This document shows positions 1 to 44,325 of a DNA stretch of 44,325 nt, in pieces. The DNA is from a bacterium (GTDB taxonomy: Bacteria > Babelota > Babeliae > Babelales > RVW-14): the NCBI GenBank assembly GCA_043822925.1, contig JBDRBF010000034.1, positions 1 to 44,325 of the forward strand, read 5' to 3'. Both the position numbers and the translations under genes were made by a program. Under the pieces are notes generated by a model that was not told the DNA's origin, searched no databases, and saw nothing but the letters and a program-made list of their open reading frames with translations. The first letter of the stretch is position 1, and each line of letters opens with the position of its first letter.

Positions 1-352
1 CTACAGCGTGATGATGTGAGACGAAATCGAGTATGTTTTATGTCCTCAGGCCTGTAGGGCCTGAATCTGGTGCGCAGCCTGGGCATAAGGCGATTTTTTA
101 TCGCCGCAGCCCCAGGCGTGTGAATGTTGGATGTTTCTGGAATGGGCGGTTTGAGAGGTACGTGTCCGGAGACCTAGGGCCGCGCATGCAGGGCATGCTC
201 GTGCCTAGGCTAAGGACGGGTTTCACGCCTACAGCGTGATGATGTGAGACGAAATCGAGTATGTTTTATGTCCTCAGGCCTGTAGGGCCTGAATCTGGTG
301 CGCAGCCTGGGCATAAGGCGATTTTTTATCGCCGCAGCCCCAGGTGTGTGAA
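1..352. repeat. GC-rich 228-bp-period repeat made of alternating inverted palindromic units (REP/BIME-like); truncated by window start
   Basis: 1-124 matches 229-352 with one mismatch. Unit A (46-116, 274-344) and unit B (173-239, partial 1-11) are diverged inverted copies, each with several hairpins. Confidence 0.85.
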
Positions 353-364
353 CGTGTGTATTAT

Positions 365-802
365 TTACGAAATAATCACAAATGCGATGGCGTGAGTTTT
401 TTCATGTGCGAGCGAAAGATTAATGCGAAGATCTGGTAGATATATGCCGGTTTTTTGTTTGAATGCTTCCCAATTGATAGAAATTTTGGGCACACCCCAG
501 AGGTCTTGAGTTACGGTAATTAGTGGGGCGATGGACAGAAACGAGAACGTGCGTTCTGTTTGTCCACGAGTAACTAATATTTGGCTTAATGCTTTAAAGA
601 AAGCTTCTTTTGCTGCAAAGCGTGCTGCCAGTTTTTCTGGAATATAGCGTGAGCCGTGCGATGTTTTGTTTGCGTCGATTGTCTTTAGGCTGGCTTCTAG
701 CTCTTGTTCAGAATAAATTTTGAGCAGTTGGGCTTCTGGATAGAGAGCCCAGCGTTCAAAACGTGAGATTTGTGTTATGTCTGTGCCTATACCGAGTATC
801 AT
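365..802 (-). CDS. acpS: Holo-[acyl-carrier-protein] synthase
   Basis: MILGIGTDI start, LAARFAAKEAFFKAL and LSLAHEK..AIAFV motifs. Confidence 0.93.
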   Translation of the reverse strand: MILGIGTDITQISRFERWALYPEAQLLKIYSEQELEASLKTIDANKTSHGSRYIPEKLAARFAAKEAFFKALSQILVTRGQTERTFSFLSIAPLITVTQDLWGVPKISINWEAFKQKTGIYLPDLRINLSLAHEKTHAIAFVIIS

Positions 803-805
803 AAA

Positions 806-2335
806 TTATTCTTCGAGTTTTTTATCTAAAGACCGGTACATGATCGCTTCTTGTATGTGTACGCGTTCAATATTTTCTTGGCCTTCTAGATCAGCTATGG
901 TGCGGGCGATTTTTAGGATTTTGTGGTAGCCTCGCATACTTAAGCCTAACCGGTCAAAAGCCAGAGCGATAGTTTTTTCAGCTTCTGATGTGAGTGGGCA
1001 ATATTGTTCGACGTGTTGGGCGGTCATGTGGGCATTTCTTAATGCGCCAAAACGTTTTTCTTGTGCTATAACAGCGTTTTCTACTTTGGCGAACAAGTTT
1101 TTTGAGCTCGTGTTTTTTGAAGAATCGTTTTTAATTTCTTCGTAGTTTACTGATGGTACGTTAATGTGCAGGTCGATTCGGTCAAGAAGTGGGCCGGAAA
1201 GTTTGGCTAGATAATTTTGTATTTGTTTCTCGGTGCAGGTGCATTTTGTTTTTTTGTCACCAAAAAAGCCACAAGGGCAGGGGTTAAGTGCGGCAACGAG
1301 TAAGAATTGTGATGGATACTCGATTGCGGTGAGTGCTCGCGAAATTAAGACTTTGTTATTTTCCAGTGGTTCGCGTAGAACTTCTAGTGTTGCGCGTCTA
1401 AATTCTGTGAGTTCGTCTAAAAAGAGTACGCCATTATGGGCCAAACTTATTTCGCCTGGGCGCGGGTTAGAGCCGCCGCCGACAAGGCCTGCTTGGGAAA
1501 TAGTATGGTGGGGGGCGCGAAATGGACGATTTACAATAAGCGAGTGCCCGCTTAATTGTCCGGCAATAGAATAAATTTTTGTGGTTTCGATAATTTCATC
1601 AAAAGACATATTGGGCAAAATTGTAGCAAGACGTTTGGCGAGCATGGTTTTGCCTGAGCCAGGGGCGCCGATAAACAAAATATTGTGCTGGCCTGCTGCT
1701 GCTATTTGGAGCGCGCGTTTGGCTTGGTCTTGGCCTTTGACCTGATTGAAGTCAAGATTGGAATTTGCGCAGGTTAGTTGTAGCGTATCGAATGAACAGG
1801 GAGCTGGGTTTATAGCGAGCTCACTGCGTAAATATGCTATTAGTTGCGTTAAAGACTGGACGCCGATGACGTCTATGTTTTTAATTAAACTTGCTTCTTG
1901 TATGTTCTCTATCGGCACGATTATACGTTTTTTGCCAGCTTTTAGAGCCCCGTGTGTTACAGATAGTACACCTGTTACTGATCGGATTGTGCCGTCCAGC
2001 GAGAGTTCGCCGAGAAAGAGTGTTTCTTGTACGAATTGTTCGGTAAGTTCGATTTGTTTGGCTGCTTGTAAAATTGCTACGGCGATGGGCACGTCAAAAA
2101 GTACGTCTTCTTTTTTGAGAGAAGCTGGGGCTAAATTTACGGTGATTAATTTTTCTGGGATTTTTATGCCGCTATTTTTAAACGCGGCGCGAATGCGGTC
2201 TCTGCTTTCTTTTATTGCTTTATCGGGTAGGCCAACGATAAAGAAATTGATCATGCCCCAGGAGAGATCGACTTCTACTTCGACTAGGTGGGCGGCGATG
2301 CCTATTGTTGTGGCTGAATAAATTTTTGCATGCAT
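806..2335 (-). CDS. comM: YifB/ComM family Mg-chelatase-like AAA+ ATPase
   Basis: IVGLPDKAIKESRDR, ITVNLAPA, GAPGSGKT Walker A, PFRAPHHT, PGEISLAHNGVLFLDE, NPCPCG, LSMRGYHKILKIARTIADL. Start moved to ATG 2335 (MHAKIYS), where family similarity begins. Confidence 0.93.
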   Translation of the reverse strand: MHAKIYSATTIGIAAHLVEVEVDLSWGMINFFIVGLPDKAIKESRDRIRAAFKNSGIKIPEKLITVNLAPASLKKEDVLFDVPIAVAILQAAKQIELTEQFVQETLFLGELSLDGTIRSVTGVLSVTHGALKAGKKRIIVPIENIQEASLIKNIDVIGVQSLTQLIAYLRSELAINPAPCSFDTLQLTCANSNLDFNQVKGQDQAKRALQIAAAGQHNILFIGAPGSGKTMLAKRLATILPNMSFDEIIETTKIYSIAGQLSGHSLIVNRPFRAPHHTISQAGLVGGGSNPRPGEISLAHNGVLFLDELTEFRRATLEVLREPLENNKVLISRALTAIEYPSQFLLVAALNPCPCGFFGDKKTKCTCTEKQIQNYLAKLSGPLLDRIDLHINVPSVNYEEIKNDSSKNTSSKNLFAKVENAVIAQEKRFGALRNAHMTAQHVEQYCPLTSEAEKTIALAFDRLGLSMRGYHKILKIARTIADLEGQENIERVHIQEAIMYRSLDKKLEE

Positions 2336-2473
2336 ATTAAACTTTTCAAATAAGAACAAAATGTCAAAAAACGCTGTAAAACACGAGAGAAATATTATAT
2401 AGCATGTTTTTATAATTTGAAAAGAATAAGTTGGGATGGGGGGGGCAGATTTTAGTTCAATATGAGCCAAGAT

Positions 2474-3193
2474 TTAAAAGCTTAAGTTCTCGTATATTTT
2501 GAGTAAATTGCGGCTTTCTTCAAAATCTTGGTTGCTTAGGTCGCCAAAACTTTTAATAAGATAGTTTTCGAGTTTTGGCCCGTACTGGTGGTCTTGGTGC
2601 ATTTCTTTGAGCGCGTTAATAATGTCGGTTTTCAGATAAGTGTCGAAGCCTTTACGAATAACGAGTGGTTGCATTGGGTATGGGCCCCAGGATTCTAATA
2701 TTTTAACGTCAGGAGCATGGGTTTTAATTTTACTTTGTTTATTGTGTAGGGCGAGTATGTGTGAATCTATTGCGTGAGTGTTAGTGTTTTGGGTGAGTAT
2801 GTTTTGGATCTGTGGGTTACAGGTTGCCCACATAGAGCTCTTGATGTTTGCAAATTGGTTAACGAGAGAATCTTTTGATATGACGTCGACGAAGTAAACG
2901 GGCTTGTTTTGGATGCGTGGGTCGTTAAAAATGGGGCCGATGGGTAATAGTTCTATTGGTGAGGGTGTTTTTTGTGAAAGCCAGAGATAGGGCTGAGTAT
3001 GAAAGTGCCCAATATCGACCTGATTAAGAGAGAATGGATCTTTTTTGGTTCTGTCTGGGCCGATATTTTGAGTTTCTGTTATGAGTTCTATGGTTATATT
3101 TAGTTTGTGGTCCAGGTAATTAATTATGTGTTGGTATAGTTCACGTGGGATATCTGGAGACAGATATGTTTTAAGCTTAAGCATGTATGACAT
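2474..3193 (-). CDS. PhnD/SsuA-like (phosphate/phosphonate-binding fold) protein, apparently shortened
   Basis: TYLSP..P.ELY, DPF, VDIG, P.F.DPR...KPVYF.DVI, AIDS and ESWGPYP.QPLV segments resemble PhnD-like binding proteins. No signal peptide visible. Confidence 0.6.
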   Translation of the reverse strand: MSYMLKLKTYLSPDIPRELYQHIINYLDHKLNITIELITETQNIGPDRTKKDPFSLNQVDIGHFHTQPYLWLSQKTPSPIELLPIGPIFNDPRIQNKPVYFVDVISKDSLVNQFANIKSSMWATCNPQIQNILTQNTNTHAIDSHILALHNKQSKIKTHAPDVKILESWGPYPMQPLVIRKGFDTYLKTDIINALKEMHQDHQYGPKLENYLIKSFGDLSNQDFEESRNLLKIYENLSF

Positions 3194-3322
3194 GGTCAGT
3201 CCCCCCTTTTTGTTAGAACGTTAATTAATTTTACCCCTGAGCAATCGCTCGATTTTGAATTTTTATCACGATTTTCTCCTCAGGCGTACTCGCCTGATAT
3301 TTATTTTAGCCTATGGTTTTAA

Positions 3323-5035
3323 CTATATTAATGTTGGTGTAATAAATATTAAAATTTGTTTGTCGATCATCATTTTTCTTTTGCCTTGGAATAAGAGCCC
3401 TATAACGGGAATCTCTTGTAACAGTGGTACTCCTGTTTTATTTATTTCTGATGTGTTTATCATAAGCCCACTTATCAGTGTTGTTTGGCCACTTTCTAGT
3501 ATTACGCGGTTTTGTGATCGAGACGTTTCTATGGTCCAGTTAAACGATGATTGTGCGGTTGCAGAGGTGCGTGTGCGGTTAAATGATGGTTGTTTTATGA
3601 TTGAGTTTTCTACGAAGATATCTAAAAATACGCGTTCTTGATCGGGCGATACGGTTGGTTTTACTTTAATTTGCATACCAATATCTTTATAGCTTATTGA
3701 GGTTATGTTGGTTGGCTGGCCTTCGACTGTTTCTTGCAATCTGATATCTTGGGGCATATTTTCACCGACCATAATTTGAGCTGTTTCATCGCTTTTAACG
3801 AGGAGCGATGGCTTGAGCATTGTTTTTATTTCGTTTCTATTTTCAGCTGCGTTAAGCATAAGATTCAGGCGGTGTGTTGTTATATCTTTGCGGCCAAATA
3901 TAAATGGGACTTTGATGGGCAGTGCTGAGCTGGCGGCTGATGGGAGCAGGTTTAGTGACCAGTTCATGAGGTCTTTAAAGCCGTCCCCGGCAGTTTTTTC
4001 TCCGATACCTGCGCCGGCTATGTTCCAGGATTTTCCCATGGTAGAACTTCTATCGTAGATACCGGACCACTGGATGCCGATGGTTTCTTCAAAGTCTTTT
4101 TGGGCGATGACGACGCGTGCGTCTATGCGTACTTGTGGTACTTTTATATCGATTTCTGATAGTATTTTTTTGAAGTCTTTTATTAAATCTTTGTCACCTT
4201 TGAAGAAGACTTTTTTGTTTTGGTCATCAAATGTGAGGTAGTTGCCGTTTTTTTCAGCTTGGTCACCTAAGATATCTTTCCAGAGTTTTTCTATTCTTTT
4301 TTTGAATTCTTGGTCCCATTTAGCATGGAAAATAGTAGCGACGTCCAGGGTGAAGTTTTTTTCACGCAGATCGAGGGCTTGTGATTCCAGAAGTTTAAGT
4401 GCTGTTGCTTTTGTGACAATGCGCCATAAGTCTGTTTCTTTTATTAATGCGAGTCTGGGTTTATTGTTATTGCATAAGATACTGAGAGCTTGAGCGAGCG
4501 TGATATTATCAAATTTAATAGTATCTATAGATCCTGATACTTGGGTGTCGATAATAAAATTAACGCCGGTAATTTTGCTGATTAAGTTAATTGCTTTTTT
4601 GATATCTACTTTTTTGAGTTCGAGTGATAGTTTTGGCTTTGTGAGTTCTTTGTTTTGATATTGTTCTTGTAATAATTGGGTTAGTTCTCGTGTTATATCT
4701 ATCCCAATTTTGTCAGTTCGTGAGTTTTTATTTTTTGCAGTTTTTTTTGTTTTATTATTGTTATTGTTTTTTTGTTTTTTGCTGAGTGCGTTTGAGACGA
4801 TGTTTTTAATGTTTTTGAGTGATTCTTGTTCTTTTGTTTGGTTTTGTTGTTTTATTAAGCTGGTAGTTGTTGGTGGGATGTCTTCTATGTGCTGTACGGT
4901 TGACCAGCTTGATGTTTTTCCTGGTTCTATATCTGGCGATATATTTGTGCAAAATAAATTCGGCGTATAAAGTGTTAATAATAAGAGTAAGCGCGCTTGT
5001 TGCGCGTAATAATTTATGAGTGTGCGTTTTTTCAT
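3323..5035 (-). CDS. pilQ: Type IV pilus/T2SS secretin (PilQ-like)
   Basis: IDIKVPQVRIDARVV, IGIQWSG, GMQIKVKPTV, GQTTLISGL, GVPLLQEIPVIGLLF, ILIFITPTLI secretin motifs; N-terminal signal-like segment. Confidence 0.88.
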   Translation of the reverse strand: MKKRTLINYYAQQARLLLLLTLYTPNLFCTNISPDIEPGKTSSWSTVQHIEDIPPTTTSLIKQQNQTKEQESLKNIKNIVSNALSKKQKNNNNNKTKKTAKNKNSRTDKIGIDITRELTQLLQEQYQNKELTKPKLSLELKKVDIKKAINLISKITGVNFIIDTQVSGSIDTIKFDNITLAQALSILCNNNKPRLALIKETDLWRIVTKATALKLLESQALDLREKNFTLDVATIFHAKWDQEFKKRIEKLWKDILGDQAEKNGNYLTFDDQNKKVFFKGDKDLIKDFKKILSEIDIKVPQVRIDARVVIAQKDFEETIGIQWSGIYDRSSTMGKSWNIAGAGIGEKTAGDGFKDLMNWSLNLLPSAASSALPIKVPFIFGRKDITTHRLNLMLNAAENRNEIKTMLKPSLLVKSDETAQIMVGENMPQDIRLQETVEGQPTNITSISYKDIGMQIKVKPTVSPDQERVFLDIFVENSIIKQPSFNRTRTSATAQSSFNWTIETSRSQNRVILESGQTTLISGLMINTSEINKTGVPLLQEIPVIGLLFQGKRKMMIDKQILIFITPTLI

Positions 5036-5059
5036 ATTTTTTTACCTACCTATTTTTTT

Positions 5060-5120
5060 GTCATTCCGGATATGCTTCGACGGGCTCAGCATGAGCGTTC
5101 ACTCTGAGTTTGTCGAAGGG
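5060..5120. repeat. Palindromic element (cttcgac-gggctcag...ctgagttt-gtcgaag), possible terminator-like hairpin
   Basis: Long stem 5075-5118; its right arm 5097-5120 is 20/24 identical to the interrupted copy at 39427-39483. Confidence 0.75.
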
Positions 5121-5499
5121 TTTGGTCTTTTCCACCAAGATTCAAAGATATGTGCTCGTGTGAATTTTTATGTATTAATGAAAGTTTGTTTTTACTGATT
5201 TTTTGGACAGTGTAATTATTAATTGTGTCGCCTATAAAAATTATTTTTTGTTTTTTTTTATTTTCTATTATTGCGCCTAGCTTGTTATTACTTGCTATAG
5301 TGCCTATTAGTTTTAGGTTTTTTAATGGGCTTGCGTGGCTGATTTTTGTTGGCAAAAAAAATGGATCACGTGATGGCGTTATTTTATACAAATCTTGTGT
5401 TGTTACTGGTGTTATTGTTTTTACTGTAGTTATTGTCGTTGCAATTGCGAGCATTATCATATATGTGTGTGCGAGCAGTGTGTGTTTATGTGTGTTCAT
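5086..5499 (-). CDS. PilP-like pilus assembly protein
   Basis: RDPF motif and LKLIGTI...GAII...IFIGDTI beta domain; lies directly upstream of the secretin. Confidence 0.65.
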   Translation of the reverse strand: MNTHKHTLLAHTYMIMLAIATTITTVKTITPVTTQDLYKITPSRDPFFLPTKISHASPLKNLKLIGTIASNNKLGAIIENKKKQKIIFIGDTINNYTVQKISKNKLSLIHKNSHEHISLNLGGKDQTLRQTQSERSC

Positions 5500-6068
5500 A
5501 ATGCACCCGGCGCAAGGTTTATTAAGCGAATTGCGGCATTCATAACAAGCGTATTATTTTTTGTGTGCGTAAATTCATATTTTTTGAACTTTATGCAGGA
5601 GTTTTGTTTTTTGAGCGCTGAAAAAAAAGAGATAAAATTTTCAAAGTTGCCTGTAATGCGTAGAGACAAGTATTCTTTATCAAATAATGTTCTTTTTTTG
5701 TGAGATAGTTTTTGTATGTTTTTGCACGCTAAATTGCTTGTTTTGATAGCGTTAAGTAACTTATCAAGAGAGGTTGTTTGTTGTGTGGTGTTGGTTATAA
5801 GCTTTTTGAATTCGGAGTTAGTAAAATCTCTTTTTTGAAGGATTTCGTTAAAATGTTTGATTGCGCTGGTAAATATGATGCGTTGTTGGGCGAGATTGGC
5901 ATGTGAGCATAGGTTTTGTGTTGTTTTGATATTAAGTGGAGCTTGAGCGAGAAAGAACCAGCTTAGCGTGATTAGAGTGAGAAAAACAAAAGAACAGAGG
6001 AGCCGCACGTTTGATGCGATTTGTCGAGCAAATGAAATTGGTCGTGGATCGTGTAACCAAAATGGCAT
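5496..6068 (-). CDS. PilO-like pilus assembly protein
   Basis: N-terminal TM helix, coiled segment, LRITGNFENFISFF motif; ATGA overlap with the pilP-like gene. Confidence 0.6.
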   Translation of the reverse strand: MPFWLHDPRPISFARQIASNVRLLCSFVFLTLITLSWFFLAQAPLNIKTTQNLCSHANLAQQRIIFTSAIKHFNEILQKRDFTNSEFKKLITNTTQQTTSLDKLLNAIKTSNLACKNIQKLSHKKRTLFDKEYLSLRITGNFENFISFFSALKKQNSCIKFKKYEFTHTKNNTLVMNAAIRLINLAPGAL

Positions 6069-6161
6069 AAAAATGTGCCTAACAGTACTCGGGGTTAAGT
6101 ATTTTTTTATAAGCTCTTTAATAAAAAAATACTTTATTGGAGCGAGTAAAGTAAATACTTT

Positions 6162-6812
6162 TTAGGATCCGGATATTTGTTTGAAAATAGTAATGAATGA
6201 ATTACCTAAAAGATACGAGCCAACGCTCATAAAGAGAATGCTGGTAACAAGTGACAAAAATGCAAGCCGTTTGGTGCTGATAGCGCTGCCAACATGGGAG
6301 GCTAGCCAGGCAATTGACCCAAGAACAAGTAGTGAGCCTCCTGAAACGGCCAAGCTGCCGATAATAATATCTTGTATTGGTGGACTGGGGGCGCCCTCAG
6401 GAAGTATTTGGATGCTAATAAACATAAAAAATAGGGCGACCAGGGGGTTGAAAATGGTCAAAACAAACGTTTTTGCGGTAGTTGCAAAAGAAGAAGTGTT
6501 GGAGACATATGATAGTTGTGTGCCTTTTAAGTAACGTCTAAGCGATATGGCGCCGAGTAAGACTAAAATTAAGCCTCCGAGCATATTAATAATTAATGAG
6601 AAATGCTTTGAGTTTTCTAGGAGTGTAAGGGCTCCAAGAAGGCCAAGAGAAAAGAATACCCCGTCGGCTAAAGCAGCACCCAGAGCGCTAGCAAAGCCTC
6701 TGCCGAACCCATAAAGGGCTCCCCGAGTGAACGTGAGTATAAATATGGGACCAACAGTTGATGAAGCTGAGATCCCGATGAGAAAACACTTGATTAAAAA
6801 CCAAAAATCCAT
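6162..6812 (-). CDS. LysE family translocator
   Basis: GP...L...G...GFGRGFASALGAALADG and LTIFNP motifs; about 6 TM helices. Confidence 0.85.
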   Translation of the reverse strand: MDFWFLIKCFLIGISASSTVGPIFILTFTRGALYGFGRGFASALGAALADGVFFSLGLLGALTLLENSKHFSLIINMLGGLILVLLGAISLRRYLKGTQLSYVSNTSSFATTAKTFVLTIFNPLVALFFMFISIQILPEGAPSPPIQDIIIGSLAVSGGSLLVLGSIAWLASHVGSAISTKRLAFLSLVTSILFMSVGSYLLGNSFITIFKQISGS

Positions 6813-6937
6813 GTTTGACCTTTGTATTAAGCAAGAAATACTTTATATTATTGTATCATAGTATGGCTAAAATATAAAAATTATTAAATATTCGGGTCCG
6901 GAACGATATCTGGACTATATATGAAAGTATTCGTGTT

Positions 6938-8272
6938 ATGAAAAAATTGCCTATAGCTTTTGGTACAAATGGGATCCGTGGAAATGCAGATGTATACCCG
7001 TTTACAGATGTTGCTTTATATGAGATTGGTGTTGCAATTGCAACGTGGGCATGTAAAAAATATGGTCGTCCAAAGATGTTAATCGGGCGGGATCCCCGTA
7101 TCTCTGGGCCTCGAATTCAGCGGGCATTAATAAATGGGCTTCATACACGTCCGGTTACTATTGTTGATGCGGGTGTAATTCCAACTCCTGGGATTTGTCA
7201 ATTAATTGGGGCTCATCCTGGATATGATTGCGGTATTATGATCTCAGCATCGCATAATAAGTTTGCTGATAATGGTATTAAAATTTTCGATGCCAAGCGT
7301 GGTGTGCTAAGTGAGCAGGACGAGCAAGAAATCGTCGATTTATATTATGAGCTTGAATCCCAAGTTGGCAATACGGGAAAACATGATGCATTTGCTGTGA
7401 TTGAGTGGGCAACGGCTGCTCAAAAGTATCAAGAAGCAATTGCTCAGTTTTTTCCTCAAAATTTTCTAAAAAATAAAAAAATAGTTCTTGATTGTGCTCA
7501 TGGCGCAACTGCTCATATAGCTCCAGAACTTTTTAGACGTTTTGGCGCTCAGGTTATTGCGTTAGGTGTAAGTCCTGATGGTACAAATATAAATGATAAT
7601 TGTGGCTCGCAGCACACGCAAAATTTACAAAAAGAGGTACTTGCTCAATCTGCTGATGCAGGATTTGCATTTGATGGTGATGGAGACCGGATTGTTGCTG
7701 TCGATAAATATGGTCAACTCAAAGAAGGTGACGACATCGTTGCATTGCTTTTGCAACTTCCGGAATATGACGATACCCAAACGGTTGTTGGCACGGTCAT
7801 GACTAATTTTGGTTTTGAGCTTGCACTTAAAAACCAGGGAAGAAGCCTGATTCGTACAGATGTTGGTGACAAGTATGTTGCTGCTGCGCTTGAAGAGCGT
7901 CAGTTGCCAATTGGTGGCGAGCTTTCTGGTCATGTTATTGTGCGAGATTATTTAAATAGCAGCGACGGTCTTTTTGTGGCTCTTAAAGTGCTTGAAGCGA
8001 TGTCTGCTCGACTTAATTGGGATATGCAAACATTTATTAAAGTGCCACAAGTACTTATTAGCGTTCCAGTTTCTTGTAAAAAAGATTTATTGAGTGAGCC
8101 GTATGCGAGTCTTATAGCTGCGCATGAAAAGCTTTTAAAAAATGGACGCATTTTAGTGCGATATTCTGGAACTGAAAATGTTTTACGTGTGATGACTGAA
8201 GATATTGAGTCAGAAAGTGCACGCCTTGTTGCACAAGGGCTAGCTCAAAAACTGCAAGATGTTTTAAAATAA
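6938..8272 (+). CDS. glmM: Phosphoglucosamine mutase
   Basis: FGTNGIRG, GRDPRISG, ISASHN, FDGDGDR, VGDKYV, GGELSGH, LVRYSGTE. Confidence 0.92.
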   Translation: MKKLPIAFGTNGIRGNADVYPFTDVALYEIGVAIATWACKKYGRPKMLIGRDPRISGPRIQRALINGLHTRPVTIVDAGVIPTPGICQLIGAHPGYDCGIMISASHNKFADNGIKIFDAKRGVLSEQDEQEIVDLYYELESQVGNTGKHDAFAVIEWATAAQKYQEAIAQFFPQNFLKNKKIVLDCAHGATAHIAPELFRRFGAQVIALGVSPDGTNINDNCGSQHTQNLQKEVLAQSADAGFAFDGDGDRIVAVDKYGQLKEGDDIVALLLQLPEYDDTQTVVGTVMTNFGFELALKNQGRSLIRTDVGDKYVAAALEERQLPIGGELSGHVIVRDYLNSSDGLFVALKVLEAMSARLNWDMQTFIKVPQVLISVPVSCKKDLLSEPYASLIAAHEKLLKNGRILVRYSGTENVLRVMTEDIESESARLVAQGLAQKLQDVLK

Positions 8273-8286
8273 AGGGAGACGGTATT

Positions 8287-8988
8287 ATGTCAAAGTTGTC
8301 AAAAAAGATATTTTCTTTTTTGAAGGCGCTGTTTCTAAATGGCTTCTTCTTTGTGTTGCCCATAGCATTTTCGCTTTTTTTTGTGAGCTTTTCGTATAAT
8401 TTTATTGGTAGATTGCTTTCGCCGTTACGTAAAATGGAGCCTCTCTTTTTACGTGAAATTCCGGGATCTGAATTTATAGTTGCAACGGTTTTGATTATAG
8501 TTCTGGGTTTTATTGTAAAAGCTTTTCTTGCTCGAGTACTTATTCATTATTTTGAACAGTTAGTTGCTAAGATACCATTGATCCGAATTGTTTATTCTTC
8601 AACTAAAACAGTTGTTGATTTTTTTAAGCTTCCTGAAAAAATGCCAAAATCTCATCAAGTTGTGCTTATACATTATCCACGTAAAGAGTATTATCATTTG
8701 GCGTTTTTGCTTGATTCTGATGATAAAGATTATGTATCGCTTATCCCTGAAAGTGAAAAAGCTTGTCCTGATGCTAAATATTGCAAAGTGTTTATGCCGC
8801 ATTCTCCTAATCCAACAACAGGATACTTTTTTATATTGCCTGAAAGTGAAGTAATTTATACAGATATATCTTTTGAAGAAGCTATTAAAACGCTGGTTTC
8901 CTGTGGTTTGATTACGCCGGAGTCTTTATTGCTTAAATCAAGCTTGCTTAAATTGAGTCGGTCTGAAGAGAAAGGCGAGCAAAAGTAA
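8287..8988 (+). CDS. DUF502 family membrane protein
   Basis: Two N-terminal TM helices, KIPLIRIVYS, VFMPHSPNPTTGY, SFEEAIKTLVSCG. Confidence 0.88.
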   Translation: MSKLSKKIFSFLKALFLNGFFFVLPIAFSLFFVSFSYNFIGRLLSPLRKMEPLFLREIPGSEFIVATVLIIVLGFIVKAFLARVLIHYFEQLVAKIPLIRIVYSSTKTVVDFFKLPEKMPKSHQVVLIHYPRKEYYHLAFLLDSDDKDYVSLIPESEKACPDAKYCKVFMPHSPNPTTGYFFILPESEVIYTDISFEEAIKTLVSCGLITPESLLLKSSLLKLSRSEEKGEQK

Positions 8989-8994
8989 TAATAC

Positions 8995-10071
8995 ATGGTT
9001 TTTTTACGCTATTTTCTCAAACGATATTTTAGTTATTTTTTTATTATTAACATACTTTTAACAGGCGTGTTTAATATTATTGAGTTTTTTGAAAAGCTCG
9101 TGCGTATTACACACACTGATGTTGCAAGTATAGCCTATTTTATTGCGTTGAATTTGCTGCCGTCTTTTTCTGATCTTATGCCGATTAGTGCTTGGCTCGC
9201 CACATGTTTGTTAATCAGAGAATTTAATCAGCAAAAAGAATGGGAAACGCTTTTACTTTTGAATATTAATTACAAGAAACTTGCGGGTCTTTTTTTATGT
9301 GCGGGGCTGATAGCAGTAGGGTTTGGCTTAGTTTTGTATGAGCAGGTGACGGCGCCTCTTGTTGCGCGGGCGCAGCAATTTAAGGTAGAAAACTTTAAAC
9401 AAGAAGTGCCTACTAAAATTTTCAAAAAATGGTACCAACTAGACGGTCAGACTTTTTGTTATTTTGATATGGTTGATTTGAGTACGCGCGAGGGGCTTAA
9501 TTTATTAGTTTTGTATGTGTTTGATGATTTTTCTATAAAAAAAATTATACGTGCGGCTAGGTTTAGGTTGAATATTAGCGCCCAAACTATAACTATATTG
9601 CAGGGCGATATTCTGGATGGTGAGGGCCAAATACTTAAAGAGCATGTTCAAGACCGTGTTATTATGGTGCCGAATTTCTTTGTACAGGTGAATAGTAATG
9701 GACAATCGCAAAAACTTGTTCATTTGGTGCCGAAATTATTTACAAGTGGGGGTGGTTTTGCGTATGCGGTTGGGCGAGATTTATTATATGTGATCATGAA
9801 TCGCATCTTTTTTTATTTGCAAATATTGCTCTATGCCTTGCTTACGTTTTTACTCTTTGCTCTTTTGGATAGGTCCCAGCGTCTTAAATGGATTGCGCTA
9901 TCGTTCCCATATGTGTTTGTTATATTTTTGACCTATTTGGGTAGCTTTTTCTTTCAGAATGGGCTGTCAGCCTGGCTATTTATGCTTCCGTCGTTATTGT
10001 TTCTTCTAATAGTAATTTTTCTTTTTTTTCTACTTGAAAGAAAGCCAGCATCTATTGGGAAGATTCAGTGA
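8995..10071 (+). CDS. LptF/LptG family permease
   Basis: 3 TM, periplasmic beta domain (IIRAA), 3 TM layout; RY..KRY start; LMP.S..LA....EW..L motif. Confidence 0.8.
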   Translation: MVFLRYFLKRYFSYFFIINILLTGVFNIIEFFEKLVRITHTDVASIAYFIALNLLPSFSDLMPISAWLATCLLIREFNQQKEWETLLLLNINYKKLAGLFLCAGLIAVGFGLVLYEQVTAPLVARAQQFKVENFKQEVPTKIFKKWYQLDGQTFCYFDMVDLSTREGLNLLVLYVFDDFSIKKIIRAARFRLNISAQTITILQGDILDGEGQILKEHVQDRVIMVPNFFVQVNSNGQSQKLVHLVPKLFTSGGGFAYAVGRDLLYVIMNRIFFYLQILLYALLTFLLFALLDRSQRLKWIALSFPYVFVIFLTYLGSFFFQNGLSAWLFMLPSLLFLLIVIFLFFLLERKPASIGKIQ

Positions 10072-10180
10072 TTTTCTTGAAAAAAAATATTATTTACATA
10101 CACTAACTTATTATGTCTCACGTAAGCATACATAAGTGTTCTGTTGGTTTAATCAATTTTTTTATGTAAAGAGGTCCGTT

Positions 10181-11344
10181 ATGAACCGTACAAAAATTCT
10201 GAAAGCGTGTTTGCTTTCAATGGTCGTTACGTCTTTTGCTTTGGTACAAGCTGCTGATGTCGAAACTATTAGAAGTAATATTAAATCTGCGTCTTCAACA
10301 AATTTAAATAAATATGACCAAGCGTTTTGTATTTTTAAGACTACGTTAAGACATCCGTTGTTGATTGTTGCTAAACCTGCAAGCAATTCTTTAGAGTCTT
10401 TTGATTTTGGTACAAAAGATATTGATGGCACAATTCGTCAAGTTACTGTTGGAAATGCTGCTGATCTTGAGCGTATGTTTCCTATTCATTATGTCAATCA
10501 CATGGTTGATGCCAATTTAAAAATAGAACAAAATTATGTTGGCTGGGCTGACAAAGTTTTAGAAGTGGCCGCTGAAGATGCGTTACGCACTTTTCATATT
10601 TTAAACACAAAGCCTTCTACTAAGAACCCATTTATGGTTCAGGCTGTTAACCATATGCCTATGAAAATTGTTGTAAAAAATGCAGCAGATTTCGAAGCAT
10701 TTAGAAAGTATTTGACCCTTGTTTATGCTCAAAACAACTTTGTTCCAACTGAAAAGTCTGTTCTTGTTCTTGAGATTGAAGATATGAGCAAAGATCTTAC
10801 AGCTGCTGATTATTTGTTTTTGGATACCTATTTTGATGTTAAAGATCTTGTTGTTGACGAAGAAATAAACGCGTTTTTCGCAGAAGCTCAAGCGTTTCTT
10901 GATGAAAGAATAGAGTTAAGACATCATTCTACTCAAATCGGTAAGGGCTTTGGTGAGGGCTGCATGGATCAGATTAAGAAACTTGGATCTCTTAATATGT
11001 ACGATCATATTGCGTTATTTCTTGTTGCTACTGCTGGAACATGGGCTGTTAAAAAAGCGTTCGATGCTGGTAAGATTGGTGTTGACACTGTATTGAATTT
11101 GCCAGAAGTTTCAGAGAGAACAAAAGTAATAACTGATGAAATTGGTTCAATGAGTACAACTGATAAGGTTATTGCAGGGGCTGTCGCTCTTCTTGGTAGC
11201 TATGTAGTTATGAAGTTGATCAATTTGTATCTTGAAAGTGATAATGATTCTGATAGACAAGCTTTATTGGAAGAGTTAAGTGCAGCTTTAGAAAAAAAAG
11301 CCAAAGAACAGAACGAAACTCAAGAAAACGTGGTAATTGCTTAA
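10181..11344 (+). CDS. Hypothetical exported protein with two C-terminal hydrophobic segments
   Basis: Long ORF; GAGG RBS before ATG 10181; signal peptide MNRTKILKACLLSMVVTSFALVQA; followed by a terminator. Confidence 0.75.
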   Translation: MNRTKILKACLLSMVVTSFALVQAADVETIRSNIKSASSTNLNKYDQAFCIFKTTLRHPLLIVAKPASNSLESFDFGTKDIDGTIRQVTVGNAADLERMFPIHYVNHMVDANLKIEQNYVGWADKVLEVAAEDALRTFHILNTKPSTKNPFMVQAVNHMPMKIVVKNAADFEAFRKYLTLVYAQNNFVPTEKSVLVLEIEDMSKDLTAADYLFLDTYFDVKDLVVDEEINAFFAEAQAFLDERIELRHHSTQIGKGFGEGCMDQIKKLGSLNMYDHIALFLVATAGTWAVKKAFDAGKIGVDTVLNLPEVSERTKVITDEIGSMSTTDKVIAGAVALLGSYVVMKLINLYLESDNDSDRQALLEELSAALEKKAKEQNETQENVVIA

Positions 11345-11370
11345 GTTATACATGTTCTTGATTATAAGAT

Positions 11371-11412
11371 AAAAGAGAGAGTCAGGTCGAAAAACTTGGC
11401 TCTCTCTTTTTT
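11371..11412. terminator. Bidirectional intrinsic terminator
   Basis: aaaagagagagtcagg / cttggctctctcttttt stem with A and T tails between convergent genes. Confidence 0.85.
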
Positions 11413-11414
11413 GT

Positions 11415-12884
11415 CTAAACATTATTTATTATGAGATATCCAGGGATTCCATCAGCTTTTTTTATTACTGTTCCCGGGAACTGCACGATATTCAGGTTGT
11501 CTGCTTTTTTTCCGTTGCCAAGGCTAATCCATTCTGATTTAGCAGTTTCTCGTGAGTCTGGTGTAGTCACATCGTTTGATCCATCAAGAAGGAGCGTGCC
11601 TTTGGTGAGCCGTAGACCCGTTGGCGAAGAAGAGAGTTCGCAGCCATTTAAGTACAGTCGAGATGTTCCGTCTTTCATGAATATTAAATCGCGATTTGTG
11701 CTTGTTGGGTCGTATTTGAAGCTTGAGCCAGCATCGATTATTAATGTTGAATTAGAATCGATTGCTAGTTGTTGATTAGATTTATAGTTAAAAACTTTTG
11801 TTCCGGAAATTAGGGCATCTCTTTGTATTTCGAGTGCCCCTGTTGTGTAGCTATAAGAGTCTGATAGATTAAGCGTTGCGTCTCTTAGGATTATATTTGA
11901 CTGTGTGTTTGTTGCATTTAAGAGTGAATGTTTAAGATTGTTCAAGATAATATTTTGTAGGGCAAGCGTGCCGGTTACTTGGATGCTTAAAGAGTTCATG
12001 TCTAAAGAATTATTAAATCCATAAATTGTCATGTTCCTGCCATTAAAGATCCAGTTGCGGCTGAGCTTATTTGATGGTTTAAAATGGGAAAGGGCGATTG
12101 TTGTGCCATGGCCAAAGATTATTTTTGCTCCAGCTGCAAGTGTTATGGCATCGTCTGAGAAGTCTTTGAGGGCGACGTTACTGAAAGTAAGTGTTTTGTC
12201 AGCGGCAACCTCAATGCATCCTGGGTTGTTTTGGGCAAAAAGTATAAAGTGGCCGTTTCCGTTTATAATGCAGTTTTGGGTAAAGTTTAGATATTTTTTT
12301 GTAGAAAGAAAAAAATTATGACTAAATGGATATGTTGGTTGGGTTATGATTTCTCCACCTATATTTACTTGTTCTGTTATTGAAACAAGGGCGGTGCTGT
12401 TATTGTGTATGCCATATATTAAAGCAGTACTTGTTTGTCGAATAAGATACGAGCTATTTCTTATAATTGGGGCAAGATAATTTATAGCATTACTATTGTG
12501 TCTCATGCGATTATCAAAAGTCGTTGGCGTATTATAGTTGAGTGCGATGTCTGTGGTGAGCGCCTGCTTGGCTATAGCATTACTGTTATTATATGTGAAC
12601 GACGTTGGGGCTTTTTGAGTAATGCCGGAACCATATCCAATAATTGTATTGTCTGTCAGCCATGAGTTGTCCATGCCTGTTGCTGGGATGATAGATTGTT
12701 GGAACCAGCCTTGGGCGTTATCGTTGTGCGATATTCTTACGCGTGAGTAGCCTGGCTGTATGCCTATTGAGGCACTTTGGTCGACAAAGCGCAGGCGTGC
12801 ATATATATCTTGGGTAATTATGCTTGTCAGCAAACATAAGATATATATTTTAATGTTTATAGACGATAATTTTATAAACTTCAT
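11415..12884 (-). CDS. Secreted beta-helix-like protein with NSNA repeats (paralog 1)
   Basis: Signal peptide; NNSNAI/HNSNAI/NNSTAL repeats; beta-rich C-terminal region ending SRLYLNGC..TGLRLTKGTLLLDG; colinear with the next gene. Confidence 0.75.
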   Translation of the reverse strand: MKFIKLSSINIKIYILCLLTSIITQDIYARLRFVDQSASIGIQPGYSRVRISHNDNAQGWFQQSIIPATGMDNSWLTDNTIIGYGSGITQKAPTSFTYNNSNAIAKQALTTDIALNYNTPTTFDNRMRHNSNAINYLAPIIRNSSYLIRQTSTALIYGIHNNSTALVSITEQVNIGGEIITQPTYPFSHNFFLSTKKYLNFTQNCIINGNGHFILFAQNNPGCIEVAADKTLTFSNVALKDFSDDAITLAAGAKIIFGHGTTIALSHFKPSNKLSRNWIFNGRNMTIYGFNNSLDMNSLSIQVTGTLALQNIILNNLKHSLLNATNTQSNIILRDATLNLSDSYSYTTGALEIQRDALISGTKVFNYKSNQQLAIDSNSTLIIDAGSSFKYDPTSTNRDLIFMKDGTSRLYLNGCELSSSPTGLRLTKGTLLLDGSNDVTTPDSRETAKSEWISLGNGKKADNLNIVQFPGTVIKKADGIPGYLIINNV

Positions 12885-12942
12885 GTGATTCTCTTTTTTA
12901 TTTTTTAAGTTATTTGAGTTTTTAATTTCATGTTTACTGACC

Positions 12943-14445
12943 TTATTTATTGTCTAGGTTTAATATTCCTGTAACTATCATGTTTGCTCCCGGGAACATT
13001 TCGATGTTGAGGTTTTCTTCTATGTTTCCATTGCCGAAGCTGATTCCCTCGCTTGAGGCTACAGAATCTGGTGTTTCAATATCGTTTGTTCCATCGATCA
13101 GCAGCGTTCCTTTAGTTAGTCTCATTCCGGTACTAGAAGAAGCGAATTCGCAGCTATTTAAGAATAATCGAGACGTCACGTCTTCCATTACGACCAGATC
13201 TCTATTATTAGTTGTTGGTTCATATTTGAATCCGGTTCCGGTATCAATTATTAATGTTGATTTGCTGCTTATTGTTAAGGGTCGATTTGATTTATAACTA
13301 AAGATTTTTGATCCGGTTATGATTGTGTCACTTTGTATGGTAAGAGCTCCGGTCGTAAAGCTGTAGCCTGTTGCCAGAAATTCTCTTGACAGAGCAAGTG
13401 TCGAGTCTTTTAATATTATATTTGATTGGGATGTCATTGCGGTTAAGAGAGAATCTTTTAGATTGTCTAAGATAATATTTTGTAGCGCAAGTGTTCCTGT
13501 TACTTGGATGCTTAATGAGTTCATGTCTATAGAATTGCCAAATCCATAAAGCGCCATATCGCTTCCATAAAATACCCAGTTTCGGCTGAGCGTCTCTGTT
13601 TGTTTAAATCGAGAGAGTGCTATCGTTGTTCCGTCACTAAAGAGAACTTTTGCGTTCGCGTCGCCAAAGCTAAAGACATTATCTGAGAAATCTTTGAGCG
13701 CGATATTTTTTAATGTGATTGTTTTTCCGGGATATATTTGGAAGCATCCAGGATTATTTTGTGCAAATTGTATAAAGTGTCCGTTGCCATTTAAAACGCA
13801 GTCTGTTTGGACGATTATTTTATTATCAAGAGCTGCATATATGTCAAATCCAATAGTACGTGTAGGGCCGTTTATGATCAGGTCTCCAACAGAGATATCA
13901 ATTGCATCTGCTATGGTAACAATTACGTTACTATTTGTTCGTATGCCGTAAGTTAAAGCATTACTGTTCTGAATCGTATATCGGGAAGAGCTTCTTATAG
14001 TTGGGGCATAATAATTTATTGTATTACTATTATTTTTTATTCGCCCATCAAACGATAGTATCGTGGCGTTATTGATGAGGGTCGTTACGTTACCGACGTT
14101 ATATGCTATTGCGTTACTGTTATTGATAATAAATTCTGTTGATGGTTTGGACGTAACGCCGGGCCCGTAGCCAAGAATAGTATTGTCAGCGAGCCATGAG
14201 TTATCTGGGTTGTATTTTTCTATTATAGATTGTTGGTTCCAGCCTTGTACGTTGTCTTTTTTTGAAATTCTTAGGCGTGAAGTATCTGTTTGCATTGCCA
14301 GTGCAGAGCTTTGGCTGGAAAAGTGAAGCTTTGCCGATACGTTTTTACTTATAAAGCAGGTGAGTAGGCAGGAAAAGAGTATTTGTATGCTTAAACGCAT
14401 GATTGCACGAACGGTTACATGAGCAGTTACACGTGGCGACTTCAT
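12943..14445 (-). CDS. Secreted beta-helix-like protein with NSNA repeats (paralog 2)
   Basis: Same architecture; identical blocks DMNSLSIQVTGTLALQNIIL and FAQNNPGC, near-identical NGNGHFI. Confidence 0.75.
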   Translation of the reverse strand: MKSPRVTAHVTVRAIMRLSIQILFSCLLTCFISKNVSAKLHFSSQSSALAMQTDTSRLRISKKDNVQGWNQQSIIEKYNPDNSWLADNTILGYGPGVTSKPSTEFIINNSNAIAYNVGNVTTLINNATILSFDGRIKNNSNTINYYAPTIRSSSRYTIQNSNALTYGIRTNSNVIVTIADAIDISVGDLIINGPTRTIGFDIYAALDNKIIVQTDCVLNGNGHFIQFAQNNPGCFQIYPGKTITLKNIALKDFSDNVFSFGDANAKVLFSDGTTIALSRFKQTETLSRNWVFYGSDMALYGFGNSIDMNSLSIQVTGTLALQNIILDNLKDSLLTAMTSQSNIILKDSTLALSREFLATGYSFTTGALTIQSDTIITGSKIFSYKSNRPLTISSKSTLIIDTGTGFKYEPTTNNRDLVVMEDVTSRLFLNSCEFASSSTGMRLTKGTLLIDGTNDIETPDSVASSEGISFGNGNIEENLNIEMFPGANMIVTGILNLDNK

Positions 14446-14795
14446 TAAAACCCTTTCTTTAAAAAAATAACGTATATATCAAAAATTAGTGTTTAATAAA
14501 TTGAGCATCCAGGCTATATTTTGCGATATTTGTGTGTGGTTTATGTTTAATTATGCTTGAAATTAATCTTGCATTTTTTTATAAAAATTATCAACAATAC
14601 AAAAAAAATGTATTAGAAGTCGGTTGTTTTTTCTGATATGAAATTATTTGGGCATGAATAGAGCTTGTTTTGTCTGAATTCTAAATAGTTTTTTGCTTTT
14701 TGACTGGCGTGTAAATGGCTGTTAAGCTGTTTGGGGGCGTTTATTTGTGATTAACCTAAATGTGTGTAGACGCGCGAAAATATAGATAGATATTT

Positions 14796-15968
14796 ATGAC
14801 TAAGCATGTGCGTTTTGTACTTTTATTTTTTATAGTTTTGTGTTGTTCAGGTGTTAGTGCCAGTTATGCAGCACCGCAGGAACCTGATTTGCACGTAATG
14901 TCAGATCAAGTTAAATCGGCTCAGGACAAAAAAACTATTAATCCAGTCGAGCAAAAAAAAGAGCGGCCAAAAGCTATAGACGATAAAATTGTTATCGGGA
15001 AAAGTGCACGATATGCTTTGGCTGTTTCGCTTTTGGCTGTTGCTTTTTTGTTTGATAAAATTGATACGATAAGTTCTAAAGGAGTAGAAAATAGTAACTT
15101 TACTCACCAGTTTACGTTTCAAGAAATAGTCAAAACGTTTTGTTTTCAATATTTTTCTCATTATGGTGCAAGTGCTTGCCATGAGCTTGGACATGCGCTT
15201 GCGGCAAAGTTTTGTAATGGTGACCCTATAGACATTCATCTTGGGGCTAATTCGGGTAAAAATGCTCATTCATTGGTAAAATTTGGTGGCGTTTCGGTTG
15301 ATGGGTTTTCTCCGTATTCTGGGTACGCCGTTTATTCTGAACCTTGTGAAAATAAAGATCAAGCCGTACGGTTTATTTATGGGCTTGCGATAACGAGTTA
15401 TTGTAAAAGAAAAAATATGGCTATCGCTCAATTTACAGTAAGCGATTTTGCTCAAAAAGAATTTAAAGATTTATGTAGCGAAATAGCAAAAACTGATGAA
15501 GTTCACGATTATCTGCAGGTCAATAAGGGTAAACAGGCGGCTATTATTTTGGCTGGCGGGTTGAGTGGGATCTTGGGGAATTTTTTATTTAAATTTTTAG
15601 CATCTACTCTTTGGCATATAAAAGATGGGGAGAAAGCTTTTCTCGATATTTTGTCGTTTGCTATGCGCGATGCTGCCCAATTTGATAATGTTGTGGCGAG
15701 TCAGTTGAGTAATTTGTTGATGCCATTTGGTTCGGCAGGAAACAAGAGTGATGCGTTTAAATTATATAATAAGTGTTTTGGTATAGATGCTCAAACATTT
15801 GCATATGCTGAGCATCCAACGCAGTTTGTAAATATATTAATGGAATACTGTTTAGTAAATGCTCAGCAACAGGGTTCAAAAAGTCTACGTGTTCCTAAAG
15901 AACTTAAAAAATGTAGCTTAGCGGTGGCCAACTACCTACTCAGAGGGTATTTTTATGCACATGCGTAA
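14796..15968 (+). CDS. Putative M50-like zinc metallopeptidase
   Basis: CHELGHALAA (HExxH), IILAGG and SDA segments matching the AGP and xDG motifs of site-2 proteases; signal peptide. Confidence 0.65.
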   Translation: MTKHVRFVLLFFIVLCCSGVSASYAAPQEPDLHVMSDQVKSAQDKKTINPVEQKKERPKAIDDKIVIGKSARYALAVSLLAVAFLFDKIDTISSKGVENSNFTHQFTFQEIVKTFCFQYFSHYGASACHELGHALAAKFCNGDPIDIHLGANSGKNAHSLVKFGGVSVDGFSPYSGYAVYSEPCENKDQAVRFIYGLAITSYCKRKNMAIAQFTVSDFAQKEFKDLCSEIAKTDEVHDYLQVNKGKQAAIILAGGLSGILGNFLFKFLASTLWHIKDGEKAFLDILSFAMRDAAQFDNVVASQLSNLLMPFGSAGNKSDAFKLYNKCFGIDAQTFAYAEHPTQFVNILMEYCLVNAQQQGSKSLRVPKELKKCSLAVANYLLRGYFYAHA

Positions 15969-15979
15969 AATAGTGTTAC

Positions 15980-16699
15980 TTATAATTGAGTATTGTTTGT
16001 AGGCGCTGGTTGTTGGTTATTTTGTGTATATGGGATCGCTTCATTTAATTCTTGGATAAAGTCGGTAATTTTTTCTGTTGTTTCGATTTTTTTATTTTTT
16101 GTTGCCGAGTCACGATCTCCGATCTCAAATGTAATTTTGCGTGCAAATTCTGTGCCCTTGTAAAAAAGCTTTCCACCAGGTTTAATCAGGTCAGCGACCG
16201 TTGTTTGTGGGGTAATATTAATGTCTTTTTCCATGACAAGCCCGTTAGGAAGCCTTACTCCGGAACCAGGAATAATAAAGTATCCATCTTTTGCTTTGAC
16301 GAGTTCATAATATCTTTGTTGAAGTGTTGGATCTTGTTCAGTATAGGCACCGGTCCATTTTTTAGGATAAGCAAGATTGACTCCTCCAACAACTGAACCA
16401 GCAAATGATTTAACGGTTAAAAAATTTATTTGTGCTCGTCCACCAGTGATCGAAAGTATGCTGCATTCTGTATCGATTTTGTGCAAGATTGCATTTACTC
16501 GTTTAAGGTCGTTTTTTATAAGTATTGAACTGAAATAAGATTTATCGTAGTAACTTTTAAATATAAAAAATATAAGCAATAAAACGAGCATCGAAGAACT
16601 GAATAGAACAAAGTATTTTCTGAAAAACAAAGAAAATGGTTTAATTTTCTCATCTACTTTGACGTCTATGTCGTGTATTATTTCGTCAAATTTTTTCAT
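15980..16699 (-). CDS. Membrane-anchored protein with a pseudopilin (GspG)-like segment
   Basis: Single N-terminal TM followed by an amphipathic helix; YPKKWTGAY resembles GspG W.GPY; no canonical prepilin cleavage site. Confidence 0.4.
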   Translation of the reverse strand: MKKFDEIIHDIDVKVDEKIKPFSLFFRKYFVLFSSSMLVLLLIFFIFKSYYDKSYFSSILIKNDLKRVNAILHKIDTECSILSITGGRAQINFLTVKSFAGSVVGGVNLAYPKKWTGAYTEQDPTLQQRYYELVKAKDGYFIIPGSGVRLPNGLVMEKDINITPQTTVADLIKPGGKLFYKGTEFARKITFEIGDRDSATKNKKIETTEKITDFIQELNEAIPYTQNNQQPAPTNNTQL

Positions 16700-16865
16700 C
16701 CTGACCCCCTATTATTAAATAAAGTGAAGTTCTTCTTAACTTTTACATCTCATATAATACAAATATTGGGGTATTAAAATAAATAGATTAATAAATTAAG
16801 TCACAGATTCAACTCTGAAGTGCATAACAATTTGGTAAAAAAAACTGGGTGAGGCTAATGGCCTG

Positions 16866-17897
16866 TTAAGAAATAACCTTACAAGTATTTAGTTTATGTA
16901 AGACCGTTTTGACTTGATCAATTTTGTCGTTGCTTGCAACAATAAGTACGTCATCAGTTTCAATTATGCAAAGATTATTGACGTCAATGCAGGCAATTAT
17001 TTTTTTGTTCGATTTTACTAAATTATTGTGTGCATTTAGTGATATTAGAGGGGATGCTTGGAGCGCGTATTTTGCTTGTATTTGTAAAAAAATATAGAGA
17101 TTTCCAACATCGTGCCATTCGAAGTCAGTCGGGAAAAGGGTTGTGTTCGTGCTTTTTTCCATGATCGCATAATCGACAGATTCGTTAGGTATTTGGTCAT
17201 AGGTGATTTTATTGTCCAGATATTGTTGCATAGCGTGAGTAATTTTTGGCGCAAGTGTCTTAAATTCTTCTATAAAAACTAATGCTTGTCCGGCAAAGAC
17301 GCCCATATTCCAAAACATATTGTTGTTGGTCATATATTTTTGAGCATCTTCTTTGTTTGGTTTTTCATGAAATTTTTTGATTTTATAGGGCTTGTTAATA
17401 ATAATTTTGGGGTCTGAGCTCTCTGCTTGAATATATCCGTAGTTTGTTGCCGGAAACGTTGGCATGAGGCCAAAAAGTGCTATTTTTTTGTGGCTACTTA
17501 CATATTCGATTGCTTTTTTGATACTTGTCAGAAAAGCTTCTGGCTCTGGTATAAAATGGTCGGCCGTGAGAAAAATAATTATAGCCTCGGGGTCTTTTTG
17601 GTAAATAGTGTGTGCTGCGAGTAAAATTGCAGGGCCGGTATTGCGCTTATCTGGTTCGGTTACAATAAAACCGATAGAGGCTGAGACATTTTTTTTGACG
17701 AGTGCTTCTTGAAGTGTATTTGTGATTATAAAAATATTTTCTTTAAGTGCTATTGGGCTTATGCGTTTTATTGTGCTTTGCAGGAGTGATTCCCCATTTA
17801 AAAAGGGGATGAGTTGCTTGGGCATTTCTGGTGTGCTGAGTGGCCATAGGCGTTCTCCTGAGCCTCCGGCTAAGATTCCAAAATACACGTTGTGCAT
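16866..17897 (-). CDS. manC: Mannose-1-phosphate guanylyltransferase (no PMI domain)
   Basis: ILAGGSGERLWPLS, PKQ, EPDKRNTGPAI, ADHFI, YGYI, FHEKP, WNMG, SVDYAIMEK, WHDVG. Confidence 0.92.
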   Translation of the reverse strand: MHNVYFGILAGGSGERLWPLSTPEMPKQLIPFLNGESLLQSTIKRISPIALKENIFIITNTLQEALVKKNVSASIGFIVTEPDKRNTGPAILLAAHTIYQKDPEAIIIFLTADHFIPEPEAFLTSIKKAIEYVSSHKKIALFGLMPTFPATNYGYIQAESSDPKIIINKPYKIKKFHEKPNKEDAQKYMTNNNMFWNMGVFAGQALVFIEEFKTLAPKITHAMQQYLDNKITYDQIPNESVDYAIMEKSTNTTLFPTDFEWHDVGNLYIFLQIQAKYALQASPLISLNAHNNLVKSNKKIIACIDVNNLCIIETDDVLIVASNDKIDQVKTVLHKLNTCKVIS

Positions 17898-17923
17898 AAT
17901 GTTTCCCTCTTTTTTATGTGCGG

Positions 17924-19276
17924 CTATGAGAGCTGTTTTTTTCTTATTTTTGTGATTATTACATATGCTCCAAGGGCAGCAAGAATAAGAAGTATAAATT
18001 CAAATAATATTCTAAAGCGTGCACATCCATCGTGCCCAGTTATGATTGAAAAATAAAAGAGATACGAAATAAATAAAAATAAAAGCGCATATTTTTTTTG
18101 TATTAAGAGATAAAAAAGTGCGATAAAGGCTAAGAATAAACGTAAAATTGACCAGATAGCCTCGTAAAAACTAACTATTTTGAGCCAAGTAATATCTGTG
18201 CCGGCTGTTATGTATGCTTTTGCTTTTTGATATATATTGCCAGGCATTTTGAAATACGAAATTTGACCTGGATGTACTTGTGGGTCGATCAAAACTTTGA
18301 GATTGGTTGAGAAGAGTCCAAGCCATGTTTTGAGAACATTTTTAGCCCATACATATATGAGTAAAAATGGGTGAGCTTTTGTGAATTCTATAAAATAAGT
18401 TTTTACTGTTTGTATTGAGCCCATATCCTGTAACTTTTGGCGTTCGATGTCTGAGTTTGTTTTATTGTGTTCGGCTAATATATTGGGAAAGAGCCAGTAG
18501 CACATATTAATTTCTTGTAGAGCACCTGTTTTGAATTCGTTAAATGCGATATAATTATGCGTTTTATAACCTAATATTGGAGCGCAAAAACAGGTTATAA
18601 ATAACAGGATGTGTTTTAATTTTGTTTTTAGTGGGCCTGTTATTATAAAAATAAGTAAAAATGCGAGCAAGAGGGGGTAATAAATTGCTGCTGGTTTAAT
18701 AATAATAGAGAAGCCTAGGGCAAACCCAGCAAGAGCTACGCTTGATATGTTTCTTGTTTTGATAAACGTTATAAAGCGTTCAAAAAATAAGATTAACCAG
18801 AACGTGAGAAAAATCTCAGTCAAAATAAATTGTGTGAATGTTAAAAAACCTAAATTTATTGAGAAAAATATAAACGATATTAATGCGACCTGTGTGTTAA
18901 ATAGTTTTTGAGCAATCGAAAAAATAAGTAATCCAGACATGAGTGCTAGTATTACTTGTACTATAATAATAGCGAGAATAGATTGTCCAAAAAGTTTATA
19001 AATAAAGCCAATAAGTAGCGGGTAGCCCAGGCCGTAATAGGGGAGTGTTTGGCGGGCAGAAAAACTACTGTTTTTGAAAAATAAAAGCCCGTTTTCAAGA
19101 TATGCGCTTGAGTCTATGTCGCAGTGGCTCTTGATTGGCGACGTATTAAGATACAAAAGTATGTTCAGGCCTATAAACAGGCAAGAAAATAAGAAGATCC
19201 ATAAATAAGTATTTGACCAGTTTTTATGTAAAAGTTTGTGTGTAAAATTTAAGTATGTGTCTTGTGTTTTATTCAT
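17924..19276 (-). CDS. ArnT/PMT_2-like (GT-C) membrane glycosyltransferase
   Basis: Many TM helices; DSSAY, GYPL, LTE, IKP, GCARFR motifs; ATG 19276 overlaps the asnB stop (ATGA). Confidence 0.78.
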   Translation of the reverse strand: MNKTQDTYLNFTHKLLHKNWSNTYLWIFLFSCLFIGLNILLYLNTSPIKSHCDIDSSAYLENGLLFFKNSSFSARQTLPYYGLGYPLLIGFIYKLFGQSILAIIIVQVILALMSGLLIFSIAQKLFNTQVALISFIFFSINLGFLTFTQFILTEIFLTFWLILFFERFITFIKTRNISSVALAGFALGFSIIIKPAAIYYPLLLAFLLIFIITGPLKTKLKHILLFITCFCAPILGYKTHNYIAFNEFKTGALQEINMCYWLFPNILAEHNKTNSDIERQKLQDMGSIQTVKTYFIEFTKAHPFLLIYVWAKNVLKTWLGLFSTNLKVLIDPQVHPGQISYFKMPGNIYQKAKAYITAGTDITWLKIVSFYEAIWSILRLFLAFIALFYLLIQKKYALLFLFISYLFYFSIITGHDGCARFRILFEFILLILAALGAYVIITKIRKKQLS

Positions 19277-21231
19277 GTGAGTGACCATATATTTTGAAGG
19301 ACCCATTTTTTTACGGCTAAGCTGGCTTCAGATTCACTTAAGTATTTGTGCATGTTTTGTGCAACAGGCGTGAAGTTTTGTCCAGAGTTATAGCTTGCCT
19401 GTTTAAAATATTCAGAAAAATATTTGCCTGAAGAAAACCAACGTTGTGTTGGTGCTGCAAATCCAATTTTTTTCCGGTTAATAATCTCGTCAGGCAGGAT
19501 GCCTATGGCTGCTTTTTTGAGTAAATATTTTGTAATATTATTTTTGAATTTAAGATTTATTGGTACATTCATCATAAATTCGACAAGCTTATGGTCAAGA
19601 AATGGCACACGGCCTTCTATACTTGTTGCCATGGTCATTTTATCTGCACGCATGAGCAAAAGTTCTGGCAGGCGCTGCTTGAGTTCTAGGTAAAGCATTT
19701 GTTGAGAAAAAGACGCATGTGCGTCATGCTTTTTTATATTATTTAGGTGATAGTTTACGATAGCGTAACTATCGAATTCTTGTTTTAATCCCGGGTATAT
19801 TTTTTCTATTATTGGGTCGTGCATATTTTGGGTAAGTTTAGACGGGGTAAAAATAGGTTCTTGTAAAATTTTTTGTTTTTGGTGTTCGTTAAATGCAATA
19901 GAGCCGGTCCAGAACAAGTTTCTATCACGCGCCCAGTTATCTATTATTTCGAGGCGTCCCAATTTTGTTGGGGCAATTTGGGCAGCCAAATTACTGATCG
20001 CGCGTCGCGCGATAGTGGGTATGATCTTTTGTGATGGGTTCCAGATTTTTTTATGAAAATTGTGATAGCGTGCATATGTATCGTAGCCAAAAAAGAGTTC
20101 GTCAGCCCCTTCTCCAATTTGTGCGACCGTCACACCGCTTTCTCGGGCTAACTTGGCGACATAATAGAAGGGGATGCAAACACAATCAGCAAGAGGCTCG
20201 TCCAAGAAATATGTCATGTTTTTATAAAACTCGAACGCTTCTTTTTCAGAGATAATAATTTCATGGTGATCTGTATCAAAATGTTTGGCGACAAGGCGGG
20301 CCCATTTGAGTTCGTTATGCTCTGGGCCGTCTGAGAATGCTACGGTAAATGTTTTAACTTTGCCGATAAATTTAGACATGAGCGCAACGTTTAAACTCGA
20401 ATCGATGCCGCCGGATAAAAATGTGCCGAATGGAACGTCTGACGCCATTTGTTGATGGACAGATTCTTCAAGAAGTTTTTTTATATTTTCGACGCAAAAA
20501 TCTTCACGCATAAAATCTTTTTGTTCAGCCTGAGATATCGTTTTGAGTGGCGTGTACCATTCGTGAAACGATATTTTTCTATTGGTATCTAGTTTCATGT
20601 AAAAACCGGCAGGTAATTTATATACTTGTTCAAATATTGTGTATGGCGCCGGCGTGACCATGAACGTGAGATAATGATATAACGCTTGTTGTGATATATT
20701 CTTTTTATTCCAATCAAGTGCCCAGAGAGCTTTAATTTCTGATGCAAACGAGAGCATATTATTTTGGATAGAAAAATATGCCGGTTTAATACCAATTCTA
20801 TCTCTGAATATAAATAACTCGTTTTTATGTCTGTCAAAAATAACACCGGCAAACATGCCTTCTATGTGTTTTAAACAGTCTATGCCCCATTCTTTGTAGG
20901 CATAGAGTAAGCTTTCTGTGTCACAGTTTGAGAAAAAGTTATATCCAAGAGATATAAGTTCTTGGCGTAATTTAGGGTGATTATAAATTTCGCCATTATA
21001 ACTAATTACAACTGTTTGTTCTTTATCGATCATGGGCTGCTTGCCAGCTGAACTTAAATCTATAATAGCCAGGCGTCTATTTGCGATACCTATATTATGT
21101 TGTTCAGATATCCAGGTTCCAAAATCATCTGGTCCCCTGTGTGTAATTTTTTCATGCATATTAGTTAAAAGTTTGATGGGATCTTGCGGGAAGTTTTTAC
21201 CAAGAGAACAAAAGCCTGTAAAGCCACACAT
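19273..21231 (-). CDS. asnB: Asparagine synthase (glutamine-hydrolysing) family amidotransferase
   Basis: MCG N-terminus, HRGPD, RRLAIIDL, NGEIYN, FLSGGIDSS, GEGADELFFGY, RVPFLD. Confidence 0.93.
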   Translation of the reverse strand: MCGFTGFCSLGKNFPQDPIKLLTNMHEKITHRGPDDFGTWISEQHNIGIANRRLAIIDLSSAGKQPMIDKEQTVVISYNGEIYNHPKLRQELISLGYNFFSNCDTESLLYAYKEWGIDCLKHIEGMFAGVIFDRHKNELFIFRDRIGIKPAYFSIQNNMLSFASEIKALWALDWNKKNISQQALYHYLTFMVTPAPYTIFEQVYKLPAGFYMKLDTNRKISFHEWYTPLKTISQAEQKDFMREDFCVENIKKLLEESVHQQMASDVPFGTFLSGGIDSSLNVALMSKFIGKVKTFTVAFSDGPEHNELKWARLVAKHFDTDHHEIIISEKEAFEFYKNMTYFLDEPLADCVCIPFYYVAKLARESGVTVAQIGEGADELFFGYDTYARYHNFHKKIWNPSQKIIPTIARRAISNLAAQIAPTKLGRLEIIDNWARDRNLFWTGSIAFNEHQKQKILQEPIFTPSKLTQNMHDPIIEKIYPGLKQEFDSYAIVNYHLNNIKKHDAHASFSQQMLYLELKQRLPELLLMRADKMTMATSIEGRVPFLDHKLVEFMMNVPINLKFKNNITKYLLKKAAIGILPDEIINRKKIGFAAPTQRWFSSGKYFSEYFKQASYNSGQNFTPVAQNMHKYLSESEASLAVKKWVLQNIWSLT

Positions 21232-21259
21232 GCGTATTCTTTCGTTTTTTAGACATGTT

Positions 21260-22735
21260 TTAAGGCTTGGATCCTGAAACGAGTTCAGGATGACAAGGCG
21301 TAGTTTGCGGGGGCGTTTTATATTTTGTTTGTTTTGCTTCGTGTTCTATTATATTTTTTGTTGCTTCCCATGCAGAGAGCATTGCGCTGTCCATATTGTT
21401 ATATCTGTGCATGCCATTGCGTCCGACAAGTTGTAAGTTTGGAAACTGTTTTATGTAATCAAGAACTATAGAAAGGGGCGTTTGGTAACCCATGTCATAT
21501 ACGGGGTAAGCTTCAGGAATGCGCATAATCATGCCATCGCGTACATCTGTTGCTTTGGCTAGCCCAATTTGTTCAAGTTCTTGTTTGCCCAGTTCTACTA
21601 ATTCTTGATCTGTTTTTTCCCAGATGCCCTGACCGGCCCATTCGAAATATTCAAGACTGAGTGCCGTTTTGTTTTCATGATTGACCATTTTTATAGAAAA
21701 GTTATTCATGTTGCCCAGGCGAACCATTTTTAAATTTTTTTCATGTATGTATAACCAATGGTCTGGGCAGATATTAGCTTTTTCGACAATTAAGTTGATC
21801 GTAATAAGCCCACGATAAAAGAGTTTATTAGCAGCTTCTATAACATGTGTTGGTGGCAATGGGTCCATTGATTTGACGAGTGTTTTGAGCGTCATAGAAG
21901 ATATAAAGTAATCGCCTGAATACGTTGTGAGCTTTTGAACCTGTGGTTTCGATGTTTGGGCGTCTGTTTTTTTTGCGCACAGCGCCGTTATTTTTTTGCC
22001 GTCGTGTTCAATAGAAACGATTTCTTCTTGGAGCCAGATCTTTGTATCGTCACAGGTGTTAAAATTATGTGCTACTTTTTCCCAAAGAGTTCCTGAGCCG
22101 TTTACGGGGTAGAAAAATTCGTCACAAATTGTTCGTGGGGCATTTTTTTTGAACCATTTTCCAAAGAATGCATAAAAAATTGCTTGAGATAGTGAAAAGT
22201 TTTTAATGCGCTGTGCAGACCAATCAGCAGAAATTCTTGAGCAGCTTATACCCCAAAGTTTTTCACTATATGTTTTAAAGAAAATACTAAATAAACGATG
22301 TCCAAATCTATTGGTTACCCAGTCTTGGAGCGATTGTGCTTGTTTGATGGGAAACAGTCTGATTTTTATATAACTGAGCACGCATCTAAAAGATTCAAAG
22401 ATAGAGAGGCCTAAAAGCGCATTTATCGGTTCAAGGGGATACAAAAAAAAGTGTTTTTTATAAAAAATACGGGTAAATCGTTTAAGATGTAAAAAATCTT
22501 TTTGCATAAGATCTTTCCACCAATTTTCAACTTTTTTTGAGCTTGTAATGTAGTGGTGTGGTCCGATATCAAATAAGCATTTTTTGTATTCAGTTGTTCG
22601 CGCCAGCCCCCCAATAACCGGTTCTCTTTCGATAATATCGACGGAAAATTTTTTGCTATTAGCGAGTTCTAGTCCTGCTGTTAGGCCGGCAGGTCCCGCG
22701 CCCATAATTACTACACGTTTTTTTGAATTATTCAT
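21260..22735 (-). CDS. FAD-dependent oxidoreductase (HemY/UDP-galactopyranose-mutase-like family found in glycan loci)
   Basis: GAGPAGL Rossmann motif, GGLART, DIGPH, AYPVY, GRNGMHRYNNMD. Confidence 0.85.
   Translation of the reverse strand: MNNSKKRVVIMGAGPAGLTAGLELANSKKFSVDIIEREPVIGGLARTTEYKKCLFDIGPHHYITSSKKVENWWKDLMQKDFLHLKRFTRIFYKKHFFLYPLEPINALLGLSIFESFRCVLSYIKIRLFPIKQAQSLQDWVTNRFGHRLFSIFFKTYSEKLWGISCSRISADWSAQRIKNFSLSQAIFYAFFGKWFKKNAPRTICDEFFYPVNGSGTLWEKVAHNFNTCDDTKIWLQEEIVSIEHDGKKITALCAKKTDAQTSKPQVQKLTTYSGDYFISSMTLKTLVKSMDPLPPTHVIEAANKLFYRGLITINLIVEKANICPDHWLYIHEKNLKMVRLGNMNNFSIKMVNHENKTALSLEYFEWAGQGIWEKTDQELVELGKQELEQIGLAKATDVRDGMIMRIPEAYPVYDMGYQTPLSIVLDYIKQFPNLQLVGRNGMHRYNNMDSAMLSAWEATKNIIEHEAKQTKYKTPPQTTPCHPELVSGSKP
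21269..21295. repeat. Short palindromic element inside a CDS 3' end (encodes CHPELVSGS)
   Basis: atcctgaa-acgag-ttcaggat stem followed by gaca. Confidence 0.7.
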
Positions 22736-22768
22736 GTTTCTTCTCCTTTTTTAGGCCCCAGGCTTAAA

Positions 22769-24158
22769 TCATAGTTGATTGATAATCTGGGTCCAGAACT
22801 TACATGATACGATAATTAAAAAAGGTTCAAAGGGCAACCTTAATCTTGCAAAGCCGCAAGCACAACTGAGTATGACAAATATTGTGATAAATGGGACAAT
22901 TTTCATGACGATAGCCATGTATTGTTTATTTAAGAGAGAATTTATTAAGAACCCAAAAAAACCAAGCAATAATAAAAGAAAATATAAAAGTTCGAAGTAT
23001 ATAAAAAAAATAATTTTTTTATTTTGTACGTCGGGAAACAAGAATCTCGAGAGTAAATCTTTTATGCTTCTTTTCTCTTGATAGTCAGGTAGTTTGCCAT
23101 TTGAATCTATAACGAGTAACTCTGAAGAATATAAAGAGAATATTGTTTTAATCATGTTTTGTGTTACGTGTTTTAGTGTTTCTATAAAATTTTGAGACAT
23201 ATATTTGTAGGCTGTTTTTTCTGCGATTAAATTTGTTTCTATTTCATAGAGTGGGCGTTTAAATTCTTGTTTTTTTTTGTCTTGAGCTTTTGAGAATTCG
23301 CTATTTATTTGTTTTTTTGCTTCTTGATAAGAAATATGTTTATTATGCATGGCCAGACGCGTTGCAGAGTGATTAAGAAAGTGCACGCCGGTGAGTGTGT
23401 GCAGGAAGAGATATCCAGTAAGCAAGTAATTACGTACAATCCAAATGCCGGCAATATTTAGCCAGCCTGTGCTTAATGCTAATATGTGTGTGATTTTTTT
23501 GTGATACGTGTTCATAGAGAATAAGAGAAATATTATTGCGAGTATAAGAATAAAGTTTCCAACAGGTCTAATAAGCGTTACGATGCCTAAAAAAAGTCCT
23601 GAAATAAATAGTGTGCTCTGTGTATGTTTTGTGTTTTGTTTTTCTCGCTTTTCAAAAAAAAAAATTAAAATTTCTAAAAAATAAGCATAGAAATAGTATA
23701 AAAAAAATCAAAAAAAGTATCTCAGTCATAATAAGTCCGGAAAATATAAGAAATCCGGGATTTATGCTTGCGGCAAGCGCTGCGCATTGGGCTAGAATTA
23801 TAGATTCAGGAAAAAGTATGAGCGCAAGAGCAAAAATAAGTATGGGCACGAGTGATGCGAGAATTATTTGTATCCATAGTGCGTTATGTGGGGTTGTGCC
23901 AAAAAATTTATAGCAAAGCGCAAGATATATTGGATATCCGGGGAGCCGGTAAAATTGCGGCGAGCCGTCAGGATTTGAGATACTGTTTTTTTGTGTGATA
24001 GTAACAGCAAGATTGTGATAGTGTCCTGAATCAAATATAAGCATGCATGGGTTTTTGTTTTCAAAAACCATGAAAAAACAGGCTCGTAATATAAAAGAAA
24101 AAATAAAGAGCATTATAATAAAATATTTTTTTTGTTTTATCTGTGTAAATACGTGCAT
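22769..24158 (-). pseudogene. ArnT/PMT_2-like GT-C glycosyltransferase split by a frameshift in a T11 tract
   Basis: ORF 23652-24158 matches the N-half and the frame of 22769-23653 the C-half (LIRPVG, GFARLRLPFEP) of the neighbouring paralog. A11 at 23654-23664; losing one base gives a 462-aa protein. Confidence 0.85.
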
Positions 24159-24159
24159 T

Positions 24160-25761
24160 TTACAAGCTTGTGTCTGTTTGTTTAAAAAGTTTGCTCCAGC
24201 CAGCCAGAGAGATAATTATTAAGAGTGGCTCTATTGGCAGGCGCATGCGGGCATAGCCTCCAGCTAGAGATATAATAATAAATATTCCCATAAATGGGAG
24301 TGTTTTCAGTAAGACGCACCAGTTATTAGGGTTGCGCGTAAGCATGAATAGTAAAAAACCAAGTAATATAAATAAGAAAAGTGTTATTTCTAAAAATATA
24401 ATTACTTTTAAATAGATATTTTTTGTTTGAGGGAATAAGTAGCGTTTAAAGAGTGACCAGAAACTTCTGTTTTTTTCAAAATAATTAATTTCTTGTCGTC
24501 CGGAATCTAGATATAGTAGCTCGGCAGAATATAAAGAAAAACATGTTCTGAACATATCTGTTGCCCAATTTTTGAGTGTAATAAGTGGCTGTGCTTTAAA
24601 GTATATTATGGCTACATGTTCTCGTAATTTGCATAATTCTATTTCGTTTAGGGGCCTGTGTTTTTTTATTTTTTCTTGGAGCTCAAGTCGCGCGACTTCT
24701 TGGGTTAAAATTTCTCGTGCATGTTCGTACGATGTATTATGTACATGCATAGCAACGCGTGCTGCTGATAGATGCAAAAAGTGTCCGCCAGGGAGTGTGT
24801 GAAAAAAAATATGTCCTAAAAAAATATAATTTCTGATGAGCCATAGTAATACGGGGATAAGCCAACCAAGAAATAGTATAAAACTTTTGCCTATTTTATT
24901 AGACCAATTGTTTTTTGAAACGATAAGTACTAGAAGTGCTGTAATAATAAGATAGGGTCCGACCGGGCGAACGAGTGATGCTAGTCCAAGAGTTAATCCG
25001 GCAAAAAGCATATACCGAAACGCTCGTTGGGTTTGTGTGCTTTCGAACGTAATATATGTTTTGTATTGTTCGATAAATTTTTCGCCAAAAAGTTGGTCAT
25101 ATAATTTAATAAATTCGGGGCCGGTTTCTTCATCATCCAGAAAAAATGGGGGATAGGTGTAAACGGGAAATTTTTTGCCTGTTTCTGGATCTTTTGTGTT
25201 ACAGAAAAACAGGTGTGTGCTGGAAAAAAACAAAATAAAAAAGATTAAGAGCAAAAAAATAAAGAGCGTTTCAGTCATAAAAAATCCTGCGTATAGGACA
25301 AGGCCCAGGTGAAAGCAACTATAAAGTGAAGCGAGTTTGGCTAAATATAAATTATTGGGAAAGAGTGCACGCGAGAGTAAGAAAATTAATAATGGGATAA
25401 GAGCTGCTAGAATTACTTGCATCCAAAGTGCGTTTTTTTTGTCTTGTTCTTGGTTTTTGGTTTTGTCGGCGCCAATAAGTTTATTGGTGTCAAAAGTTTT
25501 ATACGTGCCAAAAATTTTATAATAGATCGCAATAAAAGCAGAGTACCCGGGTAGTCGGTAAAAGTTTGGTTTGCCGTCTGGATGTGAGAATCCGTGTCCT
25601 TGGGCTACTTGTATGGCTGTAACGTGATACGTGTTTGAGTCTACTTGCCAAAAGTTATTATTTTTGCCTAAATAAAATCCAAAAACTAATGCCCTTATTA
25701 AGAGTGCGCTTAAAAAAATAAAGAATAGAAAGTTTTTTTCTTTTTTTATAATTTCGATCAT
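24160..25761 (-). CDS. ArnT/PMT_2-like (GT-C) membrane glycosyltransferase
   Basis: VDSNTYH, FYRLPGY, MTETLF, LVRPVG, GYARMRLPIEP; many TM helices. Confidence 0.8.
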   Translation of the reverse strand: MIEIIKKEKNFLFFIFLSALLIRALVFGFYLGKNNNFWQVDSNTYHVTAIQVAQGHGFSHPDGKPNFYRLPGYSAFIAIYYKIFGTYKTFDTNKLIGADKTKNQEQDKKNALWMQVILAALIPLLIFLLSRALFPNNLYLAKLASLYSCFHLGLVLYAGFFMTETLFIFLLLIFFILFFSSTHLFFCNTKDPETGKKFPVYTYPPFFLDDEETGPEFIKLYDQLFGEKFIEQYKTYITFESTQTQRAFRYMLFAGLTLGLASLVRPVGPYLIITALLVLIVSKNNWSNKIGKSFILFLGWLIPVLLWLIRNYIFLGHIFFHTLPGGHFLHLSAARVAMHVHNTSYEHAREILTQEVARLELQEKIKKHRPLNEIELCKLREHVAIIYFKAQPLITLKNWATDMFRTCFSLYSAELLYLDSGRQEINYFEKNRSFWSLFKRYLFPQTKNIYLKVIIFLEITLFLFILLGFLLFMLTRNPNNWCVLLKTLPFMGIFIIISLAGGYARMRLPIEPLLIIISLAGWSKLFKQTDTSL

Positions 25762-25779
25762 AAAGCTCTCTTTCTCTTT

Positions 25780-26778
25780 TTAGTAACGATTATTTATTTG
25801 AGATTTTTTTTCCCAGGCAAGGGCACTGGTTAGCATGGCCTCAAGTGTTGAGTGCTTGGTGTGCCAGTTTAATATTTTTTGAGCTTTGTTGGCGTCAGCT
25901 TGTAAGATGGCAACGTCTCCTGGTCGGCGTTTACGGTGTACGATATGTGCTTTCTTGCTGCATATTTTTTCGGCTGCTTGAATTACTTGTGCGACCGTGT
26001 ATCCGTGTCCAGATCCTAAATTAAAAACGCCTGACTGGTTCCCATTTTTTAAGTAGTTTAGTGCTGCGATGTGCGCGTGAGCTATGTCGATTACGTGTAC
26101 ATAATCACGCATGCAGGTGCCGTCTGGCGTATTATAGTCTGTCCCAAAAATAGTAAATATTTTTTCTGAAATAATTGCACGTAATAATAATGGGATAATA
26201 TGTGTTTCTGGGTTATGCTGTTCGCCTAAATTTTGTTCTGGCATGGCGCCGGCAGCATTAAAATATCGTAACGATACAAATTTGAAATCATATGCGAGTG
26301 CATAATCTTGTAGCGCAAATTCGACGATTAATTTGTTTTTTCCGTAAGGGCTTGTTGGGTTTGTTGGATGTGTTTCTTCTAGGGGGAGCTTTTGTGGCTC
26401 GCCGTATACGGCGCAACTGGACGAGAAAATAAAATTTTTAATATTATGCTGAAGCATGCTCTCTAAGAGTATGAGCACTTTTTGTACGTTATTTTCGTAG
26501 AAATCGCAGGGTCTTTTGACTGACTCCCCCACTTCGATAAATGCAGCAAAATGCATGACGGTACTAATATTATAGGTGCTAAAAATATGGGCAAGCACGT
26601 TAGTATCTGCGAAGTCAGCCTGGATAAATTTGGCCCACTGGTGGGGGAATGTTTGTTTATGAATAAGTTTATCGATAATAATGACGTGATATTTTTGTTG
26701 GGCGAGCAGGTATGCTGTATGTGAGCCTATGTATCCAGCTCCTCCAAGTACTAATATCGTTTCTTTTTTTGGGGTCAC
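25780..26778 (-). CDS. galE: UDP-glucose 4-epimerase family protein
   Basis: GGAGYIGSH, HFAAFIEVGESV, FSSSCAVYG, YGKNK, LRYFNAAGA, TPDGTCMRDYVHV, RRPGD. Confidence 0.9.
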   Translation of the reverse strand: MTPKKETILVLGGAGYIGSHTAYLLAQQKYHVIIIDKLIHKQTFPHQWAKFIQADFADTNVLAHIFSTYNISTVMHFAAFIEVGESVKRPCDFYENNVQKVLILLESMLQHNIKNFIFSSSCAVYGEPQKLPLEETHPTNPTSPYGKNKLIVEFALQDYALAYDFKFVSLRYFNAAGAMPEQNLGEQHNPETHIIPLLLRAIISEKIFTIFGTDYNTPDGTCMRDYVHVIDIAHAHIAALNYLKNGNQSGVFNLGSGHGYTVAQVIQAAEKICSKKAHIVHRKRRPGDVAILQADANKAQKILNWHTKHSTLEAMLTSALAWEKKSQINNRY

Positions 26779-26979
26779 TTTTATGCTCTCCAGTTCTTTT
26801 TGGGCGCGTTATGGCTTATTCCTAAAAAAACTTTAATTAAACGTACATGACAGGATTTTGGCGTCAAGAATATTAGATGGGAATGTGACAGAACGTACAA
26901 ATTTTACTATGCTCGCCTTATAAGCTTGTAGCTAAAACAAAAAACTAGATATTATTAGGACTAGATAAAGGGAAAAGTC

Positions 26980-28236
26980 ATGATTTCACGTGTTCGCGGA
27001 ACCCAAGATTATATCGATTTAGTTTTATATAATTTCGCACTTGATGGGATTAAAAAACATTTGGCGTTATATAATTTCAGCGAAATTCAAACTCCTATTT
27101 TGGAGCATACAGAGTTGTTTGTGCATTCGTTAGGTTCAGATACAGACGTTGTGTCCAAAGAGATGTACGTGTTTGAATCTGGTGGTGAAGCTAGTTCTGA
27201 AAAAAGCATTTGTTTGCGTCCAGAGGGGACTGCTCCGGTAATACGAGCTTGTTTTGAAAATAGTATTCAGCGTTTTCCCTGGAAAGTCTTTATGCATGGG
27301 CCTATGTTTAGGCGTGAACGGCCACAAAAGGGTAGATACCGTCAATTTCATCAAACGACGGTAGAAGTCGTTGGTTCTTTGTCTATTGCGCAAGATGTGC
27401 AACTTATAAAAATGTTTGATGCTTTATTTAGCCAAGTTTTCAAACTTGAAGACTATATATTAAAGATTAATTTTCTTGGGTGCTTGAACGATAGAAAAGA
27501 GCATAAAAATCAGTTAAGAGCTTTTCTTGATCAAAATATAAATAATATTTGTCAGACGTGTGTTGCAAGAAAAGATACTAATACGTTACGCGTATTTGAT
27601 TGTAAAAACGAAGCATGTGCTGAGTTATATAAAAATGCACCTAAGCTTACTCAGTTTTTGTGCGAAACATGTGCTCAAGAATGGACAGTGTTACAAAAAA
27701 ATCTGGAGATGCTTTCTGTTAGCCATGTGATCGATCCTACTCTCGTTCGCGGTCTTGATTACTATAATAAAACAGTATTCGAATTTGCGTCTATGAATCT
27801 TGGTTCTCAAAATGCCTTTTTAGGTGGTGGACGCTATAATTTGGGACATCAAGTAGGCGCTAAGCAGGATTACGAATGTGTTGGGGCGGCCATCGGTATG
27901 GAGCGCTTGCTTCTTTTAATTGAGCAGAATAAAAATAAGTATACGTTTGCATCGCAACAAGCGTTGCATGTTATTTTACCACTCTCGCTTGAGCAACATT
28001 CTGTGGCTTTACTATTAGCTCAAGATTTGCAGGATCATGGCTTTGCGACAGAGATTGTTTTTGAGAAAGCATCTATGACAAATATGATGAAAAAAGCTGA
28101 TAAATTAGGGGCAAGCTTTGCTTTAATTATTGGAGACGATGAGCAAAAAAATGGGACAGTTTCGGTTAAAAATATGAGCACCGGTGTTGATCAAAAAATT
28201 GCTCAATCTGAACTGGTAACTTTTTTGAAAAAATAA
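26980..28236 (+). CDS. hisS: Histidine--tRNA ligase
   Basis: RVRGTQD, VVSKEMY, LRPEGTA, FRRERPQKGRYRQFHQ, LVRGLDYY, GGGRY, GMERL. Confidence 0.97.
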   Translation: MISRVRGTQDYIDLVLYNFALDGIKKHLALYNFSEIQTPILEHTELFVHSLGSDTDVVSKEMYVFESGGEASSEKSICLRPEGTAPVIRACFENSIQRFPWKVFMHGPMFRRERPQKGRYRQFHQTTVEVVGSLSIAQDVQLIKMFDALFSQVFKLEDYILKINFLGCLNDRKEHKNQLRAFLDQNINNICQTCVARKDTNTLRVFDCKNEACAELYKNAPKLTQFLCETCAQEWTVLQKNLEMLSVSHVIDPTLVRGLDYYNKTVFEFASMNLGSQNAFLGGGRYNLGHQVGAKQDYECVGAAIGMERLLLLIEQNKNKYTFASQQALHVILPLSLEQHSVALLLAQDLQDHGFATEIVFEKASMTNMMKKADKLGASFALIIGDDEQKNGTVSVKNMSTGVDQKIAQSELVTFLKK

Positions 28237-28476
28237 AAAAAACACTTTTTTGTTTGACTTTATCAAACGAGTGTTTCTAACTTTTAAATAATTCTCATTT
28301 GACATATTAATATGTTTTTTGAAAAGGCGTGCTATTGTTGAACGAGTAGTAAAAAACAGACTATTTTGGTGGCATTTTATGTGTGTTGTCAGAATAGTTT
28401 GAAACATTTCTGTTTGTCATTTGGTAAAAATGTAAAAAAAAGCAAAAACATTGATTAAGTCAGGCTGTTTGTTTGT

Positions 28477-28619
28477 TTATTAACAAGTTACTCACAATAT
28501 TGTTAGTAAGTCATCTCTCAAGATCAAAAAATTACTGTGCGGATAGGCGATAGAGCAGAATGTATTGTTTTGAAACATTGTTGGAAACGTTGGCTGGATC
28601 GCTCTTTTGATGTGGTTAA
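28477..28619. promoter_or_regulatory. Cluster of degenerate DnaA-box-like 9-mers including a near-perfect 22-bp palindrome
   Basis: TTATTAACA 28477, TTACTCACA 28488, TGTTAGTAA 28501, TGCGGATAG 28538, TGTGGTTAA 28611; none is a perfect TTATCCACA. Confidence 0.3.
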
Positions 28620-28803
28620 CATAATATTTTTAGATGCGACACAGTTTTGGTTTGAGTAAATTACTTTTTTGGGGTTCATGAGCCCGAATAAATTCGTGAT
28701 ATTTTTTTTTAAAAAGAGCGCTTTGCATGTTTAATATGATATTCTATGTGCCTGTGCGTATAATAATCTCGTGAAGTGTAAGTAAAATAGATAGGTAGAA
28801 AGC

Positions 28804-29238
28804 ATGGATATTTCTAATACTCCACATGATTTTGTTCAGGATAATAACGCTCCGGTAGTTGCAGTTCCGTCATTAAGTGATCGGCTATGGGCGACTGTTG
28901 GGTATGTGGTTCTTGGGCCATTGTTTTTATTGGTTTTTTTAGAAGCTTTTTTTCTTGAAGATTGCTTTGTTCGTAAGCATGCCCGCAGAGTTTTAGCTAT
29001 TGTTTTTTGCGTGATTGTTGCAAGTTTAATACCATTGTTTTATTTGATAGCGACGGTGCCGCATGAGAGTGAGCTTGTTTCTTTTGATCAACAACTTATG
29101 ACTATGTTTTTAAATCGGCAATTTTATGGGTTTAACAATGTTCAAATTATGAGCGTTATTCTGGTAGCTCTTATTGTAGTTACTGGTTTTGTGTTTTTGT
29201 GTATAAATGCGATAAAAGCAATTCGTGGAAAGCTATAA
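28804..29238 (+). CDS. DUF4870-like membrane protein
   Basis: DRLWA..GY...GPL and FVRKHARR.L pattern; 3 TM helices. Confidence 0.6.
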   Translation: MDISNTPHDFVQDNNAPVVAVPSLSDRLWATVGYVVLGPLFLLVFLEAFFLEDCFVRKHARRVLAIVFCVIVASLIPLFYLIATVPHESELVSFDQQLMTMFLNRQFYGFNNVQIMSVILVALIVVTGFVFLCINAIKAIRGKL

Positions 29239-29241
29239 AAC

Positions 29242-30792
29242 ATGTTTATGCCTAAAATTTTTCCCGTAACTTGTCATACAGATCGTGTTGGCCCTGGTTC
29301 TACATATGTTGCTATTGCTGGGTTCAAGCAGGATGGTTCTGTGTATGTTCAAGATGCTCTTAAGCGTGGGGCTACGACGATAGTTGTACAAAAAAGTGAG
29401 CAAATTTTCACTCAGCTTGGTATAGAATCGGGGCAAGATTGTGTAATACGTGATGGCGTGACGTATTTAGTTGTTGATGATGCACGTATTGCTTTGGCCG
29501 AACTTTCACGTAAAACGTTGGGAGATCCAGCCTCAAAGCTCAAGATTATTGGTATTACGGGAACAAAAGGCAAGTCGACGACAACGTGGCTCATCGAACA
29601 TTTCTTGCGTGCGCAGGGGTACAAGACGGCGCTTATTGGTGGCATTAAAAATAGAATTTTAGACGAAGAAGAAGATAGTACGCTCACGACACCAAGTAGC
29701 GATTATTTACATATGTTTTTTGCTGAGTGTGTAAAACGTGGCGTTTCGCACGTTGTCATGGAAGTTTCTGCACATGCCCTGAGCTTGTACCGGGTTCATG
29801 GTTTGGAATTTGTTGCTGTTGGTTTTACTAATTTAGATCCAGAGCACATGGATTTTTATAAAAATTTAGACGAATATTTCGATGCAAAATATCTGTTGTT
29901 TTCGCAGGTTCAAGATGGTGGAACGATTGTTATAAATCGTGATAATCCGCGGGGATCCAAAGCGAGCCTAAAGCTATCGCATAATAAGAGTGCAGCGCTT
30001 GAACGAAAACATGATGTGTTGCTTGGCCACGTACATGAACAGGTAAAAGAGCAAACAATAATATCGTTTGGTCAAAAATTACAAAGCAATCAAGAGCTCA
30101 TACTGTTTGGCGTACATGATGCTCATTTTTTAGTTGAGCAAGATGGAATTTCAGGTCTTAAATTTAATCTCGAACGAGCACTACAAGTGTTATCTCAAGT
30201 ATTATCTATAGAAACGCCAAAGATTTTTGGGATTTTTAATGTCTATAATATTTCTATGGCTGCTTTAATTTGCTTAAATTTGGGAGTGCAAAAAGAAGTT
30301 TTGCAGGAAGCTATAAAAAATTTCACGGGAGTTCCGGGGCGCTTACAAGTACACATTTTAAAAAATGGCGCGCGTGCATTTGTTGACTATGCTCATAACC
30401 CATCTTCTATGCTGGCTGTTTTGCAGGTTTTGCGAAAATTAAGTAAGCATCTTATTGTTGTTTTTGGCTGTGGCGGGGACCGTGATAAGACCAAACGCCC
30501 AGTAATGGGTGCTTTATCTGCCGAGATTGCTGACGTAACCATTGTTACGAGCGATAACCCACGCACAGAAGATCCAACACAAATAATACAAGAAATTTTG
30601 GCTGGGATATCTCTTGAACAACGAGAACATGTTGTGTGCGAGCCTGATCGTTATAAAGCAATAGAGCTTGCAGTCTCACGTTCACATAAAGACTCTGTGA
30701 TCGCACTATTGGGCAAAGGTCACGAAGAAAAATATGTGAGCCAGGGCAAAACAATATTTTTTAGCGATTTTCAAGAAATCTCACGATTTTAA
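29242..30792 (+). CDS. murE: UDP-N-acetylmuramoyl-L-alanyl-D-glutamate--2,6-diaminopimelate ligase
   Basis: GITGTKGKSTT, MEVSAH, VDYAHNP, VFGCGGDRDKTKRP, SDNPRTE (DNPR indicates meso-DAP type), GKGHE. Confidence 0.95.
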   Translation: MFMPKIFPVTCHTDRVGPGSTYVAIAGFKQDGSVYVQDALKRGATTIVVQKSEQIFTQLGIESGQDCVIRDGVTYLVVDDARIALAELSRKTLGDPASKLKIIGITGTKGKSTTTWLIEHFLRAQGYKTALIGGIKNRILDEEEDSTLTTPSSDYLHMFFAECVKRGVSHVVMEVSAHALSLYRVHGLEFVAVGFTNLDPEHMDFYKNLDEYFDAKYLLFSQVQDGGTIVINRDNPRGSKASLKLSHNKSAALERKHDVLLGHVHEQVKEQTIISFGQKLQSNQELILFGVHDAHFLVEQDGISGLKFNLERALQVLSQVLSIETPKIFGIFNVYNISMAALICLNLGVQKEVLQEAIKNFTGVPGRLQVHILKNGARAFVDYAHNPSSMLAVLQVLRKLSKHLIVVFGCGGDRDKTKRPVMGALSAEIADVTIVTSDNPRTEDPTQIIQEILAGISLEQREHVVCEPDRYKAIELAVSRSHKDSVIALLGKGHEEKYVSQGKTIFFSDFQEISRF

Positions 30793-30800
30793 GTGTGATG

Positions 30801-32489
30801 TTAATCAAGAATCATAAATTTGTTTTTTACGTAGTCCCACGTAATAAATATGAGTTTTTTGTTTAAGTGTTTTTTATCGAGTACGATGCTTATTTCATAG
30901 ATGTGACCGGTGTTTTTATCTGTTTTATGTACTGTTTTGTTTCCCATTGGCATTTCGCCTCCGCCCCAGCTATCCCACCATAGTTTTTGCGGATCAAGAG
31001 ATTTGAGTTTGAAACCGTTTTCTATTTGTTCGATTTTTAGGTGATTTTTTTCATTGGTTGCTTGAGTGCGGGCAAAGAGGCTTAAATCAAAATAAATGGG
31101 TTGTGATTCGTTCAGCCCACACATCCATAGTTGTTGGGCTAGCGCTGTACTAAATGTTGATCGTGGTATGCCTATAAAGCATAGTGGGCCTGAGTTTATG
31201 TTTTTGTGTGCAAGTAATTCGGAGATTACATCTGCTTTATCTTTTAAAAAGAGGCCTCGTGTTTTTAATCTGCTTGAAACAAAAAAAATGTTGCCACCCA
31301 GGATTACCAGAGCAATTAAAGTCGTAATTTTTTTAAGTTTAATATGATGAGCATAATCAGTGTTTTTGAAAAGTAACAAAATCATGAATATGTATAATGG
31401 CAGTGAAAAATAAAAATATCGCAATGTGTAGTGTTTTAATATTGCAGGCCACAAAAATAAAATTGTGCTTACAAAAAAGAAAATTATAATTTTTTTCTGT
31501 TTGTTTTTATAAAACAGAAAGAGCAAAAGACTGAGTACTAATAAAACAAGAGAACCTTTGAGTATTTGATTGCCCGATGGAATAAATGAAATATTACAGA
31601 TATCGACTAAGAAACTTATTAAATCTGCCGTGCGTGTTTTTAGGCTAAATATGAGATTGTTTATGCTTGTTGAGACCGTTAGGCTTGTTTGGTTGTTGTT
31701 TTTTATGCACGCCATAAATCTTGCGATTAAGAAGAATATGGTGACGCTCCACAAAAATATGGTTTTTTTAAAAAAAGAAAAAAAGCTTTTGCCTAAATAA
31801 GTGGGTAATTGTAATGGTTTTCTTAAGAAATCGTATATTAAAAAACATGAAGTAATAAAGAGTGGGAAAACAATTGTAAATTCAAATAAAAAAACAGCTA
31901 TTGCATATAAGCTGCATGATAAAAGTAAGTATGCGATTTTATTTTTTTTGAGCGAATAAAAAAATAAGATAGTTGCTAAGATCAGAAAGTTAAGGCTTGT
32001 TGTATATGGTTGTGCAGCAATCCAGCTCATCCACCCCCATAAGCTTATATGATAGGCGAAAAACAAAGCTCCCCATATAGCCCAAAAATACGAAATAAAA
32101 AACAAAAACAGGTTAAACAAAAGAGCTGCATTAAGAGCATGAAAGAAGATCATAATAAGTACGTATCCATAGGGCCATGCGCCAAATAATGTATATTGAA
32201 TTCCAAAGAATACAAGCGTGATTGGGCGATAAAAACCGCTCATAGATCCAATAAAGTTGTGTTGAGGGGCACTGTAGTTTGACGGGAGATAGAGGCCGTA
32301 TTGATCACTTATTTTAAATAAATTAATAAAGCTTTGTAGGTTTATAAATCGAGATCCTAGAATTACGCCGCAGTCATCAATGTCAAACCCCCAGTTTGAG
32401 CTTAAGATGCTCAGGGGTATAAAAACGCATAAAAAAATGGCGATAGAATATAAAAAGTTTTTGTGTTTTTCGGTAAAAGAATAAAGCAT
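30801..32489 (-). CDS. GT-C-like membrane glycosyltransferase (DD/YRP family, paralog 1)
   Basis: NWGFDIDD, FYRPI, FHALN, FAYH, RYFY; many TM; C-terminal SLDP..LW...ITWDY domain. Confidence 0.72.
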   Translation of the reverse strand: MLYSFTEKHKNFLYSIAIFLCVFIPLSILSSNWGFDIDDCGVILGSRFINLQSFINLFKISDQYGLYLPSNYSAPQHNFIGSMSGFYRPITLVFFGIQYTLFGAWPYGYVLIMIFFHALNAALLFNLFLFFISYFWAIWGALFFAYHISLWGWMSWIAAQPYTTSLNFLILATILFFYSLKKNKIAYLLLSCSLYAIAVFLFEFTIVFPLFITSCFLIYDFLRKPLQLPTYLGKSFFSFFKKTIFLWSVTIFFLIARFMACIKNNNQTSLTVSTSINNLIFSLKTRTADLISFLVDICNISFIPSGNQILKGSLVLLVLSLLLFLFYKNKQKKIIIFFFVSTILFLWPAILKHYTLRYFYFSLPLYIFMILLLFKNTDYAHHIKLKKITTLIALVILGGNIFFVSSRLKTRGLFLKDKADVISELLAHKNINSGPLCFIGIPRSTFSTALAQQLWMCGLNESQPIYFDLSLFARTQATNEKNHLKIEQIENGFKLKSLDPQKLWWDSWGGGEMPMGNKTVHKTDKNTGHIYEISIVLDKKHLNKKLIFITWDYVKNKFMILD

Positions 32490-32492
32490 TCT

Positions 32493-33227
32493 TTATCTTT
32501 CTTTTTTGTAGATACCATAAATTGTTAGCCCAAATGGGAATTTTATTCTTTTAGAAATGAGCCAATTTTCACATCTAAGAAGTGTATAAAAGATATCGTT
32601 TAAGATTTTTGGAAATTGGTGAAAACTCGATGGGCCTGAATCGTATGTTAATTTTTTTTGTGTTTTTTTTGGCAAAATTAAGAAGAAGGCTGCTGGTAAA
32701 AACAGGAAAAAAAACCAGGAGCCGAGTGTTTGCTTTTTAAAATCTTTTAAAAGTTTTTGTATGTGAGTTTTATTGTATCTGCGTTGGTGTCCTAAAATAG
32801 TGTCTCGATTACTGTACAAGGTGTTATATGCTGGAACGGTAAAAGCAAAGTGCCCGTTTGGTTTAAGTACTCGGTGAATCTCGGTGATTACTTTTTGGTC
32901 TTGTTCTATATGCTCAAGAACATCAAAAGCAACGACTAAGTCAAAGCTTTGATTCTCATAGGGGAGGTTGCAGGCATCGCCGATTTTTTTTTCAACAACT
33001 AAATAATCAGGTATTAAATCGAGTGTTTTTTGGTCTATATCAAGAGCGTGTACCTGTCCGAATTTTTTTATAGATGCAATATCTTCGCCGGTTCCAGCAC
33101 CGATATCCAAAATTTTTAGATTTTGTGTGTGATTTAATTTTTTTAATAAAACTTCGATAAATTGAGCTTTTGCTTTAAACCAAAAGCTTTCTTGTATGGC
33201 GCCTGCCTGAAAATCTTTGTAGTCCAC
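32493..33227 (-). CDS. Class I SAM-dependent methyltransferase
   Basis: ILDIGAGTG, FDVLEHI, LKPNG, TVPAY, GHQRRY; GTG start at 33227 with AAGGAG RBS. Confidence 0.88.
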   Translation of the reverse strand: MDYKDFQAGAIQESFWFKAKAQFIEVLLKKLNHTQNLKILDIGAGTGEDIASIKKFGQVHALDIDQKTLDLIPDYLVVEKKIGDACNLPYENQSFDLVVAFDVLEHIEQDQKVITEIHRVLKPNGHFAFTVPAYNTLYSNRDTILGHQRRYNKTHIQKLLKDFKKQTLGSWFFFLFLPAAFFLILPKKTQKKLTYDSGPSSFHQFPKILNDIFYTLLRCENWLISKRIKFPFGLTIYGIYKKER

Positions 33228-33297
33228 GAAGATCTCCTTCTCTTTTTTTTTGTAGCGTATAGCATTAAAAAAATAATTAATATAGGGAGTATGCAAT

Positions 33298-34323
33298 ATG
33301 AAGAATAATCTGTTATCAGTTATTATCCCAGTATTTAATGAACAAGAAAATATTTTAGAATTATATCAAGAGCTTAATATCGTTTTGAAAAAACTAACGG
33401 TTTTTTCTGATTATGAGCTTATTGTTGTGAACGATGGCAGTATCGATGCTTCGCTTAGTATCTTAAAAAAAATGGCGGTGCATGATGTCCGTGTCAAAAT
33501 AGTTTCTTTTACGCGTAATTTTGGTCATGAATCTGCAACGTACGCTGGAATAATGCATGCATGTGGCGATGCTGTTGTACTTATTGATGCAGATCGTCAA
33601 GATCCGCCAGAGCTTATTCTTGAGTTTGAAAAAGAATTTGCCAATGGCTATCACATTGTGTACGGTCAGCGCGAAAAACGCTTAAATGAGACGTTTGTAA
33701 AAAAATTAACGTCAAAAGCTTTTTATCCAACGTTCAGGTTTTTAACAAAAGTAGATATACCGCGTGATGTTGGTGATTTTTGTTTGCTGAGCCGTAAAGC
33801 TATCGATTGTATTAAGCAAATGCCCGAGAAAACGATTTTTATTCGCGGTCTTATTTATTGGTCTGGTTTATCAAAAAAGGCTGTATTTTTTATTCGCAGG
33901 AGCCGGGGTGGGGGCACGTCAAAATACAATTATAGAAAACTGACGATTTTTGCGCTTGAAAATATTATTTCGTTTTCGACTGTTCCCATTTACTTTATCT
34001 TAGCATTTTCGTTATTTATTATAGCCGCATGTGTTATTGGTACGATTAGTGCTTTTTTGATGCATATGTTTGGATATGTTGTTATGACAGGTTGGACGTC
34101 ACTTATCATGTGCATGCTTTTTTTGTTTGCATGTACGTTATTTTTCTTGGGCATTATTGGGCTTTATGTCGGTAAAATTTTTCAGGAAGTTAAGAGTAGG
34201 CCTGTTTTTCTTGTTAACGAAAAAATTAATTTTGAGTTGGCAGGTGTGCAGCCTGCTCATAAGACGACAATACAAGCCCAAGAACCTGGACAGGTAATTT
34301 TGGGGCAAGAAAATAGATTATAA
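33298..34323 (+). CDS. GtrB/ArnC-like GT2 polyprenyl-phosphate glycosyltransferase
   Basis: SVIIPVFNE, VNDGS.D, RNFGH, IDADRQDPPE, GDFCL, two C-terminal TM helices, EVKSRP. Confidence 0.9.
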   Translation: MKNNLLSVIIPVFNEQENILELYQELNIVLKKLTVFSDYELIVVNDGSIDASLSILKKMAVHDVRVKIVSFTRNFGHESATYAGIMHACGDAVVLIDADRQDPPELILEFEKEFANGYHIVYGQREKRLNETFVKKLTSKAFYPTFRFLTKVDIPRDVGDFCLLSRKAIDCIKQMPEKTIFIRGLIYWSGLSKKAVFFIRRSRGGGTSKYNYRKLTIFALENIISFSTVPIYFILAFSLFIIAACVIGTISAFLMHMFGYVVMTGWTSLIMCMLFLFACTLFFLGIIGLYVGKIFQEVKSRPVFLVNEKINFELAGVQPAHKTTIQAQEPGQVILGQENRL

Positions 34324-34346
34324 AAAGATAAAAAAATAAAAATAAC

Positions 34347-36002
34347 ATGAGAAACTTTCTCTTTTTTAATACCTGGTTACAACATAAAAAAATAATTTTG
34401 GCACTTACTCTTTTTGTGTTGGTTGTTTGTTTTCTTGGGCTTCCGTATACAAATTGGGGTTTTAAGACTGACGATTTTGGAAATATTTTTCATTGCAAGA
34501 TATACGGCTGGCAAACAATAAAGCAATTTTTTACTGAAGGGAACATGGAGAGGTTTAATTACCCCTCAAATGGTGGTGCAACATCGCAATCGTTTTTTTG
34601 TGGGCTTTATCGTCCGATCTCTTTTATTTATTATTTTATACAATATTATTTTTTTGGAGCGTCACCATATGGGTATTTTCTTGTAACTATTATTTTTCAT
34701 GCACTTAATAGTGTCTTATTATTTTATTTGTTTACGCATATATTTTCTCTTTTGTGGGCATTTTTAGCTGCACTTTTATTCGCTTTTCACCCCAGTCTTT
34801 ATAATTGGCTTGGTTGGGTGAGCGCGCAAACCTATTTTATTGAACTGTTTGTTTTATTACTTTTGATTCTTGCTTTGAAAAAGTATGTCGATACACGCAA
34901 TATATTATTGTATGTTCTGTCCTGTTTTTTGTTTTTGATAAATCTTTTTCTTAAAGAAGCGACTGTTTTTTTGCCTGCATGGGTTATGTTTGCTGTTTAT
35001 TTGTATATAAAACAAACAGCCGTGATTAACAAGCATCCTGTTAAATTGAGTATAGTGATTTCTCTTGGCTACTGGTTTGTGAGTATATTTTACTGTCTGG
35101 TCCGGCTTTCTATGTTTCCCCTTAATTCAAATACGGGAACGCTTACGTTTGAGCCAACACTTGTATCGTTTGTTGCGCGCATGAAGTCTAGAGTGTTTGA
35201 CTTTGTAACATATGTGACAGACATGATTGGCATATCTTGGATTTCTGGTGATCACCGGGTTATTAAGGGCTTTATTGTTGCATCTTTATTTAGTTTATTA
35301 ATTATTTGTTTTATAAAAAGTTCGAAAAAATTACAGATGAGCTTTTGCTTTTTAAGCATGCTTTTGTTTGGTTGGCCTGCTCTTTTAATGCACTATCAGC
35401 CTCGTTATATTTATATGTCTATCCCCTTTTTTATAGTTTTTGTTTTTTTGTCTTTTGAAACTATTCGGCAGGGGGCTCATGTTTGTTTTGTGCAGCATTT
35501 AAAACCTGTTTTTATTGTTTTTGTATTTTTATTTGTTGCGTTTAACGTGACGTTTTTAACGAGTAAACTTAGGCAGCGTGAAGCTGTTTTTGGATCTGTT
35601 ACTCAGGCTTTTAAAGAGCTACTTGTTCATGATGAGACAAAAAATAGAACTCTTTATTTTATGGGGTTACCAACGCAGTGGTTTGCTATGGGAACTGCTC
35701 AAGCTATTTGGTTGCTGCGTGGTGATAGTTCTTGCCCGGTGAATCAAGATGGTCCTGTCGTTGGACTAGTAGGTTATGATAGTTATTTGCAAGTGCCTAT
35801 TTTAGATGGTGATTATCTTGATATTAAAATGTATGATAATGGCTTTGAGTTTATATCTCTTGATCCTGCTCAGCTTTGGTTTGTTCGTGATAAACAAGTT
35901 TGTTCTAAAATATTTATCGAGATTCCCGAAAAATATCGAGAACAAGATCCCGTGTATATTACGTGGGACTATCATAATGCAAGATTTAAAATTTTAAAAT
36001 AA
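34347..36002 (+). CDS. GT-C-like membrane glycosyltransferase (DD/YRP family, paralog 2)
   Basis: NWGFKTDD, LYRPI, FHALN, LFAFHP, KE, PRYIY, SLDPAQLW, ITWDY. Confidence 0.75.
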   Translation: MRNFLFFNTWLQHKKIILALTLFVLVVCFLGLPYTNWGFKTDDFGNIFHCKIYGWQTIKQFFTEGNMERFNYPSNGGATSQSFFCGLYRPISFIYYFIQYYFFGASPYGYFLVTIIFHALNSVLLFYLFTHIFSLLWAFLAALLFAFHPSLYNWLGWVSAQTYFIELFVLLLLILALKKYVDTRNILLYVLSCFLFLINLFLKEATVFLPAWVMFAVYLYIKQTAVINKHPVKLSIVISLGYWFVSIFYCLVRLSMFPLNSNTGTLTFEPTLVSFVARMKSRVFDFVTYVTDMIGISWISGDHRVIKGFIVASLFSLLIICFIKSSKKLQMSFCFLSMLLFGWPALLMHYQPRYIYMSIPFFIVFVFLSFETIRQGAHVCFVQHLKPVFIVFVFLFVAFNVTFLTSKLRQREAVFGSVTQAFKELLVHDETKNRTLYFMGLPTQWFAMGTAQAIWLLRGDSSCPVNQDGPVVGLVGYDSYLQVPILDGDYLDIKMYDNGFEFISLDPAQLWFVRDKQVCSKIFIEIPEKYREQDPVYITWDYHNARFKILK

Positions 36003-36063
36003 TAGAGCGTGCAAGCATATACGTGAAATGCGTGTACAAAAATATGTGATATAGGGGGCGAGT

Positions 36064-37827
36064 GTGCTAAAAAATTATGTCACGAGTCATAAGCGTCTAT
36101 TTATATCTCTTATTATTTTTGCAGGTGTATTTTGTTTGCTGGGGTTGCCATTTACTCATTGGTGGTTTTATGGCGCAGACGACTTTCATGCGTTATTTTT
36201 AGCGTATAAAACAAAGACCTGGAAAGAGTTGCTCTATTTTTTTTATAATGGGAATGTGGGGCAGGGAGCTGGTCCATCAAATTTTGTTCTGTCTCTTGAA
36301 CGTACGTCGTTTTTTAGCACATATTATCGACCTATTTATCTTGTTTTACATGCGCTTGAATATTGGTTTTTTGGGCTAAATGCGTATTGCTTTTTTCTTG
36401 TCTCTGTTTTTTTTCACGCGTGTAATACTGTTATTTTATTTAATATATTTTTATTATTTACTGGGTGCTGGGCTGCTGGTTTAACGGCTCTTATGTTCGC
36501 GTTTCACCCACAAATAGCATATCGTTTTGGTGCACTTGTAAATTTACACTACTATGTGAACGTTTTTCTTTTTTTACTCATGTTTCTCTCGTTTAAAAAA
36601 TATTTAGATACTCGAAAAGTACTTTTTTATGTGCTTGCCTGTTTGTTTTTTTGTTTATCTCTTTTTACACGGGAAACTACTATTGTATTACCTGCGCTTA
36701 TTATTCTGGGCATGTATTTATATACTAATAGTTACGAGTCTTACTCTTTTGGGCATTTTTTTAGGCAGCTTTGGCTCAATATAAAACTAACTTTTGGTTT
36801 TTGGCTTATTATGTTTTCTTTTCTTGGACTGCGCTTATTTTTGTATCCATTAAATTTTTTGCCCAAATTTTCGTCTGAGCACAAAAGCTTTTTTGTGTTT
36901 TGTAAATCGTTTATACGTACGCTTATGTCAAAATTTCCTGAATTTCAGGTGTTTGTGTATGATGCCCTGAGTTTATCTTGGTTGCCGTGGGGACATAAGC
37001 TTTTTCGGGGATTTCTTGTGAGCTTGTTACTTTTAATTTTAAGTTATTTTTTTATCAAAAATACAAAAAAGATATACGTTTTATATTTTTTGTTTTGTAC
37101 AATCTTGATGCTTTGGCCGGCGTTTATTGGGCCGTATAGCCCGCGGTACTTTTATGAAGCGTACCCGTTTATTTTAATCGCTTTTATTGTGCTTTTTCGC
37201 TTTTACAAAAACGGGTATAAAACTTGTTTTAGTTTTTTTATTATTAAGAAAATAGTTTTGCTCGTGTTTGGTTTGGTAATTATGGGTTTTGCTTTATTTT
37301 GTTTTGATAGTTTTGCTCGACGAGAAAAAAAGATGCACATTATGTTTGACGCTGTGTATGAGTTAGTAAAAGATGCACGGGTGTCTGGTAGGGCACTTTG
37401 TTTTTTAAGTTGGCCGCTTGAGAGCTTTGGCGAGCAAAATGCACCTATATTTTGGGTTTTATTTAATGATCCTGCACATCTTGTCTATTTTGATTCTGCA
37501 GGAGCTATTATGCAGGCTGACTCAAATATTGTTACGCCTACGCGTTGGGGTAATGTGATAAGTGATTTTTATGATCAAAATTATGTGACTATCTCACCGG
37601 TTAAAAATGGTTTTCGGTTCGTGTCTTTAAATTCACATAAAGCTTTTTTTACACTTGATAATGGCGGGTATACGGTAGGTCAAAAGATTATTAACAAAAC
37701 AGAATTGGTCGATAATCAAAAAGTTGTAACAGACTTTACGTTAATTATCGATCGACAGTATCTTGATAAAAATCTTGTGTATATTTCTTGGGATTATAAG
37801 CTTAAAAAATTTATAGTTATATCTTAG
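36064..37827 (+). CDS. GT-C-like membrane glycosyltransferase (DD/YRP family, paralog 3)
   Basis: WWFYGADD, YYRPI, FHACN, MFAFHP, RE, PRYFY, ISWDY; GTG start after GGGGG RBS. Confidence 0.75.
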   Translation: MLKNYVTSHKRLFISLIIFAGVFCLLGLPFTHWWFYGADDFHALFLAYKTKTWKELLYFFYNGNVGQGAGPSNFVLSLERTSFFSTYYRPIYLVLHALEYWFFGLNAYCFFLVSVFFHACNTVILFNIFLLFTGCWAAGLTALMFAFHPQIAYRFGALVNLHYYVNVFLFLLMFLSFKKYLDTRKVLFYVLACLFFCLSLFTRETTIVLPALIILGMYLYTNSYESYSFGHFFRQLWLNIKLTFGFWLIMFSFLGLRLFLYPLNFLPKFSSEHKSFFVFCKSFIRTLMSKFPEFQVFVYDALSLSWLPWGHKLFRGFLVSLLLLILSYFFIKNTKKIYVLYFLFCTILMLWPAFIGPYSPRYFYEAYPFILIAFIVLFRFYKNGYKTCFSFFIIKKIVLLVFGLVIMGFALFCFDSFARREKKMHIMFDAVYELVKDARVSGRALCFLSWPLESFGEQNAPIFWVLFNDPAHLVYFDSAGAIMQADSNIVTPTRWGNVISDFYDQNYVTISPVKNGFRFVSLNSHKAFFTLDNGGYTVGQKIINKTELVDNQKVVTDFTLIIDRQYLDKNLVYISWDYKLKKFIVIS

Positions 37828-38420
37828 TCCTGTTTTTTATGTTCAAATTTTGTAATATTTGTTTGTCTTATTTTCTTAAGATTTATTATGTAATCATTCA
37901 GAAGTTTTTCAATAATTAGACGTTCTTCGATGTGTTTAAGAGAATAGCAGGAGAGTGTAAGTATGCTTTTACTTATGAATGGGTATGGCATATTGAGTTT
38001 TGTGCAGTAGCTTAAAATAAAAATTAAATCATCGATTCGATCAATTGTGATTTGTTCGATATTTTTTGTTTTTAGATGGTTCAAAAGCGATTCGACGCCG
38101 CTATGGTTATGCTTGAAAATATAGAGAATAAAATCGCCTATCCATCCATAGGTTATATGGGAATTGATGGCTGATTTTTCCCATTCAGTATATGGTGAAA
38201 AGCCTTGATTTAATTCAATATCTTTTTCAGATAAGAATCGTCCATATATGGCATCGAGTATTTTTTTTAGGTTTTGTCGCTCTGAGACAATTTGGATCTT
38301 TATTTGATTTTGTTCGATATTGTCACGGTCAAATGGTTTCATGCTTTTAAGCATTGGTGCTGTAAGTAATATGCTGGATATTAATAGGGTATTGCGAACG
38401 AGTAAGTTACGTGTGATCAT
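37824..38420 (-). CDS. Hypothetical exported protein
   Basis: 198-aa ORF with signal-peptide-like N-terminus; no recognised motif. Confidence 0.6.
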   Translation of the reverse strand: MITRNLLVRNTLLISSILLTAPMLKSMKPFDRDNIEQNQIKIQIVSERQNLKKILDAIYGRFLSEKDIELNQGFSPYTEWEKSAINSHITYGWIGDFILYIFKHNHSGVESLLNHLKTKNIEQITIDRIDDLIFILSYCTKLNMPYPFISKSILTLSCYSLKHIEERLIIEKLLNDYIINLKKIRQTNITKFEHKKQD

Positions 38421-38457
38421 AAAATTTATTTCTCAGGTAAAAAGTTAAGTATCAGTT

Positions 38458-39393
38458 CTATTTAAATATCGTGCGAATTTTTCTTATAGCAGCTTTGTAT
38501 TTCCACTTTAATTGGATCGCAAATTCTTGAATTCTTGATTTGCTCTTTAAAATTTCAGGGTGCTTTGTTGCTATTTGGCTGTGTAGTTGCTGAAAATTTA
38601 GCCCCGTATTCGTTTGATCATCGAAGTGTTTTTCAACAATTTTTCCTAAATTATTTAGTTTTGGATCATAAAATATTCCGGTCCATTTAGCCAGGAAATT
38701 TTTTAAATCTTGTTTAAATTTCGCATAATTTGTATTTCGTATCGTAATATTAGCGTGTGGGTAGTGTTCTATGTATGAATCTGGGGAGTCTATGACCTCA
38801 TATCCCTGATGCCATAGTTTTAAACACAAATCACCGTCGGCGTTATAAAAGAAAAAGTTTTCTTCGTCGATATAGCCAACTTCTTGGAGTGCTTTATTTA
38901 GGTATAAACCATGATTTACGTAGAGCTTATCGCCGAGCGTGTATCCAACATGATAGTTTTGTTCTTTTGACCAATCTCGAAAGTAAAAAGCTACAGCGCC
39001 AATTCTTTTGTTTTGTTTGATTTGCGTTAGTGCATGTTTGTAGCCATTAAGAATGGCGTTTGGAATTACTAAACAATCATCGCTGAGCATGCAGATATAT
39101 TCGCCTTGGGCTGCTTTGAACGCCAGGTTCATGAAGTAGCCCCATGACCTGCGCTCGATCTCTTGTCCGTTCCATGTGCCTCGATTGTGCTGGATTATTG
39201 TTATTATATCTTTTTGTGTGTATAACCATTCGAGTGTTCCGTCGTTTGACCCGCCGTCGACGATTATTATTTCTGTTTTTTGTTTTAGTTCTTGGTTTAT
39301 ACGCGTTAGTTCTTCTCTGGCGCTGTGTATTGTTAGTTTTAAAAAACTTAATCGATTATACGAGCCGAGAATTACTGAAATTATTGGTTTCAT
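38458..39393 (-). CDS. Glycosyltransferase family 2
   Basis: ISVILGSYNR, IIVDGGSNDGT, LSDD, VGYIDE, DGDLC. Confidence 0.88.
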   Translation of the reverse strand: MKPIISVILGSYNRLSFLKLTIHSAREELTRINQELKQKTEIIIVDGGSNDGTLEWLYTQKDIITIIQHNRGTWNGQEIERRSWGYFMNLAFKAAQGEYICMLSDDCLVIPNAILNGYKHALTQIKQNKRIGAVAFYFRDWSKEQNYHVGYTLGDKLYVNHGLYLNKALQEVGYIDEENFFFYNADGDLCLKLWHQGYEVIDSPDSYIEHYPHANITIRNTNYAKFKQDLKNFLAKWTGIFYDPKLNNLGKIVEKHFDDQTNTGLNFQQLHSQIATKHPEILKSKSRIQEFAIQLKWKYKAAIRKIRTIFK

Positions 39394-39420
39394 ATTTTAT
39401 TCTTAATTATTGTTATTTTG

Positions 39421-39494
39421 GCCCGCGCTCACCCTGCGGTGCCCGGCGAAGCTTCACGCGAAGCCTGGGAGCCTGTCGAAGGGTTGAAGGGGCG
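39421..39494. repeat. Composite GC-rich element: gctcaccctg|agcctgtcgaaggg interrupted by a 33-bp insert
   Basis: Joined flanks match 5097-5120 at 20/24; insert 39437-39469 is cggtgcccggcgaagcttcacgcgaagcctggg. Confidence 0.7.
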
Positions 39495-40751
39495 TTACTT
39501 ATGTATGTATTTTTCAGTGCTGCTCCAACAAGCGCGTATGGGTACAAATTCATCAAAGAGCACGTCTATTTGTTTTATATAATCTTGAGCTGTCCAACGT
39601 TGTGCGTGTGTTTTGCCCCGTGTAATTAACGTCTCGCGTAGTTCTGGCTTGTTATAGAGTTCTAGAATTTTATGTACGCAATCTTGTGCGTTCTTAGGAT
39701 CAAAAAAGAGAGCTGCATCTTGTAATTGTTCCTGCATGCCGGCAGCTTGAGCCGCTATTACGGGGCAGCCAAGTCCAAAAGCTTCTAGTGGCGGTATGTT
39801 ATTTGGTCCAAAAAAAGAAGCAAAAGTAAGTGCAAAAGCGTTTTGATAAAGTGCAGTAAGTTCTTCGATTGGTACAAAGCCCAAGAAGTGCACATGATTT
39901 TCTAGTTTATATTCACGTACTTTTTGTTTTATATAAGACAGGTTGCCCTTATCTGAGCCGGTAAACACAAGCGAAAAATCGAGTTTATGTTCTGTGCGCA
40001 GCACGTATAGTGCTTGTACGAGAGCTATGTGATTTTTGTGCGGCCAAAATTGTGCCGGATAAAAGAGATACGGTTCTGTGATTTTATATTTTTCGAATAT
40101 ATTTGTTTTTTGTTTTTGTGCTGTGTTTATGTTTGTTGCGTTATTGCTTGAGGCGTTAAGTGCCCATTGGGGAGTTGGGAATTCGAGAGCTTTTATGCGT
40201 TCTGGTTGGATATTATAAAACGTCATAATTTCTTGTTTGCCGGTTTGGTTGCCGGTAATAATATACGTCGCTTTTGGGAGCACAGATGCATAATGTTTTT
40301 CTCGATCTTCAAATAAGCTACCAGAGACACTTACTTCTGGGAAATATGGTTGCAGCCTGTGTTGTAGGTCCCAGACGGTGTAAATAAATGGGATTTCTAT
40401 TTGTCGATACGCTGGTGATACAAACCACATAATATCAATGTGATTGTCCAGCGCTGCTTTATTTAAAAAACTTTTATATTTGTTTAAGATTTTATGGTGA
40501 GAATATTTTCTCAAAATTTTGAGATATATTTTTTTAAGAATATTATCTGTTTTTTGACTGGCAAACTTTTGTAGGGGGATATAGGTGAGCTTTGTGTCAG
40601 TCTTTTTTATTGGGGTTCCATCATGAAAAATATAATAATTGTGTTTACTGGTGTGCTGGCTAAGTGCTGTAATAATAGATTCTTGGAATGTGTAGCCGCC
40701 ACCGGTTTGCGCGTTTGGCTGACTGTTTCCTATGTAAATACCAATATTCAT
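39495..40751 (-). CDS. Glycosyltransferase family 4 (GT-B)
   Basis: TVWDLQHRLQPYFPE, YPAQFWPHKNH, FLGFV, GPNNIPPLEAFGLGCPVI. Confidence 0.9.
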   Translation of the reverse strand: MNIGIYIGNSQPNAQTGGGYTFQESIITALSQHTSKHNYYIFHDGTPIKKTDTKLTYIPLQKFASQKTDNILKKIYLKILRKYSHHKILNKYKSFLNKAALDNHIDIMWFVSPAYRQIEIPFIYTVWDLQHRLQPYFPEVSVSGSLFEDREKHYASVLPKATYIITGNQTGKQEIMTFYNIQPERIKALEFPTPQWALNASSNNATNINTAQKQKTNIFEKYKITEPYLFYPAQFWPHKNHIALVQALYVLRTEHKLDFSLVFTGSDKGNLSYIKQKVREYKLENHVHFLGFVPIEELTALYQNAFALTFASFFGPNNIPPLEAFGLGCPVIAAQAAGMQEQLQDAALFFDPKNAQDCVHKILELYNKPELRETLITRGKTHAQRWTAQDYIKQIDVLFDEFVPIRACWSSTEKYIHK

Positions 40752-40787
40752 GAGTTTATGTGCTCTTGGTTCATGAGTTTATGTGCT
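40747..40787. repeat. 18-bp direct repeat spanning a translation-initiation region
   Basis: ttcatgagtttatgtgct at 40747-40764 and 40770-40787. Confidence 0.85.
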
Positions 40788-41565
40788 ATAAATTTAGTGT
40801 TTGTTTTTTTCCTACTGTACATACGCCCCACGAGTTTTCAGTTGGTTGTTTGCGTGTTAGCCATTCTTCAAATACAAGTAGGTCAAAGTTATGTTCGTTA
40901 AAAAGTGTTGCAACTTCAGGTTTAAAAAAATAACGCATACGGTGTGTCTCGGCTAGTTCATGTATGTGCGTAGTTTTTTTGTCGTGTACATAAATTGTAT
41001 AATTTACGTTAACTTTATTTTTATTTATATCATGCTCGGGTTGGGCAAATCGAACGATTTTTGTTGTATTGTTTTCGATTTTTTTTATGCGTGGTTCTGG
41101 TTTTTGGGCAAGTACTGCTGGACCGTACCAAAAATCAAAGATAAATAACCCACCAGGATTTAGGTGTTTATGTATGGCTGTAAAGGCGTTATGTAAGTCT
41201 TGGTTTTGAGTTTGGTAGCTCATAACATGAAACAGTGCCATAATAACATCATATTTTTTATCTAGATTAAGCGTGCGTAAATCACCAACAGAAAAAGAAA
41301 GATTGTGTGCGCGTTCTTGTTTTTGCGCATGTAAAATATGTGCTTGTTCGATCATAGTAGGGCTCTGGTCAATGCCGTGAATAGTATAATTTTTTTCAGC
41401 GAATAAGCGTGTGTGAGTTCCGGTCCCGCAGCCAAGATCCAATATAGTTTTAGCCTGTGGTGCATGCGTTTTGATAAGATTATGTACGTAATCAGCTTCT
41501 TGGGCATAATTTTTGTCTTGATATAATAGGTCGTAATAGTTTGCATATGCATTAAATACGTTCAT
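40786..41565 (-). CDS. Class I SAM-dependent methyltransferase (glycan-locus type)
   Basis: YYDLLYQDKNY..E, ILDLGCGTG.H, LFHVMSYQ, LNPGGLFIFDFWYGP, E.H.MRY. Confidence 0.9.
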   Translation of the reverse strand: MNVFNAYANYYDLLYQDKNYAQEADYVHNLIKTHAPQAKTILDLGCGTGTHTRLFAEKNYTIHGIDQSPTMIEQAHILHAQKQERAHNLSFSVGDLRTLNLDKKYDVIMALFHVMSYQTQNQDLHNAFTAIHKHLNPGGLFIFDFWYGPAVLAQKPEPRIKKIENNTTKIVRFAQPEHDINKNKVNVNYTIYVHDKKTTHIHELAETHRMRYFFKPEVATLFNEHNFDLLVFEEWLTRKQPTENSWGVCTVGKKQTLNL

Positions 41566-42716
41566 AAGAGTGTCTCTTTGAGTATTTTTGCGACATGATT
41601 TATTTGTTCTTTTGTTAACGAAAGCCCACTGGGAAGATAAAAGCCTCGACGTGCAATATTTTCTGATATGGGATATTTCTCGTTCTTAAATAAACCCATT
41701 TTGTGAAACACTGGTTGTTCATGCATGGGCCAAAAGAAGGGGCGGGTGCCGATGTTTTTTTCAGATAATTTTGCCATTATTTGTGGGGCATCATACGTGA
41801 CATTTTGTTTGAGAACAAGCCCAAATACCCAATAAATATTTTTGGCATAATTTGTTTGTTCAATTGGTAACTGGCAATAGGTTTCTAGAGGGCTTAATAG
41901 TTGTGTATATAATTTGCCCATAGTTTGTTTTTTTGTGACAAATAAATCAAGATTTTCTAGTTGGGCCAGGCCAACAGCTGCTTGTAAGTTTGTAATTCTA
42001 TAATTAAATCCAAGTTCTTCATGTATAAATCGTTGTTCGGGCTTAAAGCACAAATTGCGCAACGACCTGCACTTTGTGCTAATAGCATCGTCGTTTGTCA
42101 TAATCATGCCGCCTTCACCTGTTGTCGTGTGTTTATTCGCATAAAAACTAAATGTACTAATATCCCCAAAGCTACCACACATGTTGTTTTTATATTTTAG
42201 GCCAATTGCTTCTGCGGCGTCTTCGATTATTTTGAGATTATATTTTTGTGCGAGTTTTATAATCGGGTCCATGTCTGCTGGTAAACCGTATAGGTGCACG
42301 ACCATGATTGCTTTTGTGCGTTTGGTTATTTTTTCTTCGATTTTAGTAACATCTATGTTCCAGGTTTCTGGGTCACAATCGACTAGCACTGGCGTTGCTC
42401 CAGCGCGTACGATAGCTGCAGCGCAAGAAATTATCGTAAACGTAGGCATAATAACTTCGTCACCTGCGCCGATACCTAGTGCGAGTATGGCAACATCAAG
42501 GGCAACAGAGCCGTTACAAACAGCGACCCCGTGTTTACGGGAAACTTTTTGGGCAAATAGTTCTTCAAATTGTTGGACAAATGGCCCATCTGAAGAGATC
42601 CAGCCGGTGTCTATGCACTCGTTAAGATACTTTTTTTCGTTGCCAATAAATAGTGGCTCGTTTACTGGAATAAATTTGTTTTTTGTGTTTGTTTTTTTTA
42701 ACGTGTTTATGTTCAT
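41562..42716 (-). CDS. DegT/DnrJ/EryC1/StrS aminotransferase (perosamine synthase-like)
   Basis: IPVNEP, GWISS.G, NGSVAL, IIEDAAEA, FSFYANKHTTTGEGGM, GFNYR; ATG start at 42716. Confidence 0.92.
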   Translation of the reverse strand: MNINTLKKTNTKNKFIPVNEPLFIGNEKKYLNECIDTGWISSDGPFVQQFEELFAQKVSRKHGVAVCNGSVALDVAILALGIGAGDEVIMPTFTIISCAAAIVRAGATPVLVDCDPETWNIDVTKIEEKITKRTKAIMVVHLYGLPADMDPIIKLAQKYNLKIIEDAAEAIGLKYKNNMCGSFGDISTFSFYANKHTTTGEGGMIMTNDDAISTKCRSLRNLCFKPEQRFIHEELGFNYRITNLQAAVGLAQLENLDLFVTKKQTMGKLYTQLLSPLETYCQLPIEQTNYAKNIYWVFGLVLKQNVTYDAPQIMAKLSEKNIGTRPFFWPMHEQPVFHKMGLFKNEKYPISENIARRGFYLPSGLSLTKEQINHVAKILKETLL

Positions 42717-42750
42717 GAGTGTGCCCTTATTTTTTATTAACCAAGAGCGC

Positions 42751-42885
42751 ACCGGGGTTAAAACCCCGGTCTATCACAAATTTTGTGCTCCGCACGAGGA
42801 AATAAATACTACATAACTTTTCATCATGCGGCGCCCATCGGGCAAAGCATGAAGCTTTTACGAGGCCGGGGTTTTAACCCCGGGG
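42751..42885. repeat. Inverted pair of REP-like palindromes
   Basis: ccggggttaaaaccccgg (42752-42769) is the exact reverse complement of ccggggttttaaccccgg (42866-42883). Confidence 0.85.
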
Positions 42886-43301
42886 TTATTTATTCCAGCA
42901 AACCGTGTTTTATCTGTATCGCCGCTATAGGGGCCTTGTTTTACTTCGATCATTTGGACAGGTTCCAGTACTTCAAACCCGTGACCACCAGATGCAAGTA
43001 GGATAGTATCGCCGGATTCTAAAATTATACTTTCAAGATAGTGCTGCATATTATCATAAAAGTCTACGCGAAGTTTGCCCTGTTTTATAAATAAAACTTC
43101 TTGAGTGTTAAGTACTTGGCGAGTTACTTGGTTATGCGTGTGTGGCTCGATTATTTTGCCTGCATCATGCTTCATGTAAGCTAGTTGCTGTGAAAAATCT
43201 TTGGGGGTAAAAAATGATATGCCATTTTTTTCGTAATTATTTTTTATAACGATGGCTATTGTTATATCGTTATGAGTTATTGTTTTGAGCATCTTATTCA
43301 T
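42858..43301 (-). CDS. Cupin-fold protein typical of polysaccharide loci
   Basis: FFTP.DFSQQL, PH.HN, TQEVL, GDTILLASGGHGF, EVKQGPY. Confidence 0.8.
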   Translation of the reverse strand: MNKMLKTITHNDITIAIVIKNNYEKNGISFFTPKDFSQQLAYMKHDAGKIIEPHTHNQVTRQVLNTQEVLFIKQGKLRVDFYDNMQHYLESIILESGDTILLASGGHGFEVLEPVQMIEVKQGPYSGDTDKTRFAGINNPGVKTPAS

Positions 43302-43313
43302 GTGTTTTCTCTA

Positions 43314-44324
43314 TTATTTGAATACTCCTGATTTCCACCATTTTTTTTCTGTGAGCAAACCACTAAAGTCTGCTTGTTCAAAATAATATTTATATACGTT
43401 AAGCCTGCTTGTATGTTTTAAATATTTTCGTGCAAATTTGTTAATTTTAGTTTCAAGCCCGCCGCCTTGTAAATTAAGATTTACTCTACCAAGAGGTAAA
43501 AATTTAAATAATTTTTGCCGTAAGATATATTTGGATGCATAAAAGTTAAAGCAGTTTTGCATGTGCCAAAATAAGACTTTTTTCTTGTAGGTACATAATT
43601 CGCCATCTTGGCGAAAACATAAAAAGTAATCGATATTTCTTTCTCGTTTGTATGTATATGGGTAATTATCGTCATACAGGTGTATGAATAATGGGTTTTC
43701 AAAGACGACGTAATCTTGAAGTTTGAGCATAATATCTTCGACATTATCTTGTACTAGTTGGCCGGTATGTATTAAATGTGAGTGTAAATCTTGGTCGTGT
43801 ATTAGTACTTTGCTAAAGCGTGAACCAGCCCAACGCGTTCTAAACGTAACTTCCCAGCCTGGCCGTTGTTCCCAGGCTTTGCGTGAGTAGCCTTCAATGT
43901 CTTGGGTAAATAAATTAAGATGATGGCGATATTGCTTGAACCAATCATGGTTACTTATGGGGGCAAAAGCAGGGCAACCTTGTAAAATAAACGTAGTGCC
44001 TGCTAATTTTTCAGCGATAACTTTAGGATCTTCGTTAGAAACGATATCTCCGTCATAGTGTATGATTGGCTCTTTATTAAAAAAGTCGTCTATAACGAGC
44101 CACTGTAAAAACGTATTTTTTGTGTAGTTTGAGAACTTATTTAATGCTTGATAATCTTTGTCGAGATAATTATAGATATTTGAAACGTCATGTAGCTTGT
44201 AACCGACATCTTTAAGAGATTGCCTGTATTTGTCACTGAGTTTATTGTAGCCGACGGTAAAAAGAATGTGAAAGTCGTTAGATAATCCCAATCTTTGATT
44301 TCTTTGGCCAACAAATAAGAGTGG
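43314..44324 (-). CDS. Putative GT-A-fold glycosyltransferase or hypothetical protein, 5'-truncated by the window
   Basis: Frame open to the window edge; HYDGDI (DxD) and HDQD motifs; co-oriented with the glycan cluster. Confidence 0.5.
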   Translation of the reverse strand, partial: PLLFVGQRNQRLGLSNDFHILFTVGYNKLSDKYRQSLKDVGYKLHDVSNIYNYLDKDYQALNKFSNYTKNTFLQWLVIDDFFNKEPIIHYDGDIVSNEDPKVIAEKLAGTTFILQGCPAFAPISNHDWFKQYRHHLNLFTQDIEGYSRKAWEQRPGWEVTFRTRWAGSRFSKVLIHDQDLHSHLIHTGQLVQDNVEDIMLKLQDYVVFENPLFIHLYDDNYPYTYKRERNIDYFLCFRQDGELCTYKKKVLFWHMQNCFNFYASKYILRQKLFKFLPLGRVNLNLQGGGLETKINKFARKYLKHTSRLNVYKYYFEQADFSGLLTEKKWWKSGVFK

Positions 44325-44325
44325 G

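Follow-up and report, generated by a model that had tools for sequence, protein, structure and literature searches.

The window, by which we mean the whole 44,325-nucleotide stretch of DNA analysed, comes from a member of the Dependentiae, a small bacterium with a parasitic way of life (assembly 1.52 Mb, 92% complete); Dependentiae-type obligate intracellular parasites of protists have genomes of 1–1.8 Mb. A first-pass annotation had described a divergent five-gene cassette of three GT-C paralogs, a GtrB-like synthase and a methyltransferase, and open reading frames were found at the positions expected for all five (Table 1). The methyltransferase call likewise holds, with a Pfam match placing MT1 among the class I SAM enzymes. 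The 70-bp divergent region described earlier depends on where MT1 starts. Its longest ORF opens with a TTG at 33296 and would leave a single base pair (1 bp) before the ATG of GT2, whereas a GTG near 33227, the in-frame start that follows, gives 244 aa and the 70-bp gap. Since 244 aa agrees with the lengths of the MT1 orthologues beside GT2 in other genomes (236–242 aa in four of five, as delimited by the ORF caller), the GTG is probably the true start. MT1, GT2 and at least one GT-C gene are adjacent in six of the ten other genomes with usable context. The GT2b orthologue adjoins the GT-C array, or sits one ORF away, in six of nine other genomes examined; it is probably part of the adjoining glycan pathway and not of the cassette proper. 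ManC, earlier suggested to supply GDP-mannose, finds no support in that role: it lies in a neighbouring operon 13 kb off, beside a different GT-C.

Table 1 Features of the cassette and its flank, in window coordinates
Feature	Position	Strand	Basis
GT-C paralog a, 562 aa; DD at residues 38-39; C-terminal WDY domain	30801..32489	-	ORF
MT1, class I SAM methyltransferase with hydrophobic C-terminal part	32493..33296	-	Methyltransf_11, E 8.6e-21
Divergent intergenic region, 70 bp if MT1 starts at GTG	33228..33297	.	Sequence read
GT2, GtrB-like polyprenyl-phosphate sugar synthase, 341 aa	33298..34323	+	GT2, E 3.3e-28
GT-C paralog b, 551 aa	34347..36002	+	ORF and AF2 model
GT-C paralog c, 587 aa, GTG start	36064..37827	+	ORF
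GT2b, soluble GT2	38458..39393	-	Glycos_transf_2, E 2e-13

The three large membrane proteins (551–587 aa) share 29–32% identity, and the motifs noticed at first reading (W.F..DD, YRPI, FHA.N..LLF, FA(F/Y)H, WPA....RY.Y and NGF...SL...WDY...F) are invariant columns in their alignment. Against the profile of a 66-sequence family they score E 1e-156 to 1e-229 (1.3e-158 for paralog a, 6.5e-156 for paralog c), so that their likeness is not due to chance. No Pfam or NCBIfam model matches any of the three. PF02366 (PMT, GT39) and the MIR domain have no match among the window proteins and the 66 members, the YfhO domain PF09586, which marks GT-Cs such as PgfM1 and PgtC2, finds none of the 66 at E<=1, and a weak PMT_2 match appears in three of the 66 (best E 7e-5). 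In a quick tree, taxonomic families f1 and f12 are both represented in the b clade (four rows, SH-aLRT 99) as well as in the c clade (nine rows, SH-aLRT 98), where paralog c falls; judged by sequence, each of the three paralogs appears to be an old, separately conserved lineage. The family still lacks a name, while the kind of system is already known, and a model for it in Pfam or NCBIfam would be merited.

The GT-C fold proposed for these proteins is well supported for paralog b. Its AF2 model (pLDDT 94.3, pTM 0.93) retrieved GT-C enzymes in 22 of 22 Foldseek matches at E<=1e-3, and VIA-align placed it at Z 16.9–17.6 to STT3, PglB, Pmt2, Pmt4 and ArnT, with rows 1–20 all GT-C-fold chains (Z 17.6–8.7) before a fall to Z 5.3 at row 21. 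The model has no inserted beta-trefoil of the PMT-style MIR type. ArnT, among the tied best matches, is the one that extends furthest over the model (Z 16.9, 397 aligned, residues 12–551) and is similar in size, about 550 aa, and in carrying its C-terminal domain in the periplasm. This is consistent with an ArnT-like arrangement, of the kind reported for the Rhizobium Rgt enzymes, in which one ArnC-like GT2 would make the donor and several GT-C paralogs would add its sugar to different positions of lipid A or core and nowhere else. It is at odds with the lack of HMM-level similarity, since the family profile finds nothing at E<=10 among PDB sequences, ArnT and other solved GT-Cs included; further evidence on this reading comes with the lipid A genes below.

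Paralog b is predicted to have 11 transmembrane helices. The acidic DD pair picked out earlier is conserved (D42 in 64/64 and D43 in 61/64 non-gap rows of the 66-sequence alignment, paralog b numbering), and the positive-inside rule puts it in the first periplasmic loop: in that alignment the short loops predicted to be cytoplasmic have a mean K+R of 2.0, 0.26, 2.48, 1.41, 2.30 and 0.89, and those predicted to be periplasmic 0.06, 0.91 and 1.08. E204, R253, W343, P344, R353, Y354, H118 and H148 are present in all 66 rows.

Kinship with TMTC enzymes, also proposed at the outset, is upheld through bacterial TPR-bearing relatives and through the DD, YRP, KE and RY.Y motifs; the comparison was made with published motifs and these bacterial relatives, not directly with animal TMTC sequences. 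TPR proteins make up seven of eight non-family matches; for two of them a source gives the name protein O-mannosyl-transferase, and two further ones carry PF13231 or PF08409. The family's N-terminal module aligns with those seven over residues 23–220 (hhalign 99.1%, E 1.4e-18). Of the published TMTC motifs (PMC7801869), M1, the DD of the first external loop, is present as D42 D43. In M2 (SHKSYRP, same loop), Y88 is found in 56/65 and R89 and P90 in 65/65 sequences, with SHKS replaced by an F-x-G-L consensus. M4, KE(T/Q)xxT in the third external loop, is recognisable from K203 (55/66, plus five R), E204 and T206 (47/66), the Thr spacing being off the published motif by one or two residues, and M7, ERxxY between TM9 and TM10, is present as PRYxY, with Glu changed to Pro and Y356 in 65/66. 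M3, RxD in the second external loop, is absent, the aligned residues being Q161 (64/66) and Y163 (QxY). Conservation does not extend to the DW motif.

The acceptors of animal TMTCs are proteins (PMC7801869), which raises the question whether the GT-Cs studied here transfer the lipid-linked sugar in TMTC or PMT fashion to Ser/Thr residues on secreted or envelope proteins, with the WDY domain binding the substrate in place of the TPRs and each paralog serving its own protein class. The TPR-bearing relatives and their names, the shared motifs and the identical count of 11 helices all argue for this. The exchange of RxD for QxY and the loss of DW argue the other way, as does the domain content: neither the three window proteins nor any of the 66 members has a Pfam match to TPRs, and no other known protein-binding domain was found in the family. 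In place of TPRs, paralog b has a mixed alpha/beta domain from about residue 404 to 551, predicted to be periplasmic and modelled separately at pLDDT 94.9. These 150 aa, ending in WDY, match no Pfam family and no solved structure, in line with the earlier description of an unrecognised domain standing where TPRs would be. It may not be unique to the family: a predicted model from an ESM Atlas cluster of 550-aa GT-Cs in other phyla matches the whole protein at TM 0.80. This cluster, a lead only, is auto-named RgtA/B/C/D-like and to that extent also speaks for the lipid A/core reading.

The donor synthase points mainly to GtrB. Residues 6–313 of GT2 align with residues 28–333 of GtrB sll0501 at 240 bits (E 2.4e-70), a full-length match, as against 115 bits for ArnC and 67 bits for DPMS, all PDB sequences. 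The GtrB half of the original "GtrB/DPM1-like" label is therefore sound and the DPM1 half far weaker, and the distance to ArnC counts against the lipid A/core reading. Among NCBIfam models the best is PgfS (233 bits, cut-off 500), ahead of ArnC (129 bits, also below its cut-off). In Streptococcus mutans, PgfS and the GT-C PgfM1 glycosylate Ser/Thr-rich regions (10.1101/2024.05.05.592596), and the PgfS match lends something to a protein acceptor; however, the score is less than half of the cut-off, and the Pgf GT-Cs are of the YfhO type, which the present family is not. GT2 is a single-copy gene and the sole such polyprenyl-phosphate sugar synthase in the assembly.

The genomic setting favours an envelope glycan. 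We found the family only in Dependentiae (23 of 151 genomes), where its genes as a rule form tandem arrays within glycan gene clusters, with up to five full-length copies in other genomes. Array neighbours include genes for GT2, GT4, DegT aminotransferase, methyltransferase, epimerase, PglD-like acetyltransferase and nucleotidyltransferase, and no candidate protein-substrate gene is conserved beside the arrays in the genome contexts examined. LpxC occurs in 20 of the 23 genomes with the family vs. three of the 128 without it, a co-distribution confounded by phylogeny in that both traits fall in families f1, f7, f12, f15 and f16. A further holder has KdtA and LpxB, bringing lipid A capacity to 21 of the 23. 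The protein acceptor, one of the options in the first-pass annotation, was not borne out: the genes lie in polysaccharide-type clusters and the family tracks lipid A-making lineages. On balance we regard it as possible but unlikely.

The lipid A capacity of most holders, and the presence of LpxC, KdtA, LpxB and LptF/G in the source genome, where WaaL was not found, would also suit decoration of lipid A/core alone. Two holders (G111 and G112, 92–93% complete) nevertheless have none of LpxC, KdtA and LpxB, and in G111 the family gene sits with a GT2 gene and methyltransferase genes in a glycan cluster. Lipid A/core is thus not an obligatory acceptor, and we consider its exclusive decoration very unlikely; the same two genomes count in favour of a protein acceptor.

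How a glycan acceptor would reach the periplasm is less straightforward. The earlier remark that no GtrA-type flippase is visible in the window extends to the whole 1.52-Mb, 92%-complete assembly, in which PF04138 has no match; a control search with this model was positive in eight of 14 reference genomes. Wzx, Wzy/WaaL and a WbaP-type initiating transferase were not found in the assembly either, and together these absences leave the route of a polysaccharide acceptor to the periplasm unexplained. Another reading is stepwise polymerisation in the periplasm: the paralogs would build the glycan themselves by drawing on one lipid-linked monosaccharide, every enzyme contributing a further residue or linkage, in the manner of the mycobacterial GT-Cs that make mannan and arabinan. 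That no Wzx, Wzy/WaaL or WbaP-type genes were found fits this, as do the arrays of up to five copies and the single synthase, which three family members share with two or more further GT-C-like proteins encoded in the window (at least five such genes in the 1.5-Mb source genome). On the other hand, the assembly has a second Glycos_transf_4 gene resembling WecA, and the array is bordered by genes for cytoplasmic GT2 and GT4 enzymes. With 92% completeness this leaves room for a conventional lipid-linked oligosaccharide, and stepwise polymerisation seems to us highly improbable.

Taken together, these data suggest that the cassette enzymes probably work together to put sugars on the cell surface, acting from outside the cytoplasm. 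Our preferred reading, to which we give roughly an even chance, sees the cassette as a Gtr-type module for extracytoplasmic glycosylation: one donor synthase, possible methylation and three acceptor-specific GT-Cs, with an envelope glycan as the favoured acceptor. The GtrB-like GT2 would take one sugar, most probably a hexose or an N-acetylhexosamine, from a nucleotide sugar and attach it to undecaprenyl phosphate on the cytoplasmic side; the membrane-associated SAM methyltransferase might methylate the lipid-linked sugar or its precursor before export, a substrate that is conjecture on our part; and a flippase would carry the donor over the membrane. In the periplasm the three paralogs would transfer the sugar to three different positions or acceptors using the Asp-Asp pair, with K203/E204 and R353/Y354/Y356 presumed to hold phosphate and metal. 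The acceptor would most likely be LPS core, or a polysaccharide whose synthesis falls to the neighbouring genes for GT2, GT4, aminotransferase and methyltransferase. We favour such a glycan over a protein, two options that the sequence itself does not separate; against the glycan stands the fact that the nearest sequence relatives are TPR-bearing GT-Cs named protein O-mannosyltransferases by their sources.

A bolder and rather improbable extension is that LPS-bearing Dependentiae dropped Wzx/Wzy/WaaL, and that their surface glycan is built or finished extracytoplasmically by arrays of TPR-less, TMTC-related GT-Cs fed by a single GtrB-like synthase, the sugar being methylated before export. If true, acceptors would be recognised through the WDY domain, a new module for that task, and the family would give the TMTC lineage its first bacterial branch whose role can be assigned. 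To our knowledge, functions of TMTC-type GT-Cs are known only from animals, and many bacterial relatives have no assigned role. A TPR-less branch whose genes keep a conserved order with those for a defined donor synthase and a methyltransferase thus offers a concrete biochemical handle, with a bearing on how obligate intracellular parasites of protists make their surface.

Among known systems, TMTC1-4 (GT105) and their bacterial TPR-bearing relatives share with the family the GT-C fold, DD in the first, KE..T in the third and R..Y in the fifth external loop, the YRP part of SHKSYRP, and a predicted 11 helices followed by a soluble non-cytoplasmic domain, the N-terminal module being homologous to that of the bacterial forms. 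They differ in having TPRs where the family has its 150-aa alpha/beta WDY domain, in RxD and DW (QxY here, and DW not conserved), and in their donor synthase, which beside the family is GtrB-like, not DPM1-like. ArnC/ArnT and Rhizobium RgtE/RgtA-D (GT83 for ArnT and RgtA-D) likewise have one GT2 donor synthase serving GT-Cs that are about 550 aa long and end in a periplasmic domain, and RgtA-D, working with RgtE, are reportedly several paralogs acting at different LPS positions. However, the family has no sequence-level match to ArnT, shows weak PMT_2 hits in only three of 66 members, and is kept in two genomes without lipid A genes. The Pgf system (PgfS, PgfM1, PgfE, PgfM2) also combines a PgfS-like GT2 and two or more GT-Cs at a single locus for extracytoplasmic glycosylation. 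Its PgfM1 and PgfM2 are YfhO-family GT-Cs, unlike those described here, whose host is Gram-negative, whose cassette lacks an epimerase and whose synthase scores under the PgfS cut-off. Finally, three-component systems of GT2 synthase, flippase and GT-C modify O antigens (PMC11127046). Compared with the GtrA/GtrB/Gtr* systems of Shigella and Salmonella phages and the GT136 pentofuranose systems, the cassette has three GT-Cs per synthase instead of one and an added methyltransferase, with neither GtrA nor Wzx, Wzy or WaaL found in the 92%-complete assembly; what it shares with them is a GtrB-type synthase beside GT-Cs at a glycan locus.

ORF calling placed all five genes of the cassette exactly where the first-pass annotation had them, and every motif it quoted, including the terminal NGF...SL...WDY...F, is an invariant column in the alignment of the three TMTC-like membrane glycosyltransferases GT-C a, b and c, which share 29-32% pairwise identity. 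MT1, the methyltransferase of the cassette, belongs to the class I SAM enzymes (Methyltransf_11, E 8.6e-21), and its C-terminal part reads as hydrophobic. The proposed 70-bp divergent region depends on the start codon of MT1: the longest ORF has a TTG start only 1 bp away from the GT2 start, whereas a start at the in-frame GTG 69 nt further on opens a 70-bp gap and gives a 244 aa product, close to the 236-242 aa that the ORF caller returned for 4/5 orthologues. A 198-aa ORF between GT-C c and the soluble glycosyltransferase GT2b, overlapping the GT-C c stop by 4 bp, has no family match and no counterpart at the same position in the other loci examined.

Coordinates of the features discussed, in the window or in the locus named
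Feature	Positions	Strand	Product
GT-C a	30801-32489	-	562 aa ORF
Methyltransferase MT1	32493-33296	-	longest ORF
GT2	33298-34323	+	341 aa ORF
GT-C b	34347-36002	+	551 aa ORF
GT-C c	36064-37827	+	587 aa ORF
ORF between GT-C c and GT2b	37824-38420	-	198 aa
GT2b	38458-39393	-	soluble GT2
Paralogous neighbours	11415-12884; 12943-14445	-	about 490-500 aa
ManC-to-GalE operon	16866-26778	-
Two adjoining ORFs	22769-24158	-	168 aa and 248 aa
GT-C-like protein	24160-25761		533 aa
Sister protein, locus L052	1027-2700
Sister protein, locus L053	790-2709
Sister protein, locus L054	554-2467
Shortened orthologue, locus L027	6977-8536
Shortened orthologue, locus L030	5692-7158
Shortened orthologue, locus L031	7291-8784

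GT-C a, b and c have no Pfam or NCBIfam match, and a Pfam scan of 66 family members found PMT_2 weakly in three (best E 7e-5). Comparison of PDB sequences with 3-sequence and 66-sequence profiles gave PARP9 as the sole match (E 1.4), which we judged to be chance. GT-C b was modelled with AlphaFold2 from a 66-sequence alignment, at a pLDDT of 94.3 and a pTM of 0.93. All 22 Foldseek matches of this model at E<=1e-3 are GT-C enzymes, including PglB (4e-6), STT3, ArnT (6e-5), AglB and DPY19. In an exhaustive VIA-align comparison, rows 1-20 are GT-C-fold chains, 17 of them glycosyltransferases and the remaining three entries of one GPI-transamidase subunit, which we take to be GT-C-like. The Z scores are 17.6 for STT3B, 17.4 for PglB, 17.2 for Pmt2, 17.0 for both AglB and Pmt4, 16.9 for ArnT (397 aligned, model residues 12-551) and 8.7 for EmbB at row 20. 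Row 21 reaches only Z 5.3. We regard the GT-C fold suspected at first pass as established for the predicted structure of GT-C b. The best-scoring chains lie too close together to single out a subfamily.

Kinship with TMTC enzymes is indicated by more distant sequence relatives. A word-based search with GT-C b returned 63 close relatives, Candidatus Dependentiae, Babeliales or TM6 proteins that are 'hypothetical' or without a name, followed by eight weak matches. Seven of these eight are TPR proteins, two of them named protein O-mannosyl-transferase by their source and two others carrying PF13231 or PF08409; hhalign relates the family to the seven with a probability of 99.1% (E 1.4e-18, residues 23-220). 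The published TMTC motif set (PMC7801869) includes DD, YRP (with SHKS before it), RxD, KE..T, DW and ERxxY. In the 66-sequence family alignment (GT-C b numbering) DD is kept (D42 64/64, D43 61/64), as are YRP (R89 and P90 65/65), though without the preceding SHKS, and KE..T (E204 66/66); ERxxY has become PRYxY (R353 and Y354 66/66), RxD is QxY instead, and DW shows no conservation. The earlier TMTC comparison is sustained by the hhalign result and by DD, KE..T and PRYxY, in part by YRP, but not by RxD, DW or the TPRs.

Read on the TMTC scheme, the GT-C b model has 11 membrane helices, long loops between TM1-TM2 and TM7-TM8, and the PRYxY loop between TM9-TM10. Mean K+R in the family alignment is 2.0, 0.26, 2.48, 1.41, 2.30 and 0.89 for short loops predicted to be cytoplasmic and 0.06, 0.91 and 1.08 for those predicted to be periplasmic, which supports a predicted N-in topology. 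With that orientation the DD pair would lie in an external loop, as first proposed, and the periplasmic side would also hold E204, R353 and the C-terminal domain.

In some Dependentiae proteins of 557-639 aa the family match is confined to the N-terminal 260 residues; they form a sister group matching at E 1e-38 to 1e-45 (L052, L053 and L054 in the table). None of the three tested carries a TPR Pfam domain, for which reason we gave up the notion that an ancestor with TPRs lives on in the same genomes; apart from one weak PMT_2, they have no other Pfam domain.

The C-terminal soluble part, or WDY domain, was modelled alone from a 32-sequence alignment (pLDDT 94.9); in the model a long helix leads into a mixed alpha/beta domain. 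Against solved structures the best VIA-align Z is 3.7, with no chain at Z>=5, and Foldseek gives no match at E<=1e-3, an absence that does not prove a new fold. In a word-limited search of longer proteins the domain profile found six matches, all GT-C family members. The ESM Atlas, on the other hand, contains a 550-aa cluster that is found most often in Acidobacteriota and in which 33% of members carry PMT_2; its predicted model aligns with GT-C b at TM 0.80 over 504 residues and with the C-terminal part at TM 0.70. The combination of GT-C and C-terminal domain may therefore exist outside Dependentiae, which we treat as no more than a lead. Some GT-C b-like orthologues (488-519 aa; L027, L030 and L031) lack the middle of the domain: profile coverage is limited to positions 1-72 and about 124-150 in L030 and L031, with 1-86 instead of 1-72 in L027.

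GT2 matches the GtrB protein sll0501 over its full length (240 bits, E 2.4e-70), ArnC with 115 bits and an archaeal dolichol-phosphate-mannose synthase with 67 bits, so that of the GtrB/DPM1 likeness first suggested the GtrB half holds well and the DPM1 half less so. Among NCBIfam models PgfS scores highest, with 233 bits where the cut-off is 500. As the only GtrB-like gene found in the source assembly, where at least five GT-C-like genes occur, GT2 may also supply other GT-C-like proteins in the window. SAM is cytoplasmic, and MT1 should therefore act ahead of export; to judge by the conserved MT1-GT2 gene pair, its substrate may be the lipid-linked sugar.

Searched against 1.84 billion proteins, the family profile recovers 258 cluster representatives at E<=1e-30. 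A motif scan in which each of 185,579 species was represented by a single genome found 16 loci, all in MAGs whose titles read Babeliales, Dependentiae, TM6, 'bacterium' or 'uncultured Pseudomonadota'. At E<=1e-20 the family occurs in 23/151 sampled genomes of the phylum, all of one order, with 1 to 6 mostly tandem matches each. MT1, GT2 and at least one GT-C are adjacent in six of the ten other genomes with usable context (G041, G143, G134, G150, G010 and G111); in the other four, GT-C arrays lie beside orthologues of GT2b, GT4, MT2 (another methyltransferase) and DegT. Nucleotidyltransferases and split transketolase genes also occur next to the arrays, as do a PglD-like acetyltransferase, an FkbM methyltransferase and an MsbA-like ABC transporter. 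In a quick tree of 37 copies, GT-C b belongs to a clade of 4 rows (SH-aLRT 99), GT-C c to one of 9 rows (SH-aLRT 98), and GT-C a is poorly placed; the paralogs are old, since the b and c clades each span families f1 and f12.

The source assembly (1.52 Mb, 86 contigs, 92% complete) places the cassette in a largely envelope/glycan region, with a secretin, a phosphomannomutase with LptF/G, the ManC-to-GalE operon, and HisS with MurE; beyond the cassette lie a GT2, a GT4, a methyltransferase and a DegT aminotransferase. The operon encodes ManC, a PMT_2-type GT-C (460 aa), an AsnB amidotransferase, an FAD amine-oxidase/UGM-like flavoprotein, GT-C-like genes and a GalE-type epimerase. Kinship of its GT-Cs with the cassette family is undetectable by hhalign (4.7% and 4.4% for the PMT_2-type and 533-aa proteins), with single-sequence templates of low sensitivity. 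The 168-aa and 248-aa ORFs adjoining the 533-aa protein match its residues 5-164 (38% identity, E 1e-34) and 284-528 (39%, E 2e-49), and make up a tandem paralog without the middle 120 residues, either split or decayed. The two paralogous neighbours, earlier called beta-helix proteins, are Asn/Ser/Thr-rich, have no Pfam match and begin with a hydrophobic segment that looks like a signal peptide by eye; they are possible surface proteins. GC is 33-46%, and GC skew is positive in all 2-kb bins of window 1-44325 (0.04 to 0.28) despite genes on both strands.

With regard to the acceptor, the 151-genome sample was also compared for LpxC, which 23 genomes have: 20 have both LpxC and the GT-C family, three the family only (G111, G112, G117), three LpxC only (G071, G088, G106) and 125 neither, an association that is strong but confounded by phylogeny. 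Since G117 has KdtA and LpxB, 21/23 holder genomes can, by gene content, make lipid A. G111 and G112 (92-93% complete) are without LpxC, KdtA and LpxB and each retain one family copy, that of G111 in a glycan cluster with GT2 and methyltransferases. Gene content argues against lipid A as an acceptor that every holder requires, and lipid A or core as the sole acceptor is improbable. In the source assembly LpxC, LpxB, KdtA and LptF/G are present, and Wzy/WaaL (PF04932), Wzx (PF01943), a WbaP-type transferase (PF02397) and GtrA (PF04138) were not found, which extends the earlier failure to see a GtrA flippase; its two Glycos_transf_4 genes are presumably MraY and a WecA-like enzyme. Yeoh et al. 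(PMC4776705) reported that TM6 genomes lack waaL and that LPS genes are unevenly spread across the phylum. Gene context and co-distribution with lipid A give an envelope glycan an even chance of being the acceptor. Protein O-glycosylation, to which the TMTC kinship and the resemblance of GT2 to PgfS point, is a less likely reading, and stepwise polymerisation is very unlikely.

Literature on Dependentiae glycosyltransferases or Babeliales lipopolysaccharide yielded no paper on the family. The mechanism is very probably one in which the GtrB-like enzyme makes a polyprenyl-phosphate sugar that periplasmic GT-C transferases use. The GT-C family has neither a name nor a solved structure, yet a defined donor synthase can be linked to it, and the cassette belongs to an already known kind of glycosylation system.
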